Below are positions 1 through 64,000 of a DNA stretch of 64,000 nucleotides, in pieces. This stretch comes from Verrucomicrobiota bacterium. GTDB lineage: Bacteria > Verrucomicrobiota > Verrucomicrobiia > Limisphaerales > UBA11358. The position numbers were made by a program, and so were the translations under genes. The notes under the pieces are model-generated. The model worked only from the letters and a program-made list of their open reading frames with translations, had not been told where the DNA came from and did no database searches. How positions within the stretch are numbered: the first letter of the stretch is position 1; every line of letters begins with the position of its first letter. The stretch lies in contig JBEKON010000001.1 in the NCBI GenBank assembly GCA_049521735.1, positions 98,604 to 162,603 on the forward strand, in the 5' to 3' direction.

Positions 1-558
1 AGCGCCATGTGAATTGCCGATGGCGACGGCGAGTGAATCGCAGCCGGATTCCTTCACAAATTTCACCGCTTCCTCCGGATTGGTATAATGGCCGCTCTTG
101 GAATAGCTGCCGCCGGCCTCGCCTTCATCGAATTGCGCGCCCACGAGATGACCCAGCTCGGCTTCCACCACGCAATTATGTTTGTGCGCGTATTCCACGA
201 CCTTCCTGGTGATTTCGACGTTTTTCTCAAACGGCTCGTGGCTGGCGTCAATCATCACGCTGGTAAACCCTTCGTCAATGCAGTCCTTGCACAATTCAAA
301 CGTGTCGCCATGATCCAGATGCACGGCAATGGGAATGGTTGAGAGGCTGACGGCCGCCTCAATGAGCTTTTTGAGATAAACGGGATTTGCATATTGCCGG
401 GCGCCCTTGGAAATCTGGAGGATCAACGGCGCTTTTTCCTCTTCGCAGGCCTCAACGATGGCCTGGATAAGCTCCATGTTGTTGACGTTGAACGCGCCGA
501 TGGCGTATTTGCCCTTCAACGCTTTTGCAAACAGCTCTTTTGTATGTGTCAGTGGCAT
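1..558 (-). CDS. fba: Class II fructose-1,6-bisphosphate aldolase, N-terminal ~185 codons (3' end beyond window)
   Basis: Hand translation of minus strand from ATG (complement of 556-558): MPLTHTKELFAKALKGKYAIGAFNVNNMELIQAIVEACEEEKAPLILQISKGARQY...IAVHLDHGD...GFTSVMIDASH. Not in ORF track (no stop in window); + ORF 88..342 is its antisense shadow. Confidence 0.85.
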   Translation of the reverse strand, partial: MPLTHTKELFAKALKGKYAIGAFNVNNMELIQAIVEACEEEKAPLILQISKGARQYANPVYLKKLIEAAVSLSTIPIAVHLDHGDTFELCKDCIDEGFTSVMIDASHEPFEKNVEITRKVVEYAHKHNCVVEAELGHLVGAQFDEGEAGGSYSKSGHYTNPEEAVKFVKESGCDSLAVAIGNSHGA

Positions 559-670
559 AGGTTTTCGATTTTAAATTTGCAGTGGCAAAGATGATAACCA
601 AGTTTTTCTGAAAAGAAACAAAAAACATAGCCGCACATCTCCGAATAAATTCCTTTGCGCCGTCGCGTCT

Positions 671-3600
671 TTGCGCGAAAAATGCGGTGTGCAGGTGCGA
701 TTTCTCCTCGGCCCCGCCGGCAGCGGCAAGACGTTCCTTTGCCTGAAGGAAATCCGTGATGCACTGCGCGAAAATCCTGAAGGACCGCCGCTGATTTTGC
801 TGGCGCCCAAACAGACCACGTTTCAACTCGAACGCCAGTTGCTCACCGGCCATTCGCTTGACGGTTACACGCGACTCCACATTTTTTCATTCGAGCGGCT
901 GGCACGATTTGTTTTTGAAAAATCAAACATCGTGCCGCCTGAACCATTGAGTGACGAAGGCCGTGTGATGGTGTTGCGCGCGCTGTTGATGCGGCACGAA
1001 CATAAACTGAAACTTTTTCGCGGGAGCGCGCGCCGCCCCGGCTTCGCGCAGGAACTCGGCGGATTGTTCAATGAATTCCGGCAGCATCAATTGACGCCGC
1101 TCAAACTCCGCGCCCTTGCCCAACGCCCGGGCTTGCGTCCCGAACTTGGGGACAAGCTGCAAGACCTCGCGCTGCTGGACGACGCTTACGCGAAATGGCT
1201 CTCCGAACACGAATTGCAGGACGCGGATTGTTTGCTGGATACGGCGACCGAAGCGCTGCGCTCCGAACTTAAAACTCAAAACTCAAAACTTAAAATTCAA
1301 GGTTTGTGGTTGGACGGTTTTGCCGAAATGACGCCGCAGGAACTCGGTTTGCTCGCCACCATTCTGCCGTTTTGTGAACGCGCAACGCTCGCGTTCTGCC
1401 TCGACGAATCCCGCGCGCGGAAAGCCGAAAGTTCATGGCTCTCACTTTGGTCAGCCGTTGGCAAAACCTATCAACAATGCCGGTCGCGAATTGAAAATCT
1501 GCCCGATTGCACAATCAGCGTTGAAACACTTAAGCGTGTCCCGGACCAAAACCGCTTTACGGGCAGTCCCGCTTTGCAATTTTTGGAGGCAAACTGGTCG
1601 CAACCAACTCAAAACTTAAAACTTAAAATTCAAAACTCAATCCGGCTCGTTGCCTGTCCAAATCCCGAAGTCGAGGCCGTTCTGGCCGCGCGCGAAATTT
1701 TGGAATTCGTCCGCCGCGGCAATCGCTTTCGCGACTGCGCCGTGCTTGTTCGCAGTCTTGACGCCTATCACAAGCCGCTGGAGCGCGCATTTTGCCGTTA
1801 CGGCATCCCGTTTTTCCTGGACCAGCGCAAATCCGTTTCACATCACCCCCTCGGCGAACTGACCCGCAGTGTGGTCCGCACCGTTGCATTTGACTGGCGG
1901 CAGGAGGATTGGTTCGCCGCGCTGAAAGCCGGGTTTTCGCCGGTGGATGAGGCGGAGATTGACCGGTTGGAAAACGAGGCGCTGGCGCGCGGCTGGCGTG
2001 GCGCGAAATGGCGCGAACCCATTCAAATCGCCGACGATCCACAATTGGAAAAATCACTCGAACGGTTGCGCAAAAAAATCCTGCCACCGTTTGAAAATTT
2101 CGCCAAACAGCTTGTGCGGTTGAAAAATGAACCCACCGGCGGGCAATTGGCCGATGCGTTGCGCGAACTTTGGGGCGAACTCGATGTGGAGAAAACCTTG
2201 GAGCGTTGGAGCCTTGTCGAAACGGAACAATCCGCAATCCATTCGACCGTTTGGGATCAAATGAACTTGTGGCTGGAAAATCTGGCGCTTGCATTTCCAC
2301 GCGAGCCATTGCCGCTGCGCGACTGGCTGCCAATTTTGGAGGCGGGACTTTCGAACCTGACCGTTGGGGTGATTCCGCCCGTGCTCGACGAAGTGCTCGT
2401 CGGCGCGATTGACCGCGCGCGCAACCCCGATTTGAAACTGGCGCTCGTGCTCGGCGTGAATGAATCCGTTTTTCCCGCCGCGCCCGCCGCCCCGACGATT
2501 TTGACCGACGCCGACCGCGATGAATTGAATCCTGCGGTTGCGCTTGGCCCGGATTTGCGCGAGCGGCTGGCGCGCGAGCGTTATTATGGCTACATCACCT
2601 GCACCCGCGCGCGGGAAAAACTCGTTGTGACCTTTGCCCGCCTCGACGCCGATGGCAAAACACTGAACCCGTCGTCGCTCGTCGCACATCTGCGACAGAT
2701 GTTCCCTGAACTTGAAATTGAGGAATTCCACACGGACACCGATTTGGGCGAGGTGGAACATGTGAGTGAAATCGCGCCGATGCTGATGGGAGTTCAGGTA
2801 GGGCGGGCTGTCCCCAGCCCGCCGGAGCGGCGCGATGAGGACATCGCGCCCTACCAACAAAATTGGGCGAGGTTGCTGAAAATTCCAGTGCTCGCAACGC
2901 TGCTCGAAAATTTGCGCCAGTTGCGCGAACCGGATTCGGCGGAATGTTTGTCTCCCGCGCTCGCGGAAAAAATTTACGGCGAGACACTGCAAACGTCGGT
3001 CAGCCGGCTCGAGGAATTTGCCCAGTGCCCGTTTCGATTTTTCGTTCATTCCGGCTTGCGCGCCGAGGAGCGAAAAGTTTTCGAGCTGGATGCGCGCGAA
3101 CGCGGCAGTTTTCAGCACGAAGTTTTGAAAAAATTCCACGACGATTTGACGAAAGAGGGCAAACACTGGCGCGACATTGCGCCGTCGGAAGCGCGCGAAC
3201 GCGTTGGTAAAATTGCCGCCGGACTTGCGCAAGATTATCGCGACGGTTTGTTGCGCGCGGATGACCAAAGCCGGTTTGCCGCGCGCATGCTGACGGAGTC
3301 GCTGCAGGATTTTGTCGAGGTGCTCGTCGCGTGGATGCGCGGGCAGTACCAGTTTGATCCGGCGGTGGCTGAACTCGAATTTGGTTTCAACGTCGGCGGT
3401 GCGCCCGCGTGGGAAATCAATCTCGACGACCGGCACAAGCTCGCGTTGCGCGGACGGATTGACCGGGTTGATTTGTGCCGCGAAACCGGCGACAGCGCGT
3501 TATGCGTGGTGATGGATTACAAGTCCGGCGGCAAGAAGCTCGACGCGATTTTGGTCGAGCACGGCGTGCAATTGCAATTGCTCGCGTATTTGAACGCGCT

Positions 3601-4102
3601 GCGGCATTGGCCAAATCCTCAAACGCTGTTGGAAGCGGCCCGGTTGATTCCAGCGGGTGTTTTCCACGTGAATCTGCGCGGCCAATACGAAAGCGGCAGC
3701 ACGCGCGCCGAGGCGCTGGCCGACGCGGATGAATCACGGCGCGTGGCGTATCGTCATACGGGACGTTTTGATGCGAGTTTTCTGGACAAGTTTGACAACC
3801 GTCCGAATGTGCGGTGCGGCGACCAGTTTAATTATAACCGCAACAACGACGGCTCAATGCGCAAAGGCTCGACTGAAGCGCTGTCGCGCCCGGAATTTGG
3901 AGCGTTGCTTGACCGCGTCGAAATGCAATTGCGCAAGATGGGCCGCGCGATTTTTTCCGGCGCGGCGTCCGTTGACCCGTATCGCAAAGGCAGCGAGACG
4001 CCGTGCGGATTTTGCGATTACCGCGCCGTGTGCCGGATTGATCCGTGGACGCACCGTTATCGCGTGCTGCGCGCGGCGAAAGAAAATTCTCCGTCAACAT
4101 GA
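671..4102 (+). CDS. addB: AddB/RexB-type helicase-nuclease subunit (PD-(D/E)XK nuclease with Fe-S cysteines)
   Basis: 1143-aa ORF; N-terminal Walker A GPAGSGKT; C-terminal CPFRF ... CGFCDYRAVC four-Cys pattern typical of AddB. Start uncertain (TTG 671 or GTG 689/695). No addA-like gene adjacent. Confidence 0.75.
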   Translation: MREKCGVQVRFLLGPAGSGKTFLCLKEIRDALRENPEGPPLILLAPKQTTFQLERQLLTGHSLDGYTRLHIFSFERLARFVFEKSNIVPPEPLSDEGRVMVLRALLMRHEHKLKLFRGSARRPGFAQELGGLFNEFRQHQLTPLKLRALAQRPGLRPELGDKLQDLALLDDAYAKWLSEHELQDADCLLDTATEALRSELKTQNSKLKIQGLWLDGFAEMTPQELGLLATILPFCERATLAFCLDESRARKAESSWLSLWSAVGKTYQQCRSRIENLPDCTISVETLKRVPDQNRFTGSPALQFLEANWSQPTQNLKLKIQNSIRLVACPNPEVEAVLAAREILEFVRRGNRFRDCAVLVRSLDAYHKPLERAFCRYGIPFFLDQRKSVSHHPLGELTRSVVRTVAFDWRQEDWFAALKAGFSPVDEAEIDRLENEALARGWRGAKWREPIQIADDPQLEKSLERLRKKILPPFENFAKQLVRLKNEPTGGQLADALRELWGELDVEKTLERWSLVETEQSAIHSTVWDQMNLWLENLALAFPREPLPLRDWLPILEAGLSNLTVGVIPPVLDEVLVGAIDRARNPDLKLALVLGVNESVFPAAPAAPTILTDADRDELNPAVALGPDLRERLARERYYGYITCTRAREKLVVTFARLDADGKTLNPSSLVAHLRQMFPELEIEEFHTDTDLGEVEHVSEIAPMLMGVQVGRAVPSPPERRDEDIAPYQQNWARLLKIPVLATLLENLRQLREPDSAECLSPALAEKIYGETLQTSVSRLEEFAQCPFRFFVHSGLRAEERKVFELDARERGSFQHEVLKKFHDDLTKEGKHWRDIAPSEARERVGKIAAGLAQDYRDGLLRADDQSRFAARMLTESLQDFVEVLVAWMRGQYQFDPAVAELEFGFNVGGAPAWEINLDDRHKLALRGRIDRVDLCRETGDSALCVVMDYKSGGKKLDAILVEHGVQLQLLAYLNALRHWPNPQTLLEAARLIPAGVFHVNLRGQYESGSTRAEALADADESRRVAYRHTGRFDASFLDKFDNRPNVRCGDQFNYNRNNDGSMRKGSTEALSRPEFGALLDRVEMQLRKMGRAIFSGAASVDPYRKGSETPCGFCDYRAVCRIDPWTHRYRVLRAAKENSPST
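1268..1300 (+). repeat. Heptamer tandem array (AAAACTC/AAAACTT/AAAATTC x4-5), in frame inside addB
   Basis: cttaaaactcaaaactcaaaacttaaaattcaa read directly; encodes ...LKTQNSKLKIQ... Confidence 0.9.
1606..1640 (+). repeat. Second AAAACTY heptamer array, same orientation, in frame inside addB
   Basis: caactcaaaacttaaaacttaaaattcaaaactcaa; encodes ...TQNLKLKIQNS... Confidence 0.9.
2797..2855 (+). repeat. GTAGG...CCTAC double-hairpin palindromic element (type 1), in frame inside addB
   Basis: ggtagg-gcgggctg tcccc agcccgcc-ggagc-ggcgcgatg aggac atcgcgcc-ctacc; translated as VGRAVPSPPERRDEDIAPYQ. Confidence 0.9.
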
Positions 4103-4788
4103 CGCTTCGCGGCAAATCCGATCCGGATTGGTCCTCGCTTGTCGAAGAATGGAAGGCCATGCAGTTGCAGTTACGTGAGCGAATGATTGTCACGCCGCTC
4201 GAACCGCTGCCGGGATTTGTCGCCGGGGCGGATTGTGCGTTTTCCGCCGACAAACAAACCATCTTCGCCGCCGCCGTGGTTTATGACCGTGAAACGCAGC
4301 GCATCATCGAAACCGCCCATGCGGTGCGGCCCGCTGAATTTCCCTACATTCCGACTTTTTTAAGCTTTCGCGAAGGGCCGGCGGTTTTGCAGGCAATCCG
4401 TTCGTTGAAGCATGAATTTGGTGCGATTCTTTTCGACGGTCATGGTTTTGCGCATCCGCGTCGCTGCGGCATCGCATCGCATCTGGCGATTGAATTGGAC
4501 AAGCCCGGCGTTGGCGTCGGCAAAAGCCGGTTGATCGGAACGTTTGGAAAACTTTCGCCAAAGGCGGGGGCAACTGTGCCGCTTATGGACGACAACAAAC
4601 AAATCGGCGTTGTGTTACGGACGCAGAAAGGTATTCGTCCAGTTTTTGTGAGCGTCGGCCATCACGTGGATTTGGCATCCGCTGTCAAACTCGTGTTGGC
4701 CTGTTGCACGTGCTATCGCATTCCAGAACCGACGCGGCAGGCGGACATCGAAGTGGCGAAGTTGAAACGGACGAGCGGTGAGATTTAA
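4099..4788 (+). CDS. nfi: Endonuclease V
   Basis: [48 protein letters not shown] motifs; ATG 4099 overlaps the addB stop (ATGA). The ORF-track start at 4045 is probably too early. Confidence 0.85.
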
Positions 4789-6575
4789 TGATACTCCTGC
4801 AACGTCTTGACGCTGTAGCCGGATTTTTTGAGTGCGGCGATGCCGAGGGCGGCGGCTTTCGCGCCGCTTAGCGTCGTCATGATGGGCGTGCCGGTGTAAA
4901 TCGCTGTCGTGCGGATTTTGACTTCGTCTTCTCGCGGCACCGCGCCGCTCGGCGTGTTGATGACGAGCTGGATTTCCTTGTTCTTGAGCAAATCAATCAC
5001 ATTTGGACGGCCTTCGAGCAATTTAACGATGCGCTCGACTTTCAAGCCCGCCTTTTCCAGCACACCGGCCGTGCCGACTGTCGCCACAAACTCGAATTCC
5101 AAATCGGCAAATTGTTTCGCCACCGCCGCAACATGTTTTTTGTGCGCGTCACTCACGCTGATGAAAACTTTTCCGCTCAACGGCAGCGACGCGCCCGCCG
5201 CTATTTGCGATTTGGCGTAGGCGATGCCCAGGTCGGCATCCAGACCCATGACTTCGCCGGTCGAGCGCATTTCCGGCGAGAGCAAAATATCCTGCCCATG
5301 AAAACGGTTGAACGGGAAAACGGATTCCTTCACCGCCCAATACTTCGGTTTGATTTCCTTGGTGAAACCGAGTTCTTTCAAGGTTTTTCCGGCCATGACT
5401 CTCGCCGCGAGCTTGGCCAGCGGCACGCCAATGGCCTTGCTCACAAACGGCACGGTGCGCGACGCACGCGGGTTCACTTCGAGCACGAAAACCTTTTCGT
5501 CCTTCACGGCGTATTGGACGTTCATCAAGCCGATCACTTCCAATTCGCGCGCCATCGCGTGAGTGTAATCGCGAATTGTCTCGATGACTTTTTTGGAAAG
5601 TGTGTGCGGCGGCAAAACCATCGCTGCATCGCCGGAATGAATACCGGCGAATTCGATGTGCTCCAATATTCCTCCGATGACAATTGTGCCGTCGCCCGGT
5701 TTTTTGGAATGGCCGACGTCGGCGATGCAATCCACGTCCACTTCGGTCGCATCTTCCAAAAACCGGTCCACGAGCACCGGACGTTCGGGCGATGCCTCGA
5801 CCGCGAAACGCATGTAATGCTGCAATTCGGCGTCGGAATAGACAATTTGCATCGCGCGACCGCCGAGCACGAAACTTGGCCGGACCAAAATCGGGTAGCC
5901 AAGCTTTTGGGCGACTTCGAGCGCCTCCGTTTCGTTCGTGGCAACACCGTTGGGCGGCTGCGGAATTTTCAGTTTGTCGAGCATCGCGGCGAAGAATTTG
6001 CGGTCTTCGGCGATTTCGATGTTCTGTGGTGAAGTGCCGATGATGTTGACGCCATTTTTCTGGAGGCCGAGCGCAAGGTTCAGCGGGGTTTGCCCGCCGA
6101 ATTGCGCGATGGCGCCCCAGCATTGCTCGCGTTCGTAAATGTGCAGCACGTCTTCGAGCGTGAGCGGTTCGAAGAAAAGCTGGTCGCTTGTGTCGTAATC
6201 GGTCGAAACGGTTTCGGGATTCGAGTTGACCATGATGGTTTCGAAACCGTCCTCCTTGAGTGCGAACGCGGCGTGCACGCAGCAGTAATCAAACTCAATT
6301 CCCTGCCCGATGCGGTTCGGTCCGCCGCCGAGAATCATCACTTTTTTCTTCGGCGTCCTTTTGATTTCGTCATCGCCGCGATCATAAGTCGAATAATAAT
6401 AAGGCGTGTAAGCCTCAAACTCGGCGGCGCAGGTGTCCACGAGTCGATAGCTGGGCACAAGGCCGAGTTTTTTCCGTAGCGCGCGGACTTCGTCCTCAGT
6501 TTGGCCGGTTAAATGGGCGATTTGCCGGTCGGAAAATCCCAAACCTTTCGCTTTGCTCAAAGTGTCATGTGTCAT
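4785..6575 (-). CDS. carB: Carbamoyl-phosphate synthase large subunit, C-terminal half only (split carB)
   Basis: 596 aa. From memory it aligns with E. coli CarB from about residue 470 onward: [57 protein letters not shown], second ATP-grasp, MGS-like tail. No N-terminal half in this window. Confidence 0.85.
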
Positions 6576-6590
6576 GTGCCATGTGCCACG
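6562..6590. repeat. Left arm of long hairpin (GTGTCAT/GTGCCAT heptamers x4) enclosing the four-helix-bundle gene
   Basis: gtgtcatgtgtcatgtgccatgtgccacg. Hand pairing with 6978-7006 gives 22 Watson-Crick + 3 G-T of 29 positions. Contains the carB-C start codon and the four-helix-bundle ORF stop. Confidence 0.8.
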
Positions 6591-6967
6591 TTTGCGCTTT
6601 GGGCGCGCCGTGTCAGGGAACGTTTGAAACCGCCGATGAGGGCTTTGGTTTTGGCTGCTTGTGTATGATGTTCCCGAAACACAGGTTCATTAATATAGCC
6701 ATTGTCGAGCGCCACATAAAGCAGAGACTGAACTTCAACAGCTGAACGTCTGGCGATTCCTAAAAAACGGGCGAATTCGACCTTTGATTCACAATCGAAA
6801 CCTTCGGCAATGTTGGCCATGGTTGAAACCGCTGCGCGTTGAATTTGATCCTTCAATCCAAAATCCCGCGCCAAACCACCATCACCAGTCAAATGATAAA
6901 CACCACGCGTCAATTTCCGCGCTTCCTGCCATGCTTGAATATCTTCAAATTTGCTGATTAAAGGCAT
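6572..6967 (-). CDS. Four-helix-bundle protein (23S rRNA intervening-sequence protein family)
   Basis: [19 protein letters not shown]...[18 protein letters not shown]...[23 protein letters not shown] matches my memory of this family; start taken at the internal ATG 6967. Confidence 0.8.
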
Positions 6968-6977
6968 GGTGATAAAA

Positions 6978-7007
6978 CCTGATACGTGACACTTGATACA
7001 TGACACG
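6978..7007. repeat. Right arm of the hairpin enclosing the four-helix-bundle gene
   Basis: cctgatacgtgacacttgatacatgacacg, imperfect reverse complement of 6562-6590. Confidence 0.8.
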
Positions 7008-7097
7008 AAAGAGTAAGCCGGAAAAATCTGCGCGTGTCGAGCGGGGAGTGTTCAAATCCGCTTGCCGACCGCACAGGTTTGCGTTACGAAACGGCGG

Positions 7098-8306
7098 ATG
7101 AAAAGATTCGGGTGCGCGTTTTTTTGGCTGTCGTTTTTCGTCCCGATGCTCGCCAATGCGCAAATTGATCCCATCAAGCGCGATTTGGTTCAGTTCGGCT
7201 ACAATCAAGCGCTCGAAGGCCACGCGCCATTTGCCGGATACGCGTTTTATTATCACAACCAGCCGGATTTTCTGCGCACGAACCTCACCTTGCGTCTGGC
7301 GCTCGCGCCGGTTTATCTCGATTCGGAGCTGGGCTTCGTTGGCGGACTGGGACCGAACACGGATTTCGCCATCGGCGTGGCTGGCGGCGGTTTTGGGGAC
7401 AGTTATTCGGAGATTCGCGGCGGCACGTACTATCCCGGCGAATCGTTTGACGGCAACGGCGGGGAAATTTCCGCGAGCGTTTATCATCTGTTCAATCCCG
7501 GCGACGAAATCCCGCTGAACTTTGTTTTGCGCGGCACGGCGCATTATTCTTTTTACGGTCGCAACGGAGACACGTCACCGGCGTTTCAACTGCCCGGCGA
7601 CCACGGCGATTTCAGCGTGCGCACCGGACTGCGCTGGGGCGGCGTCGAACCGACGTTGTTTCCGCCACTCGCGATGGAGTTGTCCGTTTGGTATGAGGGT
7701 TATTTTCGCAGCCATTCCGGCACGTATGGTTTCAACGGCGACCGCGAGCTCAAGGAACAATCGCATTTGTTTTGGGCGGAAGCGGCGCTGGCGTACACGC
7801 TGCCCAAAAGCCAGCAAAGTTTTTACGTCCGCCTGACCGCCGGCACGAGCGTGGACGCCGACCGTTTCAGCGCGTATCGGCTCGGCGGATTTCTGCCGCT
7901 CATCGCGGAATTTCCGCTATCGCTGCCCGGCTACTATTTTCAGGAAATCAGCGCGCGACAATTTGCGCTGCTCAATGCGAATTACCTTTTGCCGCTCGAC
8001 GGGGAAAAACGCTGGAACATTGACGTGAACGCATCCAGCGCGTTTGTGGATTATCTGCCCGGCGAATCGCAGCCCGGCAACTGGCTCAACAGCGTAGGCG
8101 GCGGCATTTTGTATCATTCACCGTCCGACCGCTGGAAAATCATGCTCGATTACGCTCACGGCATTGACGCCATTCGTTCTCATGGACGCGGCGCGAACAG
8201 CATCGGTTTGCTCGTGCAATTCGATCTCGGCGCCAAGCCCAGCCGGAGCTTCAATTCCACGCAACCATCGCAGTGGCGCGGATGGCAGCGGATTTTCGGC
8301 GATTGA
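7098..8306 (+). CDS. Secreted hypothetical protein, probably an outer-membrane beta-barrel
   Basis: Signal peptide MKRFGCAFFWLSFFVPMLANAQ; Gly/aromatic-rich alternating composition; no family recognised. Confidence 0.5.
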   Translation: MKRFGCAFFWLSFFVPMLANAQIDPIKRDLVQFGYNQALEGHAPFAGYAFYYHNQPDFLRTNLTLRLALAPVYLDSELGFVGGLGPNTDFAIGVAGGGFGDSYSEIRGGTYYPGESFDGNGGEISASVYHLFNPGDEIPLNFVLRGTAHYSFYGRNGDTSPAFQLPGDHGDFSVRTGLRWGGVEPTLFPPLAMELSVWYEGYFRSHSGTYGFNGDRELKEQSHLFWAEAALAYTLPKSQQSFYVRLTAGTSVDADRFSAYRLGGFLPLIAEFPLSLPGYYFQEISARQFALLNANYLLPLDGEKRWNIDVNASSAFVDYLPGESQPGNWLNSVGGGILYHSPSDRWKIMLDYAHGIDAIRSHGRGANSIGLLVQFDLGAKPSRSFNSTQPSQWRGWQRIFGD

Positions 8307-8426
8307 AAGTCGCGAAAGCCGTTTTCAAATGCATTTTTCCCCGCGCCTGGCGCCCGGGGCGGGCCGGGATGCGATTCGATTCGACTTGCGCCAATCGCCG
8401 TCGCTTGGTTTATTATGAGGACAAGT

Positions 8427-8511
8427 GCGCATATGGTGGAATTGGCAGACACGCTACTTTGAGGTGGTAGTGGGGCAACCCGTGCAGGTTCAAGTCCTGC
8501 TATGCGCACCA
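8427..8511 (+). tRNA. tRNA-Leu (anticodon GAG), CCA encoded
   Basis: Hand fold: acceptor GCGCATA/TATGCGC, anticodon stem CTACT/GGTAG with loop TTGAGGT, long variable arm, T-arm GCAGG-TTCAAGT-CCTGC. Layout parallels E. coli tRNA-Leu. Confidence 0.9.
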
Positions 8512-8547
8512 AATTTTTGATTCCCCCCATTCCGCCAGGGGAAAAAC

Positions 8548-8964
8548 ATGGTTTACCAAAAACAAATCCTGCTGGAAACCCGGGGACACCGGCACATGCA
8601 TGACCTGACGGCGGACGTGGCGCGGATTGTCCATGAATCCGGCGTGCGCACGGGCACCGCCCACGTGTTCAACGTCGGCAGCACCGGCGCGCTGGGCGCC
8701 ATCGAATACGAACCCGGACTGCTTGAAGACCTGCCAAACCTCCTCGATAAACTCATTCCACCGGGCCGCAACTATGGACACGAACAGGCCTGGCACGACG
8801 GCAATGGCCATTCGCATTTGCAGGCAACACTGCTCGGGCCGTCCCTGACCGTGCCGGTGGCCGACCGCAAACCGGTGCTGGGCACCTGGCAACAAATCTT
8901 CCATCTGGAATGCGACATTAAACCGCGCCGCCGTGCCATCATGGTGACGGTCTCCGGTGAGTGA
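8548..8964 (+). CDS. yjbQ: YjbQ/UPF0047 family protein (secondary thiamine-phosphate synthase family)
   Basis: 138 aa; ...HVFNVGSTGALGAIEYEPGLLEDL...HDGNGHSHLQATLLGPSLTVPV... typical of UPF0047. Confidence 0.8.
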   Translation: MVYQKQILLETRGHRHMHDLTADVARIVHESGVRTGTAHVFNVGSTGALGAIEYEPGLLEDLPNLLDKLIPPGRNYGHEQAWHDGNGHSHLQATLLGPSLTVPVADRKPVLGTWQQIFHLECDIKPRRRAIMVTVSGE

Positions 8965-8997
8965 TTTTTTCGCGAATGGCAGATCGGCAGGCAGCAA

Positions 8998-9618
8998 TTA
9001 CCGTCGCGCCTGCAGACTACGCACCGCGAAAAACTTCTCGGCGTATTTGCCGAGCAAATCGGCCTCCAAATTCACCGCATCGCCAACTTTGCGTTCGCGC
9101 AATGCCGTGACTTCGTAGGTGTGCGGGATAATCCAGACGCGGAAACTTTTTTTCTGCACGCTGGCTACGGTGAGGCTGATGCCATCCACGGCGACCGAAC
9201 CTTTGAAGACGATATAACGCATCACTTCTGCCGGCGCGGCTATGTCCAAAACAAAATCCGCACCGGATTGTTCCCAGCGGATGATTTTGCCGACGCCGTC
9301 AATGTGCCCGGTCACGAAATGGCCGCCAAACTCGCCGCTCGCGCGCAGCGGACGTTCCAAATTCACCAGCGAACCGGGCTCTGCGAATTGCAAATTCGTC
9401 CGCTTCCACGTCTCCCGCAGCAAATCAAACTGAACCAGTTTGTTTTTTCCACGCGGAGAAACTTTCACGGCTGTCAGACAACAGCCGTTGACAGCCAGGC
9501 TGCCTCCGGATTTCAAGCCGCGTCCAGTGACGCCGGCGCGCACGGTCAATTCGATGGATTTCGCCGTCGGTTTGATCCGCTCGACGATTCCTGTTTCTTC
9601 AACGATACCGGTGAACAT
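8998..9618 (-). CDS. ribE: Riboflavin synthase alpha chain
   Basis: Starts MFTGIVEETG; two lumazine-binding repeats (GSLAVNGCCLT / GSVAVDGISLT). Confidence 0.9.
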   Translation of the reverse strand: MFTGIVEETGIVERIKPTAKSIELTVRAGVTGRGLKSGGSLAVNGCCLTAVKVSPRGKNKLVQFDLLRETWKRTNLQFAEPGSLVNLERPLRASGEFGGHFVTGHIDGVGKIIRWEQSGADFVLDIAAPAEVMRYIVFKGSVAVDGISLTVASVQKKSFRVWIIPHTYEVTALRERKVGDAVNLEADLLGKYAEKFFAVRSLQARR

Positions 9619-9626
9619 CAGGTGTA

Positions 9627-9655
9627 GTTTCAAGTTTCAGGTTTCAAGTTTCAAG
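9627..9655. repeat. Intergenic heptamer array (GTTTCAA/GTTTCAG x4)
   Basis: gtttcaagtttcaggtttcaagtttcaag between the ribE start and the ribD stop. Confidence 0.9.
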
Positions 9656-9693
9656 CAGACAAATTGTCCCCGAAAAATGCGATGGTTTTGAAT

Positions 9694-10896
9694 TTAATCA
9701 ACACGTGCCGTCAGCAACAAATCCGGTCCGAGCCGCCTCCACTCGACGTTGCGAAGCCGGAGCGCCTCCGCCAGACTTTTCGCGCCGCCACCCGCGACCG
9801 CTTTGCGTGAGTCGCGTCCGCCCAGAATTTTTGGCGCGTAAAAAAACGCGATGCGATGTGCAAAACCGCCGAGCAGAAACGATGCGTTCACTTCGCCGCC
9901 GCCTTCGACCAGCAGGCTGGTAATATTTTGTGAGCCGAGTTTTTGCAACAGCCAACGCAGGTCAATTTGTTGGTAGGGCACGGTCTCCGCACCGTGCCGC
10001 GGCGCGCTGGGGACAGCGCGCCCTACCTTGATTATGGGCGCGACAAGAACATTCACGCGCCCGGCCAAAGCCGCGACGCGACTTTTCGGCGCGGATTTGC
10101 TCACGACAATCGTCGTCAGCGCCGCAAATTTGTCAGTTACAACTTTTGCCTTCAACGGTGTTCGTGCCATCGAATCCAAAATAATCCGGCGGAGCCGCAA
10201 ATTTTTGTTCTGACTTCTGACTCCTGACTTCTGCCTTCTGAATGTCAGGCTTGGGTTGTCCGCTAGAATCGTGTTGATGCCGACGAGAATCGCGTCGTTG
10301 CCTTGACGCAATTTCATGCCGTGCGCCCGAGCCTGCTTGCCGGTAATCCATTTCGACTCGCCACTCGCCGTGGCGATTTTCCCATCGAGCGTCATTGCCG
10401 CCTTCACGGTCACGAACGGCGTGCGGTGAACAATCCAATGGTTGAATGGTTCATTAAGCCGCTCACATTCATCGGCGAGTCTGGTAGGGACGGCTCGCCG
10501 AGCCGTCCGGTCATCACGGCGCAATAACCCTACCTCTGTTACTGCAATCCCGGCACGTTTCAAAATCCTGAAAGCACGACCGGCATGTTTCGGATTTGGA
10601 TCCGTCGCGCCGACAACCACGCGTTTGATTCCCGCCGCGATGATGGCGTCCGTGCAAGGTGGCGTGCGGCTGTGTGAGCTGCACGGTTCGAGCGTCACGT
10701 AAAGCGTTGCGCCGCGCGGCGAGTGCCCGCGTTTCTGCGCATCGCGGAGCGCTTCGATTTCCGCGTGCGGCAGACCCGCACGCCGGTGCCAGCCGCGCCC
10801 GATGATTTTTCCGCCTTTCGCCAATACCGCGCCGACCATCGGATTGGGCGAAGTCATGCCGTAGCCGCGTTGCGCCAAACTCAAAGCCAGGCGCAT
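9694..10896 (-). CDS. ribD: Bifunctional riboflavin biosynthesis deaminase/reductase RibD, carrying three in-frame repeat insertions
   Basis: MRLALSLAQRGYGMTSPNPMVGAVL, HAEIEAL, LEPC..H..TPPC deaminase motifs plus reductase domain. Start moved to ATG 10896 to clear the ftsY stop. Confidence 0.9.
   Translation of the reverse strand: MRLALSLAQRGYGMTSPNPMVGAVLAKGGKIIGRGWHRRAGLPHAEIEALRDAQKRGHSPRGATLYVTLEPCSSHSRTPPCTDAIIAAGIKRVVVGATDPNPKHAGRAFRILKRAGIAVTEVGLLRRDDRTARRAVPTRLADECERLNEPFNHWIVHRTPFVTVKAAMTLDGKIATASGESKWITGKQARAHGMKLRQGNDAILVGINTILADNPSLTFRRQKSGVRSQNKNLRLRRIILDSMARTPLKAKVVTDKFAALTTIVVSKSAPKSRVAALAGRVNVLVAPIIKVGRAVPSAPRHGAETVPYQQIDLRWLLQKLGSQNITSLLVEGGGEVNASFLLGGFAHRIAFFYAPKILGGRDSRKAVAGGGAKSLAEALRLRNVEWRRLGPDLLLTARVD
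9972..10027 (-). repeat. Type-1 GTAGG...CCTAC double-hairpin element, in frame inside ribD
   Basis: Gene-strand reading ggtagg-gcgcgctg tcccc agcgcgc-...-ggcacggtg cggag accgtgcc-ctacc = VGRAVPSAPRHGAETVPYQ. Confidence 0.9.
10210..10249 (-). repeat. Heptamer array (CTGACTT/CTGACTC/CTGCCTT x5) in frame inside ribD
   Basis: ctgacttctgactcctgacttctgccttctgaatgtcagg; encodes RRQKSGVRSQNKN on the gene strand. Confidence 0.9.
10483..10534 (-). repeat. GTAGG...CCTAC palindromic element (variant) in frame inside ribD
   Basis: ggtagggacggctcgccgagccgtccggtcatcacggcgcaataaccctacc; gene strand reads VGLLRRDDRTARRAVPT. Confidence 0.85.
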
Positions 10897-10906
10897 AAAT
10901 TTCAAA

Positions 10907-11851
10907 TCATTCTTCAAACAACGCCTCCGCAAATTGTTTTGCATCGAACGGCTGCAAATCGTCCGCCTGCTCGCCGAGGCCGACGAATTTAATCGGCAGG
11001 CCGAGTTCCTTCTGAATCGCCACGACCATGCCGCCTTTGCTCGTGCCGTCGAGCTTGGTCACCACCAGCCCGGTGAGCGGCACGGCCTTGTTGAACTCGC
11101 GCGCCTGATTCAGCGCGTTCATGCCGGTCGTCGCATCGAGCACCAGCAACACTTCGTGCGGCGCGCCGGGCAGTTGCCTGCCGATGACGCGATGTAGCTT
11201 CTGCAATTCCTGCATCAGATTGTGCTTGGTGTGCAAGCGTCCGGCGGTGTCTATGAACAGGTAATCCGTCTTGCGCGCCTGCGCAGCAGCAACGGCATCG
11301 TGCGCCACAGCCGCCGCATCCGCGCCATAAGCGTCGGCAATCACTTCAACTTTCAACCGCTGACCCCAAAGCTTGATTTGCTCTATGGCTGCGGCGCGAA
11401 ACGTGTCACACGCGGCGAGCAAGGCGGTTTGCCCGCGCGATTGAACGGCGTGCGCAAGCTTGGCCGCCGTGGTGGTTTTGCCCGTGCCATTGACACCAAC
11501 AATGGAAACGACGGTCGTGCCATGCGGCGCTTTGATTAAATCGGTTTTATTCGATGCCCCCGTCTCCGCCGAAGGCTTCGACGCGGCAAGAAAACTCTTC
11601 TCCACTTCGGCACGAGCGATGGCAAAGACATCCAAGCTGGCGCCGCCCTGCGTTTCATAGTTTTTTTTCACCGCAGCGATAATTTGCGAAGTCATCGCCA
11701 TTCCCAAATCGGCGGCGATGAGCGCGGTTTCGAGTTCTTCGAGCGCGGCGGCGTCGAGCTTCGGCGAGCGCGTGATGACGCGCTTGATTTCGTGCGCCAG
11801 CCTGCCGTGGGTTTTTTGCAGACCGGCTTTGAACTTCTGAAATAGTCCCAT
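10907..11851 (-). CDS. ftsY: Signal recognition particle receptor FtsY
   Basis: [35 protein letters not shown]-GTPase motifs. Confidence 0.9.
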
Positions 11852-11887
11852 GTTGTAAATGCAAAATGATGAATGAAGAATGCGGAA

Positions 11888-12739
11888 TTATTTTGGCGTG
11901 GGCGACGAATGTTTTTCGTCCGCTCTTTTTTTCGCCGCAAAGAGTTTTTCGACGTGTTCGTAGGGCAGTTTAATCCTGCCGATGAGCGGTTTGCCCTTGC
12001 TGAAGCCGTGGCAATCGGAGCCGCCGGTCACAAGCAAATGAAATTTGTCCGCGATTTCCAGATAACGCCCGGTCATCGTGGTCGAGTGCTTCGTGTGAAA
12101 ACATTCGAGGCCGTCGAGGCTGGAGTCAACCAGGGCCGGAATCACGTCGTCGGTGCGATTCAATCCCGGATGCGCCATGATCGCGAGGCCGCCGGCCTGA
12201 TGGACGAGTTCAATGGCTTCGAACGCCGATATTTTGGCTTTGGGCACCCACGCCGGACGATTCTTTTTAAGAAAACGCCTGAAAGCCTCGTCCGAATTTG
12301 CGACGAGCCCGGCTTTCACCAGTGCGCGTGCGACGTGCGGTCGACCGGGTGATTTGCAGTTGGCCAGCGCAAAAACAGCTTCGGCCTTCAACGGCATATT
12401 CAATTCATTGAGTCGCGCGACCATTTCGCGAATGCGGTTTTGGCGGACAACCTGAAACCTGGCGATTTCGGTCAGCAATTTTTGGTTCTGCGTGTCCACG
12501 AAATAGCCGAGGATATGCAACTCCGTGTCCTCGTGTTCAGCGGTCAATTCGGTGCCCGGAATGAAGGTAATGCCCGACGCTTCGCACACTTCAGCCATGC
12601 GCGCGCAGCCCTCGACCGAATCGTGATCCGTCAATGAGAGCGCGGCAAAACCGAGTCGCACGCCGTGTCCGACCAATTCCTCCGGCGAAAATGTGCCGTC
12701 GGAAAAATACGTGTGCAAATGCAAATCGGCGAATTTCAT
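11888..12739 (-). CDS. PHP-domain phosphoesterase (TrpH/YciV-like)
   Basis: MKFADLHLHTYFSDGTFSPEELV..., LSLTDHDS, GGSDCHG. Confidence 0.8.
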   Translation of the reverse strand: MKFADLHLHTYFSDGTFSPEELVGHGVRLGFAALSLTDHDSVEGCARMAEVCEASGITFIPGTELTAEHEDTELHILGYFVDTQNQKLLTEIARFQVVRQNRIREMVARLNELNMPLKAEAVFALANCKSPGRPHVARALVKAGLVANSDEAFRRFLKKNRPAWVPKAKISAFEAIELVHQAGGLAIMAHPGLNRTDDVIPALVDSSLDGLECFHTKHSTTMTGRYLEIADKFHLLVTGGSDCHGFSKGKPLIGRIKLPYEHVEKLFAAKKRADEKHSSPTPK

Positions 12740-13236
12740 TTAACGATTCTTGCCGGACGCATGAGTTCGCTCCGGATTTTGTCCAAAATGCCGTTCACAA
12801 ACTTGCCGCTGTCCTGCGTTGAGAATTTTTTGGCGATGTCCACCGCCTCGTTGATGCTGACAATGGGTGGAATGTCCTCGCGATACAGCATCTCGTAAAT
12901 CGCCAGCCGCATGATGTTGCGGTCCACGGTGGCGATGCGGTGCAGTTCCCAATTTTTTGCGTGGCCTTTGATTTTTTCGTCAATGGCGTCGCGATGCTCG
13001 ATGACGCCGTGAATCAGCGGGTCGGCGAACAACCGCATTTCAGCTTCCTCGGCCGTTGGCGGCGGCAACTCGACCGGTTGTCCCCAGGTTGCCGGCCCTT
13101 TTTCCTCGGCGATGGCGGCGGCGCGTTGCGTCTGCCAAAATTCCTCCAGCGCCCGGTTCAAATCCTCCGGTGGATTCAAATCGTGCTGAAACAAAAACTG
13201 CACGGCGTGTTCACGCGCCTCGCGTCGCTTGCCCAT
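12736..13236 (-). CDS. nusB: Transcription antitermination factor NusB
   Basis: MGKRREAREHAVQFLFQ..., IDRNIMRLAIYEMLY..DIPPIVSINEAVDIAKKF. Confidence 0.9.
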   Translation of the reverse strand: MGKRREAREHAVQFLFQHDLNPPEDLNRALEEFWQTQRAAAIAEEKGPATWGQPVELPPPTAEEAEMRLFADPLIHGVIEHRDAIDEKIKGHAKNWELHRIATVDRNIMRLAIYEMLYREDIPPIVSINEAVDIAKKFSTQDSGKFVNGILDKIRSELMRPARIVK

Positions 13237-13417
13237 AAACTTAAGTTTAACAGTATGACCTGTCCAAAGTCCATCCGCCTTCGCAAGGCTACGGCGAGAT
13301 TAAAAGTCTAAAGCTCGCCTCGGCGGAGCCTTCAGCGAAGCCTGGGTCCAAAGTCAAACAATGCGACGCAACTTTGGACATTGGACATCGAACATTGGAC
13401 TTGTTAAAACTTCGCGC

Positions 13418-13801
13418 ATGAGCAAAGTCCGAAAACTCCTGCATACGCGCTATCGCGTCAACGATTTGGAACGCACAGTGAAATTTTACCGCGACGTGCT
13501 TGGCCTCGATGAAATCCGGCGGCACAAATCGCCGCGCGGCTCGGAACTTGTCTTTCTCAAGGCGCCGGAAAGCGACGAACAAATTGAAATCTGCCATTTT
13601 CCCGGCAGCGATTCCGTGCAAGTCCAGCCCGATCTCACGCATCTCGCGTTTGAAGTGGACAGCCTCGAAGAATTCGGCAGGCACCTTGCCAAACACGGCA
13701 TGAAATACTCCGACGGCCCGACCACGACTTCCAACGGAACAACTTTCGCCTTCATTGACGCGCCAGAAGGTTACGAAATCGAATTGATTCAAAAAAAGTG
13801 A
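13418..13801 (+). CDS. VOC/glyoxalase I family protein (lactoylglutathione lyase-like)
   Basis: LLHTRYRVNDLERTVKFYRDVLGL...HLAFEVDSLEE...FIDAPEGYEIELIQ; start taken at ATG 13418. Confidence 0.75.
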   Translation: MSKVRKLLHTRYRVNDLERTVKFYRDVLGLDEIRRHKSPRGSELVFLKAPESDEQIEICHFPGSDSVQVQPDLTHLAFEVDSLEEFGRHLAKHGMKYSDGPTTTSNGTTFAFIDAPEGYEIELIQKK

Positions 13802-13813
13802 GCGCCGTTGCAA

Positions 13814-13845
13814 CTTAAAACTCAAAATTCATAATTCAAAATTAA
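13814..13845 (+). repeat. Intergenic AAAACTC-type heptamer array, same family as 1268 and 1606
   Basis: cttaaaactcaaaattcataattcaaaattaa. Confidence 0.85.
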
Positions 13846-13851
13846 TTTGAA

Positions 13852-14751
13852 ATGAGCATTCTCATTGTCGGTTCGACGGCGTTGGATTCCATCAGGACTC
13901 CGACGGCAAAAAATCCGCGCCTGCTGGGCGGCTCGGCCAGCCACGCGGCAGTCGCGGCGAGTTTTTTCAGTCCGGTGAAATTGATTGGCGTTGTCGGCGA
14001 CGATTTCCCCAAAAAATACATCCGGCTTTATCGCCGACACAAAATTGATCTCGAAGGCCTGCAGATTTTACCCGGCAAAACGTTTCACTGGTCGGGCGAA
14101 TATGAGGCGAACATGAACAATCGCCGCACGCTGCTGACCGAGCTGGGCGTGTTCGAGACATTCACGCCCAAACTGCCGAAGGCGCATCGAAACACCCAAT
14201 TCGTCCTGCTGGCGAACATTGCGCCGGCGCTCCAGCATCACGTGCTCAACCAGATGAGGCGGCCCAAATTCGTCGTGGCCGACACGATGGACTTGTGGCT
14301 GAACATCGCGCTGCCGGATTTGCTGAAGCTGCTCAAGCGCATTGACGGCTTTGTGCTCAACGACAGCGAGGCGTACCAGTTGACGAAGGAAAGCAACGTG
14401 TTCGCCGCGCTCAAAAAAATCCACAAGCTGGGACCAAAGTATGTGATCATAAAAAAAGGTTCGCACGGTTCGATTTTGTCCGGACCGCGCGGCTATTTCA
14501 TTTGCCCGGCATATCCGCTGCACGCCGTCGAAGATCCGACCGGCGCCGGCGATTCGTTCGTGGGCGGCATGATGGGTTATCTGGCGACGGCGAAGGGTTC
14601 GATTGATGACAACATCCGGCGCGCCATGGTTTACGGCAGCGTTGTGGCGGCATTTTGCTGCGAAGGCTTTGGCCTGACCCGCACCACGAAAATCAAACGC
14701 GCCCACATTGACCGCCGCGTGAAGGAATTGGAGAGGTTGACCAAGTTTTAA
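13852..14751 (+). CDS. PfkB-family carbohydrate/nucleoside kinase
   Basis: LLGGSASHAA..., C-terminal DPTGAGDSFVGGMMGYL motif. Confidence 0.8.
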   Translation: MSILIVGSTALDSIRTPTAKNPRLLGGSASHAAVAASFFSPVKLIGVVGDDFPKKYIRLYRRHKIDLEGLQILPGKTFHWSGEYEANMNNRRTLLTELGVFETFTPKLPKAHRNTQFVLLANIAPALQHHVLNQMRRPKFVVADTMDLWLNIALPDLLKLLKRIDGFVLNDSEAYQLTKESNVFAALKKIHKLGPKYVIIKKGSHGSILSGPRGYFICPAYPLHAVEDPTGAGDSFVGGMMGYLATAKGSIDDNIRRAMVYGSVVAAFCCEGFGLTRTTKIKRAHIDRRVKELERLTKF

Positions 14752-14770
14752 GAGGAAAATATGTCGGCGC

Positions 14771-14843
14771 TTTCGGAGGGCGGAGCCCTGCGACGCCCTA
14801 ACTGTCTGGAATATGGGGGCTTGTGGAACTCGCCCCTCCGAAA
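14771..14843. repeat. Palindromic element with TTTCGGAGGG...CCCCTCCGAAA termini
   Basis: tttcggagggcggagccctgcgacgccctaactgtctggaatatgggggcttgtggaactcgcccctccgaaa between convergent genes; related copy at 30423. Confidence 0.85.
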
Positions 14844-14844
14844 T

Positions 14845-15744
14845 TCAACGGTCGCGCTTCAAAAGAAATTCAGCCAGCGCTTCGAGGGCGATGGCTTTGC
14901 CTTTGAAAATTTTTAGCGCGGCAAAGGCTTTGGCTGTCAGTTGCTCGGCAATTTTCCGCGATTTTTCCAGACCGACAATCGCCGGGTAGGTCGCCTTTTG
15001 CGCCTGCGTGTCTTTGCCCGCCGTTTTGCCGAGTTGCTCGCTCGTCTGCGTCACGTCCAGAATGTCGTCAATCACCTGAAAGGCGAGCCCGACGTGATAG
15101 CCGAAATCCGTCAGCGCCTTGAGTTGCGCGGACGTGCAGTTGGCGCTCATGCCGCCGAGCCGGACGGAACAACACAACAGCGCGGAGGTCTTGCGCTCGT
15201 GAATGTAGCGGAGTTCGTTCGCGGAAAGTTTTTTGCCTTCGCTTTCCAAATCCGCGACCTGCCCGGCGACGAGTTGGAGTGAGCCGGACGCTTTGGCGAT
15301 TTCCAGAATGAGGTCGCGGTGCGGATAGCGCGGCCAGCCTTTGGCTTGCGTGGCGATTTCAAACGCCTGTGTCAGCAATGCGTCGCCTGCGAGCACGGCG
15401 ATGCCTTCGCCGAAGACCTTGTGGTTGGTCGGCTTGCCACGGCGGAAATCGTCGTTGTCCATCCCGGGCAAATCATCGTGGATGAGCGAATAGGTGTGGA
15501 TGCACTCAACGGCGCACGCGAGCGGCATGGCGGCAGCGTCGCTGCCTCCACAAGCTTCGGCAGCGGCAAGGCAAAGCGCGGGGCGCATTCGTTTGCCGCC
15601 GGCAAAGAGCGAATAGCGCATGGCTTTGTGAATGGTGACGGGCCTGGTTTTTTCGGGAGGCAGGAATTTGTCGAGCGCGACATTGACGGCTTTGGTGCGC
15701 GCGGCCAGGAATTGCTGCAAATTGAATGGGTTTTTGGCGGACAT
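14845..15744 (-). CDS. ispA: Polyprenyl (farnesyl/geranylgeranyl) diphosphate synthase
   Basis: LIHDDLPGMDNDDFRRGKPT and FQVIDDILD Asp-rich motifs; start taken at ATG 15744. Confidence 0.85.
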   Translation of the reverse strand: MSAKNPFNLQQFLAARTKAVNVALDKFLPPEKTRPVTIHKAMRYSLFAGGKRMRPALCLAAAEACGGSDAAAMPLACAVECIHTYSLIHDDLPGMDNDDFRRGKPTNHKVFGEGIAVLAGDALLTQAFEIATQAKGWPRYPHRDLILEIAKASGSLQLVAGQVADLESEGKKLSANELRYIHERKTSALLCCSVRLGGMSANCTSAQLKALTDFGYHVGLAFQVIDDILDVTQTSEQLGKTAGKDTQAQKATYPAIVGLEKSRKIAEQLTAKAFAALKIFKGKAIALEALAEFLLKRDR

Positions 15745-15857
15745 GACGGTTTGTTTTAGAAAACGTCCCCAACCGGCGCAAGTTTTAAGGAGGTTTTTCT
15801 TATTGCCTTCAGGCCGTTCACGATTAGAATCCCCAGTTCCGCTTATCAAAACATATT

Positions 15858-16112
15858 GTGAACGCTGAACTTTGCAAAAGAGCCGCCGAGAAAGTCGGCA
15901 ATCCGAACGTGCTGGTGAACCTCCTTTCGCGCCGTGTGCGCCAGCTCAATTCCGGCGGCGGCGGCTCGAGCCGTCCGCTGATTGGCGATGTGGGGAATCT
16001 CGGCGTAGCGGACATCGCGTTGCGTGAAATTCTTGAGGACAAAATGGGCTGGGACGTGCCGGAGCCGATCGAATTGCTCCGTCCGCAAGCCAAGAAACGC
16101 AAAAAGCGTTAA
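15858..16112 (+). CDS. rpoZ: RNA polymerase omega subunit
   Basis: 84 aa; NPNVLVNLLSRRVRQL...ADIALREI. Confidence 0.8.
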   Translation: MNAELCKRAAEKVGNPNVLVNLLSRRVRQLNSGGGGSSRPLIGDVGNLGVADIALREILEDKMGWDVPEPIELLRPQAKKRKKR

Positions 16113-16124
16113 ATGTCCGTTTCC

Positions 16125-16209
16125 GTAGGAGCCGAGGTGACGAGGCTCTGACAGGTTTTCAATTTCTGATTTCCACTTTAGAAGTGAGCCTCCTTACGTC
16201 GGCTCCTAC
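16125..16209. repeat. GTAGGAGCC...GGCTCCTAC palindromic element (type 3)
   Basis: gtaggagccgaggtgacgaggctc...gagcctccttacgtcggctcctac followed by a T-run; likely also acts as the rpoZ terminator. Confidence 0.85.
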
Positions 16210-16257
16210 ATTTTTTAATCTGTGAAATCCGCGTCATCTGCGGATAGACTCAAACCC

Positions 16258-16716
16258 ATGGCCGACATCATGACCAATCACAAAGCCCGGCGCGATTATC
16301 ACATCCTCGAAACGTTCGAAGCGGGCATCGTGTTGCGCGGCACGGAGGTCAAATCGCTGCGCGCGGGCAAGGGGCAGATCGCCGACGCCTTTGCGCGCGT
16401 GGAAAAGGACGAGGTCTGGCTTTACAACGCGCACATTGACGAATACTCGCACGGCAATCTCCAGAACCATCAGCCCAAGGCCCCGCGCAAATTGCTCCTG
16501 CACAAATCGGAAATCCAGAAGCTGTTTGGTCTGGCAGCGGTAAAAGGCCACGCGCTCGTGCCGCTGGCGTTTTACTGGAAGAACGGGAAGGTGAAGGTCG
16601 CGCTCGCCGTCGGCAAAGGCAAACAGCAATTCGACAAGCGCGAAGATTTAAAACGGCGCGAGTCGGAACGCGAACTCAAGCGCGCCCAGATGCACCGGTT
16701 TAAGGGAGGAAAATAA
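16258..16716 (+). CDS. smpB: SsrA-binding protein SmpB
   Basis: NHKARRDYHILETFEAGIVLRGTEVKSLR...; start at ATG 16258. Confidence 0.9.
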   Translation: MADIMTNHKARRDYHILETFEAGIVLRGTEVKSLRAGKGQIADAFARVEKDEVWLYNAHIDEYSHGNLQNHQPKAPRKLLLHKSEIQKLFGLAAVKGHALVPLAFYWKNGKVKVALAVGKGKQQFDKREDLKRRESERELKRAQMHRFKGGK

Positions 16717-16717
16717 A

Positions 16718-16798
16718 ACCGCAGAGGCGCGGAGATGCAGAGAAGATACGAAAAATTTGATTGGTAATTTTTACTCTGCGCCTTTGCGTCTCCGCGGT
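16718..16798. repeat. Long hairpin with period-8 arms (GCGCGGAG/ATGCAGAG vs CTCTGCGC/CTTTGCGT/CTCCGCGG); probable bidirectional terminator
   Basis: accgcagaggcgcggagatgcagagaag ... ttactctgcgcctttgcgtctccgcggt between convergent smpB and rpmB. Confidence 0.8.
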
Positions 16799-16802
16799 GA
16801 AA

Positions 16803-17072
16803 TCAAACCTTTGCTTCGGCGGGCTTCTTCCAATTCCGCTTGGGCGCCTTGGTGATGAGACCTTTTTTAATTGCGCTGGCGGAAACAGAGATGTAACGCA
16901 CTTCGCCGCTGGGGAAAATGGCCTTTACGCGCTGCAAATTCGGCAGGAAACGGCGCTTGGTGATGGCCGTGATGTGTGTGCCGATGCCGCCCTGTTTCTT
17001 GGGCTTGCCACTGCGCCAGATGATGCTGCCCTTCATCGGGCGTTTGCCGGTCAGTTCACAAATTCGTGCCAT
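16803..17072 (-). CDS. rpmB: 50S ribosomal protein L28
   Basis: MARICELTGKRPMKG...TKRRFLPNLQ; start at ATG 17072. Confidence 0.85.
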   Translation of the reverse strand: MARICELTGKRPMKGSIIWRSGKPKKQGGIGTHITAITKRRFLPNLQRVKAIFPSGEVRYISVSASAIKKGLITKAPKRNWKKPAEAKV

Positions 17073-17223
17073 AACAATTTCGTAAAAATCAAGGAGCGCG
17101 GAAGGTAGCAGCCAATCGCCCTGTTGCAAGCATTATTTCCGGGGGATTTTGCTTTGGATCTTCACCCGAAGTTTGAAAAAAGGGCTTGGCTTTACGGAGC
17201 GATTGCCGTTGTCTTTGGTTTGC

Positions 17224-18825
17224 ATGAACTTGAACTCTCTTTGCCGCCATCCGACCACAGCTCTACTTTTGATTATCAACTTTGTTGCGCCGCTTGTTGC
17301 AGTCCGCGCTGTCGCCGCGGAGACCAACAACGTCCAACCTGGAGCGGCGGTCATTCTGCCGGCGTCTGTGGGAACCAACGCCGATGCTGTCGCGAATTCG
17401 GTTGTGAAAGTGTTTTCCACAGTGCGTTACCCTGATTTTTACCGGCCATGGGCCAAGGAGTCACCGAGTGAAGTCACCGGCAGCGGCGTCGTCATCGAAG
17501 GCAAACGGATTCTCACGTGCGCCCATGTCGTGCTTTACGCCAGCCAGGTGCAGGTGCAGGCCAATCAGGCGGGCGACAAGGTTTCCGCCACGGTCGAGTT
17601 CATCGCGCCGGGAATTGATCTCGCCGTGCTCAAGCTGGATGACGAAACGTTCTTCAACTCGCATCCAGCATTGCCGCGCGCGAAGCTGCTCCCGGAGGTC
17701 AAGGATGCGGTCATGGTTTATGGTTATCCGGAAGGCGGCACGAGCCTTTCCATCACCAAAGGCATCGTGTCCCGCATCGAATTCACCAGCTATAGTTTCC
17801 CCGTTTCCGGTCTGCGAATTCAAATTGACGCGGCCGTCAATCCCGGCAACAGCGGCGGGCCGGCTGTGGTGGGCGACAAGATGATTGGGCTTGCCTTCAG
17901 CCACCTCAACCAGGCCGAAAACATCGGTTACATCATCCCGTGCGAGGAGATTGAGCTGTTCCTCCAGGACATCGCGGACGGCCATTATGACGGCAAGCCC
18001 GCCATGTTTGATGAGTTGCAAACGCTCGAAAATCCCGCTTTACGCCCGTTTCTCAAACTCGACAAGCCGGTGGAAGGAATGATCGTGCATCAGCCGGACA
18101 GCGACGATCCGGCCTACCCGCTGAAGGAATGGGATGTCATCACCAAAATTGGCGACACGCCGGTGGACGACCAGGGCATGGTCAAACAAGGGAACGACCT
18201 GCGCATCCGTTTCCAATATCTGGTTCAGAAAACGGCCAAAAACGGAAAATTGCCGTTGACGGTGGAGCGCGATGGGAAAGAAATCCATATTGAATTGCCC
18301 GTATCGCCGAAGCATCCGATGCTCTTGCCGGATTTGAGAGACGCCTACCCGTCGTATTTTATTTACGGGCCGTTGGTGTTTTCCAGTGCCTCGCAACAAT
18401 TCGTCCGTGAGTTCACCAGCGGCAGCCGGGGGGGCATACGCTGGATGATCTGGTTGAGTTACCGGGGCAGTCCGCTGATAACGCGCATCAGCGACAGGCC
18501 GGCTTTCAAGGATGAGGAACTTGTGGTGGTTCCATCTCCCTTCTTTCCGCATAAATTGTCGGAAGGCTATTCGGATCCATTTTGCCAGGTGGTTAAAAGC
18601 GTTAACGGCATTCCCATCAAAAACCTTGGCCATCTGGTGGAGGTCTTGCGCGATAACAGGGACAAATTCATCACCGTCGCCTTTGCTGGCCGCGATGGCG
18701 AGACGATGGTGTTTCCACGGGCCGAAATGCTCGCCGCCACCGACGGCATCCTCACCGACAACGGCATCCGCAGCCAAGGCTCGCCCGATACCATGGCCAT
18801 CTGGAACGCCGGGTCTTCCAAATAA
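17224..18825 (+). CDS. Secreted trypsin-like serine protease (S1C/HtrA-like)
   Basis: Signal sequence; catalytic triad context TCAHVV, IDLAVLKL, GNSGGPAV; PDZ-like C-terminal region. Confidence 0.8.
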   Translation: MNLNSLCRHPTTALLLIINFVAPLVAVRAVAAETNNVQPGAAVILPASVGTNADAVANSVVKVFSTVRYPDFYRPWAKESPSEVTGSGVVIEGKRILTCAHVVLYASQVQVQANQAGDKVSATVEFIAPGIDLAVLKLDDETFFNSHPALPRAKLLPEVKDAVMVYGYPEGGTSLSITKGIVSRIEFTSYSFPVSGLRIQIDAAVNPGNSGGPAVVGDKMIGLAFSHLNQAENIGYIIPCEEIELFLQDIADGHYDGKPAMFDELQTLENPALRPFLKLDKPVEGMIVHQPDSDDPAYPLKEWDVITKIGDTPVDDQGMVKQGNDLRIRFQYLVQKTAKNGKLPLTVERDGKEIHIELPVSPKHPMLLPDLRDAYPSYFIYGPLVFSSASQQFVREFTSGSRGGIRWMIWLSYRGSPLITRISDRPAFKDEELVVVPSPFFPHKLSEGYSDPFCQVVKSVNGIPIKNLGHLVEVLRDNRDKFITVAFAGRDGETMVFPRAEMLAATDGILTDNGIRSQGSPDTMAIWNAGSSK

Positions 18826-18854
18826 ATCACCGGCATACTAAACTCTGCCGGTTT

Positions 18855-20072
18855 ATGGCCACGATCAAACCATTTGCCGCGTTGCGACCCAAACCGGAAC
18901 TGGCTTCGCAAATTTGCGAACTGCCTTACGACGTCATGTCGTCGGACGAAGCGCGTGAACTGGCGGCCAACAATCCGTTGAGCTTTCTGCATGTCAGCAA
19001 ACCGGAGATTGATTTGCCGCCGGGCACGGACATTTACGCGCCGGAAGTTTATGCGAAGGGCAAAGAAAATTTTCAGAAACTCATCCGTGACGGCGCGCTC
19101 CAGCAGGATTCACAGCCGCACTTTTACCTTTACCGGCAAATCATGGGCGGTCATTCGCAAACCGGCCTTGTCGCGGCCGCGAGCTGCGAGGAGTATCTCA
19201 ATGGCGTCATCAAGAAGCATGAATTGACCCAGCCCGACAAGGAAGACGACCGGTTGCGCCACATTGAAACGCTCAATTCCCAAACCGGTCCGGCGTTTCT
19301 GACTTATCGCGCCAGTTCAGCGCTTGACGAATTGGTTGCGATGAAAATTGCGGGGAAACCCGACGTGGATTTCACGGCCAAAGATGATGTGCGGCACACT
19401 TCATGGACGATCAATGACGCGGCGGAAATTCGGCTTATCGGAGCGCAATTCGCAAAAATTTCACGCCTTTACATCGGGGATGGGCATCATCGCAGCGCTG
19501 CGGCGGCGCGTATTTTTCAAAAGCGCCATGGCGCGGGCCGCAGCGGGCAATTTCTGGCCGTGATTTTTCCGCATAACCAGCTGCAGATTCTGCCCTACAA
19601 CCGCGTGTTGAAGGATTTGAACGGCCACACGCCGGAACAATTGCTGGAAGAACTGCAAATCCATTCGGATTTTTTGATTTCAAAAGACGGAAGCGCGATG
19701 CCAAAACGGAAAAACGAACTCGGGTTTTATTTTCAAGGCAAATGGCGGACGCTTTCGGTGCAGCCGATAAAATTGCGGAAAGACGCGATTGAGAATCTGG
19801 ACGTGACGCTGTTGCAAAAAAGAATTCTTGCGCCGGTGTTTGGCATTGACGACCCGCGCACGAGCGAGCGTATTGATTTCATCGGCGGCATCCGTGGCAC
19901 GGCGGAACTGGAAAAATTGGTGGATAGCGGTGAATACGCCTGCGCGTTTTCGATGTTCCCGACGGGCATCGAGGATTTAATGACGGTCGCGAACGCCGGC
20001 GGCATGATGCCGCCCAAAAGCACGTGGTTCGAACCGAAGCTCCGCGACGGGATGTTTTGCCATATGATTTAA
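18855..20072 (+). CDS. DUF1015 family protein
   Basis: MATIKPFAALRPKPELASQICELPYDVMSSDEARE and YIGDGHHRSAAA are as I remember for DUF1015. Confidence 0.75.
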   Translation: MATIKPFAALRPKPELASQICELPYDVMSSDEARELAANNPLSFLHVSKPEIDLPPGTDIYAPEVYAKGKENFQKLIRDGALQQDSQPHFYLYRQIMGGHSQTGLVAAASCEEYLNGVIKKHELTQPDKEDDRLRHIETLNSQTGPAFLTYRASSALDELVAMKIAGKPDVDFTAKDDVRHTSWTINDAAEIRLIGAQFAKISRLYIGDGHHRSAAAARIFQKRHGAGRSGQFLAVIFPHNQLQILPYNRVLKDLNGHTPEQLLEELQIHSDFLISKDGSAMPKRKNELGFYFQGKWRTLSVQPIKLRKDAIENLDVTLLQKRILAPVFGIDDPRTSERIDFIGGIRGTAELEKLVDSGEYACAFSMFPTGIEDLMTVANAGGMMPPKSTWFEPKLRDGMFCHMI

Positions 20073-20164
20073 AGTGTCACGTATCACGTATCATGTGTCA
20101 CGCAGCCGAATGCCAAATACCCGACGGACGACACTTGGCACATGACACACGACACCTGACACTT
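20073..20164. repeat. 'Empty' heptamer-arm hairpin of the same family as 6562/6978
   Basis: agtgtcacgtatcacgtatcatgtgtcacg - 27-nt loop - gacacttggcacatgacacacgacacctgacact. Arms share gtgtcacgtatca and tggcacatgacac strings with the carB-adjacent cassette. Confidence 0.85.
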
Positions 20165-20176
20165 TAGCTTTTCCCC

Positions 20177-20956
20177 GTGCCCTTGACCCGCCTCCAACGC
20201 AGTCTGCGCGCCACCTTTGCGGGCATGGCCGTCAACGTTGTGTTGTCAGGCACGAAACTCGCCGCGGGCATTGCCGGCCATTCGCATGCGCTCGTCGCCG
20301 ATGCCGTCGAATCCTTTGCCGACATTTTCAGTTCGCTCATCGTCTGGCGTGGTGTCGTCGTTGCAGCGGTGCCGGCGGACGAAGACCATCCCTACGGCCA
20401 CGGCAAGGCCGAACCCATCGCTTCTGCCATCGTTGCCACCATGTTGTTGGGGGCGGCCCTGTGGATCGCCATCACGGCGTTCGGCGAAATCACGAAACCC
20501 CACCCGTCGCCGGCGCCGTTCACACTCATCGTGCTGCTATTGGTGGTGGCCGTGAAGGAAGGACTGTTCCGGTTTGTTTCGCGCGAAGGCAAGGCGGTGG
20601 ACAGTTCCGCCGTGCGCACGGACGCCTGGCATCATCGCAGCGACGCCATCACGTCCGTGGCCGCCGGCATCGGCATCAGCGTGGCGCTCATCGGCGGCAG
20701 GGGTTTCGAGGCGGCTGAGCAAATCCGCCAGGTTGCGACAACCACGCCCGGCGTGGACAGCGTGGAAAAATGCATCGTTCGCAAGGTGGGTTATCAATAT
20801 TTCGTGGACATGCATGTGGAAGTGGATCCGCAGATGACCGTGCTCCGCTCGCACGAAATCGCCCATGCCGTGAAGGACAAAATCCGCGACGCCCTCCCCG
20901 CCGTTTGCGACGTGTTGGTTCACATTGAACCGCGAAAACACAGTCCCAAAATCTGA
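20177..20956 (+). CDS. Cation diffusion facilitator transporter, apparently lacking TM6
   Basis: HSHALVADAVESFAD, HPYGHGKAEP, DAWHHRSDAITS motifs and cytoplasmic C-domain. About 40 aa between ...GGRGFEAAE and QIRQVATTTPGV seem to be missing versus my memory of canonical CDFs. GTG start. Confidence 0.7.
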   Translation: MPLTRLQRSLRATFAGMAVNVVLSGTKLAAGIAGHSHALVADAVESFADIFSSLIVWRGVVVAAVPADEDHPYGHGKAEPIASAIVATMLLGAALWIAITAFGEITKPHPSPAPFTLIVLLLVVAVKEGLFRFVSREGKAVDSSAVRTDAWHHRSDAITSVAAGIGISVALIGGRGFEAAEQIRQVATTTPGVDSVEKCIVRKVGYQYFVDMHVEVDPQMTVLRSHEIAHAVKDKIRDALPAVCDVLVHIEPRKHSPKI

Positions 20957-21006
20957 ATTCATTTCCTCTTTGCGCGTTTGCCATTTTGACGGTTTAATAT
21001 CCGTGC

Positions 21007-22233
21007 ATGAAAATCGTTTTAGCCTATTCCGGCGGCCTCGACACCTCGGTGCTGCTTTCGTGGCTCAAAGAAACCTACGACGCCGAGATGATCGCCTTCT
21101 GCGCCAACATCGGGCAGGAGGAGGAATTGCGCGGCTTGGAGGCGAAAGCCAGAAAAACCGGCGCGTCGAAAATTTATATCGGCGATTTGCAGGATGAATT
21201 CGCGCGTGACTTCATCTATCCGATGATTCAGGCGGGCGCGGTTTACGAAGGCCAGTATTTCCTCGGCACCAGTATCGCCCGGCCGCTCATCGCCAAGGAA
21301 ATGATTGAAGTCGCCCGCAGGGAAAAGGCCGACGCCATCGCCCACGGCGCCACCGGCAAAGGCAACGACCAGGTGCGGTTCGAACTCACCGCCGCCGCGC
21401 TCGCGCCGGACTTACAGGTCATCGCCCCGTGGCGGGACGCGCGGTTTCGGAGGGAATTTCCCGGCCGGCAGGAGATGATTGCGTATTGCAAGCGGAGAAA
21501 AATCCCCGTCCAGGCCAGCGCGAAGAAGCCGTTCTCGATGGACCGGAACCTCCTGCACATTTCCTACGAGGCGGGCATTCTCGAAGACCCGTGGATGGAC
21601 GCGAGCGACAAAAAGTTTCGCGGCTCGTTCACCACGCTGTCCGTGTTCCCCGAAGACGCACCGAACAAACCGGAATTCGTCACGATTGACTTCAAGAAAG
21701 GCAACGCAGTTGCCGTGAATGGAAAGACTCTTTCCCCGCTGGGCGTGATGAAGACACTGAACAAAATCGGCGGCAAACACGGCGTCGGGCGGGTGGACAT
21801 GGTGGAGAACCGGTATGTGGGCATGAAATCGCGGGGTGTGTATGAAACGCCCGGCGGCGCCATCCTGCATTTTGCGCACCGGCAGATGGAAAGCCTCACC
21901 ATAGACCGGGAAGTCATGCACCTGCGGGACGCGCTGGTTCCGCGGTATGCGGAGTTGGTGTATTACGGCTACTGGTTCGCGCCGGAACGGCTGGCGTTGC
22001 AGGCGCTTGTGACCGAGAGCCAGAAGAACGTGACCGGCACCGTGCGGATAAAATTGTATAAAGGCAACATCATGATTGCTGGCCGGAAATCTCCGGTGAG
22101 CCTCTACAGCTCGCACATTGCGACGATGGAAGCCGATCCTACAAAGGCGTACAACCAGGACGACGCCACCGGCTTCATCCGGTTGAACGCCCTGCGGTTG
22201 AAAGTTGCGGCGAAGGTGCAGAGGAAGAAATAA
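21007..22233 (+). CDS. argG: Argininosuccinate synthase
   Basis: [15 protein letters not shown]..., [15 protein letters not shown]. Confidence 0.95.
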
Positions 22234-22239
22234 ATCGCG

Positions 22240-22710
22240 ATGAAGCTCACGAAAAGTTCACGGCATTCGAAGATCACGGGTGACTTCGGTGAATTGATCG
22301 TGCTGTATCTACTTTCCCGCCACGGCTTCGAATGCGCCCGGGTTGATCACACGGGAATTGATTTGATAGCGCGGCGGCCAAATTCCCGCGAAGTTCTTGG
22401 AATTTCGGTCAAGAGTCGCAGCCGTCAAGCTGGAACTGAAAACACACATCTCGCATTACCACATGATGGATTTGTTAAAGCCAAGGCCGCGTGTGATGCG
22501 TTTGGTTGCACACCTTACTTCGCGCTTGTAATAGATGCCGGTCAGCGAATACGGGTCTTCTTGCTGTCACTTCGTCATCTTCAAAGGCTTTTTCCAGGCG
22601 GGCGCAAGGTGTCCGCGTGGCAGATGTCCGAATCCTTCTTACGGCAGTATTACGCTGATCCGCAAATCGCCATCTTTGAACTTACCACACACGGAGAGAA
22701 GTGGTTTTAG
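22240..22710 (+). CDS. Small PD-(D/E)XK-like nuclease-fold protein (DUF4365/Hjc-like pattern), function unknown
   Basis: GDFGELIVLYLLSRHGFECARVDHTGIDLIARR...LGISVKSRS fits the G-E ... D-h-h-A ... (E/S)-x-K layout of restriction-endonuclease-like folds. Starts 6 nt after the argG stop. Confidence 0.5.
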   Translation: MKLTKSSRHSKITGDFGELIVLYLLSRHGFECARVDHTGIDLIARRPNSREVLGISVKSRSRQAGTENTHLALPHDGFVKAKAACDAFGCTPYFALVIDAGQRIRVFLLSLRHLQRLFPGGRKVSAWQMSESFLRQYYADPQIAIFELTTHGEKWF

Positions 22711-22729
22711 CGCATTTTTAGGGTAGCCT

Positions 22730-23410
22730 ATGCCCAATTCAATTCTCTTGTATCGTTATTTGGATGCTGCGTCAGCGCTGAAGACAATCGAATCCCGGTC
22801 ATTCAAGGTTGGTAGGTTACGAGATTTTAACGACCCGTTTGAATGGCGCATGGGGATTACAGGAATTATCCCTGAAGGCAAAGTGGTCGCAAATGCTTGC
22901 ATGGAGGGCTTCATTGACGACGTTCATGGGTGGCTTGGAATTTTTTGTTTTAGCGATACGGCCACAGAACCAGTCCTCTGGTCGCATTACGCCGACAAGC
23001 ATCAAGGTGTAGCATTTGAGGTCAACTATCTCATAGAGCCGGACAAGCTTTTCAAAATGCGTTACACCAATGAGCGCCCAATTGTGGATGCTAACAGACT
23101 TCTCAATCCAATCGGACTTGACGCTTACCTATTACCGCTCCTTTACCGCTTAATGACCCAAAAATCGCCCGGCTGGTCTTACGAGCGTGAGTATCGAGCA
23201 TTTGTCGACCTCAATAAAGACTGCGAAATTTCTGGCGGGCTTTATTTCAGGCGCATTCCAGAAAATTTTCTTCAACGCGTAATTTTGGGTTATAAATGTC
23301 CGTTAGAGGAAAAATATGTTCTCAAAGCGCTTGGGAAAAGTGGGTTTACTTCAACGAAAGTTGTCCGGGCAAAGATGTGCCTTGAGACTTATTCAATTCG
23401 AACCGAGTAG
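22730..23410 (+). CDS. DUF2971 family protein
   Basis: LLYRYLDAASALKTIESRSFKVGRLRDFNDPFEW, FCFSDTATEPVLWSHYADKHQGVAFEV and WSYEREYR match the remembered DUF2971 signature. Visibly AT-richer than its neighbours. Confidence 0.7.
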   Translation: MPNSILLYRYLDAASALKTIESRSFKVGRLRDFNDPFEWRMGITGIIPEGKVVANACMEGFIDDVHGWLGIFCFSDTATEPVLWSHYADKHQGVAFEVNYLIEPDKLFKMRYTNERPIVDANRLLNPIGLDAYLLPLLYRLMTQKSPGWSYEREYRAFVDLNKDCEISGGLYFRRIPENFLQRVILGYKCPLEEKYVLKALGKSGFTSTKVVRAKMCLETYSIRTE

Positions 23411-23430
23411 CTTCATACTGTGAGGAGCAG

Positions 23431-23795
23431 AATCTTTGTCGCCACCCGATTTTCTTGATTTGTATTTACAACCTCCCTCACCTTTTTCCTCTCCCCAAGG
23501 AGAGGACATACCGGAGCAAGATTTCTGGTTGGCGGGAGATTGTCCGGCCAATCCAGTCGCACGGCATTCCAAGCACGCGGCGAATGATTCTCCTTCTCCC
23601 CGGGGGAGACTTGAGCCGATTGGGAATCGGTGAAAGGAATTCGGCGAAGCCGAAAGCCCGCAGGGCCGAGCGAGCGGGCGCGAGTGAGTCAACGCCGGGA
23701 TGAGGGCGAGCGTTCAAACCATCATTCTGTGAGCCACCGCCCGCCCCCCAGCTCTTGCACGCAAGGGCTGGGCGGAATTTTTGTCGCCACCCGAT
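23431..23795. repeat. 345-bp non-coding block bounded by 20-nt direct repeats (aat[c/t]tttgtcgccacccgat)
   Basis: Direct repeat copies at 23431-23450 and 23776-23795 (1 mismatch). The interior is a string of short GC hairpins (cctctccccaaggagagg, tctccccgggggaga, cccagctcttgcacgcaagggctggg). Confidence 0.8.
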
Positions 23796-23847
23796 GATTG
23801 CGTGGTTCAAGTAACGAAGTTACCCTCGCGCAAATCAAAACCAACCT

Positions 23848-24645
23848 ATGTCAAAATTGAATTTCACTTTCATGTCGCTCGCCGGCCTTTTGCTTTTTTC
23901 AGCCGCCATTTCCCGCGCCCAAGTCACGAACACTCCGGGCATTAACGTCTATGACGGTTTTGAGACGGCCAAGTTGAGCAAGCTTTGGGACACGGACAGA
24001 TTTGAAGCCGGCGCGGTGACGATGCAGACGAACATTGTCCGCACCGGCCGCGGCGCGGCCCAAATCATTCTCCGTTCGCGCGACATTTTTGAGGCTGGCA
24101 TCAACGGCAGCAAGGACACCGAGCGGGACGAGTTGCTCGAGGCCAAGAAATTGACCTCGAAGGAAAACGTGCCTTATGAGCAATCCTTCAGCATGTTTAT
24201 TCCAACGAATTTTCCCATCGTGCCGACGCGCTTGGTCATCGCGCAATGGAAACAGAATTGCGGCGGCAACAGCAATTGTTCGGACGACAGCCCGGTGCTG
24301 GCGATTCGATACATTTCCGGCACGCTCAAAATCACACAGAACATTGCCAGACATGAAACGGTGCTTTATCAGGAAAAGGCCGAGTTTCGAGGTCGGTGGC
24401 TGGATTTCAAATTTCAAACCCGTTTTACAACCAATCAAAACGGCCGGATCAGAGCGTGGCTCAACGACCGGCTGTTGGTGGATTACACCGGCGTGAATGC
24501 CTATCCCGAAAACGCAACCACTGGTTACCGCAACCCCAGCCGGTTTTATTTCAAAATGGGGCTGTATCGCGACCTGATGGCCGAACCGATGACCATCTAC
24601 ATTGACGAGTATTGGAAAAGGGAATTGCCGGAAACCAATCTTTAA
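23848..24645 (+). CDS. Secreted concanavalin-like 'polysaccharide lyase' family protein
   Basis: Signal peptide; ERDEL..., IAQWKQ..., SPVLAIRY, GRIRAWLNDRL, FYFKMGLYRD resemble the heparin-lyase-like Polysacc_lyase domain pattern. Confidence 0.5.
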   Translation: MSKLNFTFMSLAGLLLFSAAISRAQVTNTPGINVYDGFETAKLSKLWDTDRFEAGAVTMQTNIVRTGRGAAQIILRSRDIFEAGINGSKDTERDELLEAKKLTSKENVPYEQSFSMFIPTNFPIVPTRLVIAQWKQNCGGNSNCSDDSPVLAIRYISGTLKITQNIARHETVLYQEKAEFRGRWLDFKFQTRFTTNQNGRIRAWLNDRLLVDYTGVNAYPENATTGYRNPSRFYFKMGLYRDLMAEPMTIYIDEYWKRELPETNL

Positions 24646-24732
24646 ACTCCGTAATTTCAGGCGGGCGGTAAACTTTCTTTACTTATATTTTCTCCGCAGC
24701 AACTCTACATTCCGTTTACCCGTTTTATTCGT

Positions 24733-26208
24733 ATGAAATTTTGGCGCACAATTTTTTTATCCGTTTTAGCCATGGCCGTCGCGGCCAAGGGACAATCTCC
24801 CAATTCCGTCGCCGGCCCAGATCCTCGGGAAATTCCATTGCCGCCAATCAAGACGGCGATGGGCACGTTGCCGGGCGTGAACGATTTGCCGGTTCGCCCC
24901 GAGCTGCCCGATGTGATGACAATGAACGACGGCACAAAAGTCACGACGGTCAAGCAATGGGAAAAGCGCCGCGAGGAGATGAAAAAAATTCTCGAGTATT
25001 ACGCCATCGGCCAAATGCCGCCGCCGCCGGGAAATGTGGAAGGAGAAGAGGTCCAATCACAATTGGTGCTGGGTGGAAAAGTGAAATATCGGTTGGTGCA
25101 TCTGACCTTCGGGCCGGAACGAAAGCTGGCGCTGGACATAGGCATCTTCACACCGGTCGCAGGCGGGCCGTTCCCGACCATCATCTTGCAGAGCGGCACG
25201 CCGCCCGGTGCGACACCGTTGCCACGCCTGCCGCAAGGCCCAACCCAGGGCAAAGGACAGGATGTTTTGCTCGTGGTCGGCCCGGCAACGAACGCAAGTG
25301 CGGCGGCAACCGTCACCAATACTCCTGCGGTGCCGGGTCAGGAACCGGCAGCGCCAACAGCAACAGCCCGTGGCGGTCGCGGCGGGTTTGGCGGACCGGC
25401 CAATGCCGAAGATGTCGCACAGCATAACAGCGAATTGTTCCGTCGCGGTTACGCGCTCGTGATGTTCAACCCGAACGATTGCGCCGAGGACACGACGTTG
25501 CGCAATGAGGATGGCAGTTGGGCGTTTCGCCACACACGATTTTTCCCGGCTTATCCCGGTTATGATTGGGGCATTCTCGCGGCTTGGGCATGGGGCGCGT
25601 CGCGCGTCGCCGATTATCTTGAAACGGATCGCGCGATTGATAAAACGAAGCTCATCATCACCGGCGCGTCGCGCAACGGTAAATCCGCGATGATCGCGGC
25701 GGCGTTTGACGAGCGGTTGATGGGCGCGCCGGTCGTGACGGGCGGCGGCGGCATCGGCGCGTATCGCTTCGCTGGTCCGCGCCACAGCGAGACGCTGGAC
25801 ATCATGCAGAAAAAATATCCGAACTGGTTTTCACCGCATCTGCATGAATTCTGGGGTCAGCGCGAGAAATTGCCCTTCGACGAACACTGGTTTCTTGCGC
25901 TGTGCGCGCCCCGTCCTTTCATCGCATTGGAAGGTGATGCGGATAGGATTTCGTATCCCGAAGCGGTCAGACAGTCAATTCTGGGCGCGCAACCGGCGTA
26001 TGAACTTTTCGGCGCAAAAGACCGGCTCGGTGTGAATTACGCGCATCATGGCCATGCGTTCACAGAGGAGGATTGGACTGCGATGATGGACTTTGCCGAC
26101 AAAAATCTTCGTGGCATGAAAGTCGAGCGCACGTTTGATCATTTCCCGACGGAAGCGGAACTCGACGCTGCTGCGGCGGCCAGGGCCGCGTCACCTTCGT
26201 CCCGATGA
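24733..26208 (+). CDS. CE15-like glucuronoyl esterase
   Basis: Signal peptide; ITGASRNGKSAMIAAAFDERL...VVTGGGGIGAYRF resembles the CE15 G-C-S-R-x-G-K nucleophile region (Ala replaces Cys). Low-complexity Ala/Thr/Gly-rich insert. Confidence 0.55.
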   Translation: MKFWRTIFLSVLAMAVAAKGQSPNSVAGPDPREIPLPPIKTAMGTLPGVNDLPVRPELPDVMTMNDGTKVTTVKQWEKRREEMKKILEYYAIGQMPPPPGNVEGEEVQSQLVLGGKVKYRLVHLTFGPERKLALDIGIFTPVAGGPFPTIILQSGTPPGATPLPRLPQGPTQGKGQDVLLVVGPATNASAAATVTNTPAVPGQEPAAPTATARGGRGGFGGPANAEDVAQHNSELFRRGYALVMFNPNDCAEDTTLRNEDGSWAFRHTRFFPAYPGYDWGILAAWAWGASRVADYLETDRAIDKTKLIITGASRNGKSAMIAAAFDERLMGAPVVTGGGGIGAYRFAGPRHSETLDIMQKKYPNWFSPHLHEFWGQREKLPFDEHWFLALCAPRPFIALEGDADRISYPEAVRQSILGAQPAYELFGAKDRLGVNYAHHGHAFTEEDWTAMMDFADKNLRGMKVERTFDHFPTEAELDAAAAARAASPSSR

Positions 26209-27455
26209 TTCCCATGAAAAAATTATTTTTCCTCCTATTTCTCGCGGTCGCGCTTTTCAGCGCTGATGCCGCAACGAAACTTCCGTTCAACGTCCGCGAC
26301 TTTGGCGCGGTCGGTGATGGCACGAACAAGGACACCGTCGCCTTCCAAAAGGCGCTCGATGCATGCGCCATCGCCGGCGGTGGCGAAGTGCTCGTGCCTG
26401 CCGGCAACTATCTCATCGGCAGCGTGCAGATCGGCAACCGCACCATCCTCCGGCTGGCAACGAACAGTGTCATCACCGGCAGCGCGGACACCAATGATTA
26501 CCCGATGCTCGATGTCCGCTGGGAAGGGCGCTGGCAGCCGGGGCGGCGCGCGCTTATCTATTCTGCGAATGTTGACCACACTGGCATCATCGGGCCGGGT
26601 CGCATTGACGGGAATCCTGCCGTCGCCGCATCGCAGAATCCCCGTGGCGCGGTCGTCCTTGAACCCATTTCTTGCAATGACGTTCGCTGGGAAGGTTTCA
26701 CCGTGACGCAAGGCGGCAACTGGGCGACTCACCCCACTTACTGTTCCGATGTCGTAATTAAGAACGTGAACATCAACGGCAGTCGTGATGGCATTGATGT
26801 GGATTCGTGCAAAAACGTCCGCATCGAAGGCTGCGACATAGACACGGGCGACGATTCCATCAGCCTTAAATCCGGTCGCGGGCTGGACGGCGCGCGCATC
26901 GGCAGGCCGACGGAAGACGTGCTCATTACCAAATGCACCTTGAATGGGCAACGTTTTGCCTGCATTGGCATTGGCAGTGAAACCTCCGGCGGCATCCGCA
27001 ACGTGCGGATCGAACACTGCCAGTTGACCAGCCACACGTATGGCGTCTATGTGAAGACCCGCATCGGTCGCGCCGGAATCATCGAGAACATCGCGGGCGA
27101 CGACCTCGACGTGCTGGCCGGGGGCTTTCTCCGCGTCAACTTGATCAGCTCCGGCAACAAAAACACAGCGGACGATCCGGTGGAGGGACTGGCCGGCTAC
27201 CCGGTGGGCCGGAACTTCCACTTCACCGACATCCGCATGACCGGCACCACCCTGGCCGATGTCAGCCAGATTGCCGCGGAGCGACCGCTGGATGGGCTGA
27301 TCCTGAAAAATATCACGGGTACCTGCACCAAAGGCATCGCGCTGGCGCACGTCAATCACGCCGTCCTGCGCAACATCCACGTGACCGGCTACACAGGTCC
27401 GTTCCTTACCCTGACCAATGCCTCGGGCATCGGGTTGGAAGAGCTGAAGCAATAG
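26205..27455 (+). CDS. Glycoside hydrolase family 28 (polygalacturonase-like, right-handed beta-helix)
   Basis: FNVRDFGAVGDGTNKDTVAFQKALDAC, SRDGIDVDSC, DTGDDSISLKSG; ATGA overlap with the upstream gene. Confidence 0.75.
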   Translation: MIPMKKLFFLLFLAVALFSADAATKLPFNVRDFGAVGDGTNKDTVAFQKALDACAIAGGGEVLVPAGNYLIGSVQIGNRTILRLATNSVITGSADTNDYPMLDVRWEGRWQPGRRALIYSANVDHTGIIGPGRIDGNPAVAASQNPRGAVVLEPISCNDVRWEGFTVTQGGNWATHPTYCSDVVIKNVNINGSRDGIDVDSCKNVRIEGCDIDTGDDSISLKSGRGLDGARIGRPTEDVLITKCTLNGQRFACIGIGSETSGGIRNVRIEHCQLTSHTYGVYVKTRIGRAGIIENIAGDDLDVLAGGFLRVNLISSGNKNTADDPVEGLAGYPVGRNFHFTDIRMTGTTLADVSQIAAERPLDGLILKNITGTCTKGIALAHVNHAVLRNIHVTGYTGPFLTLTNASGIGLEELKQ

Positions 27456-27474
27456 CCAGATGTAGGGCTACGAT

Positions 27475-27873
27475 TCAACTGTTCAACGCCATCACGGCCC
27501 AGTCGTTGTTTGTCGTCGAGAGCACGACCATACATTGGTCCACCTTCACCGTCGTGGCGTAGAGGTAAAGCATGTCGATCTTTTCCTGCGCCAGTTTCTC
27601 GGTGATGAACTGCAGCTGGCCAGCCTGGTTTTCGCATTCGACGAGGATGACCTTGGCTTCCTGCACTTCCCAATGCTTTTCGCGCAACGCATTCATCATC
27701 CGCTGATGCTCGTTGCTGACCATCTGGATGATGGCGTCCTGACCGTCCACGGTGGCGATGATGGCGTCGAGTTTGATGCCCTTTTCCGCGATGCTTTTGG
27801 CGACTTGGGCCAGCACGCCGACCCGGTTATTCAGCCGGACGATTGCTTCCTTCGCCAATTTTGCCTTTATCAT
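27475..27873 (-). CDS. ACT-domain protein
   Basis: Two ACT-like repeats (VRLNNRVGVLAQVAKSIAEKGIKLDAI / VECENQAGQLQFITEKLAQEKIDM). Confidence 0.6.
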   Translation of the reverse strand: MIKAKLAKEAIVRLNNRVGVLAQVAKSIAEKGIKLDAIIATVDGQDAIIQMVSNEHQRMMNALREKHWEVQEAKVILVECENQAGQLQFITEKLAQEKIDMLYLYATTVKVDQCMVVLSTTNNDWAVMALNS

Positions 27874-27976
27874 ACGGCCTCCCATCGGTTTGCCACTTGG
27901 CCGCGCCACCGGCCCGTGGCGTTTTCCAGCTTCAGTTCTATTTTACCACATCTCCATTAGTTTTGCTCCACTGAAT

Positions 27977-28030
27977 TTACGAAAAAATTGATTCAATCTT
28001 CTCTACGCCTTTGCGTGGCAAGGTTTCAAT
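27977..28030. repeat. Partial copy of the 16718-type element
   Basis: ttacgaaaaaattgattcaatcttctctacgcctttgcgtgg versus 16747-16790 atacgaaaaatttgattggtaatttttactctgcgcctttgcgtc. Confidence 0.65.
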
Positions 28031-29198
28031 CCTCCGCCCGTTCACCCGCGGGGGCCATTTTGACGAGGCGCGGGAAAAATTTTGCCAGCGGTTCAACAAG
28101 GTCGGTTTGCGCGGCCATGACTTCCTCGATGTTTTTATAGACCATCGGGACTTCATCCAGACCGGCGGAAATCAGTTTCACACCGCGTTCGTCCAAATAG
28201 GGTTGAACCATCTTCCAATTAAAACTCTCCCTCGCCTTGTGGCGGCTCATCACGCGGCCCGCGCCGTGTGAGGCGGAGTTGAGCGACGCGGCGTTGCCCT
28301 TGCCGCGCGCGACGAACGTCGGGCTGGCCATCGAACCGGGAATCACGCCCAGCACACCCAAGCCCGCCGGCGTCGCACCTTTACGGTGGACGATGAGGTC
28401 ACGTCCACCGTGGCGTTCCTTCCACGCGAAGTTGTGATGGTTTTCGATGTCCAGCAGCACGCCCGCGCCGAGATGACGCGCGATGTGTTTGTGAATGAGA
28501 TAATGATTCGCAGAGGCGTATTGGCCCATCAATTCCATCGCCGCCCAGTATTCCCGGCCGTCGGCGGAATCGAGGTCGAGCCACGCGAGAAAATTCAATT
28601 CCTTTGGCAAATCCCTGTGTTTCTGGCGCGCGACGCGGCTGTAATGGTCGCAGACCTGCGCGCCAGTGCCGCGACTGCCACTGTGGCTCAACAGGGCGAG
28701 ATACGTGCCCGGCTCAAGACCGAGTTCCTTGTTCTCCACGGTGAATTCGCCGAACTCGACGAAATGATTGCCGCTGCCGCTGGTGCCGAGTTGCGCCGCG
28801 GCTTTGTCGCGAAGGCGTTGTGTGACGGGGCTGACCGACCAGTCCTCGTCCATAACCGGATGTGAGCGGCGATGTTTGAATTCCACGCCAATGCCGAAGC
28901 GCGTCTCGGCTTCAATGGCGCGGATGAGATCGGTTTCGCGGCGGCGCAACCAGTCGAGCGGCAAATCGAGCACGGTGAGTTTGACGCGGCAGGCGATGTC
29001 CACGCCGACGGCGTAGGGGATGACGGCGTTGTCGGTGGCCAGCACGCCGCCGATGGGGAGGCCGTAGCCGACGTGGGCGTCGGGCATGAGCGCGGCGGCG
29101 ACGGAGACGGGCAATCGGCAGGCGTTCTCCATCTGCTGGAGCGCGTTGGCGTCCAGATCCACGCCCCACTGGCGGTAGGTGATGGGCTGGCCGGGCAT
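28026..29198 (-). CDS. rtcB: RtcB-family RNA ligase
   Basis: MPDAHVGYGLPIGGV, GSGNHF, HSGSRGTGAQV, NHHNFAW, HGAGR motifs. Confidence 0.9.
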   Translation of the reverse strand: MPGQPITYRQWGVDLDANALQQMENACRLPVSVAAALMPDAHVGYGLPIGGVLATDNAVIPYAVGVDIACRVKLTVLDLPLDWLRRRETDLIRAIEAETRFGIGVEFKHRRSHPVMDEDWSVSPVTQRLRDKAAAQLGTSGSGNHFVEFGEFTVENKELGLEPGTYLALLSHSGSRGTGAQVCDHYSRVARQKHRDLPKELNFLAWLDLDSADGREYWAAMELMGQYASANHYLIHKHIARHLGAGVLLDIENHHNFAWKERHGGRDLIVHRKGATPAGLGVLGVIPGSMASPTFVARGKGNAASLNSASHGAGRVMSRHKARESFNWKMVQPYLDERGVKLISAGLDEVPMVYKNIEEVMAAQTDLVEPLAKFFPRLVKMAPAGERAED

Positions 29199-29285
29199 GA
29201 GAAACAGTATGCCTCGCAAGGCGCATGTGCCAATGGAAAGTGGAACATTTGCATTTTTGCCGAATCGGGATACTGTTCACGCATT

Positions 29286-29522
29286 ATGGAACCGACCATT
29301 GCCCAAAAATCCCCATTTGTTCAACAAGTCAAACCCGGAACGTATTGGTGGTGCGCCTGCGGCCAATCAAAAGCCCAACCGTTTTGTGACGGCTCGCATA
29401 AAGGCACCGGATTTGCGCCGAAGAAAGTCGAGATCAAGGAAATCCGGACTCTCGCGTGGTGCGGTTGCAAACATTCGAAGAACGCGCCGTTCTGCGACGG
29501 GAGCCATGCGGGATTGGTTTGA
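29286..29522 (+). CDS. CDGSH iron-sulfur domain protein (two CDGSH motifs)
   Basis: 78 aa from ATG 29286: ...CACGQSKAQPFCDGSHKG...CGCKHSKNAPFCDGSHAG. Confidence 0.8.
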   Translation: MEPTIAQKSPFVQQVKPGTYWWCACGQSKAQPFCDGSHKGTGFAPKKVEIKEIRTLAWCGCKHSKNAPFCDGSHAGLV

Positions 29523-29624
29523 GCGAACTTACCGGCGCTTTTCGCGTCCGGTTCTTATTGCGAACGGCATCCAGCATGTCATTTCCAGCTTGCCCTCCGC
29601 GCCCGTTTCGCGTCTAAACAACCC

Positions 29625-30419
29625 ATGCCTGACTGGATTGTCGTCGTCATTTTGGGCGTGATCGAAGGGATCACGGAGTTCATACCCGTTTCGTCCACCG
29701 GACATCTGCTGGTCGCGGAACATCTCCTGAAAGTCCACGAGAGCGATCTCTTCAACATCGTCATCCAATGCGGCGCGGTCATCGCCGTCCTGCCGCTGTT
29801 TCCCCAACGCCTTTACAAATTCGTTTTCGAATGGCGCCAGAAGGAAACGCAGGATTACCTGCTGAAAATCCTCACCGCCTTCGTCATCACCGGGGCCGTG
29901 GGTTTCGTCCTTGATAAAAACGGCTTCAAGCTTGAGGAAAACGTCGCACCCATTGCCTTGGCATTGCTCATCGGTGGCATTGCCTTCCTCGCCATCGAAT
30001 GGTGGCTGCGCGGGAGAAAAATGAGCGATAAAATCACCTGGCCCATCGTCATCGCCGTGGCCGTCGGCCAGTTGATTGCGGCGGTTTTTCCCGGTTCATC
30101 CCGTTCCGGCTCGACGATTTTGCTGGCGCTGTTGCTCGGTATGAACCGCCCGGCGGCGACGGAATTTTCCTTTCTGGTCGGTATTCCAACGATGCTGGCG
30201 GCGGGCAGCCTGAAAATTTTTGAGGCGTTGCATCATCCCATCGCCAATGCGCCGCATGAAAATTGGGGCTTGGTTTTGCTGGCGACCGTCATTGCGTCGG
30301 TGGTTTCCTTCATTGCCGTGAAATGGCTGCTGCGTTACATCCAGACGCACACGTTCAATCTGTTCGGCTGGTATCGCATCGCACTGGCGGTTGCGATTTT
30401 TCTCCTGATGCTGCGTTGA
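29625..30419 (+). CDS. uppP: Undecaprenyl-diphosphate phosphatase
   Basis: GVIEGITEFIPVSSTGHL..., SRSGSTI motifs. Confidence 0.9.
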   Translation: MPDWIVVVILGVIEGITEFIPVSSTGHLLVAEHLLKVHESDLFNIVIQCGAVIAVLPLFPQRLYKFVFEWRQKETQDYLLKILTAFVITGAVGFVLDKNGFKLEENVAPIALALLIGGIAFLAIEWWLRGRKMSDKITWPIVIAVAVGQLIAAVFPGSSRSGSTILLALLLGMNRPAATEFSFLVGIPTMLAAGSLKIFEALHHPIANAPHENWGLVLLATVIASVVSFIAVKWLLRYIQTHTFNLFGWYRIALAVAIFLLMLR

Positions 30420-30422
30420 GAA

Positions 30423-30508
30423 TTTTGGACGGGCGGGTTATGCGAGTCCCAAATTATGCGAGCCCAGGATTGCCTTGAATGGGGGCTCGTGTAACTCGCC
30501 CTCCGAAG
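30423..30508. repeat. Second copy of the ...GGGGGCT-GT-AACTCGCCC(C)TCCGAA element family
   Basis: Right half gaatgggggctcgtgtaactcgccctccgaag versus 14808-14843 ggaatatgggggcttgtggaactcgcccctccgaaa; between convergent uppP and the LysM gene. Confidence 0.8.
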
Positions 30509-30512
30509 TAAA

Positions 30513-31100
30513 TCACTGCGCCGGCGCTGGAATAAAAATTTTCTGCCCGATCTTCATGTCGCCTGGATTTAGCCCGGGATTCGCCTTCAAAATCTGGTCC
30601 GTTGTTACTTTGATGCCCTGATCGCGATATGCTTTCACAATCGCCGAGAGCGTGTCTCCGCTGCGAACGTTGTAATCATAGCCTTTTTGCGGGCTGCCTG
30701 CGGCCGGACCGGGATTGCCCGTCGGCGCTGTGATTGGGACACTCGGTGTTATTTTATGGCCTGGCTGCGGCGCGCCCAACGATTTTCCAAGGCGTTCCAA
30801 CTCCTTCAAAATCCGCGCGTTGTCCTCCTGCCGTTTCTTGTCAATTTCCTGCACCTGTTCGGCGAGTTTTTTCAAATCATCCTGGTTGGCTGTGGTACCG
30901 GGCTGATTCAACTTGTCCTGCAGCCCGCTAATTTCCTTCTCCAGCGCCTCGATGCGTTTGGCCTGCAACGCCTGTGCATCAACCAGGTCCTGGACCTGGC
31001 CGTTGAGTTTGTTGATTTGCTGTTGTGTTGCGTCCTCCTGCCCATGCGCCACCCAGGCTGTGAAGACGAAAATGAAAAGCCAAAGCGAGATTTTTCTCAT
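30513..31100 (-). CDS. Secreted coiled-coil protein with C-terminal LysM domain
   Basis: Signal peptide; YNVRSGDTLSAIVKAYRDQGIKVTTDQILKANPGLNPGDMKIGQKIFIP. Confidence 0.75.
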   Translation of the reverse strand: MRKISLWLFIFVFTAWVAHGQEDATQQQINKLNGQVQDLVDAQALQAKRIEALEKEISGLQDKLNQPGTTANQDDLKKLAEQVQEIDKKRQEDNARILKELERLGKSLGAPQPGHKITPSVPITAPTGNPGPAAGSPQKGYDYNVRSGDTLSAIVKAYRDQGIKVTTDQILKANPGLNPGDMKIGQKIFIPAPAQ

Positions 31101-31164
31101 GCACCGAAAATAAACCGCCATGCGGCGGCGTCAAGTTGAAGCGCACAGGTCGCGCGACGAAATC

Positions 31165-32478
31165 TCACGCCAGTTTTCCGTACCGCCGGATTTCCGGCCA
31201 AATCCACGCCACGGCGAGCACGGTCAAAATGGTTCCGACGCCGCCGGACACGACGGAAATCACCGCACCGGCGACAATCGTGTTCCCGATGGTCGGCCCG
31301 AAAATTTGCGCCACCATGCCGGACTCGAATCCGCCGAGTTCATTGGACGTGCCGATGAAGAGATTGTTGACGGCGGAGACGCGCCCGCGTTTTTCGTCGG
31401 GCGTGAGCATCTGCACCAGTGTGTGCCGCACCACGACGCTGATGTTGTCCACCGCACCGCACATGAACAACATAATGAACGAGAACCAAAACCACGTCGA
31501 AAACCCGAACGCAATCGTGCCCAGCCCGAAGGCCGCCACAGCCCACAGCATCGCCCGCCCGGCTTTTTGCAGCGGTGGCCGGTGATTCAGAATAAACACG
31601 CAGAGCACAGAGCCCATGGGCAGCGCCGCGCGCAACAATCCCAATCCGCCTGGTCCACTGCCCAAAATGTCCTTCGCATAGATCGGCAGCAGCGCCGTCG
31701 CGCCGCCCAGCAACACCGCGAACATATCGAGCGTGATGATTCCCAGAATCATCTTGCTCGCATAAACGAACTTGAATCCCGTCAGCAGCACCTGGAGTGT
31801 CATGGGTTCCTTGACGGTAACGGTGTGTTGCTGCCTGATCATGCTGATGAAGATGAAAAAGACCAGCGACGTTACCATAGTGAACACATAAACCAGTGCT
31901 GCGGGGTAGGCCGGGTGATACCTGAGCATGTAGGCGATGATCGCGCCCGCTGCCAGCGGGCCGGTGATGCTGGATAGTTCAAACGCGCCGGCGTTCCAGT
32001 TCACCGCGCGCGGGAAATCCTTGCGATCCACCAGATGCGGCAGAAATGCCGCGTTGGCCGCCCACATGAACGTGCGGGCGGTGCCGCCGACAAACAGACA
32101 GACGTAAACCCAGTAAACCGGCGCCTTGAGCGCCGAAACGACAGCCATTCCGAGGCTTGCCATCGCGATGACAATCGCCATCAACGCCACGATCCGTTTG
32201 CGGTTGTAATTGTCCGCCACGTGCCCCGCCGGCAGCGTGAACAGAAATATCGGGATCATTTGCGTCAGCCCCACAAGCCCCAGTGCCAGCGCGGAGCCGG
32301 TGCGTTCATAAAGTTCCCAGCCCACCGCCAGCAAGAACATCTGCTGGCCAAACACCGCTATGAGGCGGCCCGTGAGGTAAAGCGTGAAATCCCGGTTCCG
32401 GAAAATGGCATACGGATGCTCGCCGGTGGTTTGCGCCAAGGGCGTCGGCAGATTTTCCGGTGATTCAGATTCGTGCAT
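31165..32478 (-). CDS. MFS transporter
   Basis: About 12 predicted TM segments; MFS-like GHVADNYNRKR loop; start uncertain. Confidence 0.7.
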   Translation of the reverse strand: MHESESPENLPTPLAQTTGEHPYAIFRNRDFTLYLTGRLIAVFGQQMFLLAVGWELYERTGSALALGLVGLTQMIPIFLFTLPAGHVADNYNRKRIVALMAIVIAMASLGMAVVSALKAPVYWVYVCLFVGGTARTFMWAANAAFLPHLVDRKDFPRAVNWNAGAFELSSITGPLAAGAIIAYMLRYHPAYPAALVYVFTMVTSLVFFIFISMIRQQHTVTVKEPMTLQVLLTGFKFVYASKMILGIITLDMFAVLLGGATALLPIYAKDILGSGPGGLGLLRAALPMGSVLCVFILNHRPPLQKAGRAMLWAVAAFGLGTIAFGFSTWFWFSFIMLFMCGAVDNISVVVRHTLVQMLTPDEKRGRVSAVNNLFIGTSNELGGFESGMVAQIFGPTIGNTIVAGAVISVVSGGVGTILTVLAVAWIWPEIRRYGKLA

Positions 32479-32573
32479 GAACGGAACGGCCTTGAATTTA
32501 GCGCAAAATTTGCGCCCGTCGAGTTTTCGCGGTGAAGACAACTAGCTCCAGCCGTCCAGCGGGAAGTGGAGCG

Positions 32574-33989
32574 TTACTGCCTCTTCAAAAGTTTTTCAAA
32601 CCTGGCGATCACGTCCGGATTTTTGTCCGCGACATTTTGAGTTTCGCCTGGATCGGTTTTGAGGTTGTAAAGTTCCCAGGGTTTGTCGCCTTGTGCGCGT
32701 GTGATTTTCCAATCGTCCATGCGCGCCGCCTGGGCGAGGCCGTTCCCATTTTTCATTTCCCAACGGAAAAAGCCGTGCCGGTTGGTTTGCGTTTGGCCGA
32801 ACAACGCCGGTAAAACGGAGATGCCGTCAATATTCTCCGGCGGCTTGGTGAGCGCAATCCCCAGTGCCGTTGGCAAAAAATCCCACGATGCCCAGGTGAG
32901 ATCGCTGACTTGGCCGGCTTGAATTTTTCCCGGCCAACGAACGATCATCGGCACGCGCAGGCCGCCTTCGTAAAGCTCGCCACGGATGCCGCGAAACGGT
33001 CCGGTGCTGTGGAGAAACTTCGGATCAATACCCCCGTCCTTTGCCGGCCCGGTGTCGCTCGAAAAGAAAATCACCGTATTGCTGGTTTGATTGATATCTC
33101 GGAGTTGTTCCAGCAGTTGTCCGATGCATCCATCGAACCGCGCAATCATGGCGGCCTTGTTCTTTTCCGCCTGAGGCCACGGTTCCCCTGAATAAGGAGC
33201 GTCGGTGGGCACTTGCATCCCGTTGCCGGTGCGCGCCATTTCGGCGGTGTTCGCGCGCGGAGTTGTGTAATTCAGCAGCAGAAAAAACGGCTGGTGACGG
33301 TTGAATTGGTCCGGTTGATTGTTTTTGATGAAATTCATCGCCATGGTCGTAAACCGGTCGGGAATATATCGGCCCTTTTTGCCGTCGGCGTTTTCGTATA
33401 CCGGCGCCTTGCCCTGAAAATGGGTCGCTGGATCATGCCGCCACATGTAATCGGCGTAATAATTTTCCGCCTCGCTGGCATCAAAATAGCCGGCGAATTC
33501 ATCGAAGCCCTTCAACCACGGTGCGCCACTCGTGCCGTCACCCCCCAAATCCCATTCGCCAATCAAGCCGGTGTGATAGCCGGATTGCTTGAGCACTTGC
33601 GCGACCGTGACATCGTCCGCTGCCAGCGGCACGTCCACGTCCGCGCGCTGTTTCAAATGCGCTGAATCTTTGCCGAGCATCAACGCGGCGCGCGTCGGCG
33701 AACTCGCCGCATCGCCCGCGTAATAGCTCGTGAAACGGATGCCATCGGCGGCGAGCCGGTCGAGATTCGGTGTTTGAAACTTCGTCTGGCCATAGCAACT
33801 CAAATCGCCATAACCGAGGCCGTCGGCGACAATCAAAATAATGTTGGGACGGCGCGGCATGGGTTTTGGCGAACTGTTGGTGAAAACAAATTGCGCCTGC
33901 GCGTCCGGCAAAAATCCCAAAGCTGTCACAAGCGCAAACAGCGCGCCGGCGAAGACATGGCGGAATCGGTAATGGCAAATGGATGTCAT
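32574..33989 (-). CDS. Secreted arylsulfatase-family enzyme, Ser-type active-site motif
   Basis: PNIILIVADGLGYGDLSCYGQ; formylglycine motif reads S-S-P-T-R (AASSPTRAALMLG) rather than C-x-P-x-R. Confidence 0.8.
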   Translation of the reverse strand: MTSICHYRFRHVFAGALFALVTALGFLPDAQAQFVFTNSSPKPMPRRPNIILIVADGLGYGDLSCYGQTKFQTPNLDRLAADGIRFTSYYAGDAASSPTRAALMLGKDSAHLKQRADVDVPLAADDVTVAQVLKQSGYHTGLIGEWDLGGDGTSGAPWLKGFDEFAGYFDASEAENYYADYMWRHDPATHFQGKAPVYENADGKKGRYIPDRFTTMAMNFIKNNQPDQFNRHQPFFLLLNYTTPRANTAEMARTGNGMQVPTDAPYSGEPWPQAEKNKAAMIARFDGCIGQLLEQLRDINQTSNTVIFFSSDTGPAKDGGIDPKFLHSTGPFRGIRGELYEGGLRVPMIVRWPGKIQAGQVSDLTWASWDFLPTALGIALTKPPENIDGISVLPALFGQTQTNRHGFFRWEMKNGNGLAQAARMDDWKITRAQGDKPWELYNLKTDPGETQNVADKNPDVIARFEKLLKRQ

Positions 33990-34052
33990 GTGAGGTTGGA
34001 TTCTGGGAAAATCAATGCGTTCAAAGCAATTCTTTTCGGCAGGGCATTTGTG

Positions 34053-34129
34053 AACAACCAAGAAACAAAGGAACAAAGTTTTAGGGGAATGGATTTGTTC
34101 CACCGTCGTTGCCTGGTTTCTTTGTTGTT
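34053..34129. repeat. Imperfect hairpin with A-rich/T-rich short-period arms
   Basis: aacaaccaagaaacaaaggaacaaag ... tttgttccaccgtcgttgcctggtttctttgttgtt, between the sulfatase start and the ampG-like stop. Confidence 0.7.
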
Positions 34130-35408
34130 AATTCCTTTTCCCAAATTCCGCTTCCAACGGAATTCGCATCGCGACAATGAAGCTCGGAATCGTGGTCAGC
34201 AGCACCCAGACGAAGAAATGCGGATAGCCGATGCGCTCCTGCAACCAGCCGCTCCACATGCCCGGCAGCATCATGCCCAGCGCCATGAAGCCCGTACAAA
34301 TCGCGTAGTGCGCCGTCTGATGTTCGCCGCGCGCAATGTAAATCATGTACAGCATGAACGCCGTGAAACCGAAACCGTAGCCGAATTGCTCGACCGCGAC
34401 GCCCGCGCCGATGGCGAAAAGATTCTGCGGCTGCGCATGGGCCAGCCAGATGAACACCGCGTCGGGCAGATGAATCGCCAGCAACATCGGCCACAGCCAG
34501 AATTTCAATCCGCGCCGCGCCACGACAAAACCGCCGAGCAATCCACCGAGCAGCAGCGCAAAGATGCCGGCTGTGCCATAAACCACGCCGAGTTGTTCGT
34601 TTGTCAAACCCAGACCACCCTGTTCGCGCCCATCAAGCAAAAATGGCTGAACCATTTTCACGAGCTGCGCCTCGCCGAGCCGGTAAAGCAGCAAAAAGAG
34701 CAGCAGCGCGATGATTTTGGGTTTCTGAAAAAATGTTCCGAACGTTTTGAAGAATTCGCGGAGAAAATTTTCTGACGAGCCAGCGCGCCTGGGTTGATCC
34801 ATCGCTGGCTTTGGCAGGACAAAAAAATGATAAGTGCCCAGGCACAAAAAAATTCCCGCCGTCAGGGCAAGCGTCATTGACCAGGCGAACGCATAATCAC
34901 CGGTGCGTCCATGAATTTTACCGGCAAGAATCACGAGGCCGCCTTGCGCACAAATCATTGCCACGCGATAAAACGTGTTGCGAATGCCGACAAAAAACGA
35001 CTGCTCGCGTTCCGTTGTCGCCAGCATGTAAAAGCCGTCCACGGCGATGTCATGGGTCGCGGAGCTGAATGCCAGCAGCCAGAAAAACGCGAGCGTGAAC
35101 TGAAAAAAATGCGGCGCGGGAATGGTCAACGCCACGCCCGCCAGTCCCGCGCCGAGGAGCAATTGCATCGTCCAAATCCACAGCCGCCGTGTTTTAAGCA
35201 GATCCACCACCGGACTCCACAGCGGCTTGATGACCCATGGCAAATAAAGCCAGCTCGTGTAGAACGCGATGTCCGTGTTTGACACACCGAGGTTTTTGTA
35301 AAGCACCAGCGACACCGACATCGCCAGCACATACGGCAGTCCTTCCGCCACATAAAGCGTGGGGACCCAAAACCACGGGCTGCGGGAACTGGTTTTTGCG
35401 TCGGCCAT
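34128..35408 (-). CDS. ampG: AmpG-like MFS permease (muropeptide/PAT family)
   Basis: SPWFWVPTLYVAEGLPYVLAMSVSLVLYKNLGVSNTDIAFYTSWLYLPWVIKPLWSPVVD. Confidence 0.7.
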   Translation of the reverse strand: MADAKTSSRSPWFWVPTLYVAEGLPYVLAMSVSLVLYKNLGVSNTDIAFYTSWLYLPWVIKPLWSPVVDLLKTRRLWIWTMQLLLGAGLAGVALTIPAPHFFQFTLAFFWLLAFSSATHDIAVDGFYMLATTEREQSFFVGIRNTFYRVAMICAQGGLVILAGKIHGRTGDYAFAWSMTLALTAGIFLCLGTYHFFVLPKPAMDQPRRAGSSENFLREFFKTFGTFFQKPKIIALLLFLLLYRLGEAQLVKMVQPFLLDGREQGGLGLTNEQLGVVYGTAGIFALLLGGLLGGFVVARRGLKFWLWPMLLAIHLPDAVFIWLAHAQPQNLFAIGAGVAVEQFGYGFGFTAFMLYMIYIARGEHQTAHYAICTGFMALGMMLPGMWSGWLQERIGYPHFFVWVLLTTIPSFIVAMRIPLEAEFGKRN

Positions 35409-35436
35409 CCGGGCATGAGTAAAACAGGCCGGGGCC

Positions 35437-36234
35437 GTGCGCGCAAAAAATTTCCGGCTTGGCACTTGGGGTGCGCAATGGTTCAGTCAGCGTGTGACCG
35501 GCGCATTTCTCAACGCATTGGGCATTTTAATCGGTGGACTTTTCGGACTCGCCCTGCGCAAGCCGTTGTCTCTCAGCGCGCAAATTTTTTTCCGAGCGGC
35601 GCTCGGCGCATTCACCGTTTTCTTCGGTCTGCAGCTCGTTTGGTTGAGTATCGGCGGAACCTTTATGCCGGTGTTGAGGCAAATGCTCACCGCCGCGCTC
35701 GCCGTGACTCTGGGTTTTTGGGTTGGGAAATTGCTCCATTTGCAAAAATTATCGAATCGCCTCGGCCGTTTCGCGGGCAGTTTGATCGCGTCCGCGCAAT
35801 CGAACGCGCCGCGCAAAATCAGCGGCGGTTTCAGCGCGTGCGCCGTGCTTTTTTGCGCCGCGCCGCTGGGATTGGTCGGCGCGGTGGTGGATGGGCTGCC
35901 GCCCCAAGGCGGCCAGTTCGGGTACTTCTGGCTGCTGGCGATCAAAGCCGTGATGGATGGTTTGGCCATGACCGGTTTCGTGAAGCTATTCGGCTGGCCG
36001 TCCGCACTGTCGGCGTTTCCTGTCTTCGCCTTTCTCGGCGGAATCACGCTTGCCTGCCAGCTTTGGGTGCGGCCGTTTCTCGAAACGCACGGTTTGGTTG
36101 ATCCGGTCAATGCCGCCGCCGGCCTTGTCGTGTGCGCCATTGCGTTGATGATTTTTGAAGTCCGCAGGGTGGAATTGGCAAATTTTCTGCCGGCCATCGC
36201 CCTCGCGCCGCTGCTCGCATGGTTGCTGGAATGA
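35437..36234 (+). CDS. DUF554 family membrane protein
   Basis: GAFLNALGILIGGLFGL...; multi-TM. The true start may be the internal GTG near 35494. Confidence 0.6.
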   Translation: MRAKNFRLGTWGAQWFSQRVTGAFLNALGILIGGLFGLALRKPLSLSAQIFFRAALGAFTVFFGLQLVWLSIGGTFMPVLRQMLTAALAVTLGFWVGKLLHLQKLSNRLGRFAGSLIASAQSNAPRKISGGFSACAVLFCAAPLGLVGAVVDGLPPQGGQFGYFWLLAIKAVMDGLAMTGFVKLFGWPSALSAFPVFAFLGGITLACQLWVRPFLETHGLVDPVNAAAGLVVCAIALMIFEVRRVELANFLPAIALAPLLAWLLE

Positions 36235-36327
36235 ACCAACGCATGCTCGCCCGGTGGCGATGGAGCGGGTTGGCATTCAAGCTTTGGCTTGCCGCGCGCC
36301 GCGAACAAGCTAAAGCTAAACACCGGC

Positions 36328-36981
36328 ATGAATTGCGTTGTCACCGCTGGACCAACTTACGAACCGCTGGACGACGTGCGGCGGCTCACGAATTTTTCCA
36401 CGGGCCGACTCGGCACGGAACTGGCCAATTTTCTGGCCGCGCGCGGCCACAAGGTGAAGTTGCTCATTGGAGAACAGGCCACGTGTTCCGGCGAGCGACG
36501 TGTGGAGCAGGTGCAGCTTTTCTCAACCACCGCCGATTTGTGCGCCAAGCTGAAGGCGCTGGCGGGCAAGCGCGTGAATGCGATTTTTCACGCCGCAGCG
36601 GTCAGCGACTTTGCCTTCGGCAAAATCTGGCTGCGCGCGCCGTCGGGCGAACTCACCGAATTCAAGTCCGCCAAAAAAATTTCCACGCGGGAGGGCAAAT
36701 TGCTCGTCGAACTGGCGCCGACGCCGAAAATCATCGCCGAATTGCGCGCCTGGTTTCCGCGAACGCAGCTCTTTGGCTGGAAATTTGAGGCGAACGGCAC
36801 GCGGGCGGACGCTCTAAACGCCGCCAAACGGCAGATTGCCGGATGCCGTACCGACGTGTGCGTTGTCAACGGCCCGGCTTACGGCGAAGGATTTGGCGTG
36901 GTGCTGCGCGATGGCAAGGCTGCGCATTTTGCCAGTGCGCCGGCGTTGTTCGTGACGCTGGAGAAGATTGTGCAGGCATGA
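36328..36981 (+). CDS. coaB: Phosphopantothenate-cysteine ligase (CoaB domain only)
   Basis: MNCVVTAGPTYEPLDDVRRLTNFSTGRLG..., AAAVSDF. Confidence 0.75.
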   Translation: MNCVVTAGPTYEPLDDVRRLTNFSTGRLGTELANFLAARGHKVKLLIGEQATCSGERRVEQVQLFSTTADLCAKLKALAGKRVNAIFHAAAVSDFAFGKIWLRAPSGELTEFKSAKKISTREGKLLVELAPTPKIIAELRAWFPRTQLFGWKFEANGTRADALNAAKRQIAGCRTDVCVVNGPAYGEGFGVVLRDGKAAHFASAPALFVTLEKIVQA

Positions 36982-37748
36982 AAATCAGCCGACGCCAATT
37001 TATTCTTGCTGCAATGCTGTTGGCTCCTTGGGCGGTTGTTGGCGACGCCAGATGGATTGAACCGCAATGGGTGAAAATTCGACGGTTGCGACTTTGCCAA
37101 GGTAAGCCGACCCATCGGTTTGTTCACTTCAGCGATTTACATCACAAAGGTGACCGTGAGCACTCCACGTCCGTTGTGAAGATGATCAATTCATTGTCGC
37201 CTGATTTTGTATGTTTCACCGGTGACATCATGGAAGAAGGAAAATATCTGCCCGAAGCTCTTGAAATTCTTTCCGGCGTCAAATCTCCGATGTATGGCGT
37301 GCCGGGCAACCACGATTACTGGAGCAAAGTGCCGTTCGACGGGATGATTAAGTGTTTCGCCGCAACCGGCGGAGCTTGGCTTCTCGACGAACAACGAACA
37401 ACCCTTGATGGAAAAACCAACATCATCGGCGTGGCACATGTTGGCCCGAAGCATTCATTGTCTTCCGCAAAGATTGGAATGAAAAACATTTTATTATTCC
37501 ACTACCCCGCGTGGGTTAAAAAATTCGATGGTCAGAAATTTGATTTGATGTTGGCCGGCCATTCACACGGCTGCCAAGTGCGTATTCCTTTTTATGGACC
37601 GATAATGACTCCATACGCTGTGGACGAATACGACCTCGGATTATTTCAGACGAAATCAGGTCCGCTGTATGTGACTTCCGGCATCGGCTGGTATCCCATT
37701 CCAGTCCGTTTCAATTGCAGGCCAGAAATTGTGTTGGTCGAAATTTAG
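36978..37748 (+). CDS. Calcineurin-like metallophosphoesterase
   Basis: MKISRRQFILAAM signal; FVHFSDLHH, FTGDI, GNHD, GHSHG motifs; ATGA overlap with coaB. Confidence 0.8.
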   Translation: MKISRRQFILAAMLLAPWAVVGDARWIEPQWVKIRRLRLCQGKPTHRFVHFSDLHHKGDREHSTSVVKMINSLSPDFVCFTGDIMEEGKYLPEALEILSGVKSPMYGVPGNHDYWSKVPFDGMIKCFAATGGAWLLDEQRTTLDGKTNIIGVAHVGPKHSLSSAKIGMKNILLFHYPAWVKKFDGQKFDLMLAGHSHGCQVRIPFYGPIMTPYAVDEYDLGLFQTKSGPLYVTSGIGWYPIPVRFNCRPEIVLVEI

Positions 37749-37827
37749 AAGTTCCTTTCCCGTTGAAGCCGCTTGCGGCGATTTGTATCGTGCGGCCGAT
37801 GTTGCCGCCGGAAACCATCCCGTTTTT

Positions 37828-37887
37828 GGTAGGGCGGGCTGTCCCCAGCCCGCCGCCAACGGCGCGATGAGGACATCGCGCCCTACC
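37828..37887 (+). repeat. Type-1 GTAGG...CCTAC double-hairpin element immediately upstream of the recG ATG
   Basis: ggtagggcgggctgtccccagcccgccgccaacggcgcgatgaggacatcgcgccctacc. Near-identical to 2797-2855 but 1 nt longer, which gives TGA in the recG frame. Confidence 0.9.
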
Positions 37888-37891
37888 TTCC

Positions 37892-39949
37892 ATGCGTCCA
37901 CAAATCCAAGACAATCCGCTGGCTGCACCCGTAACGACATTGTGGGGTGTCGGCGCGGAACGCGCGGCGCAACTCGCACGCCTCGACATTCACACCATCG
38001 AGGATTTGTTGCTGCACCGGCCGCGGCGTTATGAAGATCGCCGTCATTTTCGCAGTATTGCCGGGTTGACCCGTGACGAAGCGGCGACCACGCGCGGCAC
38101 GATTGTCACGCTCGGCCTCAGACGTTTTCGCGGCGGCAACAAATCCGTTTTTGAAATCATTCTCGATGATGGCAGCGCCCGGTTGCATTGCCGCTGGTGG
38201 AATCTGCCGTTCATGCAAAATTATTTTGCGGTTGGCGACGAGATTTTCGTTTACGGCAAGCTCAATGAAACCAAGCCGCGCATCATTGACCATCCTGAAA
38301 CCGAAGTCATCGAGGGCGGCGAGGAGAGCTTCATCCACATCAACCGCATCGCGCCGGTGTATCCGCTCACCGAAGGCCTGCCGCAACGCTGGTTGCGCGG
38401 GCTGATCTGGCGGACGTTGGAAAAATTCGAGCGGCACATCGCCGAACCGTGGCCGGGAAATGTAGGACAGGTGTCCCGCCTGTCTCCATCTTCAAGTTCT
38501 AAAAATCAGGGACAGGCTGGAAGCCTGTCCTACCCGACGCGCGCCAACGCCATTCACATGACGCATTTCCCCGAAGAGCTGGCCGATGTGGAAATCGCAC
38601 GGCGACGGCTGGCGTTGGATGAATTCATTGCGTTGCAGCGTGACATGCAGCTTCGCCGGAAAAATTTCGAGGCCAAATCGCGCGCATTACCGTGCGGTGG
38701 TGACAATCGTTTGATGAAGCCGTTTCTGGCACGGCTCGGCTTCAAGCTCACCGACGCCCAGACGAAAGTCCTCCGCGAAATCCGGGCGGACATGAGCGGG
38801 GCGCATCCGATGCGGCGGCTGCTGCAAGGCGACGTCGGTTCAGGCAAGACGGTGGTTGCCGCCTGCGCGGCGCTCATGGCTTTGGAAAGCGGGTTCAATG
38901 TTGCGCTCATGGCGCCGACGGAAATCCTTGCGGAACAACATTTCAACAATTTTTCGCGCTGGTTTGGACCGCTCGGCGTGAAGGTGAAATTGCAAACAGG
39001 TTCACACAGGAGTAAGGAACAAGAAGTAAGGCGCAAGACCCTCGCAGCAAAACCCTTACTCCTTACTCCTTGCTCCTTGACCATCGGCACTCACGCCCTC
39101 ATCGAGTCGGGATTTGTATTGGAGAAATTGGGTTTGGTCATTATTGACGAGCAGCACAAGTTTGGCGTGGCACAGCGCGAACAGATCGTGCGTAAAGGCC
39201 GCTATCCGCATTTGCTCGTGATGACGGCTACCCCGATTCCGCGCACGCTCGGCCTTACGCTTTACGGCGACCTTGATATTTCGGTAATTGACCAGATGCC
39301 CGGTGGACGCGGCAGGATAAAAACTTTTCTACGCACGACCGAAAAATTGCCTGAAGTTTGGAAATTCATCCGCGAAAAACTGGCTGCCGGACGGCAGGCA
39401 TACGTCGTTTATCCGCGCGTGGAGGATTCAGGACCAAATGGGTTGAAAGCGGTGAAAAAGGAATTTGAAAATTTGAAGAAGCTGCTCGCGCCATTCCATG
39501 TCGGGTTGATGCACGGCCGGTTGAAAGGGCGGGAGAAGGACGAAGTAATGACAGCGTTTCGCGCGAACCAAATTCAGGCGCTCGTCGCGACGACGCTGGT
39601 TGAAGTGGGTTTGGATGTGCCGAACGCAACGATCATGCTGGTTGAAAATGCGGAGCGGTTCGGTCTGGCGCAATTGCATCAATTACGCGGGCGCATCGGG
39701 CGCGGCGCGCATGAGTCGCACTGCATTTTGATTTCCGACGCGAAGAATGAGGATGCAGGGCGGCGCTTGAAAGTTTTGGAAGAGACGACGGACGGGTTTC
39801 GCATTGCCGAGGTGGATTTGAAATTGCGCGGGCCGGGCGAATTGCTCGGCCAGCGGCAAAGCGGCCTGCCGAAATTCCGCTTCGGCAATCTGGCCGGGGA
39901 TTTGGATTTGATCCGGTTTGCGCGCGAGTTGGCGGCGCAAATAATTTAG
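37892..39949 (+). CDS. recG: ATP-dependent DNA helicase RecG, carrying two in-frame repeat segments
   Basis: LLLHRPRRYEDR wedge-domain start, GDVGSGKTVVA, DEQHKFGV, MTATPIPRTL, HGRLK..EK, QLHQLRGRIGRG. Confidence 0.9.
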   Translation: MRPQIQDNPLAAPVTTLWGVGAERAAQLARLDIHTIEDLLLHRPRRYEDRRHFRSIAGLTRDEAATTRGTIVTLGLRRFRGGNKSVFEIILDDGSARLHCRWWNLPFMQNYFAVGDEIFVYGKLNETKPRIIDHPETEVIEGGEESFIHINRIAPVYPLTEGLPQRWLRGLIWRTLEKFERHIAEPWPGNVGQVSRLSPSSSSKNQGQAGSLSYPTRANAIHMTHFPEELADVEIARRRLALDEFIALQRDMQLRRKNFEAKSRALPCGGDNRLMKPFLARLGFKLTDAQTKVLREIRADMSGAHPMRRLLQGDVGSGKTVVAACAALMALESGFNVALMAPTEILAEQHFNNFSRWFGPLGVKVKLQTGSHRSKEQEVRRKTLAAKPLLLTPCSLTIGTHALIESGFVLEKLGLVIIDEQHKFGVAQREQIVRKGRYPHLLVMTATPIPRTLGLTLYGDLDISVIDQMPGGRGRIKTFLRTTEKLPEVWKFIREKLAAGRQAYVVYPRVEDSGPNGLKAVKKEFENLKKLLAPFHVGLMHGRLKGREKDEVMTAFRANQIQALVATTLVEVGLDVPNATIMLVENAERFGLAQLHQLRGRIGRGAHESHCILISDAKNEDAGRRLKVLEETTDGFRIAEVDLKLRGPGELLGQRQSGLPKFRFGNLAGDLDLIRFARELAAQII
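38462..38533 (+). repeat. Type-2 GTAGGACAGG...CCTGTCCTAC element (72 nt) in frame inside recG
   Basis: gtaggacaggtgtcccgcctgtctccatct...cagggacaggctggaagcctgtcctac = VGQVSRLSPSSSSKNQGQAGSLSY. Confidence 0.9.
39009..39076 (+). repeat. Heptamer-arm hairpin (GTAAGGA/ACAAGAA vs CCTTACT x2) in frame inside recG
   Basis: ggagtaaggaacaagaagtaaggcgcaag - loop - cccttactccttactccttgctcc; encodes RSKEQEVRRKTLAAKPLLLTPCS. Confidence 0.85.
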
Positions 39950-39995
39950 CCGGGTCACGCTTGGATTTTGCGGGGGATTGGCTTAAGTTGCCGGT

Positions 39996-40379
39996 ATGAA
40001 AATATTTTTCTTGGTTTTGATCGCCGCCGGATTGTTTCTGGCAGGTTGCGGTGGCGGTAATTCCGGCAAACAAGCCCAAACCACCAATTCAACAGCCACT
40101 TCCACCAATGCGACTCCGAATTACAACACGGGCAATCCCCTCACGGCACCGGTGGATTATCTCGGCGCGGTGGCGCAGGCAAAAAAATACTCGGAGAAAC
40201 AGATTGATCTTGCGTATCTCAACCAGGCCATCCAGCAGTTCAACGCAATGGAGGGTCGTTATCCCAAAGACCTCAATGAACTCATGCCAAATTACATCGG
40301 CAAAATCCCACAGGCACCTTACGGCTCAAAAATTGTTTATGACCCGAACACAGGCATGGTGAAAGTGGTAAAACAATAA
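39996..40379 (+). CDS. Small lipoprotein with pseudopilin-G-like C-terminal region
   Basis: Lipobox LFLAGCGG; EGRYPKDLNELMPNYIGKIPQAPYG resembles the T2SS GspG C-terminal pattern. Confidence 0.45.
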   Translation: MKIFFLVLIAAGLFLAGCGGGNSGKQAQTTNSTATSTNATPNYNTGNPLTAPVDYLGAVAQAKKYSEKQIDLAYLNQAIQQFNAMEGRYPKDLNELMPNYIGKIPQAPYGSKIVYDPNTGMVKVVKQ

Positions 40380-40483
40380 GTCGCCCTGGGAGAGACTGGA
40401 TGACTCTTTGCCATCTGGGTTTTGTGTTTTTGGCTCGCCAAATGGAGTTCCTACAGGCAAACCGTTCACCTCGGTTTTGATTC

Positions 40484-42025
40484 ATGAACGAGCAAATCGT
40501 CATTCTCGATTTTGGGTCGCAATACACACAGGTCATCGCGCGGCGCGTCCGCGAGTGCAACGTGTATTCAGTCATCCTGCGCTACGACACCCCCGCCGGG
40601 GAAATTGCCGCGCTGAATCCCAAGGGCATCATCCTTTCGGGTGGCCCCTCCAGCGTGTATGCAAAAAACGCGCCGCTGCCGGACAAAAATATTTTCGCGC
40701 TCGGCGTGCCCGTGCTCGGAATTTGTTACGGCGTGCAATTGTTCGCGCAATTCCTTGGTGGCAGGGTCGAGAAAGGCCTCAAACGCGAATACGGCAAAGG
40801 CACGTTGCGCGTGACAGACAATTTTTGCCCGCTGTTTGCAAATCTGCCGGAAATCCTGCAAGTCTGGAACTCGCATGGTGACAAGCTCACGAAACTGCCG
40901 CGCGATTTCAAACCGGTCGCTGTCACGGAAAATTCCGAATACGCGGCGATTGAAAACCGCGCGCGAAAATTTTTCGGCCTGCAATTTCATCCCGAAGTCG
41001 TCCACACGCCGCGCGGCAGGGAAGTCCTCGCCAATTTCGTCCACGGCATTTGCGGTTGCGGCAAAAACTGGACGATGCGCGGTTACATCATGCGGGCCGT
41101 TGAGGAAATTCGCGCGCAAGTCGGCGGCGAAAAAGTGATTCTCGGTTTGAGCGGCGGCGTGGATTCAAGCGTCGCGGCGGCGTTGATTCACAAGGCCATT
41201 GGCGACCAGCTGACCTGCATTTTCGTCAACAACGGCCTTTTGCGCGGACACGAGGCGGAAGTCGTGCAGGAAGTTTTCGGGCGCAATTTCAAAATCAAAC
41301 TGCAATACGAAGACGCCTCGAAGCTGTTTTTGAAACGGCTCAAAGGCGTGACCGATCCCGAACGCAAACGGAAGATCATCGGCAAAACGTTCATCGAAGT
41401 TTTTCAGAATGCGGCCCGGCGCGCGGGCAAGGCGAAATTTCTCGCGCAAGGAACGCTCTATCCCGACGTGATCGAGTCTGTGCCGATTAACGGCAATCCC
41501 GCCGCGCTCATCAAGAGCCATCACAACGTCGGCGGGCTGCCGAAGAAGATGAAGTTTGCGCTGGTCGAGCCGCTTAAATGTTTGTTTAAGGACGAAGTGC
41601 GCAAGCTTGGACTCGAACTCGGCCTGCCGCGCGAAATTGTTTTGCGCCAGCCGTTCCCCGGCCCGGGCTTGGCCGTGCGCGTCCTCGGTGAAGTCACGCC
41701 GCCGCGTCTGGAAATTTTGCGGAACGCGGACAGCATTGTCGTGGAAGAAATGAAGAACAGCGGGTGGTATTACAGAATCTGGCAGAGTTTTGCGGTATTG
41801 CTGCCCGTCCGCAGCGTGGGGGTGATGGGTGACGAGCGGACTTACGATTACACCATCGCCATCCGCGCGGTGGAATCGCAGGACGGCATGACGGCGGACT
41901 GGGTGAAACTGCCCTACGAATTGCTGGAGAAACTCGCCAGCCGCATCATCAACGAAGTCAAAGGCGTGAACCGCTGCGTGTTCGACATCACCAGCAAACC
42001 GCCGGGGACGATTGAGTGGGAGTGA
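40484..42025 (+). CDS. guaA: GMP synthase (glutamine-hydrolysing)
   Basis: GATase + ATP-PPase: [14 protein letters not shown], full-length 513 aa ending ...PPGTIEWE. Confidence 0.95.
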
Positions 42026-42106
42026 TTTGCTTCAGCACGCATTTTTTTGCTGGTCTTCGTTGTGGTGTATGGCTAGACTGCGGGCAAAGTCAGACCTTAG
42101 CGGTTT

Positions 42107-42601
42107 ATGGACATCATTTTTGATTGCCCCAAATGCGGACAGGAACTGGCGGTGGACAGTGCCGGAGCCGGCACGGAAATCGAGTGCCCGTCGTGCAGCC
42201 AGACAATTACGATTCCGCAGGAATCCACAAAACCGGCTTCGGGGGGAACCATCATCACCGGGCAAACCGCTAATCCCATCGCCTCGTCCGCGGCTGCGAA
42301 AATAGAAAAACATCTTAAAGTGCCGTTGCGTGACAAGCCGGGCGAGTCATTGGTAAAAAAAGCACAACCGATAGAGGTCGTAACCAAAAACGCTGACAAA
42401 AAGATACGGGTTCACACCATCCGTCATGCAGGCTGTGTTGAGTTCGGCCATGACAAATTTGACGAGAAGGTTACGGATTTTTTGAATGGAATTGGCGAGG
42501 CCAATCTTATTGGCATTCACATGACCACCTACAACTTTCTCGATGTCGGCACGCAAAAAATAATGCTGGATTTCGGCGTGTTGATTATTTATCGGGGATG
42601 A
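42107..42601 (+). CDS. Hypothetical protein with N-terminal zinc ribbon
   Basis: CPKC...17 aa...CPSC at the N-terminus; C-terminal domain unrecognised. Confidence 0.45.
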   Translation: MDIIFDCPKCGQELAVDSAGAGTEIECPSCSQTITIPQESTKPASGGTIITGQTANPIASSAAAKIEKHLKVPLRDKPGESLVKKAQPIEVVTKNADKKIRVHTIRHAGCVEFGHDKFDEKVTDFLNGIGEANLIGIHMTTYNFLDVGTQKIMLDFGVLIIYRG

Positions 42602-42652
42602 TTGATCTCTGTGTGCCTTGACTCACCGGGTGTGGCTTATTACTGTCGCAGT

Positions 42653-43639
42653 ATGAATCGCCGGTTCGTTGTTCTGTTTGTGGTTGTTGCGTGTGTGGTG
42701 TTGTTTCCATTCCGCTCGCCAGCGCCGCTGACTTACACGCCGGGTGAAGGGTGGTATTACGAATCTTACGGGGAAAGCACCAAGTGGCAGCGTGCCCGTG
42801 CCAAGGATCAATTGGATGTGGCGCAGCAGGCGTTTGACAGTCGTGATTACGGCCTCGCGCTGCGGGCTGCGCACCGCATCGTCCGCGTATGGCCGCTTTC
42901 TGATTACGCTCCGCGCGCGCAATATCTCGTCGGTCGTTGTCTCGAAGTGATGGGCAAGGACGAAGAGGCTTTCAACGCTTATCAGGTCATCGTTGAAAAA
43001 TATCCCAAGAGCGCTGAATACGAAGACGTGTTGTGGCGCCAATACCAAATCGCCGACCGTTTCCTCGGCGGCGAATGGTTCAAACTCTGGGGTTATATTC
43101 CGCTTTACCATTCGATGGATAAAACAGCGGGCATGTTTGACAAAATCGTTCAGAATGGTCCTTACAGCGATGTTGCGCCGAGCGCGCAATTGCGCATTGG
43201 CGCGGCGCGCGAAAAACAGGAGGATTTTCCCGCCGCAGTGAAAGCCTACGAGATTGCCGCTGACCGCTATCACGGCCAGCCGGCGATTGCCTCCGACGCG
43301 TTGTTCGACGAAGGTGTTTCGCATCAGAAACAGGCGGAGACCGCCGAATACGATCAAAGTGCCGCCGTGCAGGCGGTCGCGGCTTTCACCGATTTCATCA
43401 CGCTTTATCCAGACGATAAGCGCGTTCCGCAGGCGCGAAAGGCCATTGCCGTGCTTAAAGCGGAACAAGTGCGTGGTAATTATGAAATCGCGCGATTCTA
43501 CGAAAAGAGCAAAAAATGGAACGGCGCGCTGGTTTATTACAACGAAGTGTTGCAACTCGATCCTAATTCCTCCTACGCCGCGCGGGCGCGCGAGCGTATT
43601 CAAGCCCTCAAGCCGCGCCTTGAAGCGCCGGCCAACTGA
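42653..43639 (+). CDS. bamD: Outer-membrane assembly lipoprotein BamD/YfiO-like (TPR)
   Basis: Signal sequence; TPR-like repeats; AQLRIG...Y..A..AY, ARFYEK pattern; followed by lptE. Confidence 0.65.
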   Translation: MNRRFVVLFVVVACVVLFPFRSPAPLTYTPGEGWYYESYGESTKWQRARAKDQLDVAQQAFDSRDYGLALRAAHRIVRVWPLSDYAPRAQYLVGRCLEVMGKDEEAFNAYQVIVEKYPKSAEYEDVLWRQYQIADRFLGGEWFKLWGYIPLYHSMDKTAGMFDKIVQNGPYSDVAPSAQLRIGAAREKQEDFPAAVKAYEIAADRYHGQPAIASDALFDEGVSHQKQAETAEYDQSAAVQAVAAFTDFITLYPDDKRVPQARKAIAVLKAEQVRGNYEIARFYEKSKKWNGALVYYNEVLQLDPNSSYAARARERIQALKPRLEAPAN

Positions 43640-43640
43640 A

Positions 43641-44153
43641 ATGCGCCTGCTTCAATTCCTCGCTGTTTCCACGATGACTGTGTTGCTGACCGGTTGTGCC
43701 GGTTATCATCTCGGGCCGGTCAACGGCGCGGTCGCAGGTGAAAAAACCATTGAAATTTTGCCTTTCAACAATCAAACGCTTCAACCGCGCCTGGGCGACT
43801 CGGTAACGCAGGCGTTGCGCGAACGGTTGCAAACCGACGGCACATATCATCTCGTCACACGCGGTCCTGGCGACATTGTCGTCACCGGCGTCATCACACG
43901 TTACAGCCGCAAAGGCTTGAGTTTTTTGAATTCGGACGTTGCCACGCCGCAGGATTACCGCGTTGACATCACCGCGCATGTCACCGCTCGCTCGCGCGAC
44001 ACGGGCAAGGTGTTGCTCGACAAAGATGTAAGCGGTTATGCGCTTATCCAAGTCGGCGGGGATTTGACGGACACGGAGCGTCAATCCCTCCCGTTGCTCG
44101 CGGAGGATTTGGCGCGTAATGTTGCGGAACTGCTGACGGAGGGAACCTGGTAA
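43641..44153 (+). CDS. lptE: LPS-assembly lipoprotein LptE-like
   Basis: MRLLQFLAVSTMTVLLTGCAGYHLG lipobox plus GYHLG start, about 170 aa. Confidence 0.6.
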   Translation: MRLLQFLAVSTMTVLLTGCAGYHLGPVNGAVAGEKTIEILPFNNQTLQPRLGDSVTQALRERLQTDGTYHLVTRGPGDIVVTGVITRYSRKGLSFLNSDVATPQDYRVDITAHVTARSRDTGKVLLDKDVSGYALIQVGGDLTDTERQSLPLLAEDLARNVAELLTEGTW

Positions 44154-44235
44154 AAATTATTAAATGGTTGAAGCCAATTCTTATTCTGCTATCGTCTTTT
44201 GTGACGAATAACCAAACAACAAATCATCAACCATC

Positions 44236-44637
44236 ATGACAAAGAAAATTGCTAAAATCACAACCTTAAGTCTTTTCGCTGCCGCGCTCGTTGCGATGCC
44301 CGTGTTGTCGCGCGCGCAAGACAGTAACGCGCCGGCGTCACCCAATCAAACTGCGCCTGCCACGCCCAAGAAACACAGTAACCTGCCCTTCCACGGCAAG
44401 CTGAGCGCGGTGGACACGAAGGCGATGACGCTGACGGTCGAGAAGCGCACGTTTAACATCACGTCCGACACGATAATCACCAAGGACGGCCAGCCGGCGA
44501 CCTTGTCGGATGGCGTGGTCGGTCAGCCCGTTTCCGGCTCTTACAAGAAGACCGATGACGGCAAACTCAATGCCATCACTGTGCATTTCGGTGTCAAGAG
44601 CGGGGAGAAACAAAAGAAGGAAAGCTCGAACAATTAA
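44236..44637 (+). CDS. Secreted hypothetical protein
   Basis: Signal peptide MTKKIAKITTLSLFAAALVAMPVLSRAQ; no family recognised. Confidence 0.5.
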   Translation: MTKKIAKITTLSLFAAALVAMPVLSRAQDSNAPASPNQTAPATPKKHSNLPFHGKLSAVDTKAMTLTVEKRTFNITSDTIITKDGQPATLSDGVVGQPVSGSYKKTDDGKLNAITVHFGVKSGEKQKKESSNN

Positions 44638-44650
44638 TCCTCCGAAGTTT

Positions 44651-44688
44651 CCCTGAATTCAGGGCGGGCGGCAGCGCCCGCCTTTTTT
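44651..44688. terminator. GC hairpin + T-run between convergent genes
   Basis: ccctgaattcaggg / ggcgggcggcagcgcccgcc followed by tttttt. Confidence 0.7.
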
Positions 44689-45682
44689 ATTGCCGCTTCC
44701 ACCAACCGGTAAAGCTCTTGGCCTTTGGCTGCGGCATTTGAGATTGCTTGACGAGCAACTGGCTGCGCGCCGCTGTCAACGCCATGATGAATTCGTCATA
44801 ACTCAGAAAACGGTCCGCCGGATTTTTCGCCAGCGCCTGCACCAAGGCGTCGCTGGTGGGCTGTGTGATTTCAGGCACGACGAGATTCGGCGGCGTCAGT
44901 GGCGTTTGCACCTGGGCGGCGATGAGGTCCTCGACTGTCGGCGCTTCAAAGGGCGTGTGACCGGTCATCGCATGATAAAGAGTCGCACCGAGGCTATACA
45001 TGTCTGAGAGAAATGTTTCCGGCTCACGTTTGATTTTTTCCGGTGCAACATAATACGGCGTGCCCCAGGTCACATCCCCCGTTTCCTGTTTCGTGCCAGC
45101 TGCTTGCGCAAGGCCAAAATCCACCAGCTTCGGTTCATGATCCGCGTTGAACAAAATATTGCCGGGCTTGATGTCGCGATGAAGCAAATCGTATTTGAGT
45201 GCCATGTCGAGGGCCGAGGCGATTTTGATCCCGATATCGAGCACGTCGACTTCCGGCAGCACGTGCAATTTTTCGATGCGCGCATCCAGACTGCCACGGT
45301 CGGCTAATTCCATCACGAGATACCGTCGTCCCTCCCATTCGTCAAAGGTGTAAATGTGGATGATGTTCGTGTGGTTGAGCCGGGCGCAGGAGCGGGCTTC
45401 ACGAGAAAAACTTTCTATCGCCTTCAGGTCTTGGGACAACGCCTTTTTCATCAATTTCACCGCCACAAGCCGTTCCAGCATCGTGTCCCAACCGCGATAC
45501 ACGTTGCCCATGCCTCCGGAGCCGATGATGCTGCGCAGTTCAAATTGCCGCAGCTGCATCGGCACCATAATCGAATGTCCGCACTTGTTGCACGGCGTGG
45601 TGGCCAGCGGCGCGAGATCGCTGGGAACGAAGACCTTCGTCTCACACCACCCACACGTGACCATCCGTAATTGGTCGCTCAT
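44687..45682 (-). CDS. Hanks-type Ser/Thr protein kinase with N-terminal zinc ribbon
   Basis: CGWC...CNKC; GSGGMGNVYRG, VAVK, HRDIKPGNIL, DFGLA, YVAPE. Confidence 0.85.
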   Translation of the reverse strand: MSDQLRMVTCGWCETKVFVPSDLAPLATTPCNKCGHSIMVPMQLRQFELRSIIGSGGMGNVYRGWDTMLERLVAVKLMKKALSQDLKAIESFSREARSCARLNHTNIIHIYTFDEWEGRRYLVMELADRGSLDARIEKLHVLPEVDVLDIGIKIASALDMALKYDLLHRDIKPGNILFNADHEPKLVDFGLAQAAGTKQETGDVTWGTPYYVAPEKIKREPETFLSDMYSLGATLYHAMTGHTPFEAPTVEDLIAAQVQTPLTPPNLVVPEITQPTSDALVQALAKNPADRFLSYDEFIMALTAARSQLLVKQSQMPQPKAKSFTGWWKRQ

Positions 45683-45929
45683 ACTTTGAGATCAATTTAC
45701 CATTACCCTGCTGCGCGACAAGCCTGAGAAATCTTATTTTTTCCTTATAAAAAACTTGTTTGACAAACGCCCCGGAATGGTGTTTCTTTCCACCGGTTAA
45801 AAATGAAAACCACGGTTGTTTCAACTCTGAAGCATGTGCAAGCCAATGGATGCATGTCTATTTGGCAGCGCAATCGCTTTGGTCTGGGCGTCGTGGGGAC
45901 AAAATTCTAAAGAAAACAACAGATTTTTC

Positions 45930-45973
45930 GGGAAACCCGCGATTGCCAGTCAGTCGCGGGTTTCCTGTTTTTT
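45930..45973 (+). terminator. Orphan intrinsic terminator or attenuator
   Basis: gggaaacccgcga-ttgccagtcag-tcgcgggtttcc followed by tgtttttt. No + strand gene lies upstream; it is 30 nt before the ATG at 46003. Confidence 0.7.
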
Positions 45974-46002
45974 AACCCAAAACCGAAAACGAAAGGAAAA
46001 AC

Positions 46003-46341
46003 ATGAACACAAATCAAACACGGGCGCCGACAAAGTTCGTCCCCGAAACACGGTTCGGACTGCGAACGGGACCGCCGGCGTCGTTTCGAGCCACACAGGA
46101 AAATGAATTCGAACGGCTCAAAAACCGGTTGCTTGCGCAACGATTGGCCGAAATACCGGCGCCGGAATTGAACACTCCATTGCGGCGCGCAGCCAACGAA
46201 GCAGCGGCACTGGCATGGGCGGCGCTATACCCATTGCTGGTGTTTCCGGTGCTGTTCGAGGAAAAAACTGTAACCGTCGTTCGCCACGCCGAGCGCCAGG
46301 CGCGTATTTTTAAGAACGGCCGCAAATTTCCCGCCGTATGA
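46003..46341 (+). CDS. Hypothetical protein (112 aa)
   Basis: ORF preceded by gaaaggaaaaac RBS-like purine run and bracketed by hairpin/T-run structures; no family recognised. Confidence 0.4.
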   Translation: MNTNQTRAPTKFVPETRFGLRTGPPASFRATQENEFERLKNRLLAQRLAEIPAPELNTPLRRAANEAAALAWAALYPLLVFPVLFEEKTVTVVRHAERQARIFKNGRKFPAV

Positions 46342-46367
46342 AACCACGCCGATTTAAAGTGGGGACG

Positions 46368-46446
46368 AAGGCGTGTGTGGGAAGCTGTTTGCGCGGGTGA
46401 AAAACCACACCTGTGCCAACAGCTTCTCGCCACGCCTTTTTTCTTT
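46368..46446 (+). terminator. Long hairpin + T-run downstream of the 112-aa ORF
   Basis: aaggcgtgtgtgggaagctgtt ... aacagcttctcgccacgcctt followed by ttttttcttt. Confidence 0.5.
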
Positions 46447-46458
46447 GTGAGGAATGAT

Positions 46459-46490
46459 GCGGAACGCGGACAACTTGTCCGCGCTCCTAC
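46459..46490 (-). repeat. Single REP-like unit (GTAGGAG + hairpin) overlapping the murA stop codon
   Basis: Minus strand reads tcGTAGGAGCGCGGACAAGTTGTCCGCGttcc; the TAG is the murA stop. Confidence 0.7.
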
Positions 46491-47752
46491 GAATTTTCCT
46501 CAACGCGCCGAATCCGCGCGCCGAGTTGTTGCAGCTTGCGGTCAATATTTTCGTAGCCGCGGTCAATGTGATAAACGCGATTCACCTGCGTCGTGCCTTT
46601 GGCGGCCAAACCGGCAATCACCAGCGCTGCCGACGCGCGCAAATCACTCGCCATCACCGGCGCGCCGCTCAACGGCCGCCCGCCTTTGACAATTACGCTC
46701 GGCCCTTCGATCTCGATGTCCGCACCGAGCCGCGCCAGTTCGCTCACGTGCATGAAACGCGATTCAAAAATCCGTTCCGTGATGATGCTGATGCCCGGCG
46801 CAAGCGCGAGCAGCGACATTATCTGCGCCTGCACGTCCGTTGGAAACCCCGCATACGGCAGCGTCGTCACGTCCGCCGGCGAAAGTTTTCCGCTTCGATG
46901 AACCAATAAATTTACGCCGCGTTTTTCAACGGCAACACCCGCCTCATTCAGTTTGTCAATCACCGCGCCCATGTGATCGGCGCGCGCGCCTTTGAGCGTT
47001 ACTTCGCCGTTCGTCGCGGCGGCGGCAATCGCGTAAGTCGCCGCCTCAATCCGGTCGGGAATCACTTCATGCACCGCGCCATGCAGTTTTTTGACGCCCG
47101 TAATTGTAATCGTCGGACTGCCCGCGCCGGAAATTTTCGCGCCCATCGCGTTCAGAAACTTTGCCAGATCCACGAGTTCCGGCTCGCACGCCGCGCTTTC
47201 AATGACCGTCACGCCTTCGGCCAGCGTCGCCGCCATCATCACATTTGCCGTGCCCAGCACCGTTGAACCGGCGCGCCCGCCGAGGAACATCGGCGAACCG
47301 GTGAGTTGTTTCGCCGCCGCGCTGACGTAACCGCCTTCGATTTCGATTTTCGCGCCGAGCGCTTCAAAACCTTTCAAATGAAGATTGATGGGCCGTGCGC
47401 CGATAACACAACCGCCAGGCAGCGCCACACGCGCCTTTTTCAGCCGCCCCAACAGCGGCCCCATGATGCAAACCGAACCACGCATTTTGCGAACGAGTTC
47501 GTAGTCGCCGTAGCCGCGGATTTTCTGCGCGCGAACGGTTACCGTGCCGTTTTCAAATTTAGTGCTGGCGCCGAGCGATTCGAGAATCTGCGTCATGAAC
47601 CGCGAGTCGCTGAGGTCGGGCACACCATGGATGACGCACGGTTCGTCGGTCAGCAACGCAGCCGCCATGATGGGCAACGCGGCATTTTTGCTGCCGCTAA
47701 TCGTCACCTCGCCGTGCAATGGCACGCCGCCTTTGATCAAAAAACTTTCCAT
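46487..47752 (-). CDS. murA: UDP-N-acetylglucosamine 1-carboxyvinyltransferase
   Basis: MESFLIKGGVPLHGEVTISGSKNAALPIM...; start at ATG 47752. The Arg-rich extension in the ORF track is translation of the hairpin. Confidence 0.95.
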   Translation of the reverse strand: MESFLIKGGVPLHGEVTISGSKNAALPIMAAALLTDEPCVIHGVPDLSDSRFMTQILESLGASTKFENGTVTVRAQKIRGYGDYELVRKMRGSVCIMGPLLGRLKKARVALPGGCVIGARPINLHLKGFEALGAKIEIEGGYVSAAAKQLTGSPMFLGGRAGSTVLGTANVMMAATLAEGVTVIESAACEPELVDLAKFLNAMGAKISGAGSPTITITGVKKLHGAVHEVIPDRIEAATYAIAAAATNGEVTLKGARADHMGAVIDKLNEAGVAVEKRGVNLLVHRSGKLSPADVTTLPYAGFPTDVQAQIMSLLALAPGISIITERIFESRFMHVSELARLGADIEIEGPSVIVKGGRPLSGAPVMASDLRASAALVIAGLAAKGTTQVNRVYHIDRGYENIDRKLQQLGARIRRVEENS

Positions 47753-47765
47753 GTGAAATTGGTTT

Positions 47766-47826
47766 ATCCTTCTTGTTCTCGTCCTCGTCCTCATTTTTCG
47801 ATTACGAGGACGACGACGAGGACGAT
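47766..47826. repeat. Hairpin with period-6 arms (CTCGTC/CTCGTC vs GAGGAC/GACGAC)
   Basis: atccttcttgttctcgtcctcgtcctc - atttttcgattac - gaggacgacgacgaggacgat. Hand pairing gives a ~20-bp stem with 1 mismatch and 2 G-T. Covers the prmC 3' end and the murA leader. Confidence 0.85.
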
Positions 47827-48722
47827 TTGGCAATTAAAAATCTTTCGTGCTGACTGTAATCCTCCCTCACCGCTTCGACAATCCACTTTTCGTTTCCAAA
47901 AATTTTCCGAACTGCTTGAGCCTGGCCGTCTCCGAATTCAAGCATGATTTTCCCGTCCGATTTCAAAAATGCCGCTGCGTGCGCCGCAATCAAACGGTAA
48001 AAATCCAGGCCGTCCGTGCCACCGTCGAGCGCAACGCGCGGGTCAAAATCGCGGACTTCAGGTTGAAGTGTGGCAATTTCGGCGGATGGAATGTAAGGCG
48101 GATTACTAATGATGAGGTTGAAGCGCGCGTCGCCGGACAATGCGGCAAAACCGTCACTTTGTTGAAATTGGATTCGCTCGATGACATTGTGCCGGACGGC
48201 GTTTTGTCCGGCCAATGCGAGTGCATCCACCGAGGTGTCTGTCGCGACGATTTTTGCGTTCGGACATTTTACGGCCAGTGCGATGGCGATGCACCCGCTG
48301 CCGGTGCCGAAATCCAGAGCAGTTGGGACATCAACTTGGGAGGGACGGCGTGTCGCCGTCCCTAAATTTGGGTCGGCAGGATGCCGACCTTCCCCTGTTA
48401 AAAATTTCCACCCGAGTTCGGCGAGCAATTCGGTTTCCGGTCGTGGCGCGAGCGCGTGGGGGTTCACAGCGATCTCAAGTCCGCAGAATGAAGTTGAGCC
48501 GACAATGTGCTGAAGTGGTTCGTGTTGGCCACGGCGTTTGACCATCTCGCGCAACGCGTCCACTTCTGTCGGCGTAAGCGTGCGCTCGAAGTTTAGATAC
48601 AATTTCATGCGCGGCAGCTTGAGCAGATGTGCGAGCAGGAGTTCGGTTTGCAGGCGCGGCGATTCGACGCCTTTTTTGGCCATAAAATCCGCGCTCTTCT
48701 GAATCGCTTCAAGAACTGTCAC
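47802..48722 (-). CDS. prmC: Release-factor glutamine N5-methyltransferase PrmC/HemK, with in-frame repeat insertion and hairpin-derived poly-Ser tail
   Basis: LDFGTGSGCIAIALA, IISNPPYIP; C-terminus ...LIAKSSSSSSS. Confidence 0.85.
   Translation of the reverse strand: MTVLEAIQKSADFMAKKGVESPRLQTELLLAHLLKLPRMKLYLNFERTLTPTEVDALREMVKRRGQHEPLQHIVGSTSFCGLEIAVNPHALAPRPETELLAELGWKFLTGEGRHPADPNLGTATRRPSQVDVPTALDFGTGSGCIAIALAVKCPNAKIVATDTSVDALALAGQNAVRHNVIERIQFQQSDGFAALSGDARFNLIISNPPYIPSAEIATLQPEVRDFDPRVALDGGTDGLDFYRLIAAHAAAFLKSDGKIMLEFGDGQAQAVRKIFGNEKWIVEAVREDYSQHERFLIAKSSSSSSS
48338..48395 (-). repeat. Double-hairpin palindromic element (type 4) in frame inside prmC
   Basis: gggagggacggcgtgtcgccgtccc-taaatttg-ggtcggcaggatgccgacc-ttcccc; gene strand encodes GEGRHPADPNLGTATRRPSQ. 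Confidence 0.85.
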
Positions 48723-48785
48723 ATGGACAACTTAAACCGGAGCGATACGCTTGAACAAGCGGCGTGTGACTGCCAAAATCAAGTC

Positions 48786-49349
48786 ATGAATGTACGGGTC
48801 AAAATGTTCCCTGTTGCGCTTTGGCTTGCCGTTTTCGGCACGGCCTGCAGCGCGGACAACACAAAATCCACCGGAGGTAAAACCATGAATATTCAAATCG
48901 CCAGCACCGTCTTTGCCGACGGCCAGCCGATTCCAGCAAAATACACTTGTGACGGACAGAATGTGTCGCCGCCGTTGAAATGGTCAAACGCGCCCGCAAA
49001 CACGAAGAGCTTCGCGCTTATCGCCGACGACCCAGACGCGCCGGGTGGCACGTGGGTGCATTGGGTGCTTTATGATTTGCCGGCGACTACAACCGAACTC
49101 GCCGAGAATACTCCCAAATCGCAACAATTGTCCGGCGGCGCGAAGCAGGGGTTGAACAGTTGGCCGCACTTGGGTTACGACGGGCCGTGTCCGCCGCCCG
49201 GCAAACCGCATCGCTACTTTTTCAAACTCTACGCACTCGACATGTTGCTCGATCTCAAACCCGGCGCGACAAAAAAAGATTTGCTCAAGGCGATGGAAGG
49301 CCATGTCCTCGCCGAAGGGCAATTGATGGGGACGTATCAGCGGCGGTGA
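48786..49349 (+). CDS. YbhB/YbcL (PEBP/Raf-kinase-inhibitor-like) family protein, secreted
   Basis: IPAKYTCDGQNVSPPLKW, DDPDAP, WVHWVLYDL, HRYFFKLYALD. Confidence 0.85.
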   Translation: MNVRVKMFPVALWLAVFGTACSADNTKSTGGKTMNIQIASTVFADGQPIPAKYTCDGQNVSPPLKWSNAPANTKSFALIADDPDAPGGTWVHWVLYDLPATTTELAENTPKSQQLSGGAKQGLNSWPHLGYDGPCPPPGKPHRYFFKLYALDMLLDLKPGATKKDLLKAMEGHVLAEGQLMGTYQRR

Positions 49350-49354
49350 ATTGA

Positions 49355-49424
49355 CCACAAAGACACGAAGAGAAAATTTTCTTTGCGTCTTTGTGCCTTT
49401 GCGTTGAACTTTGCCTCTTCGTGG
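49355..49424. repeat. Complex imperfect palindrome with period-8 arms (CTTTGCGT/CTTTGTGC)
   Basis: ccacaaagacacgaagagaaaattttctttgcgtctttgtgcctttgcgttgaactttgcctcttcgtgg; shares the cctttgcgt string with 16781 and 28005. Confidence 0.75.
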
Positions 49425-49433
49425 TAAAAATTT

Positions 49434-50360
49434 ATGAGCAAAACCGCATTGCTGTTTGCCGGACAAGGCACGCAGGCCGTCGGCATGGGCAAAGACCTCG
49501 CCGAAAAATTTCCGTCGGCCAAAGCCTGGTTCGACCGCGCCAACGGCGCGCTCGGCTGCGATCTGGCTTCGATCTGTTTCACCGGCCCGGAAGCCGAACT
49601 CACCAAAACCGAAAATGCACAGCCGGGAATTTTTCTCGTGAGCTGGGTCGCGTTTCTATTGCTCAAGGAACAGGCGCCGTTGCTTAAATTCGACGCCACA
49701 GCTGGTTTGTCGCTCGGCGAATTCACAGCGCTGACGGCGGCGGGCGCAATGAATTTCGAGGACGGTCTGCGGGTCGTGCGCCAGCGCGGACGATTCATGC
49801 AGGAAGCCTGCGATGCCACGCGCGGCGGCATGGCGGCGGTCATCGGCTTGGACGAAACGCTCACACGCGAGGTTTGTGCCGAAGCCGGCGTGGTGCTGGC
49901 AAACCTGAATTGTCCCGGCCAGCTCGTGATTTCCGGCGAGATGGACAAGATCGCCAAAGCCGTCGAACTCGCCAAAGCCAGGGGCGCAAAACGCGCGATT
50001 CCACTACCGGTCGCCGGCGCCTATCACTCGCCGCTCATGGCCAGTGCACAGCCAAAACTTCAAGCTGAATTGGCCAAAATGAAATTATCATCACTGGTTG
50101 TGCCGGTGATTTCGAACGTGACGGGACAACCGCATGGCGGCACAACGGAAATTTCCGCCCGGCTTGTCGAGCAGATCACGTCATCGGTGTTCTGGGAAAA
50201 ATCCATGCGATATCTGTTGGCACAAGGATTCACGCGGTTTATAGAACTCGGGCCCGGCACGGCATTGAGCGGTTTCATGAAACGAATTGATAAAAATGCG
50301 CAGATGCTCAACGTGGCGGACGTGGCAAGCCTGGAAGCGACGGCGAAAGTGCTGGTGTAG
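49434..50360 (+). CDS. fabD: Malonyl-CoA:ACP transacylase
   Basis: FAGQGTQ, GLSLGEF, full length 308 aa; the stop TAG lies in the GTAG terminus of the next element. Confidence 0.95.
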   Translation: MSKTALLFAGQGTQAVGMGKDLAEKFPSAKAWFDRANGALGCDLASICFTGPEAELTKTENAQPGIFLVSWVAFLLLKEQAPLLKFDATAGLSLGEFTALTAAGAMNFEDGLRVVRQRGRFMQEACDATRGGMAAVIGLDETLTREVCAEAGVVLANLNCPGQLVISGEMDKIAKAVELAKARGAKRAIPLPVAGAYHSPLMASAQPKLQAELAKMKLSSLVVPVISNVTGQPHGGTTEISARLVEQITSSVFWEKSMRYLLAQGFTRFIELGPGTALSGFMKRIDKNAQMLNVADVASLEATAKVLV

Positions 50361-50461
50361 CACCCGCGTCTCGCGGGTGACGTTGGGCGTCCCGCCCGGC
50401 GCAAGTTTCCGCAAAGGTTCAGGCGGGACGCCTGAACCGACCCGCCGGAGGCGGGTGCTAC
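50357..50461 (+). repeat. 105-nt GTAGCACCCGC...GCGGGTGCTAC multi-hairpin palindromic element
   Basis: gtagcacccgcgtctcgcgggtg ... ggcgtcccgcc ... ggcgggacgcc ... cccgccggaggcgggtgctac. Confidence 0.85.
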
Positions 50462-50488
50462 CGACGGCTTTCGTCTCGACATTTTTTA

Positions 50489-50510
50489 TGTGCATTCGTG
50501 TGCATTCGTG
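50489..50510 (+). repeat. Decamer tandem duplication
   Basis: tgtgcattcg tgtgcattcg tg, upstream of fabG. Confidence 0.8.
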
Positions 50511-50527
50511 GTTAAACAATCGCCGTC

Positions 50528-51271
50528 ATGAAACAACTTGAGAATCAAGTCGCCGTCGTCACCGGCGCGGGCCGGGGTATTGGCCGCGCCATCGCGTTGA
50601 AATTCGCCGCTCATGGAGCTGATATCGTGGCTGTGGATTTGAAAACCGAGTTTGTGCAGGAAACAGTGGATGAGGTGCGCAAGCTCGGGCGCAAGGCTTG
50701 GGCGGTGGCCGCCAACGTGTCCGAGGCCGCCAGCGTCGAGGCCGCTGCTGAACAGATTTTGAAAGAGGCCGGTCGGGTGGACATTCTCGTGAACAACGCC
50801 GGCATCACCAAGGACGGCCTGCTCATGCGCATGAGCGAGGCGGATTGGGACGCCGTGCTGGACATCAATCTCAAGGGAACGTTTCTCTTCACCAAGGCAT
50901 TCAGCCGCGCATTCCTGAAACAGAAATCCGGCCGCATCGTCAACATCGCCTCGGTGATCGGCTTGATCGGCAATGCCGGCCAGTGCAATTACGCGGCGAG
51001 CAAGGCCGGCGTCATCGGCTTCACAAAATCCGTCGCGCGGGAACTGGCATCGCGTGGCATCACCGCGAACGCCATCGCTCCCGGGTTCATCGAAACCAAG
51101 ATGACCGAGGCGCTCAGTCCGGAGGCGCGTGCCGCCTTGCTCAAACAGATTCCGCTGGCCAGTCTGGGCCAGCCGGAGGACGTGGCGGAGGTGGCACTAT
51201 TTTTCGCCGGCCCGGCGGCGCGTTACGTCACCGGGCAGGTTTTGGCGGTGGACGGCGGGATGGTGATGTGA
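50528..51271 (+). CDS. fabG: 3-oxoacyl-ACP reductase
   Basis: VTGAGRGIGRAIA, NNAGIT, YAASKAG SDR motifs within the fab cluster. Confidence 0.95.
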   Translation: MKQLENQVAVVTGAGRGIGRAIALKFAAHGADIVAVDLKTEFVQETVDEVRKLGRKAWAVAANVSEAASVEAAAEQILKEAGRVDILVNNAGITKDGLLMRMSEADWDAVLDINLKGTFLFTKAFSRAFLKQKSGRIVNIASVIGLIGNAGQCNYAASKAGVIGFTKSVARELASRGITANAIAPGFIETKMTEALSPEARAALLKQIPLASLGQPEDVAEVALFFAGPAARYVTGQVLAVDGGMVM

Positions 51272-51342
51272 TTGAAAAAATTTATGATTCAAGGCTTGAC
51301 GATTTTGGCATTCATGGCATAGAGACGGGTCAAAATTAACTT

Positions 51343-51588
51343 ATGGCTGACAAACCTATTGACCAACGGGTAAAGGACATCATCGTTGAACAGCTCGGTG
51401 TGAAGCCGGATCAGGTGACGCCGGAGGCAAAATTCATCGAAGACCTCGGCGCGGATTCGCTCGACACGGTCGAGTTGATCATGGCGCTGGAGGAGGAATT
51501 CGGCATCGAAGTGCCGGATGAACAGGCTGAAAAACTCACAACTGTCGGCGATGTCGTCAAATACATCGAAGAACATCAGCAAAAATAG
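51343..51588 (+). CDS. acpP: Acyl carrier protein
   Basis: [20 protein letters not shown]. Confidence 0.95.
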
Positions 51589-51607
51589 TTGCGACCTTGA
51601 GTGCTTC

Positions 51608-51655
51608 GGGGCAGTTTCGGCTGGATTCGGCTTGAACTGCCCCGTTTGATTTTTT
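51608..51655 (+). terminator. Hairpin + T-run between acpP and fabF (partial terminator/attenuator)
   Basis: ggggcagtttcggctggattcggcttgaactgcccc followed by gtttgatttttt. Confidence 0.7.
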
Positions 51656-52915
51656 ATGGCAAACCATTCAACAGAACGTCGTGTCGTCATTACCGGCCTC
51701 GGCGTGGTGACGCCGCTGGGAAATCAACTCGGCGTTTTTTGGGATAACCTCGTCGCCGGCAAATGCGGCATTGACCGCATCAGTTCCTTTGACGCGACAC
51801 CGTTTGACTGCCAAATCGCCGGCGAGGTGAAAGATTTTGATCCCACGCCCGCATTCCCGTCGCCGAAGGAAATTCGTCGCACGGATCGTTATTCGCAATT
51901 TGGCATTTATGCCGGGTATCAGGCCTTGCTGGATTCCGGCCTCGACCTCGATAAGGAAAACCGCGACGAAATCGGTGTCATCATCGGTTCGGGCATCGGC
52001 GGACTGCAAACGACCGCCGAGCAACATATAGTTTTGCTCAACCGCGGGCCGGGGCGGCTGTCGCCATTCATGATTCCGATGCTCATCAGCAACATGGCTT
52101 CGGGCCTGTTTTCGATGTTTTACAAATTGCGTGGTCCGAATTTCGCCACCTGTTCGGCCTGCGCAACGTCCAACCACGCCATCGGCGAAGCCTGGCGCGC
52201 CATCAAAATGGGCGATGCGCAGGTGATGTTCGCCGGCGGCGCGGAAGCGGCGGTCATGCCCGTTGGCATCGGCGGGTTTTGCGCCATGAAAGCCTTGAGC
52301 ACGCGCAACGACGACCCCCAACACGCCTCGCGGCCATTCGACAAGGAACGCGACGGCTTCGTCATGGGCGAAGGTGCGGGCGTGATTGTGCTCGAAGAAT
52401 TGGAGCACGCCAAAAAACGCAGCGCGAAAATTTATTGCGAAATCGTCGGCTACGGAAACACCGCCGACGCTTACCATTTGACCGCGCCATCGCCCGGAGG
52501 TGAAGGTGCGGTGCGTTGCATGAGAATGGCTTTGCGCAATGGCGGGTTGAACCTGGAAGACGTTTCCTACATCAACGCTCATGGCACATCCACACAGCAA
52601 GGCGACCTTTGCGAAACGCAAGCCATCAAAACCGTTTTCGGCGGGCACGCAAAAAAGCTCGCCGTCAGTTCCACCAAAGGCGCAACCGGCCACATGCTCG
52701 GCGCGGCAGGCGCGGTGGAAATGAGTGTCTGTGCCCTCGCCATCAAACATGGCATCGTCCCACCGACCATCAATTATCAGGTGCCCGATCCAGAATGTGA
52801 TTTGGATTACGTTCCCAACACCGCGCGCAAGTTGAAGGTCAACGCTGTTATCAACAATTCATTCGGTTTCGGCGGCCACAACGCGAGCATCGCGGCGAAG
52901 AAGTTTGAGGGCTGA
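51656..52915 (+). CDS. fabF: Beta-ketoacyl-ACP synthase II
   Basis: ATCSACATSNHAIG, HGTSTQQGD, GHMLGAAG. Confidence 0.95.
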   Translation: MANHSTERRVVITGLGVVTPLGNQLGVFWDNLVAGKCGIDRISSFDATPFDCQIAGEVKDFDPTPAFPSPKEIRRTDRYSQFGIYAGYQALLDSGLDLDKENRDEIGVIIGSGIGGLQTTAEQHIVLLNRGPGRLSPFMIPMLISNMASGLFSMFYKLRGPNFATCSACATSNHAIGEAWRAIKMGDAQVMFAGGAEAAVMPVGIGGFCAMKALSTRNDDPQHASRPFDKERDGFVMGEGAGVIVLEELEHAKKRSAKIYCEIVGYGNTADAYHLTAPSPGGEGAVRCMRMALRNGGLNLEDVSYINAHGTSTQQGDLCETQAIKTVFGGHAKKLAVSSTKGATGHMLGAAGAVEMSVCALAIKHGIVPPTINYQVPDPECDLDYVPNTARKLKVNAVINNSFGFGGHNASIAAKKFEG

Positions 52916-52927
52916 AGCATCTTCAAA

Positions 52928-53000
52928 ATAGGACAGGCTTCCAGCTTGTCTCCATCTCAAAGCGGGAAAAAGTCATGGACGGGCAAGATGCCTGTCCTAC
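52928..53000 (+). repeat. Type-2 (A/G)TAGGACAGG...CCTGTCCTAC element between convergent fabF and pyrF
   Basis: ataggacaggcttccagcttgtctccatct...ggacgggcaagatgcctgtcctac; its right terminus supplies the pyrF stop codon. Confidence 0.9.
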
Positions 53001-53701
53001 TTTAAAGACTCCAAAATCTTCTCCGCTGCTTCCCGCGGATTTTCCGCCGCATAAATCGGCCGGCCAATCACCAGCCAGTTTGCCCCGGCGGCAATGGCTT
53101 CCCGCGGCGTCAGCGTGCGCTTTTGGTCGTCGGCTTTTTCTGTGCCAGTGCGAACACCGGGTGTGATGAGTTGAATGCCGGCAGTCAACATTTGACGCAG
53201 CTCGGCCACTTCCAACGGCGAGCAAATAAGACCGCGCAGGCCGGCTTTGGTGGCCATGTTCGCGAGCCGGCGCACCTGGCTGGCGACATTCGGGTCAAGG
53301 CCGATTTCGCTTAACGACTGGCTGGTGAGGCTTGTGAGCACGGTCACGCCCAGCACCAACGGCGCATTGTGACCGGTTTGTTTCGCGGTTTTTTGCGCCG
53401 ATTCCTCCGCCGCGCGCATCATGTCCACTCCGCCGCTGACATGCACGGTGAGCATTTGCACGTCCAATCGCACGGCCGAGGCAACGGCTCTGGCGACGGT
53501 GTTCGGGATGTCGTGGAATTTTAAATCAAGAAAAACCGCGGCCCCCGTCGCGCGAATCCGCCGGACAATATCCGGCCCGGCGCTGGTGAACAATTCGCTG
53601 CCAATCTTGAACGCGCCGACCACCGGCGCGATTTTCTTGGCCAACTCCAGCGCGGCTTCGGCGGTTGGCACATCGAGCGCGGCGATGATGGGATTACGCA
53701 T
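52997..53701 (-). CDS. pyrF: Orotidine 5'-phosphate decarboxylase
   Basis: IIAALDV, FLDLKFHDIPNTV, PGVR. Confidence 0.9.
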   Translation of the reverse strand: MRNPIIAALDVPTAEAALELAKKIAPVVGAFKIGSELFTSAGPDIVRRIRATGAAVFLDLKFHDIPNTVARAVASAVRLDVQMLTVHVSGGVDMMRAAEESAQKTAKQTGHNAPLVLGVTVLTSLTSQSLSEIGLDPNVASQVRRLANMATKAGLRGLICSPLEVAELRQMLTAGIQLITPGVRTGTEKADDQKRTLTPREAIAAGANWLVIGRPIYAAENPREAAEKILESLK

Positions 53702-53717
53702 GGTTCGAATTATTTAA

Positions 53718-53848
53718 CCACAGATGAACACAGATAAACACGGATGGAAATAAAAGAATTGAACGGTCATAAGACAAGACCAGACAACAAAATTTTTCCT
53801 GTGCAGCACTCCGCTTTTTTATCCGTGTTAATCCGTGTCCATCCGTGG
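53718..53848. repeat. Hairpin with period-10 arms (CCACAGATGA/ACACAGATAA vs ATCCGTGTTA/ATCCGTGTCC) and a 75-nt loop
   Basis: Hand pairing of 53718-53745 with 53821-53848 gives 24/28 Watson-Crick. Three of the four mismatches are A-C on the + strand, which are G-U on the - strand. Confidence 0.85.
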
Positions 53849-53908
53849 TTCGATTTGTATTTCCCCAGCTATTTTGACTTTACTCCCGGAATTGCCTAGC
53901 CTGCCCGC

Positions 53909-55204
53909 ATGAAAGTCATCCGCCACACCGACGCGAATTTTTCCCAGAAACTTCGCGAACTGACTGCGCCGTCGAGCCTGTTCGATCCTGTCATCGAACA
54001 GCGCGTCCGCGCCATCCTTGATGCGGTGCAAATTCGCGGCGACGATGCGGTATTGGAATTCACGGAAAAATTCGATGGCGCAAAACTCACCGCCGACCAG
54101 ATCGCCGTGACACAGGCTGAACTAATGGCCGCGTCACTCAAAGCCGACGAGTCGCTGCGCACCGCCGTCGCCGGGGCGGGAAAAAACATCACGAACTTCG
54201 CCAGGAAATCGCTGCGCAAAAACTGGCAGACGAAAAATTCGCACGGCGCGAAAGTCGGCGAGAAATTCGATCCGTTCCAGCGCGTCGGCGTTTACATTCC
54301 CGGCGGCAAGGCGCCGCTCGTTTCGACTGCGCTGATGACCATTACGCTGGCGAAGGTTGCGGGCTGTCCGGAAATTGTTGTTTGCACGCCGTGCGGCAGG
54401 GATGGCTCCATCAATTCCGTGTTGTTGTTCGCCGCTCGTGCGGCAGGCGCGACGGAGATTTACCGCGTAGGCGGGGCACAGGCGATTGCGGCGATGGCTT
54501 ACGGCACAAACACGATTCGCCGTGTGCAGAAAATTTTCGGCCCCGGCAATGCCTATGTCGTCACTGCCAAGCGCCTGCTCGTCGGGTATGTCGCGATTGA
54601 TTTGCTGCCCGGCCCAAGCGAACTGCTCGTGCTGGCGGACGAAACGGCGAATCCGAAATTCATCGCTGCCGACTTGTTGCCGCAGGCCGAGCACGGCTCC
54701 GGACACGAGCGCGTCTGGCTCATAACGACTTCGGATAAAATTTTGAAAGCCGTTGAAAAGGAGATTGCCAGACAATTACCGAAGCTGGAGCGGCGGGAAT
54801 TCATCCAGCGCGTGCTCGACGCCAACGGCTGGCTGATTCAGGTGAAAACGCTCGATGATGGCGTGGCGCTGGCGAACCGGCTCGCGCCGGAGCATTGCGA
54901 AGTGATGACGCGCAATCCGCGCAAGGTTTCCAGGGGTATTTTGACCGCCGGCGCGATTTTCCTTGGGCCATGGTCGCCGACGGTGCTGGGCGATTACGTG
55001 GCCGGGCCGAGCCACACGCTGCCGACCGGCGGCGCTGGCGCGTCGTTTGCCGGCCTGACGGTGGATCAGTTCCAGCGCCGCACCAGCGTGGTGGAATACA
55101 CCCGCGCCTCGCTCAAGAAAGCCCTGCCCACCGTGAAGAAATTCGCGGAACTGGAAGGTCTGGACGCGCATGGACGTTCTGCCGAAATTCGTTCCTCAAA
55201 ATGA
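53909..55204 (+). CDS. hisD: Histidinol dehydrogenase
   Basis: YIPGGKAPLVST, GPGNAYV, AEHGSG..., HTLPTGG. Confidence 0.95.
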   Translation: MKVIRHTDANFSQKLRELTAPSSLFDPVIEQRVRAILDAVQIRGDDAVLEFTEKFDGAKLTADQIAVTQAELMAASLKADESLRTAVAGAGKNITNFARKSLRKNWQTKNSHGAKVGEKFDPFQRVGVYIPGGKAPLVSTALMTITLAKVAGCPEIVVCTPCGRDGSINSVLLFAARAAGATEIYRVGGAQAIAAMAYGTNTIRRVQKIFGPGNAYVVTAKRLLVGYVAIDLLPGPSELLVLADETANPKFIAADLLPQAEHGSGHERVWLITTSDKILKAVEKEIARQLPKLERREFIQRVLDANGWLIQVKTLDDGVALANRLAPEHCEVMTRNPRKVSRGILTAGAIFLGPWSPTVLGDYVAGPSHTLPTGGAGASFAGLTVDQFQRRTSVVEYTRASLKKALPTVKKFAELEGLDAHGRSAEIRSSK

Positions 55205-56352
55205 AAAGTCCTAAACTTTTGGTTCGTCCGCTCGTGCGCGAGTTGTACCCCTACGTTTATGGCGAGCAGCCAAAGATCAAAGGGTTGATCAAGCTCAACA
55301 CGAACGAAAATCCGTATCCGCCGTCGCCGAAGGTGCTGGCGGCGGTCAGAGCGGCGGTGGACGGGCGGTTACGGAAGTATCCAAACCCGACGGCACAGAC
55401 GCTGCGCGAAAAGCTGGCGAAGTTGCACGGTTGTCACGCGGACAACATCATCGTGGGCAACGGCTCGGACGAATTGCTGGCATTGGCCACGCGGTGCTTT
55501 GTGGAGCCAAGCGTAGGACAGGCTTCCAGCCTGTCTCCATCTGCAAAGAAAAAGTCAGAGACAGGCAAGATGCCTGTCCTACGTTGCAACATCATCCAAT
55601 ACTTCACACCAAGTTATTCGCTCTACCCAGTGCTCGCGGATATTCACGGTGCGGCGAAGAATCCCGTGTCACTCAAGCCTGATTTTAGCCTGCCGAGTGT
55701 GGCGGAATTGAAGCATGGAAGGGTGTGGAGATTTAACGCCGCACTGACTTATGTGACGACACCGAACGCACCCAGCGGTCGCGGTTATTCGATAAAGGAA
55801 TTGGAATCGCTTTGCCGGGCGCAACGCGGTGTGGTGGTGCTGGATGAGGCTTATGTGGATTTCGCGGAGGAAAACGCGATGAAACTGGCGTTGAAATATC
55901 CGCATGTGCTCGTCGCGCGGACATTCTCGAAGGCGTATTCGCTCTGCTTCCAGCGTGTCGGTTATTTTGTCGGGCATCGCGACCTCATCGCGGCGCTGCA
56001 CAAAATTCGCGACAGTTACAATGTCAACGGCCTCGGCCAGATCGCCGCAGTGGCAACGCTGGGTGATTTGCCGTATTACCGCGCGAATTTCCGGAGAATT
56101 ATCGCCACGCGTGAGTGGTTGAGCCGCGAATTGACGAAGCTCGGTTTCCGTGTTTTTCCGAGTCAGGCGAATTTTATTCTCGTCCAGCCGTCATTGTTTT
56201 CCGCGAAAGACTGGCTGGAAAAACTTCGAGACCGGAAAATTCTGGTCCGCTGGTTTAATTTCCACGAGGTAAAAAAATATCTGCGCATCACAATTGGCAA
56301 TCCCTCGGAAGTGGAAGCATTGGTGCAAGCGGCGCGGAAGATTTTGTTGTAG
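55201..56352 (+). CDS. hisC: Histidinol-phosphate aminotransferase, carrying an in-frame repeat insertion
   Basis: LNTNENPYPPSP, GNGSDELL, FSKAYSL; ATGA overlap with hisD. Confidence 0.9.
   Translation: MKSPKLLVRPLVRELYPYVYGEQPKIKGLIKLNTNENPYPPSPKVLAAVRAAVDGRLRKYPNPTAQTLREKLAKLHGCHADNIIVGNGSDELLALATRCFVEPSVGQASSLSPSAKKKSETGKMPVLRCNIIQYFTPSYSLYPVLADIHGAAKNPVSLKPDFSLPSVAELKHGRVWRFNAALTYVTTPNAPSGRGYSIKELESLCRAQRGVVVLDEAYVDFAEENAMKLALKYPHVLVARTFSKAYSLCFQRVGYFVGHRDLIAALHKIRDSYNVNGLGQIAAVATLGDLPYYRANFRRIIATREWLSRELTKLGFRVFPSQANFILVQPSLFSAKDWLEKLRDRKILVRWFNFHEVKKYLRITIGNPSEVEALVQAARKILL
55513..55582 (+). repeat. Type-2 GTAGGACAGG...CCTGTCCTAC element in frame inside hisC
   Basis: gtaggacaggcttccagcctgtctccatctgcaaagaaaaagtcagagacaggcaagatgcctgtcctac = VGQASSLSPSAKKKSETGKMPVL. 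Confidence 0.9.
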
Positions 56353-56410
56353 CTGTGCGGTAAAAAACCTTTTGCTTCCAGTCTGCCCGTTTTCTGCTAA
56401 AAAACCCGCC

Positions 56411-57226
56411 GTGTATTTGGATTTTTACGGATTGAAGGTGGCGCCGTTCGACCTCACGCCGGACCCGCGCTTTCTATTCCACAGTGCGAAGCATCGCGAA
56501 GCCATCAATCACCTGCTCTACGGCATCCGCGAGCGCAAGGGCTTCGTGCAGCTCACCGGGGAGGTCGGCGCGGGCAAGACGACGCTTTCCCGCGCGCTGC
56601 TGGAGCAACTGGATTCGCGGTATTCCACCGCCCTCATCCTCAATCCGGTGATGAACATGGACGAGTTGATGAAATCCATCGGCACTGAATTCGGCCTTCG
56701 CGTCAAATGGCGCAACCGGCTGGGGGTCAAGGCGGCAATCAATGAGTTTTTGGTCAAGCAGGTCGAGTGTGGCAGGGAATCCGTGCTCATCATTGATGAA
56801 GCGCAGGACCTGACCGACGAGTTGCTTGAACAAGTCCGGCTGCTTTCCAACATTGAGACCGACGACCGCAAGCTGCTGCAAATTATTTTGCTGGGTCAGC
56901 CGGAATTGCGCGACCGCCTGAATAATCCACGCCTGCGCCAGCTGCGCCAGCGCATCACGGTGCGATATCATCTCGCGCCGCTCACGCGTGCCGAGGTCGC
57001 CCAATACATCCAGCACCGGCTCGAACTGGCCGGCGCCAGGGGCGCACCCTATTTCACGCGGCCCGCGCTCTGGCGCATCTTCGGTTACAGCCGCGGCATT
57101 CCGCGACTGGTCAACGCCGTTTGTGACAAGGCGTTGCTTGCCGGTTTTGTCGAGCAATCCGAAAGCATCAACTATCGGATGATTAGCCGCGCCGTCCGTG
57201 AACTCGAAGGAGACATACACTTATGA
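56411..57226 (+). CDS. ExeA/GspA-like AAA ATPase
   Basis: FYGLKVAPFDLTPDPRFLF.S..H.EA...L.YGI, TGEVGAGKTTL, IIDEAQ. GTG 56411 proposed as start; the ORF-track start overlaps hisC. Confidence 0.75.
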   Translation: MYLDFYGLKVAPFDLTPDPRFLFHSAKHREAINHLLYGIRERKGFVQLTGEVGAGKTTLSRALLEQLDSRYSTALILNPVMNMDELMKSIGTEFGLRVKWRNRLGVKAAINEFLVKQVECGRESVLIIDEAQDLTDELLEQVRLLSNIETDDRKLLQIILLGQPELRDRLNNPRLRQLRQRITVRYHLAPLTRAEVAQYIQHRLELAGARGAPYFTRPALWRIFGYSRGIPRLVNAVCDKALLAGFVEQSESINYRMISRAVRELEGDIHL

Positions 57227-57753
57227 GCCTAATCAACGACGCCCTCAAACAAGCCAGACGGTCACAACAAAACAACCCGCCGTCCAGCCAGCCGCCGTTG
57301 CCGCCGGTCGAATCCGTCTCGCGCGGCGGCATGAATTGGCTTCTGCTGGTGGCGATAGTTCTGCTTCTGGCCGTTGCCGGATTTTTCATCGGACTATCAC
57401 TATCCACACACACACCGCCGCCGCCGGCAACCGCGCCGGCAAGCGCGCCAGTAACCGCGCCGGCAATTTCGCCGATCCAGCAGGTCGAATCCGTTTCCAA
57501 TTCCCTGCCGGTTTCCACCAACACACCATCAGTTTCAAATGAGGTTGCCGCCGTTCCGCCGCCACCGCCACCGCCGCCGGAGCCAAAACTCCAGGGCATT
57601 TTGTTTGACCCGACGCGGCCGTGCGCCATTGTGGATGGGGCCACGGTTTTCGTTGGCGACCGTGTGGGTGAGTTTCGGGTGACGGCAATCTTGAAAGACA
57701 AAGTTACGCTGAAAAGCGGGACGGAAATAAAAGTTCTGAGCTTGGACCGATAA
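57223..57753 (+). CDS. GspB-like membrane-anchored Pro-rich protein
   Basis: MSLINDALKQARR, one TM, Pro-rich linker, C-terminal LQGILFDPTRPCAIVDGATVFVGDRVGEFRVTAI resembling the T2SS-B C-domain; ATGA overlap with the exeA-like gene. Confidence 0.55.
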   Translation: MSLINDALKQARRSQQNNPPSSQPPLPPVESVSRGGMNWLLLVAIVLLLAVAGFFIGLSLSTHTPPPPATAPASAPVTAPAISPIQQVESVSNSLPVSTNTPSVSNEVAAVPPPPPPPPEPKLQGILFDPTRPCAIVDGATVFVGDRVGEFRVTAILKDKVTLKSGTEIKVLSLDR

Positions 57754-57799
57754 AAATTTTCATCTGTTTCGGTGACAGCCCCCAAACCACCGTTGCAGG

Positions 57800-59398
57800 C
57801 TACTTCACTTCGAGTTTGATGCCGTGACGTTCGAGCGTGCTGCCTTCCTGCGCGGCAAGATTGACGAGGGCTTCGTTGTAATTGGCGAGCGCGCGGATTT
57901 CCTGTGAACGCGCGGCGGTCAGGTTGTTTTGATATTGCAGCACTTCAAACGTGGTGGCCTTGCCGACGGTGTAGGTTTTCTGTTCGGCGTCAAGCGCGGC
58001 CTCGGCGTAAATGCGCGCCTGTTTCGTGGCCTCCACGCTTTGGTAATTGGATTGGGCCTGCTTCACGGCGTTGTCAATTTCCACCAAAACATTTTGTTCG
58101 AGTTGCTTCAGTTGCAGCACAATTTGTTGCAGCGTCGCCTTGTTGGATTTGTATTGGTTGCGCGGGCCGATATTGCTGAGGGGAACGGAAAGTTGCGCAC
58201 CGTAGCTGTAAAATGGAGCGTTGCCCTCGCTGAATTGTCCGAACGTGTCGCTGAATTCCCTGCCGGCACCATTGAAACCGTAGGTGCCGATCAAGTCGAG
58301 TTCGGGAAAAAGTTGATTACGATAATACTTCAATTGAATTCCCTGCTGTTTCACGTTTAGCTGCGCTTGCAACAAATCGGGCCGCTCGGTCATGCCTTTG
58401 CTCCAACTGTCCTGCAAATCGAACAGTTGCAGCGGGGCCTCCAGCGTTGCGGTGGGCTGAATGTCCATGTCGTGCCAGCGCGAATACTCATCAGTGAGCA
58501 GGTTTTTCAGGGTGTTTTGGTCCGTATTGAGCGTGCTTTGTGCCGCAATCAGATTTGCGCGGCTGGTGGCAACCTGTGCCTCGTCCTGCTGGACGCTCAA
58601 GATGGCAAGCGTGCCGATTTGCACGCGCTGATTGTCCTGGTCAAGCTGCGTCTGGGCGAGCTTCAACGCCTCCTGCTGCACCTTCACGTTGTCCTGCGCA
58701 TAGATGAGCTCGTAATAGGCGTTCTCAACGGCGGTGACGCTGGTGATGACTTGTTGGCGCAGGCCCTGCTCGGAATATGTGAGCCGGTTTTTGGCGACCT
58801 TGATGGTCAATCGCGTGTTATCAATCCAGAAGTTTTTCAGCAATGGCTGTGTGAGGCTCACCCCGATATTGCCGAACGAGTTGTCAAACGGAAGTCCGTT
58901 GTTTCCGTATTGCTCCGCAATGCTGCCGCTGAAATCGTATTGCAATCCCCACGGCAGCGACCCCTTGATGCCGGAATTGAATGAGTTCTCATCGGATATC
59001 GTGGGCGGCGTTTGGTTGGTTGAATACGGATTGTTACGGGGCGGCGACACCGTATAACTATGCTGGCCGGAAATGTTGAGCAGCGGATCATAACCGCCGT
59101 AGGCCGCGCGCAGGTTGTAGAGGGAGATTTGCGGATTGTAGCGCTCGATTTGCACGTCGAGGTTGTGCTGCAAAGCTTCCTGGATGCAATCGTCCAGCGA
59201 CATTTGGCGCGTAGCGGTGTTCATGCCCGCTGGCGCGGCGGCTGCATTGGTGCCCAAAGGTGGGGCCGGCGCGTTGGTCTCGACCGGCATGGTGGCCACG
59301 TTCGTGCCCGTTTGCGCGGCGGCCGCGTTTGTGTCCGTCTGCGCGACGGCCATGAAAACCGTGGAGAGAAAAAACAAAACAATGTTAAAACTTTTCAT
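57800..59398 (-). CDS. tolC: TolC-family outer-membrane efflux protein
   Basis: Signal peptide MKSFNIVLFFLSTVFMAVAQ; two OEP repeats (LSLDDCIQEALQHNLDV...). Confidence 0.8.
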   Translation of the reverse strand: MKSFNIVLFFLSTVFMAVAQTDTNAAAAQTGTNVATMPVETNAPAPPLGTNAAAAPAGMNTATRQMSLDDCIQEALQHNLDVQIERYNPQISLYNLRAAYGGYDPLLNISGQHSYTVSPPRNNPYSTNQTPPTISDENSFNSGIKGSLPWGLQYDFSGSIAEQYGNNGLPFDNSFGNIGVSLTQPLLKNFWIDNTRLTIKVAKNRLTYSEQGLRQQVITSVTAVENAYYELIYAQDNVKVQQEALKLAQTQLDQDNQRVQIGTLAILSVQQDEAQVATSRANLIAAQSTLNTDQNTLKNLLTDEYSRWHDMDIQPTATLEAPLQLFDLQDSWSKGMTERPDLLQAQLNVKQQGIQLKYYRNQLFPELDLIGTYGFNGAGREFSDTFGQFSEGNAPFYSYGAQLSVPLSNIGPRNQYKSNKATLQQIVLQLKQLEQNVLVEIDNAVKQAQSNYQSVEATKQARIYAEAALDAEQKTYTVGKATTFEVLQYQNNLTAARSQEIRALANYNEALVNLAAQEGSTLERHGIKLEVK

Positions 59399-59521
59399 CT
59401 TGCAAAAAAGCGCGCTTGAGCGCGCCCGTTCAAACAAATCCCATTCTGCAGCCAAAGTTATACCTTCGCCCAAACTTGCCGAGTTTAAGACGCATTGGCA
59501 ATCCCCGAAGTAACCATTTGG

Positions 59522-60844
59522 TTAACTCGAGCTTGCAGCGGCTGCGGGTGTTTCCTCAATTTTCGCGTTCTGTTCAAGAAACGCGAGCACTTTTTCACGG
59601 GCAATCTGGTCGTAAAGCTCCATCACGCCGTTGCGTTTCTGCAAGTCCTTGAGAAATTTTTCCGGCGGAATTTGATACATCGCCGCCAATGCCTGCGCGT
59701 GTTGCAGCGCTTCTTCCTGTGAAACCTTGATGTTTTCCTTTTCCGCGATGCGCTGAATTAAAAACGCCAGCTTCACACGCTCCTTCGCGCTGCGCGTTGC
59801 GGCAGAGTAGATTTCGTCCTTCTGTTTTTCAATCAAATCGCGCGTCACGCCGCGCTGCGAATTTTCGCGCACGATGTCATAAACCACGTTGCGCGTTTCG
59901 TGCGCGACGGCGACTTCCGGCAAATCGAAATTCACCCGGTCAAGCAATCCACGGATAATCTGCCCGCGAACCGCTTTTTCCTGCGAGTATTTCAACTCAT
60001 TCTCCAAATCGCGGCGGATACCCGCGCGCAGCTTGTCCAGATTTTCCGCGTCGTATTTTTTGGCGAACGCGTCGTCAACCGGCGGCAAAACTTTTTCCTT
60101 CACCTCGACAATCTCAACATCGAAAACGCCCTTTTTGCCCGCGAGTTCCTTCGTCACGAAATCAGCGGGGAAATCCACGTTGACCGTGCGTTTGTCGCCC
60201 GCCTTCGCGCCGATGAGCTGATCGGCAAAACCGGGAATGAAACCGCCTGGCGTGGTGTCCACCCAGAATTTTTTTTGCTCCGTCAAACCCTTTGCCGTCG
60301 GCGCGGTGTCGGTCATCGGCTTGCCGTCGCAAGTGCCGGTGTAATTCACCATGGCGATGTCGCCCAGGCGCAGATCGCGCGCGACCGTCTCAAATTTCAC
60401 GTGCTGCTGCGTCAGCATTTTCAACGCGCGCTCCACGTCCGCGTCCGTGACGGATTTATTTTCGTGTTTGACCGGCAACCCCTTGTATTCGGGCAATTGA
60501 AATTCCGGCGCGGTTTCAATTGTCGCGGCGAACTGCAAATTTTGCCCGCGACCGAATTGGATTTCCTCAATGTCCGGGTAGCCAAGTACAGCGATTTTTT
60601 TCTCGTCCAGCGCCTTGCGATACGAATCGCCGATGAGCTTGCGTTTGACCTCATTCTTGATGTCCGCCTCGTATTTTTTGAGCACGAGGTCGCGCGGCGC
60701 CTTGCCGGGACGAAAGCCGGGCAACGCGGCCTGTTTTTGGAAATCCTTCGCGGTGGCATCGAAAACTTCGTCCACAGCTTTCGCATCCACTTCCACCCGC
60801 AGCAATTTTTTGCACGGAGCCAGATTTTCAACGGTAATATTCAC
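59522..60844 (-). CDS. tig: Trigger factor
   Basis: MNITVENLAPCKKLLRVEV..., LPGFRPGKAP, FKBP-type middle domain. Confidence 0.9.
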   Translation of the reverse strand: MNITVENLAPCKKLLRVEVDAKAVDEVFDATAKDFQKQAALPGFRPGKAPRDLVLKKYEADIKNEVKRKLIGDSYRKALDEKKIAVLGYPDIEEIQFGRGQNLQFAATIETAPEFQLPEYKGLPVKHENKSVTDADVERALKMLTQQHVKFETVARDLRLGDIAMVNYTGTCDGKPMTDTAPTAKGLTEQKKFWVDTTPGGFIPGFADQLIGAKAGDKRTVNVDFPADFVTKELAGKKGVFDVEIVEVKEKVLPPVDDAFAKKYDAENLDKLRAGIRRDLENELKYSQEKAVRGQIIRGLLDRVNFDLPEVAVAHETRNVVYDIVRENSQRGVTRDLIEKQKDEIYSAATRSAKERVKLAFLIQRIAEKENIKVSQEEALQHAQALAAMYQIPPEKFLKDLQKRNGVMELYDQIAREKVLAFLEQNAKIEETPAAAASSS

Positions 60845-60948
60845 AATGATTCCCGCTGGTCGGCGAGCCGCGCAGAATAAATGAACCCCGAGGATTTCGT
60901 CAATGGTTTTGATGGATTCCCAACCGCATTTCCGCTTTGATGTCGTGA

Positions 60949-61626
60949 ATGCAGCGAACGATATTCTTCATCACCGGCACGGACACCGGCGTCGGTAAAA
61001 CGGCGCTCACTGCGCTGCTCACGCGCCACTTGCGCGAACGCGGCGTCCGCGCGGCGGCGCTCAAGCCGATTTGTTCCGGTGGTCGCGATGATGCCCGCGC
61101 GCTTCGCGCTGCGTTGAACGGAGTTCTGTCACTCGACGAAATCAATCCATGGCATTTCCGCGCGCCTAGTGCGCCATTGCTCGCTGCGCGCCGGGAAAAA
61201 AGGCGGGTGAAACTTTCACAAGTCCTCGCGCATGTTCGTGCGATGCAAAAACGTTTTGACGTTGTGCTGATTGAAGGCGCGGGCGGTTTGTTGAGTCCAC
61301 TTGGCGGGAATTTCAATTCGCGCGCTTTGATTGCGGCCTTGCGCGCAACGCCGATTATTGTCTGCCCGAACCGGCTTGGCGCGGTGAATCAAGTGTTGCT
61401 TACCCTCGAAGCGCTGCCATACGGCGCAACGGCCAAAGCGCGCGTCGTTCTGATGTCGCCGCCGAAACCGGATGCCGCCACCGCTTCAAACGCAAAATTG
61501 CTGGCGGAATTTTTTGACGCGAAACGGATTTTCATGCTGCCGTGGCTGGAGGAAAAGGTTGGGACGTCCACCGTTTTGAAAAATCCCCAGGTGAAACGGA
61601 CTTTTCACGCGCTGATGAAGTTTTGA
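60949..61626 (+). CDS. bioD: Dethiobiotin synthase
   Basis: FITGTDTGVGKT, VLIEGAGG. Confidence 0.85.
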   Translation: MQRTIFFITGTDTGVGKTALTALLTRHLRERGVRAAALKPICSGGRDDARALRAALNGVLSLDEINPWHFRAPSAPLLAARREKRRVKLSQVLAHVRAMQKRFDVVLIEGAGGLLSPLGGNFNSRALIAALRATPIIVCPNRLGAVNQVLLTLEALPYGATAKARVVLMSPPKPDAATASNAKLLAEFFDAKRIFMLPWLEEKVGTSTVLKNPQVKRTFHALMKF

Positions 61627-61684
61627 CGAGGTGCCGGAGCGAAGCGGGCTGAAGCCCGCGCCCCGCTGCTCATTTGCGCGAGCC

Positions 61685-63706
61685 TCAATCATTTTTCGCC
61701 GGCGCGTTGATGGACTGAAATGATTCCCGCCATGGTTGGTGGTTTCTGTAAAGTTGCAGTCGCCGTCGCATATCTGCAACGCTTTGGCTCATGCCTTTAG
61801 CGGCTGCGAGTTCGACAGCTTTTTGGGTCACTTCCTGAGCGTCATCGAAATGGCCGGCTTCCGCGCAGGCCATGCCTAGCGCGTCGAGCACGAACGGCAG
61901 TGTGCTATCGCTCAAAACGTTCGCTTTGACTGCGAACACCAGCGCGGTCTTCCCGTCGCGAATTTGAGGATTTTCATCGGCGGCCAGCACCTGGGCGGTG
62001 TAGGCGAGGATTTGAAAATTGTCCGGGTCAATCCGCAATGCTTCGCGCAGCCGGCCAACCGCCTCGGCATCACGGCCCTGTTTGAGCAGCGCCTTGCCCA
62101 TTTGAAAATACGGCCAGGGATAGGCCGGATCGAGCCGCGCGGCGTTGGTAAATTCATTCATGGCCTCGTCGAAACGCCCAAGTTCGACCAGCACGATGCC
62201 AAGCCCGTCGTGCAAGGCCGGCGGCTTCGGATCCAGCCGCACAGCTTCGCGGTATTCGGACAGCGCCTCCCCCGGTCGGCCAAGGTTGTCGAGCAGATTG
62301 CCGAGATTGTTGTGAATCTGGTAACGCCCCGGCATGAGGCGCGCCGCTTCACGATATTCCGCCAGCGCCCGGGTCAATTTGCCCTGTTGTTCGAGCGCGA
62401 CGCCGAGGTTGAAGTGAGCGATGCCGTTGTCTTTCGTCACGGCGAGCGCGTGTGTGAACAGCGATTCGCTATCGTGCCAAAAGCGCAATTGATTTTCGGT
62501 GAGAATCACACACGCTGTGAGAATTGCGGCGGCCGCGAACGTGATGACAATTTTCGGAATTTGAAATCGGTCTGCCAAATCACGGACGCCGAAGGCAACG
62601 GCCAGGAACACGCCGATGGAGGGAATGTAGGTGTAACGGTCGGCCAGCGCCGCGCCGCCGACCTGGATCAGGCCGATGACCGGCACCAGCGTCCCCAAAA
62701 ACCAAAGCCAGCCGACGAGCAGATACGGACGCGTGCGTCGTGTCTTCCAAACACAGCAGGAAACCACAATTAAAAATACGGTCGCCGCGAAGAATTGTGT
62801 CCGAAGCAAGGGTGTGATCGGATACAGGACCACCAGGTTTGCCGGCCAAAGCATTTTCAGAAAATAGTCCAGGTAGGATGTCACGGCGTTGGCGAGCCGA
62901 TAACGCAAAGGAACCAGTTCCAGTGGGATAATGGCGCCACCACCATGCTGTGCGAAAACGGTTACGATGCAGGAAACCGCGGCAAGCAGAAAAAACGGCC
63001 ACTTTTCCAAAGCGAGAAGGATGAAGGATGAAGAATGAAAGTTGAAAGCCGGAATTGGCGGCGCCGCGCTGTTTTCGGGATTTGAAATTGGAAATTGGGA
63101 ATTGGAAATTCGCCGGAGCGGCCAGAAATCGAGCAACAACATCACGAATGGCAGCGTGACAAGCATGGGTTTCGCCATGAGGCCGAGCGCGAAGAAAATC
63201 AAGGCGAACCAAAAGCTGCGGCGGCAGTTTTCCTTTGCGTATTTCGTGTAGCTTAAAAGCGCGAGCAGGGCGAAGAACGTACTCAGGACGTCCTTGCGTT
63301 CCGAAATCCACGCAACAGATTCGACGTGCAGCGGATGCCACGTGAACAACGCGGCAACGCATGCGCTAGGCCACAATGCATTCGTCAGTCGGAACAGCAG
63401 CACCAAAAGCAAAACCGCATTGGCTACGTGAAACAGAACGTTGACGGAATGATGTGCGCCAGCATTGAGGCCGAAAAGTTCGCAGTCCGTCATATGGGAG
63501 AGCCAAGTGACGGGATGCCAGTTACTGGCATGTTGCGTGGTGTAAGCCCATTTGATTCCCGTCCACGTCAAACCTTTTTGGACGACATGATTTTTCGTAA
63601 CGTAATCGTCGTCGTCATAGACCAGGAAGCCGTAATGGCATACGGGCAGATAAACCAGCAGCGTGATAAGTGCGAGCAACAGGCCAATGAGGCGCGGGCG
63701 GGACAT
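61685..63706 (-). CDS. Membrane protein with PMT/ArnT-like N-terminal multi-TM domain and C-terminal TPR repeats; carries an in-frame repeat insertion
   Basis: N-terminus YDDDDYV..N, about 10 TM segments, then TPR units (AEYREAARLMPG..., EYREAVRLDP...). Confidence 0.7.
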   Translation of the reverse strand: MSRPRLIGLLLALITLLVYLPVCHYGFLVYDDDDYVTKNHVVQKGLTWTGIKWAYTTQHASNWHPVTWLSHMTDCELFGLNAGAHHSVNVLFHVANAVLLLVLLFRLTNALWPSACVAALFTWHPLHVESVAWISERKDVLSTFFALLALLSYTKYAKENCRRSFWFALIFFALGLMAKPMLVTLPFVMLLLDFWPLRRISNSQFPISNPENSAAPPIPAFNFHSSSFILLALEKWPFFLLAAVSCIVTVFAQHGGGAIIPLELVPLRYRLANAVTSYLDYFLKMLWPANLVVLYPITPLLRTQFFAATVFLIVVSCCVWKTRRTRPYLLVGWLWFLGTLVPVIGLIQVGGAALADRYTYIPSIGVFLAVAFGVRDLADRFQIPKIVITFAAAAILTACVILTENQLRFWHDSESLFTHALAVTKDNGIAHFNLGVALEQQGKLTRALAEYREAARLMPGRYQIHNNLGNLLDNLGRPGEALSEYREAVRLDPKPPALHDGLGIVLVELGRFDEAMNEFTNAARLDPAYPWPYFQMGKALLKQGRDAEAVGRLREALRIDPDNFQILAYTAQVLAADENPQIRDGKTALVFAVKANVLSDSTLPFVLDALGMACAEAGHFDDAQEVTQKAVELAAAKGMSQSVADMRRRLQLYRNHQPWRESFQSINAPAKND
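63018..63112 (-). repeat. Two adjacent heptamer arrays flanking a GC palindrome, in frame in the PMT/TPR gene
   Basis: aaggatgaaggatgaagaatgaaagttgaaag ... ggcggcgccgc ... ggatttgaaattggaaattgggaattggaaattcg; encodes ISNSQFPISNPENSAAPPIPAFNFHSSSFIL. Confidence 0.85.
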
Positions 63707-63890
63707 GGGATTCTTTTGTATGCGATTTTTTCGCGCAGCCAGAATGGAGACAACCATTTATTTTTCCAATAAAAAGTCGTTGCATTTTTCCCGGCAATGG
63801 ATAGAAATTCACCATCAGGCAGGAGAAATTGCTCGACCTCTTGTCATTTGGCCGCTACATCGGTTCCTCACGACGGGGTGAATTATCGGT

Positions 63891-64000
63891 ATGAATGGAT
63901 ATTTATATGTTGTCGTGGGGGCTGCTTCCAATCAAGCAGAACTCGTCTACATTTGGAAACAGGCGACGCCGGAAGGCAAGGCGGTCATCGCCTGTCTCTT
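63891..64000 (+). CDS. Possible 5' end of an unidentified gene running off the window
   Basis: ATG 63891, open to the window end (MNGYLYVVVGAASNQAELVYIWKQ...); too short to judge. Confidence 0.2.
   Translation, partial: MNGYLYVVVGAASNQAELVYIWKQATPEGKAVIACL

Follow-up and report, generated by a model that had tools for sequence, protein, structure and literature searches.

A four-helix-bundle gene framed by inverted heptamer arrays at the start of a split carB gene, probably an IVS-type cassette outside ribosomal RNA

Within the 64-kb stretch of Verrucomicrobiota DNA analysed here (the window), a 445-bp unit on the minus strand (6562–7006) consists of a gene of the S23p (23S_rRNA_IVP) family with an array of four GTRYCAN heptamers on either side, the two arrays being inverted relative to each other. 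It extends over the leader of carB-C, the C-terminal half of a split carB gene, and over the start of that coding sequence. We consider this unit to be, with good probability, an S23p cassette of the type known from rRNA intervening sequences (IVSs) that sits outside rRNA and belongs to a pan-bacterial selfish family, whose arm-gene-arm units come and go and pass from one phylum to another. In genomes with such cassettes, the same types of repeat are also present as arrays and hairpins without a gene. The S23p family was originally discovered within ribosomal-RNA intervening sequences; although crystal structures have been available since 2006, we know of no function assigned to it. In the open-access literature searched, we found no prior link between this family and heptamer arms outside rRNA.

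Organization of the cassette and its protein

Read in the sense of the gene, the cassette opens with the 5′ arm (6978–7006, minus strand), composed of the heptamers GTGTCAT, GTATCAA, GTGTCAC and GTATCAG, whose orthologues are retained at four further loci (L011, L015, L023, L054). A 10-nt leader (6968–6977) separates this arm from the ATG of the four-helix-bundle gene (6572–6967; 131 aa plus stop), and the 3′ arm (6562–6590), which reads CGTGGCAC, ATGGCAC, ATGACAC and ATGACAC in the sense direction, contains the end of the cassette gene, with its last codons and TGA, as well as the carB-C start codon (ATG). The stop of the one and the start of the other form an ATGA overlap at 6572–6575, inside the arm, and the opening codons of carB-C (M-T-H-D-T) are encoded by the arm as well. 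The downstream gene itself (4785–6575, minus strand) was identified with Pfam as the C-terminal half of the carbamoyl-phosphate synthase large subunit, and no N-terminal half of carB is present within the 64 kb. A hypothetical gene is the neighbour on the other side, and abutting the outer side of the 5′ arm we noted an element (7007–7041, minus strand) with TCGACA at 7035–7040 and CTTACT at 7012–7017 spaced by 17 nt, which may act as a promoter.

The sequence-only reading had described the loop of this structure as essentially a 131-codon four-helix-bundle ORF, and both family searches and structure prediction agree. The ORF matches PF05635, the sole Pfam family hit by the gene, at E 2.4e-29 (102 bits, cut-off 33.8) and TIGR02436 at E 6e-27 (94 bits, cut-off 24); the structure is predicted as a four-helix bundle (pLDDT 90.9), and this model can be superposed on 2GSC, 2RLD and bAvd, with TM-scores of 0.80/0.91 to 2GSC and 0.75/0.87 to 2RLD. 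The protein is identical on 14 metagenome contigs and highly conserved over long distances, with ~75% identity between Verrucomicrobiota and Chloroflexota. Neither the anti-phage defence models of PADLOC nor any Rfam family matched the cassette, and no relatives of it were found on viral contigs.

The superposition on bAvd bears on whether the cassette could be a remnant of a diversity-generating retroelement (DGR), that is, an Avd-type accessory protein that has lost its reverse transcriptase. Avd has the pentamer-forming four-helix-bundle fold that is predicted for the cassette protein, and it binds nucleic acid within the DGR ribonucleoprotein, so that there is a precedent for such a fold recognising nucleic acid. 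Identity to Avd, however, is only 8–9%, sequence and structure group the protein with the S23p proteins 2GSC and 2RLD, the genes called over 10 kb in each direction include no reverse transcriptase, the cassette has no template or variable repeats, and heptamer arms are not a feature of DGRs; a DGR origin is therefore very improbable.

Pairing between the arms

Arms 6562–6590 and 6978–7006 had been paired by hand at 22 Watson–Crick plus 3 G–T positions out of 29, and our count on the plus strand is exactly the same; on the sense strand of the gene there are 22 Watson–Crick and 2 G–T pairs, and the loop is 387 nt. The arm duplex has an energy of −30.1 kcal/mol as compared with a mean of −9.4 ± 3.1 after shuffling of one arm, and the complementarity withstood this pre-set comparison, with none of 1000 shuffles reaching the observed stability. 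Among pairs of 29-mers taken 416 nt apart in the window, 9 of 3000 matched the energy of the cassette duplex. The GTRYCAYGTRYCAY pattern occurs six times in the window, where 0.03 occurrences are expected, and is confined to the cassette and to a smaller hairpin at 20073–20164. Folding of both segments had been proposed along with the hand-made pairing: the long-range stem is present in the minimum-free-energy (MFE) and centroid structures of 6550–7020, and the smaller hairpin folds at −31.7 kcal/mol with a z-score of −4.16. The z-score for the entire 6550–7020 segment is unremarkable (−0.42) and uninformative because the ORF dominates the fold, for which reason we used duplex statistics for the arms alone.

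A signature of sense-strand RNA was absent from the arms, with 95 G·T and T·G against 92 A·C and C·A combinations at 1982 arm positions under symmetric scoring. There was no compensatory covariation among the five carB-linked cassettes, in which mismatches were inherited instead, and a single compensated pair was found in Xanthomonadales arms, indicating that pairing is kept at least in part, so that a hairpin of RNA or DNA is conceivable though not favoured. The variable seventh position of the heptamer pairs in 43% of cases compared to 26% expected, an estimate that is inflated by the choice of register. Judged from these arm alignments, the lack of a G·U excess and the small number of compensatory changes suggest that selection maintains the repeated motifs and not an RNA helix as such, and pairing specific to RNA is not supported.

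These statistics also bear on a different reading, under which the stem is a host regulatory RNA that controls or processes the operon transcript, through RNase III or by occluding the carB-C start, while the protein gene would be an unexceptional member of that transcript, with no mobility involved. The layout has features that such a reading would lead one to expect: both arms lie downstream of a conserved promoter-like element, the carB-C ATG is within the 3′ arm, the first ATG or GTG of the downstream gene is at most 20 nt from the end of the 3′ arm in about half of 48 loci, and the stem of the Coxiella IVS is cut by RNase III (PMC4990558). The absence of a G·U excess and the scarcity of compensation argue against it, as do the comparisons between related genomes that follow.

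Empty and occupied sites at the split carB locus

Nine relatives whose CarB-C proteins are 82–90% identical have carB split at the same residue and possess neither the gene nor the heptamers, and therefore arms and gene constitute one insertion unit. By the comparison of empty with occupied sites, arms and ORF come and go together, which bears out the earlier suggestion of a cassette. Two insertion points were found within a region of ~30 nt, each with a different lineage of the IVP protein, and in all five occupied loci the 3′ arm has a CATGAC unit in which the ATG of carB-C is located. The promoter-like element also occurs in three of the nine cassette-free relatives. Given close relatives that have the same split carB-C and the same promoter-like region without a cassette, two independent insertion points, and the presence of the same cassette type beside unrelated genes in different phyla, we think it unlikely that the stem is a host regulatory RNA.

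The insertion of a cassette is a separate matter from the origin of the split: we considered the cassette as the cause of the split in carB and rejected it, both on account of basal members of the split clade that have no cassette and of other lineages split at the same residue. The alignment of empty and occupied sites, which come from diverged genomes and differ by the replacement of 15–45 nt of native sequence, shows no visible target-site duplication. No transposase was seen with the cassette, and there was no near-identical second copy in the 64-kb window, which holds this one cassette; in two genomes that have two cassettes each, the two carry different heptamer units. The window also illustrates how such a cassette becomes fixed: half of an essential gene has had its leader and initial codons replaced, and its start codon is now supplied by the cassette.

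Heptamer-armed S23p genes across phyla

Among 79 homologous loci drawn from many phyla, 54 had inverted flanking arms scoring at least 30, compared to none of 74 displaced controls, and a period of 7 was found in 51 of 58 strong arms. No rRNA was identified in the window by Rfam, and none of the fetched loci has clusters of conserved 23S motifs. The combination of stem and ORF outside rRNA, which the sequence-only reading had noted for this one site, turns out to be general: most of the PF05635 genes examined are bracketed by inverted heptamer arrays, in a flanking test of the kind that this reading had proposed. Across loci, the polarity of the arms is fixed, both arms use the same unit, and variability is concentrated at the seventh position. 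The unit follows the clade of the protein and not the phylum of the host (Mantel correlation, r 0.29, p ≤ 0.001), the GTGTCAN unit being found in Verrucomicrobiota and Chloroflexota and other clades going with other units, and one cassette type adjoins unrelated genes in different phyla.

Arrays of period 7 are common in the window, and the over-representation of heptamers in bacteria has been put down to slippage (cited in PMC4692102), so one might suppose that the arms are generic microsatellites, produced all over this genome by polymerase slippage, two of which came to lie inverted around the gene by coincidence. The arm survey already refutes such a coincidence, and the fixed polarity, the identity of the unit in both arms, the restriction of variability to the seventh position, and a replicate of the layout in Xanthomonadales make it scarcely credible. 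In 80 loci the heptamer starts with GT throughout, partly owing to the chosen phase; a universal GT start was rejected, as GGGAATC in Xanthomonas and GACAGAT in Coxiella break the rule.

The Xanthomonadales replicate is an XCC0516-type gene between accB and accC in Xanthomonas, Stenotrophomonas and Dokdonella, flanked by GGGAATC-type arms of which the 3′ arm adjoins the ATG of accC. XCC0516 is the crystallised Xanthomonas homologue of the cassette protein. GGGAATC arrays were previously catalogued in X. campestris at about 186 sites, mostly with four units, often as convergent pairs and with function unknown, and GGGGAYT arrays are described for Nostoc (PMC4692102). The accB-XCC0516-accC locus is a culturable system in which the protein structure has been solved and a catalogue of the arrays is in print.

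Gene orientation was also tabulated: cassette genes are co-oriented with the downstream neighbour in 52 of 59 cases and with the upstream neighbour in 52 of 61, modestly above what is usual for adjacent bacterial genes.

Solo hairpins and orphan arrays

The hairpin at 20073–20164 (plus strand), located in the spacer between a DUF1015 gene and a cation-efflux gene, has arms at 20073–20102 and 20130–20164 around a 27-nt loop. Its assignment to the same arm family holds: it has GTGTCAN units, and it shares GTGTCACGTATCA and TGGCACATGACAC, inverted, with the arms of the cassette. This apparently cargo-free version is missing from the orthologous spacer of three relatives and is, on this comparison, lineage-specific. 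A second heptamer hairpin (GTAAGGN / CCTTACT; 39006–39082, plus strand) is translated in frame inside recG. We rejected a pure insertion in this case, as the region is just 5 aa longer than in solved RecG structures, and native codons were therefore replaced.

Orphan arrays, all given here on the plus strand, are found throughout the window. Two (AACTCAA)n arrays at 1264–1300 and 1604–1640 are in frame in the same addB-like ORF, the former in a loop that is variable among orthologues; (TTCTGAC)n at 10207–10241 is in frame in ribD, a minus-strand gene, and (AGTTTCA)n at 9625–9656 marks the junction of ribD and the riboflavin-synthase gene. A glyoxalase gene has (TTGGACA)n upstream (13371–13395) and (AACTCAA / AATTCAA)n downstream (13812–13843), and (GAAGGAT)n and (ATTGGAA)n arrays at 63014–63112 are in frame in a 690-aa ORF on the minus strand (61685–63757). 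The window and the flanks of the cassette loci contain 15 orphan arrays per 100 kb compared with 2.7 per 100 kb at unrelated loci, an enrichment of about five-fold in cassette-carrying genomes, and 26 of 76 orphan arrays have the unit of the local cassette, where 4.2 would be expected.

This abundance can be turned around, so that the hairpin is primary and the gene a passenger, with hairpins spreading like MITEs or by slippage and recombination and an ORF captured in some of the loops. The window has about ten gene-less hairpins or arrays for its one cassette, Xanthomonas has its roughly 186 arrays (PMC4692102), and more solo hairpins occur at three other loci (L018, L044, L084). Co-variation of the repeat unit with the protein clade across phyla, conservation of the protein between Verrucomicrobiota and Chloroflexota, and the finding of a hairpin-only intermediate in none of the nine empty carB-C sites point the other way, making a passenger gene distinctly improbable.

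Proposed mechanism

For the cassette reading, we infer the following for mobility and for RNase III cutting. The cassette would lack a promoter and be read through from that of the host. Once transcribed, the arms could pair into an imperfect 29-bp stem enclosing the ORF, a potential substrate for RNase III of the kind that is cut in rRNA IVSs. Ribosomes translating the cassette gene may open the stem and couple to initiation of carB-C, and the cassette would be locked in by its position, as the start codon that it covers belongs to an essential gene. The heptamer arrays may be the cis sites recognised by a pentameric cassette protein; the analogy here is with Avd as part of the DGR ribonucleoprotein and with genes that have dispersed repeats of their own on both sides.

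A wider proposal, which is conceivable but which we hold only tentatively and with some doubt, is that bacterial heptamer repeats have the S23p pentamer as their trans-acting factor, with each protein lineage recognising its own 6+1-nt unit. Arm-gene-arm cassettes would then be the autonomous form of a hitherto unrecognised class of mobile elements without a known transposase, and rRNA IVSs, Xanthomonas GGGAATC arrays, cyanobacterial STRR-type repeats and in-frame heptamer hairpins would be its insertions or gene-less derivatives. The function of S23p and the origin of heptamer arrays, two old puzzles, could have one answer, and three ties connect them: the gene is bracketed by inverted heptamer arrays, the heptamer changes with the protein lineage, and gene-less arrays of the same types are enriched in the same genomes. 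Heptamer-armed cassettes may explain the 7-base repeats scattered through such genomes.

Comparison with known systems

A close resemblance is to the 23S rRNA IVSs of Coxiella burnetii (helix 45) and Leptospira, with which the cassette shares the S23p/PF05635 protein family and an ORF within stem-forming inverted repeats, sense to the host transcript. As in the cassette, the Coxiella IVS has tandem heptamers 5′ of the ORF, with a degenerate last base and variable copy number. RNase III cuts that IVS at the first repeat (PMC4990558), and heptamers, S23p ORF and cleavage together tie the rRNA IVS to the stem-plus-ORF cassette; ORF-bearing IVS elements are considered selfish and horizontally acquired (PMC4990558). 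Unlike these, the cassette is inserted in no 23S or 16S rRNA helix, the position that defines an rRNA IVS, but near the 5′ end of a protein gene, across leader and start, and donates the start codon to that gene; its S23p protein is highly conserved whereas that of Coxiella is decaying.

Published bacterial heptamer arrays (GGGAATC, GGGGAYT, TAACTGA, STRR) are likewise tandem 7-nt units, typically about four per array, with frequent convergent pairs, proximity to start codons and one poorly conserved position, and the arms of the Xanthomonas cassette belong to the GGGAATC family itself. The cyanobacterial STRR are tandem heptamer repeats. The studies of these arrays, including those of TAACTGA in Beggiatoaceae, cyanobacteria and Bacteroidetes (PMC4679880), tied them to no gene, whereas the cassette arrays are tied to a gene of the S23p family.

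As terminal inverted repeats of a kind, the inverted heptamer arms recall insertion sequences and MITEs. With REP/RAYT systems (REPtrons) the cassette has in common that inverted copies of a repeat stand on both sides of a gene while further copies are dispersed over the genome, as is also the case for the Xanthomonas locus with its catalogued arrays (PMC4692102). For REP elements it was this flanking layout that pointed to the flanked gene (RAYT) as the factor acting on the repeats. RAYT, however, is an HUH tyrosine transposase (IS200/IS605-like), while the cassette protein is a four-helix bundle with no known catalytic motif, and REPs are single palindromes in contrast to the tandem arrays of the cassette.

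Rickettsia palindromic elements (RPEs) are short palindromic repeats in frame inside conserved protein genes, not known to have an associated gene, and the in-frame repeats in recG, addB and ribD of the window are similar in being translated within conserved genes. They differ from RPEs in sequence and host, and the recG hairpin replaces native codons rather than merely adding to them.

Arms and gene of the cassette

The source of the window is an uncultured Verrucomicrobiota bacterium from peat metagenomes, and identical copies of the cassette protein were found on 14 contigs, the longest of 339 kb. The observation made in the sequence-only reading, a four-helix-bundle gene enclosed by a heptamer-arm hairpin, was confirmed in every detail. 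On the + strand the arm at 6562-6590 reads GTGTCAT GTGTCAT GTGCCAT GTGCCAC G, and the arm at 6978-7006 is the reverse complement of GTGTCAT GTATCAA GTGTCAC GTATCAG G; on this strand we reproduced the reported 22 Watson-Crick plus 3 G-T pairs over 29 positions, with 22 plus 2 G-T on the sense strand of the gene. The loop, described as about 390 nt, measures 387 nt and corresponds to the 131-codon ORF (6572-6967, - strand), which matches PF05635 (E 2.4e-29) and TIGR02436 (E 6e-27); its AlphaFold model is a four-helix bundle (pLDDT 90.9) that superposes on XCC0516 (2GSC) and BT_0352 (2RLD), and more distantly on the DGR protein Avd. Arm complementarity is indeed above chance: the duplex energy is -30.1 kcal/mol versus a mean of -9.4 +/- 3.1 for one-arm shuffles, none of which reached the observed value (0/1000), and energies as low were found for only 9 of 3000 29-mer pairs taken from the window at equal spacing. 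Folding of 6550-7020 placed the long-range stem in both the minimum-energy and centroid structures; the whole-region z of -0.42 is uninformative because the 390-nt ORF dominates the fold.

Generality and co-variation of the repeat unit

Relatives of the cassette protein number in the thousands, and proteins about 75% identical to it occur in Anaerolineae/Chloroflexota. Our survey covered 80 loci with homologous genes, drawn from species-representative genomes in many phyla. In the 79 usable loci, arms were sought as the highest-scoring ungapped stem joining the last 150 nt before the start to the sequence surrounding the stop. Flanking inverted repeats were expected at further genes of the family, and this was borne out: stem scores of at least 30 were found in 54 of 79 loci and at least 26 in 62, versus 0 and 1 of 74 control windows shifted by 700 nt. 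The stem-plus-ORF layout outside rRNA is therefore general, with inverted arms across many phyla. Among 58 strong cases the arm period was 7 in 51, 8 in six and 9 in one, and the repeat unit combines six rather constant bases with a variable one (conservation within arrays at positions 1-7 of 0.98, 0.98, 0.87, 0.87, 0.80, 0.89 and 0.68).

Units vary by locus (GTGTCAN, GTTCCAN, GTGCGAN, GTTCTTG, GTCCGAN, GTCACGN and others) and follow the protein tree, not the host. GTGTCAN accompanies the protein clade of the query in Verrucomicrobiota and Chloroflexota alike, and more distant family proteins in these phyla have other units; the further apart two proteins are, the more their units differ (0.97 rising to 2.8 mismatches of 7; Mantel r 0.29, p <= 0.001). 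The cassette is common to different phyla together with its own repeat unit. It lies in sense orientation directly before the start of the downstream gene; in roughly half of 48 loci, that gene's first ATG/GTG is 20 nt or less from the end of the 3′ arm.

Insertion next to a split carB

Downstream of the cassette lies carB-C (4785-6575, - strand), encoding the C-terminal 596 residues of the carbamoyl-phosphate synthase large subunit with a start inside the oligomerisation domain; the N-terminal half is absent from the 64-kb window. The TGA of the cassette gene overlaps the ATG of carB-C in an ATGA at 6572-6575, within the 3′ arm, and the first CarB-C residues, M-T-H-D-T, are therefore encoded by heptamers. 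Directly outside the 5′ arm is a promoter-like element (7007-7041; TCGACA, 17 nt, CTTACT). A cassette is directly upstream of carB-C in four further genomes (loci L011, L015, L023 and L054), where other neighbours differ, and carB-C begins, at each of the five occupied sites, with the ATG of a 3′-arm CATGAC unit.

Metagenomes were scanned for relatives of the CarB-C N-terminus in a search for empty sites. Nine loci with 82-90% identical CarB-C are split at the same residue as in the window, and none of the nine has the cassette gene or heptamers; at 73% identity or less, carB is mostly intact. The promoter-like element is common to the occupied sites and three empty ones (L097, L100, L102). 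Alignment of occupied versus empty sites (A2) revealed a 390-510-nt block whose edges coincide exactly with the two arms, so that arms and gene form one discrete insertion unit, gained and lost whole. Together with the sharing of cassette and repeat unit between phyla, this supports the suggestion that the cassette is mobile. The 5′ arm directly follows GGCTTACTCTTTC in the window, L011 and L015, and follows the native leader and first two codons (gcgccgATGCCA...) in L023 and L054. Because there are two insertion points, and the cassette proteins of the two groups belong to different clades of the family tree, the carB-C region was most likely entered twice.

The carB split is common to a clade in which some relatives have the cassette and others lack it, and a split at the same residue recurs in more distant lineages (L141, L152, L164). 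The cassette was considered as the cause of the split and rejected; in the CarB-C tree the split clade has cassette-free split genes as its basal members, and the split therefore preceded the cassette.

RNA helix or repeated motif

Under symmetric scoring, the arms of the 58 loci are 82% Watson-Crick paired. Wobble pairs, which a sense-strand RNA helix would tolerate, are not in excess: G.T plus T.G mismatches (95) are about as frequent as A.C plus C.A (92). The variable seventh position pairs in 43% versus 26% expected, an estimate inflated by register choice, and the other positions in 87%. In carB-linked orthologues each arm is closer to its orthologue than to its partner arm, and mismatches are inherited; in Xanthomonadales, the two arms mirror each other in their variant units, and one pair shows a compensatory change between genera. 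Selection clearly keeps inverted arrays of a six-base motif. The resulting pairing potential is partly maintained and fits an RNA and a DNA hairpin alike.

Gene-less arrays and the solo hairpin

At a relaxed threshold (15/18 positions matching) the window has eleven period-7 arrays, and 7 is its only over-represented tandem period; at a strict threshold (18/21) there are seven arrays of period 7 and one of period 12, and none of any other period within 4-11. Outside cassettes, period-7 arrays number 15.9 per 100 kb in the window and 15.1 in the flanks of the 80 cassette loci, versus 2.7 at unrelated carB loci, where periods 6, 8 and 9 are as common as 7. Arrays lacking a cassette gene carried the unit of their own locus's cassette in 26 of 76 cases (permutation expectation 4.2, maximum 10). 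Cassettes are accompanied by such gene-less arrays. Gene-less heptamer hairpins with the unit of a nearby cassette were also seen in Chloroflexota and Planctomycetota (L018 3911-3979, L044 6452-6557, L084 5774-5870).

The gene-less hairpin at 20073-20164, in the spacer between DUF1015 and cation-efflux genes, belongs to the cassette's arm family as proposed: it folds at -31.7 kcal/mol (z -4.16) and has two 13-mers in common with the cassette arms in inverted orientation. The pattern GTRYCAYGTRYCAY has 6 matches in the window versus 0.03 expected, all at the cassette arms and this hairpin. In three relatives (DUF1015 84-87% identical) the heptamer hairpin is absent from the same spacer, which holds other sequences. 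The loop (20103-20129) contains an 11-codon mini-ORF, ATG CCA ... GGC ACA TGA (MPNTRRTTLGT), with the same beginning (M-P) and end (G-T-stop) as the cassette gene, a hint, though only a hint, of an internally deleted cassette. The loop also contains GCCGAATGCCA, identical to the native carB-C leader and start in cassette-free L100, L102 and L097, which may be homology or coincidence.

Relation to published heptamers

The Coxiella 23S IVS carries three GACAGAT heptamers and a degenerate fourth 5′ of the S23p ORF; their number differs among strains, and the first repeat is a site of RNase III cleavage (Warrier et al., PMC4990558). Xanthomonas campestris has about 186 (GGGAATC)n arrays, most of four units and 70 in convergent pairs, without known function in a report that does not mention XCC0516 (Rehm et al., PMC4692102), and TAACTGA arrays lie near start codons in other phyla (MacGregor, PMC4679880). 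We found the gene of the crystallised XCC0516 family between accB and accC in Xanthomonas, Stenotrophomonas and Dokdonella (L180-L184), with an upstream arm of GGGAATC GGGAGTG GAGAATC GGGAATC and a downstream arm of CATTCCC CATTCTC GACTCCC TATTCCC, the last unit adjoining the accC ATG; this layout with GGGAATC-type arms is conserved across the genera. The XCC0516 locus is the cassette architecture in a culturable organism, and its arm unit is the heptamer family dispersed through the Xanthomonas genome. Searchable open-access literature yielded no link between the S23p protein family and heptamer arms outside rRNA.

Class and proposed working

The finding is real, and the sequence-only reading is supported apart from its predicted processing. 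The window thus carries a discrete arm-gene-arm unit belonging to the IVS protein family: it has the protein, stem and heptamers of rRNA IVSs but does not lie in rRNA, and so is not a strict member of that class. In layout it resembles genes flanked by their own dispersed repeats, although its protein is no known recombinase. The window and the compared loci, which are from diverged genomes, showed no transposase, no target duplication and no recent copy of the cassette.

The cassette would be transcribed by read-through from the host promoter, and its arms could then enclose the ORF in a stem open to RNase III cleavage of the kind known from rRNA. This stem would be opened when the cassette gene is translated, which would also couple carB-C initiation. 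Placement on the start codon of an essential gene would make loss costly, which would explain long vertical persistence at carB-C and in the accBC operon. Strict linkage, co-variation and the role of Avd in a ribonucleoprotein suggest that a pentameric cassette protein may recognise its own heptamers. The finding points to a testable connection between the S23p family, which has no assigned function, and unexplained bacterial heptamer repeats.

Arrays within conserved genes and other features of the window

Heptamer arrays are translated in frame in an addB-like ORF, ribD, a 690-aa ORF and recG. Two direct (AACTCAA)n arrays (1264-1300 and 1604-1640, + strand; SELKTQNSKLKIQ and PTQNLKLKIQNSI) sit at two loops of the addB-like protein (ORF 671-4102), where the L011 orthologue differs in sequence and length. 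In recG (37892-39949), a GTAAGGN/CCTTACT hairpin (39006-39082, + strand, fold z -3.8) immediately precedes the conserved IGTHAL motif; this region is only 5 residues longer than in solved RecG structures, so native codons were replaced, not simply added to. Period-7 arrays of other unit types lie in ribD (10207-10241), in the 690-aa ORF (63014-63112 in 61685-63757) and at 9625-9656, 13371-13395 and 13812-13843, some of them on either side of a glyoxalase gene; any cassettes cognate to these arrays lie outside the window. A GC-rich composite palindrome in ribD (9972-10027), with GTAGGG...CCCTAC ends, resembles GTAG-tagged REP elements, and the DUF1015/cation-efflux spacer, site of the heptamer hairpin in the window, is filled in relatives L177-L179 by similar GC-rich palindromes. 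A tRNA gene at 8427-8508 (+ strand) is the sole Rfam gathering-level match in the window.

Follow-up and report, generated by a model that had tools for sequence, protein, structure and literature searches.

In-frame GTAG REP dimers and a heptanucleotide array in the ribD gene of a Verrucomicrobiota bacterium

Introduction

The inserts of Rickettsia palindromic elements (RPE) are thought to lie in surface loops, and RPE are confined to this obligate intracellular genus. As Ogata and colleagues reportedly described in 2000, they occur in frame in housekeeping genes that stay functional. Another class of small repeats, the heptanucleotide STRR of cyanobacteria, has the canonical units CCCCAGT, TTGGTCA, and CAACAGT. 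They are reported to be tolerated inside a functional RNase P RNA gene (Mazel 1990; Vioque 1997, PMC146911). G-rich heptamers of the GGGNATC type occur in Xanthomonas and Nostoc, and their preference for four units was ascribed to quadruplex formation (Rehm 2015, PMC4692102).

Intragenic GTAG REPs were described by Di Nocera, De Gregorio, and Rocco (2013, PMC3733652). In that study, the highest count is given for the verrucomicrobium Opitutus terrae (e.g. VGPALAAGREQRARLPAAGERPPY), the intragenic GTAG dimers encode 20–30 residues, some ORFs were struck twice, and repair genes are often decorated. The same study describes the short RPEs (RPE-4 and RPE-6) as CGTC-tagged and RPE-1 as longer. In-frame REPs are already known, Verrucomicrobia included, and the case of ribD itself falls within that phenomenon. 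For Verrucomicrobia subdivision 3, our literature search yielded no report of heptamer arrays or of repeats read in frame.

The host of the gene studied here is a Verrucomicrobiota bacterium of subdivision 3 (Limisphaerales-like) from peat soil, and its genome is rich in two kinds of small repeats. We analyzed a 64-kb stretch of this genome, hereafter called the window. According to the original prediction, made from the sequence of the window, ribD carries three independent in-frame elements of two classes between its conserved blocks, which was attributed to frequent insertion followed by filtering for the reading frame.

Results

The ribD coding sequence is located on the minus strand at positions 9694–10896 and comprises 400 codons and a stop codon. 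It encodes a bifunctional pyrimidine deaminase/reductase. The minus-strand frame is open across 9694–10944, with the ATG at 10896 as the likely start, and the gene calls on an identical JGI contig agree with this coding sequence. The gene is flanked by ftsY (10907–11851) on one side and ribE (about 8998–9618) on the other. The protein contains the Pfam domains dCMP_cyt_deam_1, a zinc domain of the cytidine deaminase type, and RibD_C, the reductase domain, together with the zinc deaminase motifs (H-A-E and PC...C), and it is similar over its full length to RibD proteins of solved structure. The best match is RibD of B. subtilis (2b3z, E = 1.7e-72), which aligns with query residues 1–398, i.e., from end to end. 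In the orthologue comparison, the zinc ligands and the catalytic glutamate (H44-A45-E46, C72, and C81) are invariant. The dN/dS ratio against eight orthologues is 0.07–0.14 with the three loops excluded.

A pseudogene accompanied by a second intact ribD, the case that the original prediction set against itself, was not found in the window. A tblastn search with RibD detected no second copy in the 64-kb window, and its sole other match there is a REP peptide inside addB. Judged from these features, ribD is an intact, functional-looking gene under purifying selection and not a pseudogene. At least 11 contigs from JGI, ENA, and NCBI encode this RibD protein, either in identical form or differing by single substitutions; therefore, the three elements are not an assembly artefact. 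Presence/absence polymorphism in sister strains, which the prediction proposed to look for, was not observed: all five near-identical full-length variants in the 90% cluster carry all three elements.

Two of the three elements, all of which preserve the reading frame, are palindromic. The element at site 1 (10483–10534) consists of an intact plus-strand unit (10484–10508) and a degenerate minus-strand unit (10509–10533), and it is translated as VGLLRRDDRTARRAVPT (residues 122–138). Its ends read GGTAGGG...CCCTACC; the left hairpin is a perfect 10 bp stem (10488–10497/10499–10508), and the right hairpin is degenerate. In relatives, the second hairpin is perfect (GGTCATCGCGCCGCGATGACC). The element at site 3 (9972–10027) is translated as VGRAVPSAPRHGAETVPYQ (residues 291–309). 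Its two 28-nt arms, which have no spacer and are 79% complementary, hold a plus-strand unit (9973–9998) and a minus-strand unit (10001–10026) with their GTAGGG heads facing outward. In the three units at 9973–9998, 10001–10026, and 10484–10508, the GTAGGG head is followed by a GC-rich stem of 8–9 bp and a loop of 3–6 nt.

The GTAG dimers consist of two inverted units joined tail to tail, with arms that are 79–82% complementary. As a single strand, they are predicted to adopt a Y shape, in which a GGUAGGG/CCCUACC closing stem bears two hairpins. The z-scores of these Y-folds range from −4 to −7, and those of the two ribD dimers are −4 to −5. The sense-strand fold of the site 1 dimer has a predicted energy of −31 kcal/mol, and the fold of the site 3 dimer is Y-shaped with −41 kcal/mol (z = −5). 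Hallmarks of REPs are a short stem-loop that bears the tetranucleotide GTAG at one of its ends (a unit of 20–40 bp with a stem of 6–9 bp) and, for dimers, the combination of two inverted units into a larger structure. The elements at 9972–10027 and 10483–10534 both belong to one class, the GTAG REP dimers. The "variant" and the "type-1 double hairpin" that the original prediction distinguished are the same class.

For the four GGTAGGG dimers, the two flanks have no more than 1–3 bases in common (AA/AA, TT/TT, and TCT/TCT), and neither a convincing target-site duplication nor any other transposition footprint could be defined. Selection on the mRNA structure was considered and rejected, as 32 of the 71 orthologous inserts favor the sense strand and 39 favor the antisense strand. 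G-U pairs are commoner on the antisense strand of these inserts. The site 1 element of the window forms its complete fold only on the mRNA strand, via G-U pairs. No Rfam family matches the ribD region, and the sole match obtained was a tRNA at 8427–8508.

The GTAG motif is not restricted to ribD. The window contains 4–5 GTAGG(G)...CC(C)TAC pairs, whereas 0.02 are expected by chance, and the repeats form dispersed families, with four GTAGGGCG-type and four GTAGGACAGGC-type dimers in the 64 kb of the genome seen. A member of the family of the ribD dimers is located in frame in addB (2797–2855, GGTAGGGCGGGCTG...) and is translated as VGRAVPSPPERRDEDIAPYQ. A near-identical copy, longer by one base, lies outside genes at 37828–37887, in the spacer just upstream of recG. 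Copies of the second family (GTAGGACAGGC...) lie within recG and a hisC-like aminotransferase gene as well as in spacers. The extragenic location of REPs does not apply to the two copies in ribD or to those in addB, recG, and the hisC-like gene, which are intragenic; such exceptions have been documented before (PMC3733652). Among 21 GTAG units counted with one fixed geometry, the stems vary in a compensatory manner (CGCGCTG/CAGCGCG, CGGGCTG/CAGCCCG, and CGCGATG/CATCGCG); this count serves as a list of stem variants, being too small for statistics.

The enzyme expected to mobilize REPs is the REP-associated tyrosine transposase (RAYT). No RAYT was detected among the 37 ORFs scanned in the window. 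A motif scan of 852 kb gave one candidate, in the related genome L042, which matches the NCBIfam model NF047646 (E = 1e-19) with 70.9 bits, below the curated cut-off of 80. This RAYT-like ORF is flanked on both sides by GGTAGGGCAAAGC hairpins, which indicates that this class of enzyme and the GTAGGG hairpins coexist in the clade. The system differs from REPIN/RAYT in that a possible cognate RAYT was seen only in this related genome and with a score below the cut-off.

The dimers of the window resemble the GTAG REPs (PMC3733652) and the REPIN-RAYT system in the GTAG head beside a short GC-rich hairpin, the inverted units 0–5 nt apart, the in-frame dimers of about 20 residues, and the decorated repair genes, which are addB and recG here. 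They differ from the REPs described there in their host, since the ribD case comes from metagenome-assembled genomes of subdivision 3, in their stem sequences, and in that roughly half of the window's dimers lie within genes. Like RPE, they are palindromic repeats in frame in an ORF, and the ribD frame appears to have been kept functional (dN/dS about 0.1). Unlike RPE-4 and RPE-6, for which a CGTC tag is described (PMC3733652), they are GTAG-tagged.

The third element is a tandem array at site 2 (10208–10241, minus strand) with about five copies of the sense unit CAGAAGT. Tandem Repeats Finder reported a period of 7, 4.9 copies, and 85% matches; the array had been predicted at 10210–10249, and its end was drawn slightly too generously. 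It is translated as RQKSGVRSQNKN (residues 221–232), directly after the nearly invariant R220 (SLTxR). In our reading, R220, immediately before site 2, is the arginine that binds phosphate in the reductase site; therefore, the neutrality of an insert at this place is not guaranteed. Another array, AGTTTCA with 4.3 copies, occupies 9626–9655 in the ribD-ribE spacer and stops approximately 8 nt short of the start codon of ribE. The corresponding spacer of orthologues is pieced together from GTAGG hairpins and heptamer arrays.

At least 13 period-7 arrays, each composed of head-to-tail 7-nt copies and with different units among them, were found in the window. In approximately 750 kb of related DNA outside ribD, 111 period-7 arrays were counted, two to three and a half times the number of period-6 (31) or period-8 arrays (49). 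Both in ORFs and in spacers, period-7 arrays most often have four copies and seldom more than five. Within ribD, a short allele lacks exactly three units (21 nt) relative to an array allele, and the repeated unit is the sequence found once in the short allele. For example, ATCCGCA has a single copy in L024 and four copies in L019, AAGATGG has one in L029 and four in L022, and CAGAAGT has two in L019 and five in both L018 and the window. The units of different species are connected by single steps (CAGAAGT, CAGAAGG, CAGATGG, and AAGATGG), and the copies within one array are nearly identical. Because of the 21-nt steps, the single-step links, and the near identity within arrays, the ribD array seems better explained by local expansion with homogenization than by insertion of a mobile element. 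Slippage by one unit cannot take a single heptamer to four copies with the frame kept.

The arrays share with STRR and the heptamers of Rehm the period of 7 and the occurrence of many dispersed arrays, mostly in spacers near genes, and their preference for four units is also that of the Rehm heptamers. Their units (CAGAAGT, AACTCAA, AGTTTCA, and others) are different from the canonical STRR units. They are diverse and not G-rich, in contrast to the heptamers reported by Rehm (PMC4692102); therefore, the explanation of the four units by G-quadruplexes does not carry over to them. Further differences from both systems are the in-frame arrays in protein-coding genes, the 21-nt quanta, and the host phylum.

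The alignment with 2b3z has three stretches present only in the query, and they coincide with the three elements. Approximately 15 residues are added after AGIAVTEVG at site 1, approximately 7 within RRQKSGVRSQNKN at site 2, and 20 at site 3 (KVGRAVPSAPRHGAETVPYQ), where the alignment with the E. coli protein also breaks. By alignment, site 1 separates the last strand of the deaminase domain from its last helix, site 2 falls within the long alpha8-beta8 loop, and site 3 precedes the helix IDLRWLL. The alpha8-beta8 loop of AbRibD was described as very long (PMC3668577). An AlphaFold2 model has low-confidence coil at residues 123–137, 214–234, and 292–307, between predicted strands and helices. 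However, the model, built on a 55-sequence alignment, is poor (mean pLDDT of 51) because the homologues are too similar to one another, and we used it as weak support for loops; the loop assignment therefore rests mainly on the alignment gaps. With the open frame and the query-only gaps at all three named places, the predicted in-frame elements and their position between conserved RibD blocks were borne out. They appear to sit at indel-prone positions of solved RibD proteins, where length variation is tolerated.

A scan of species-representative genomes provided 80 ribD loci from peat, soil, and freshwater, almost all of which carry the label Verrucomicrobiota or Limisphaerales; 81 genes were compared. 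The matched ribD stretch varies from 1050 to 1290 nt. In these genes and the 120 closest database proteins, the length variation is concentrated at the three loops, and every insert is free of stop codons and has a length divisible by three. The alignment with orthologues, which had been proposed as a check, displays presence, absence, and replacement at exactly these loops and always in frame. Site 1 is empty (VHGI, 12 nt) in 38 of the 81 genes. Filled alleles contain at least seven unrelated palindromic families, sometimes with two elements in tandem: the short GTAGGG family, the long GGTAGGGCGCG family, TTTGGACTGCG, TTTGGAGTTCC, TGGGGCGAG, GGGAGCGCCGGC, and CCCTCTCCCC. These alleles do not have the native loop codons (GTTCACGGAATT); the elements replace them rather than being added, with boundaries that are fixed for each family. 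That several families fill the same loops in different species is not described in the part of the GTAG REP survey consulted (PMC3733652).

At site 2, most alleles have a heptamer array, the units of which vary, or else a longer palindrome. Site 3 is empty in 15 genes and carries a four-unit heptamer array in 35 and a REP-type element in 16. A small palindrome is present inside the site 3 array in five genes, and palindromes with array units on both sides were found in L011, L022, L035, L049, L002, and L015. Some REP dimers at site 3 are shortened by an in-frame internal deletion, as in L004, which has the dimer of the window minus 27 nt. As a control, the neighboring gene of the operon, ribE, was examined in 72 of these genomes and is free of internal insertions in all of them.

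The identity of the elements between orthologues is 0.70–0.90, compared with 0.48–0.69 at the four-fold degenerate sites of the flanking gene. The alignment of the window with its closest relative, L001, alternates between long identical stretches and diverged ones; the two agree fully over the site 3 element and its flanks, and sites 1 and 2 differ. On a neighbor-joining tree, the site 1 loop states require 36 changes, compared with 41 for shuffled labels, which is near random. This parsimony count of insertions cannot be relied on, given the recombination mosaic seen in the closest relative, and the mosaic identity between relatives means that recombination may inflate the apparent number of events. 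The near-random distribution may reflect shuffling of alleles rather than dozens of insertions.

Discussion

It is probable that a working ribD gene has taken up two GTAG REP dimers in surface loops, that a third loop consists of an expanded heptamer array, and that all three are translated. Two REP dimers would have landed in two surface loops, mobilized in trans presumably by a RAYT, and in the third loop a local heptamer would have expanded by misalignment to a tandem array of approximately five units. All of them would be transcribed and translated as extra loop residues: 17 at site 1, about 7 at site 2, and 19–20 at site 3. Their persistence would depend on a net length that is a multiple of three, on a frame that avoids the TAG within GTAG and any stop in the heptamers, and on a location where RibD tolerates length variation. 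Selection would remove all but the in-frame events in tolerant loops. We infer that a RAYT moved these particular copies. The insert peptides are probably surface loops with no function of their own, and selection, not targeting, would account for the recurrence at the loops.

The in-frame presence, absence, and replacement in orthologues is what frequent gain followed by a frame-and-loop filter predicts. In this respect, the original prediction of frequent insertion and frame filtering appears largely right for the REP dimers, but the heptamer array is better read as a local expansion. The replaced native codons and the fixed boundaries leave targeting or a few recombination-spread events as live alternatives to frequent insertion. 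We counted the lack of a RAYT in the window, the L042 match below the cut-off, and the lack of a footprint against the preferred explanation, and likewise the loss of the native loop codons in filled alleles, which simple insertion does not predict. The position of site 2 directly behind R220, the poor structure model, and the limits of one-unit slippage also weigh against it.

A plausible alternative, though somewhat less likely than not, is that each family entered in a few ancient insertions, once per family, and that the loop alleles then spread by homologous recombination between lineages. The mosaic of L001 and the window, the almost random loop states on the tree, and the constant boundaries within families are consistent with such a history. 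However, about 8–10 independent entries into site 1 would still be required, along with several into site 3. The similarity of the elements beyond that of four-fold sites was also counted against this history; it fits constraint, recent independent gain, or recombination.

It is also conceivable, though we think it rather unlikely, that integration is targeted and the loops are landing pads at the DNA level, for example heptamer tracts or resident elements that draw in new ones, so that the recurrence would also reflect target preference. In favor of this, at least seven unrelated palindromic families share one 4-codon loop at site 1 with constant boundaries and replaced native codons, small palindromes are nested within heptamer arrays, REPs and arrays alternate at site 3, and ribE is free of internal insertions. 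However, no common target motif or duplication was found at the three sites, and a single origin per family explains the constant boundaries equally well. Distant RibD proteins vary in length at the same loops, so that tolerance alone predicts recurrence.

The extra segments might instead serve RibD as lineage-specific functional loops whose likeness to repeats is coincidental, or be repeats later recruited for a protein function. The better conservation of the elements than of synonymous sites and their fixation at the strain level agree with this possibility. We consider it improbable, because the same DNA is found in addB, beside recG, and in spacers, the insert is absent from site 1 in 38 and from site 3 in 15 of the 81 orthologues, unrelated peptides occupy one position, and the conservation is palindromic, i.e., at the DNA level, with no sense-strand bias. 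Finally, structures of −31 to −41 kcal/mol in a coding region could hinder ribosomes, but it is very improbable that the elements are untranslated, either in a decaying pseudogene or through removal or bypass at the RNA or ribosome level, given a dN/dS of about 0.1, the invariably stop-free inserts in multiples of three in 81 genes and 120 proteins, which would be needless if the inserts were removed, the lack of an Rfam match to the region, and the single ribD in the window.

Beyond the cases that we found described, there are the reuse of three loops by multiple families, arrays quantized in 21-nt steps, and palindromes nested in arrays. As a speculation that we regard as doubtful, the three RibD loops may be long-lived landing pads, where a length-measuring mechanism makes four- to five-unit heptamer arrays out of the local sequence, within genes in 21-nt steps, and the arrays attract several families of small palindromes. 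If so, the loop content would turn over much faster than the gene diverges. Heterocystous cyanobacteria and Xanthomonas show this combination of heptamer arrays, four-unit preference, and nested palindromes as well, which would point to a common undescribed mechanism.

The repeats also present a hazard for annotation. Repeat peptides such as VGRAVPSAP...APYQ and SQKSEVRSQNKN give spurious similarity between unrelated proteins, as in the match of RibD to addB. The orthologue series, with empty loops, different families, arrays of one or four units, and internally deleted elements, is a ready comparison that can be used to study the turnover rate of the elements, their choice of target, and the tolerance of the protein. 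Under the preferred explanation, that of REP dimers and an expanded array filtered for frame and loop, ribD would be a clear natural example of small repeats that lengthen the coding sequence of a core metabolic enzyme and still leave the enzyme intact.

In-frame elements in other genes

Three elements lie in frame within addB, as they do in ribD. The addB gene (positions 671–4102 of the window, plus strand) encodes a protein with ADDB_N and PD-(D/E)XK nuclease domains. Two of its elements are arrays of an AACTCAA heptamer (1266–1300, ELKTQNSKLKIQ; 1606–1640, PTQNLKLKIQNSI), and the remaining one, a GTAGGG REP dimer, comprises two inverted GTAG-tagged hairpin units (2797–2855, VGRAVPSPPERRDEDIAPYQ). 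The recG gene (37892–39949, plus strand) carries elements at 38462–38533 and 39008–39078. One is a GTAGGACAGG REP dimer (VGQVSRLSPSSSSKNQGQAGSLSY), and the other consists of CCTTACT-type heptamer tracts arranged as an inverted pair, in frame. A GTAGGACAGGC dimer lies in frame at 55512–55583 in a hisC-like class I/II aminotransferase gene (54895–56352, plus strand), and a gene for a TPR/PMT_2 membrane protein (61685–63757, minus strand) contains two in-frame heptamer arrays (63016–63046 and 63080–63110).

Inverted elements in spacers

Two long inverted repeats consist of short units in tandem. The units are GTATCAC/ATGACAC heptamers at 20070–20166, in the spacer between the DUF1015 and cation-efflux genes, and CACAGATGAA-type decamers at 53716–53850, in a spacer adjoining pyrF. 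Three spacers contain further GTAG-headed inverted elements: upstream of smpB (16125–16209), between the fabD-like and fabG-like genes (50357–50461), and adjoining pyrF (52920–53008); the stems of all three are unlike those of the ribD copies. The sole Rfam match at the gathering threshold in the whole 64 kb window is a tRNA gene (8427–8508, plus strand).

The ribD-ribE spacer

The spacer between ribD and the neighboring ribE gene (with a heptamer array at 9626–9655 in the window, and located 3′ of ribD in L001–L080, the ribD-bearing loci of related genomes) is a patchwork that differs species by species and ranges from 9 to 217 nt in length. It combines heptamer arrays (CTTGAAA, CTTGCAA/CCTGCAA) with GTAGG-type hairpins, and these elements often end 3–8 nt 5′ of the ribE ATG. 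The motif ACRCGGCTCGACGG(A/G)GTC is conserved approximately 40 nt upstream of this ATG in approximately 20 related genomes (L019, L024, L032, L036, L048, L002, L006, L022, L064, L072, and others), and possibly represents a regulatory element or an RNA element. The window lacks this motif.

In locus L042, a RAYT-like ORF (1948–2463, minus strand), which matches NF047646 with a score below the curated cut-off, is located approximately 2.3 kb from ribD. On either side of this ORF lie GGTAGGGCAAAGC..GCTTTGCC hairpins, and hairpins of this family are also present in the ribD-ribE spacers of L016, L018, L038, and L052.

Mosaic identity of ribD

The two closest ribD genes are those of the window (9694–10896) and L001 (5001–6248). 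Their nucleotide identity is a mosaic, in which identical runs of more than 100 bases alternate with clearly diverged blocks. This sequence pattern suggests recent homologous recombination between lineages.

Follow-up and report, generated by a model that had tools for sequence, protein, structure and literature searches.

GTAG REP dimers lie in frame in recG and hisC of a Verrucomicrobiota bacterium, at sites filled by differing repeat families across its relatives

Three palindromic repeats in a 64-kb stretch of a Verrucomicrobiota genome (the whole of the DNA analysed, henceforth the window) are in all probability REPIN-like dimers of GTAG REP units, i.e., non-autonomous, hairpin-forming DNA of a family-specific RAYT transposase, and the sites that two of them fill in recG and hisC act as long-lived landing pads for such elements. 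The initial annotation of this DNA had described a family of structured repeats without identifying it; the element is a GTAG REP dimer with a cognate RAYT. GTAG-tagged REPs, REPINs, and RAYTs form a described class of bacterial repeats and transposases (Nunvar 2010 PMC2817692; Bertels & Rainey 2011 PMC3337134; Di Nocera 2013 PMC3733652). Here, we describe the anatomy of the three copies, the fate of their sites in related genomes, and the transposase genes with which the family is associated.

Results

Anatomy of the three copies

All three copies were recovered on the forward strand where the initial annotation had placed them (Table 1). They share the sequence GTAGGACAGGC-N5-GCCTGTC, a TCCATCT followed by an A-rich spacer, and GACAGGC-N5-GCCTGTCCTAC, so that each of the three consists of two REP units arranged tail-to-tail around a spacer in the inverted, REPIN-like manner. 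The unit consensus of the family is GTAGGACAGGC-(D)TC(N)(H)-GCCTGTC, and the head reads GTAG in five of the six units of the window and ATAG in the sixth. A search for GACAGG-N8-CTGTCTCCATCT with up to three mismatches returned the three copies and one partial match on the reverse strand (0.00 expected from 100 shuffles), while GCCTGTCCTAC with at most one mismatch matched six times, at both ends of the three copies (0.29 expected, shuffle maximum 2). The 64 kb thus hold three dimers of the GTAGGACAGGC family, and nine REP sites are present when all GTAG families are counted; five of the nine are in frame in genes, as five in-frame dimers in four genes. Apart from a tRNA (8427-8508), an Rfam scan of the window gave no match to a described structured RNA family at the gathering score.

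Table 1. Positions of the REP dimers, their parts, and the host or neighbouring genes in the window.
Feature	Position	Strand	Description
recG	37892..39949	+	685 aa; Pfam RecG_wedge, DEAD, Helicase_C, RecG_dom3_C
REP dimer copy 1	38462..38533	+	72 nt, in frame in recG, VGQVSRLSPSSSSKNQGQAGSLSY
Copy 1, left REP	38462-38484
Copy 1, spacer	38485-38510		contains TCCATCT
Copy 1, right REP	38511-38533
fabF	51656..52915	+	Pfam ketoacyl-synt, Ketoacyl-synt_C; upstream of copy 2, stop 12 nt before the element
REP dimer copy 2	52928..53000	+	73 nt, between convergent fabF and pyrF
Copy 2, left REP	52928-52950		head degraded to ATAG
Copy 2, spacer	52951-52977
Copy 2, right REP	52978-53000
pyrF	52997..53701	-	Pfam OMPdecase; convergent neighbour, stop inside the element's GTAG head
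hisC	55204..56352	+	382 aa; Pfam Aminotran_1_2, split into two stretches
REP dimer copy 3	55513..55582	+	70 nt, in frame in hisC, VGQASSLSPSAKKKSETGKMPVL
Copy 3, left REP	55513-55535
Copy 3, spacer	55536-55559
Copy 3, right REP	55560-55582

Folding and covariation of the stems

In the minimum-free-energy structure, each copy forms one long hairpin in which the left arm pairs with the right arm. As DNA, the recG copy folds with -19.4 kcal/mol (z -6.5), the hisC copy with -21.3 kcal/mol (z -7.1), and the fabF/pyrF copy with -14.3 kcal/mol (z -3.2); as RNA, the recG and hisC copies reach -39.6 kcal/mol (z -7.6) and -40.6 kcal/mol (z -8.7), respectively. The compensatory stem differences that had been reported among the three copies do not exist, as only three one-sided transitions to G:T(U) wobbles are present (38472 T, 52946 T, 52981 G). 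The broader claim of a structured element with a maintained stem and a freely diverging central part is nevertheless correct at the level of the family, in which the spacer diverges and the 7-bp stem covaries. Counted on paralogous copies, where subfamily amplification inflates the number of cells, 29 cells carry two-sided changes, compared to 3.5 ± 1.7 in shuffles, of which 0 of 500 reach 29; these changes affect four of the seven stem pairs. Across 140 distinct units with a 7-bp stem and a 5-nt loop, paired cells make up 95.4%, compared to 25-40% in slid controls. In the collected loci, 237 unit matches are headed by GTAG and 32 by GTGG, a tally for which the collecting pattern itself specified GTAG, and the remaining unit matches are mostly the same palindromes read on the reverse strand.

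Host genes and position of the inserts

The gene context of the copies agrees with the initial annotation (recG, hisC, fabF, and pyrF, by Pfam), and the two hosts are not pseudogenes: recG and hisC are intact open reading frames, as are their orthologues. Both in-frame copies lie between conserved blocks, a location that we argue from alignments to solved structures. The RecG insert (residues 191-214) links the wedge and helicase domains, between RecG_wedge (residues 18-176) and DEAD (289-451), and the alignment of RecG to 1gm5 (E 2.9e-145) has a gap where the insert sits. The HisC insert (residues 104-127) is preceded by FVEP and followed by QYFTPSYSLYP and falls between the HMMER stretches 9-100 and 131-379; these same stretches align to 3hdo, in which 5 residues take the place of about 30 in the query. 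An AF2 model of HisC, computed from an alignment of 40 close homologues that is too shallow, has a mean pLDDT of 50.7, with values below 50 in the insert region. The insert length had been given as 24 codons in both genes, which is exact for recG, whereas the hisC element measures 70 nt and amounts to a net gain of about 24 residues over solved HisC structures. From the intact frames, we assume that these 24-residue inserts are translated. An intein or intron was considered as the identity of the elements and rejected, as they comprise 24 translated codons without splicing motifs. The third copy does lie between fabF and pyrF, yet not all of it is intergenic: the CTAC at its end overlaps the end of pyrF, providing the last base of the final Lys codon and the TAG stop (52997-52999, minus strand).

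Occupancy and age of the recG and hisC sites

To compare the sites across relatives, all of which are MAGs or metagenome contigs, the hisC site was located in the loci by tblastn anchors, and RecG insert peptides were sorted by explicit motif classes. An insert fills the respective site in every one of the nearest homologues compared, 120 for RecG and 120 for HisC (76-100% identity), and both sites are filled in all 80 species genomes, with at least 10 classes of repeats at the recG site and at least 25 at the hisC site. These are therefore not clean, recent, or strain-polymorphic 24-codon insertions, since every closest homologue and species genome holds an insert at the same place. Outside the clade, neither the next cluster of RecG proteins (67% identity) nor the PDB homologues have the insert. 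It had been proposed that broad sharing of the segments among orthologues would speak against an insertion; the segment is common as a site and not as a sequence, with unrelated repeat families in other lineages, so that only half of this objection applies.

Individual copies can be followed over varying distances. The 70 nt of the hisC copy are identical in locus L002 and differ at one position in L003, and its spacer gave no sign of being a multi-copy master sequence, occurring among 209 loci only at hisC in these two. The recG copy has an orthologue with the same spacer in L201 (RecG 77% identical). The fabF/pyrF copy is orthologous in L006, is present as decayed remnants in L007, L016, L021, and L038, and is absent from L001. 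The insertions in recG and hisC are thus old, being common to species whose flanking DNA is just 76-87% identical. Among inserts of the same class, synonymous divergence is 3-10 times below that of the flanking codons (pS 0.05-0.15 vs 0.35-0.55) at a pN/pS of about 1, with the flank pS and pN of one recG pair being unreliable, as a one-codon shift of the upstream flank inflated its pN; the insert values of that pair (pS 0.05 and pN 0.08, NG86) are not affected. This contrast indicates that the inserts are constrained as nucleotides and not as protein, although the low insert pS could also stem from later re-introduction rather than selection.

Turnover of cassettes at fixed sites

As the sites are always occupied, and by different families, one cassette appears to have been repeatedly replaced by another. 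Lineages that are not mutually closest can hold near-identical cassettes in which the site-specific spacer is the same. Since a neighbour-joining tree of HisC only was poorly resolved, the tree was repeated on hisD+hisC with bootstrap, and none of the 100 bootstrap trees recovered monophyly of any insert class. For the hisC cassette of the window, no recombination tract from an L002-like donor is visible, the flanks being L001-like up to the cassette edges.

Shared occupancy might instead reflect many independent random insertions that were filtered by the tolerance of protein loops, with neither targeting nor replacement. Many genes carry in-frame copies, and REP-like inserts occur in further loops of RecG (12, 302-303, 375-392) and HisC (173-177) in just some relatives, as random insertion would predict. 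Four observations make this reading unlikely. The recG and hisC sites were never empty in the homologues and species genomes compared, while sites such as RecG 302-303 are empty in most. At the hisC site, different families share a single start nucleotide after GAGCCN. Between sister genomes whose flanks are 89-97% identical, the cassettes can be unrelated. Finally, REPs are nested within other REP dimers (L090, L128, L130, L155, L169), such that resident elements themselves serve as targets.

Alternatively, the hairpins might be kept for an effect on the host, as an mRNA or DNA device such as a translation pause at a domain boundary or an RNase or gyrase site, with mobility being incidental. 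Selection for a hairpin at these sites would result in constant occupancy, which is what every clade member looked at displays, and the reduced synonymous divergence of the inserts at a pN/pS of about 1, the very stable RNA folds (-32 to -41 kcal/mol), and the finding that the unrelated families at a site are nearly all strong palindromes are equally in line with it. We nonetheless regard such a role as decidedly improbable. In about 25 of 81 species, the hisC site holds short or heptamer-repeat sequences with weak folds (0 to -10 kcal/mol), and a strong hairpin is thus not needed there; moreover, the same families occupy many unrelated genes and intergenic regions, RecG and HisC beyond the clade work without the insert, and the intergenic copy decays in relatives or, as in L001, is missing. 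Errors of metagenome assembly or MAG chimerism at repeats are scarcely credible as the source of the cassette pattern, even though every relative is a MAG or metagenome contig: the elements are 60-100 nt long and thus below read length, the same combinations of cassette and site occur in studies independent of each other and in assemblies from long as well as short reads, and the frames are always intact.

Family spread and association with RAYT genes

The GTAGGACAGGC REP family is dispersed, matching at least 120 metagenome contigs, and 76 dimers were collected from the fetched loci. About a quarter of these are in frame in Pfam-verified housekeeping genes, including those for LeuRS, Dus, PutA, MMPL, HisC, MqnC-like, NUDIX, GlnRS, GcvP, TrpE, SNF2, and DinG proteins. 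In each of the 22 ORF-spanning copies listed, two of them from the window, the head is read as GTA-GGA or GT-AGG/GT-GGG and never as G-TAG. The flanks of 43 dimers contain no direct repeats indicative of a target-site duplication; positions -3 and -2 are weakly biased towards A, and the flanks display some inverted symmetry.

In three independent contigs (L200, L208, L209), RAYT-type tyrosine transposase genes are flanked by the GTAGGACAGGC family. The Y1_Tnp/REP_Tyr_transpos open reading frame of L200, which falls short of both curated cut-offs (NCBIfam 65.2 vs 80; Pfam 22.3 vs 23), is bracketed by two dimers. L208 and L209 contain GTAGGACAGGC dimers on both sides of RAYT homologues with 61% and 59% identity to the L200 protein, and the JGI name for such homologues is 'REP element-mobilizing transposase RayT'. 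The ATG of the RAYT gene lies inside the REP loop in L208 and L209, where AGGATGCCTGTCCTAC consequently encodes MPVL. Other REP families have their own RAYT as well: in L074, the family flanking the RAYT gene also fills the hisC site of the same genome, and L173 represents a second case. A motif search of six-frame translations of the 64-kb window found no RAYT, so that the link to a transposase rests on the other contigs and not on this genome. We infer a role of the RAYT in moving or maintaining the dimers via a single-stranded hairpin intermediate; the copies in the window are ancient and appear to be immobile. A conventional MITE, derived from an insertion sequence with a DDE transposase, would likewise have terminal inverted repeats, small size, no coding capacity, and multiple copies, but this identity was dropped for the absent target-site duplication in 43 copies and deserves almost no credence given ends that are GTAG-headed stem-loops and the presence of only Y1/RAYT transposase genes between copies.

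Discussion

The elements share with published GTAG REPs and REPINs the GTAG head, a G+C-rich stem of 7-8 bp closed by a short loop, dimers in inverted orientation that form a single long hairpin, the presence of several families in a genome, a favoured position between convergent or co-directional genes, cognate REPs bracketing RAYT genes, and the absence of a target-site duplication. They differ in that the RAYT start codon lies within a REP loop, that dimers instead of single REPs bracket the RAYT gene, and in the large in-frame share, both among the sampled copies and among the REP sites of the window. In-frame GTAG REP dimers that add 20-30 residues to known genes have been described in Opitutus terrae (PMC3733652, Additional file 3), and the events in recG and hisC are therefore of a known kind. 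The Opitutus dimers stem from the same phylum, are similar in length and reading (e.g., VGPALAAGREQRARLPAAGERPPY, 24 aa; starting VG... and finishing ...PY), and are prominent in genes for DNA repair and RNA handling; they belong, however, to another order and to other REP families, and the host list does not contain recG and hisC (PMC3733652). As that study examined one genome, occupancy across species with a changing family was not visible there, although different REPs at about the same site were noted in recB of Xanthomonas (PMC3733652).

Rickettsia palindromic elements (RPEs), reportedly introduced by Ogata and colleagues in 2000, resemble the present elements as palindromic repeats that lie in frame in housekeeping genes, where their translation adds segments with which the proteins can still function. 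RPE-1 is longer, and RPEs reside in alphaproteobacteria with an obligate intracellular life. RPE-4 and RPE-6, which are intragenic, have been assigned to CGTC-tagged REPs, a class for which no dedicated transposase was found (PMC3733652). With a GTAG instead of a CGTC head and a host from the Verrucomicrobiota instead of the Rickettsiales, the element is RPE-like in being tolerated in frame, yet it is no member of the RPEs, and no relationship in sequence is expected. For enterobacterial BIMEs/PUs, Gilson, Bachellier, and colleagues reportedly observed species-specific REP sequences at conserved intergenic positions. The kept position with a differing REP sequence is the same here; in contrast, the conserved positions are within coding sequence, many unrelated families turn over, and this turnover separates genomes with 89-97% identical flanks.

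Under the reading that we favour, REPIN-like dimers at long-lived landing pads, the cognate RAYT would be an HUH/Y1 tyrosine transposase of the IS200/IS605 superfamily. An intragenic dimer would persist only if the reading frame avoids the TAG of the GTAG head, if the spacer contains no stop codon, and if the 20-30 extra residues land in a tolerant loop, presumably the wedge-helicase linker in RecG and the turn after the GSDE helix in HisC. A tolerated insert would then simply be translated. The recG and hisC sites would be long-lived landing pads in a Limisphaerales-like clade, always filled by differing REP or heptamer-repeat families. A more specific proposal, which we put forward as doubtful, is that recG 191-214 and hisC 104-127 are heritable landing pads at which cassettes bounded by GTAG...CTAC undergo precise, RAYT-dependent exchange, the resident being under selection at the nucleotide level. 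Precise cassette exchange would explain why the sites are never empty, why unrelated cassettes stand between flanks of 89-97% identity, and why near-identical cassettes with the same spacer are found in lineages that are not closest relatives.

Within the limits of a partial comparison with published family consensuses, these data add a REP family and its RAYT to the known class. Essential genes with in-frame REP dimers are no peculiarity of Rickettsia or Opitutus and are widespread throughout a large, uncultured clade of soil and peat Verrucomicrobiota, whose protein alignments, clustering, and structure predictions will be confused by repeat-derived segments of 20-30 residues (VGQASSLS..., DRQDACPT..., TGKMPVL...). 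The pattern across species touches on the old question of why REPs keep their positions but not their sequences. Since both flanks of the recG and hisC sites are alignable coding sequence, synonymous divergence can serve to date replacements at these positions, which can also be placed with nucleotide precision.

Anatomy of the window copies

The coordinates that the initial annotation assigned to three repeat copies, in recG, in hisC and between fabF and pyrF, are borne out by the window sequence, and the neighboring genes recG, hisD-hisC, fabF and pyrF were confirmed by Pfam. Each copy starts with a left unit of 23 nt (GTAGGACAGGC-N5-GCCTGTC), followed by the heptamer TCCATCT, an A-rich stretch (17-20 nt) and a right unit that is an inverted version of the left-type unit with the terminus CCTGTCCTAC. 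Since one pattern search of the window returned the three copies and a partial match against 0.00 expected from shuffles, and a second returned six matches against 0.29 expected, the copies are not chance occurrences. Single-stranded, each copy forms one long hairpin by pairing of its left and right units, with energies of -14 to -21 kcal/mol for DNA (z -3.2 to -7.1) and -32 to -41 kcal/mol for RNA. An inverted dimer of a GTAG-headed short palindrome is the anatomy of REP dimers and REPINs. The fabF/pyrF copy, described as intergenic, does lie between the two genes except for four bases that overlap pyrF, whose stop codon is the TAG within the GTAG head of the element (minus strand). Compensatory stem differences had also been proposed for the three copies; these show only three one-sided transitions, which leave G:T wobbles.

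Coordinates of the repeat elements and associated features
Sequence	Feature	Position (nt)	Strand	Setting
window	tandem heptamers (AAAACTC, AAAACTT or AAAGTCC)n	1261-1307, 1594-1640, 13807-13839		intergenic
window	GTAG REP dimer	2798-2854		in frame, AddB-like nuclease; reads VGRAVPSPPERRDEDIAPYQ
window	GTAG REP dimer	9973-10026		in frame, ribD; reads VGRAVPSAPRHGAETVPYQ
window	GTAG REP dimer	10484-10540		in frame, ribD; reads VGLLRRDDRTARRAVPTR
window	type-1 REP dimer	37829-37886		ends 5 nt upstream of recG ATG
window	recG copy	38462-38533	+	in frame
window	second palindromic insert, inverted heptamer arrays GGAGTAAGG...CCTTACTCC	39004-39085		in frame, recG residues about 372-398; reads SHRSKEQEVRRKTLAAKPLLLTPCSL
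window	single REP (GTAGGAGCGCGGACAAGTTGTCCGCG), family flanking the L074 RAYT	46461-46490		aroA 3' end, overlapping the last few bases
window	other GTAG-family dimer (GTAGCACCCGCG...)	50357-50461		between fabD and fabG
window	fabF/pyrF copy	52928-53000	+	between genes
window	fabF/pyrF interval compared with L001	52916-52996		between fabF and pyrF
window	hisC copy	55513-55582	+	in frame
window	string shared with L208	55568-55582		hisC copy; reads KMPVL
L001	fabF/pyrF interval	7274-7281		8 nt
L208	REP adjoining RAYT	about 487-520		contains RAYT ATG
L200	DinG-like helicase ORF, 980 aa, without a stop	10509-13448	minus	holds a whole REPtron (~270 codons) in frame

A wider family of GTAG REP dimers

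An exact-pattern scan matched at least 120 metagenome contigs, and 76 dimers were gathered from the window and the loci of these contigs. Their spacers are variable, and a recurrent subfamily, TCTCCATCT-N-AAAAAGTCAGAGAC, includes the window copies. Across 140 distinct units, 95.4% of the cells in the 7-bp stem are paired, compared with only 25-40% for slid controls. Two-sided stem changes number 29 versus 3.5 +/- 1.7 in shuffles, a value reached in 0 of 500, and four of the seven stem pairs covary; these counts come from paralogous copies and include amplified subfamilies. No target-site duplication occurs in the flanks of 43 dimers; this speaks against a MITE of DDE type and is consistent with IS200/IS605-type chemistry. 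At L090, L128, L130, L155 and L169, GTAGGACAGGC dimers have REP hairpins or dimers from other families nested in their spacer or loop, which shows that resident elements themselves act as insertion targets.

Insertion in frame is common. Long spanning ORFs contain 20 dimers among the metagenome loci, and 18 of these dimers sit in ORFs that Pfam verifies as genes (LeuRS, Dus, PutA, MMPL, HisC, two MqnC-like proteins, NUDIX, GlnRS, a B12 radical-SAM enzyme, an esterase, GcvP, a CysJ-like flavoprotein, TrpE, two SNF2 and two DinG). Together with the recG and hisC copies of the window, 14 of these 22 ORF-spanning copies take the head in the frame GTA-GGA (VGQ...) and eight in GT-AGG or GT-GGG (RRTG...); the G-TAG frame is found in 0 of 22, as expected if stop codons filter surviving insertions. 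Of the nine REP sites, all of GTAG families, in the 64-kb window, five are coding; those in the AddB-like gene and ribD belong to families other than that of the recG and hisC copies. The second ribD dimer shares its two-hairpin architecture with the element filling the hisC site of L023, L027 and L047. The dimer upstream of recG, 100% identical to the in-frame AddB-like copy, could affect recG translation initiation.

Two sites occupied throughout the clade

Solved RecG and HisC structures are without the inserted segments. In RecG, the segment running from LIWR to HFP has a length of 40 residues in 105 of 149 proteins from a search of 1.8 billion cluster representatives, against 57 in the window and 38 in the nearest cluster, P0241, which is 67% identical. 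An insert stands at the same place in each of the 120 best RecG homologs (76-99% identity), in each of the 120 best HisC homologs, and in all 80 GTDB species genomes, which are Verrucomicrobiota/Limisphaerales MAGs retrieved through HisC. The initial annotation had required that orthologs not broadly share the 24-residue segments; the site proves common across the clade, the 24-residue sequence does not. Site contents fall into at least 10 classes in RecG and 25 sequence clusters in hisC (81 genomes). Most are GTAG-headed palindromic dimers, and some consist of heptamers repeated in tandem or inverted, such as (AAAGTCC)n, read PKSKVQSPKS. In about 15 species (e.g., L010, L017 and L054), the hisC site is filled by in-frame heptamer repeats of the kind found between genes in the window, reading PKSKVQSPKS or QNSKLKTQNSKL. 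Several families at the hisC site share their start nucleotide, directly after GAGCCN. The second recG site is occupied in relatives by TSNIQHRTSNIE...QPSTLNPQPSTL-type inserts, and the segment there is 5-35 residues long.

Probable cassette turnover and nucleotide-level constraint

In a two-gene tree of MAGs (hisD+hisC, 777 aligned residues, neighbor joining, 100 bootstraps), the window groups with the relative L001, and with L001 plus L006, in every replicate (100%), and none of the 100 recovers an insert class as monophyletic. The window carries hisC class A versus an unrelated dimer (GTAGGGACACGCGG...) in L001 and L006; up to the very edges of the cassette, the window's flanks match L001 at 93% and 89% identity, and no L002-like tract was seen in them. 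At recG, the cassette differs from the window's in the L001 genome (locus L210), whose flanks are 97% and 93% identical to the window, and L202, with flanks 95% and 90% identical, carries a third one. The pattern fits a fixed site at which one cassette replaces another, which may proceed by RAYT-mediated exchange, through very short conversion tracts or as long-lived polymorphism.

Inserts with the window's site-specific spacer occur at hisC in L002 (0 differences) and L003 (1 difference in the 70-nt element), with flanks 76-86% identical, and at recG in L201 (5 differences in 72 nt), with flanks 78-87% identical. Across 22 same-class hisC pairs, synonymous divergence is mostly 0.05-0.15 in the insert (extremes 0.00 and 0.32) and mostly 0.35-0.55 (range 0.27-0.62) in 200 flanking codons; non-synonymous divergence is alike in both, giving a pN/pS of ~1 for the insert versus ~0.2 for the flanks. 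Because synonymous divergence is low and pN/pS near 1, constraint on the insert appears to act on the nucleotide sequence, not the peptide, with the exception of class C, in which some pairs change at roughly the rate of their flanks. The fabF/pyrF copy is shared with L006, while L007, L016, L021 and L038 hold decayed versions. The closest relative, L001, lacks it, with only 8 nt separating the genes and the CTAC of the pyrF stop kept; this reflects either near-precise element loss or a pre-existing GTAG used as target.

A cognate transposase

No RAYT was found in the 64 kb of the window. On three independent contigs (L200, L208 and L209), a Y1 transposase gene has dimers of precisely the window's family on either side. 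The L200 protein matches NCBIfam REP_Tyr_transpos at 65 bits (E 6e-18), under the 80-bit cut-off; many of its homologs carry the JGI name 'REP element-mobilizing transposase RayT', and the two closest full-length ones with retrievable DNA, on L208 and L209, are 61% and 59% identical to it. In L208 the RAYT ATG lies inside the loop-stem of the adjoining REP (AGG-ATG-CCT-GTC-CTA-CCG, encoding MPVLP), and the window hisC copy translates the same MPVL-coding string; AAGAT or AGGAT loops thus offer a ready-made ATG and the first four RAYT codons. Other REP families in relatives have their own RAYT: that of L074 (89.4 bits, above the cut-off) is flanked by the TAGGAGCGCGGACAGCTTGTCCGCG family, which also fills the hisC site 4 kb away, and that of L173 by the GTAGCGTTGAGCC family.

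Because RAYT genes are bracketed by family dimers, and given the features of the element, the family belongs to the GTAG-REP/RAYT class by the features that sequence alone can test, and we infer that the RAYT would move the dimers. The in-frame L200 REPtron is ordered REP dimer, RAYT-like domain, REP dimer, with no ATG evident for the RAYT part. Separately, 13 of the best 120 RAYT homologs are 350-380-aa proteins with a D-Tyr-tRNA deacylase domain, PF02580 (P0397, P0401, P0402, P0404, P0406, P0409, P0411, P0417, P0422, P0446, P0452, P0457 and P0479), all but one also having Y1_Tnp, which suggests recurrent dtd-RAYT fusion or read-through.

Relation to known systems

Rickettsia RPEs are the classical functional analog, and membership in that family is ruled out because RPEs are CGTC-type or longer. 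GTAG- and CGTC-tagged REPs with head-to-head and tail-to-tail dimers, as well as REPtrons, are described in Di Nocera et al. 2013 (PMC3733652), where hosts of intragenic REPs include many replication and repair genes and Xanthomonas recB carries different REPs at about the same site. Its O. terrae intragenic list resembles our case in 24-residue examples such as VGPALAAGREQRARLPAAGERPPY and differs in containing neither recG, hisC nor the window's unit sequence.

The original observation stands and its interpretation is supported in part: the copies represent a new family within a known kind of element, the in-frame GTAG REP dimers that have a cognate RAYT. Without altering this classification, the density of elements in the clade and the always-occupied sites with changing families are worth carrying forward, as are the conservation of the inserts at the nucleotide level and the complete REPtron that lies in frame within a helicase gene.
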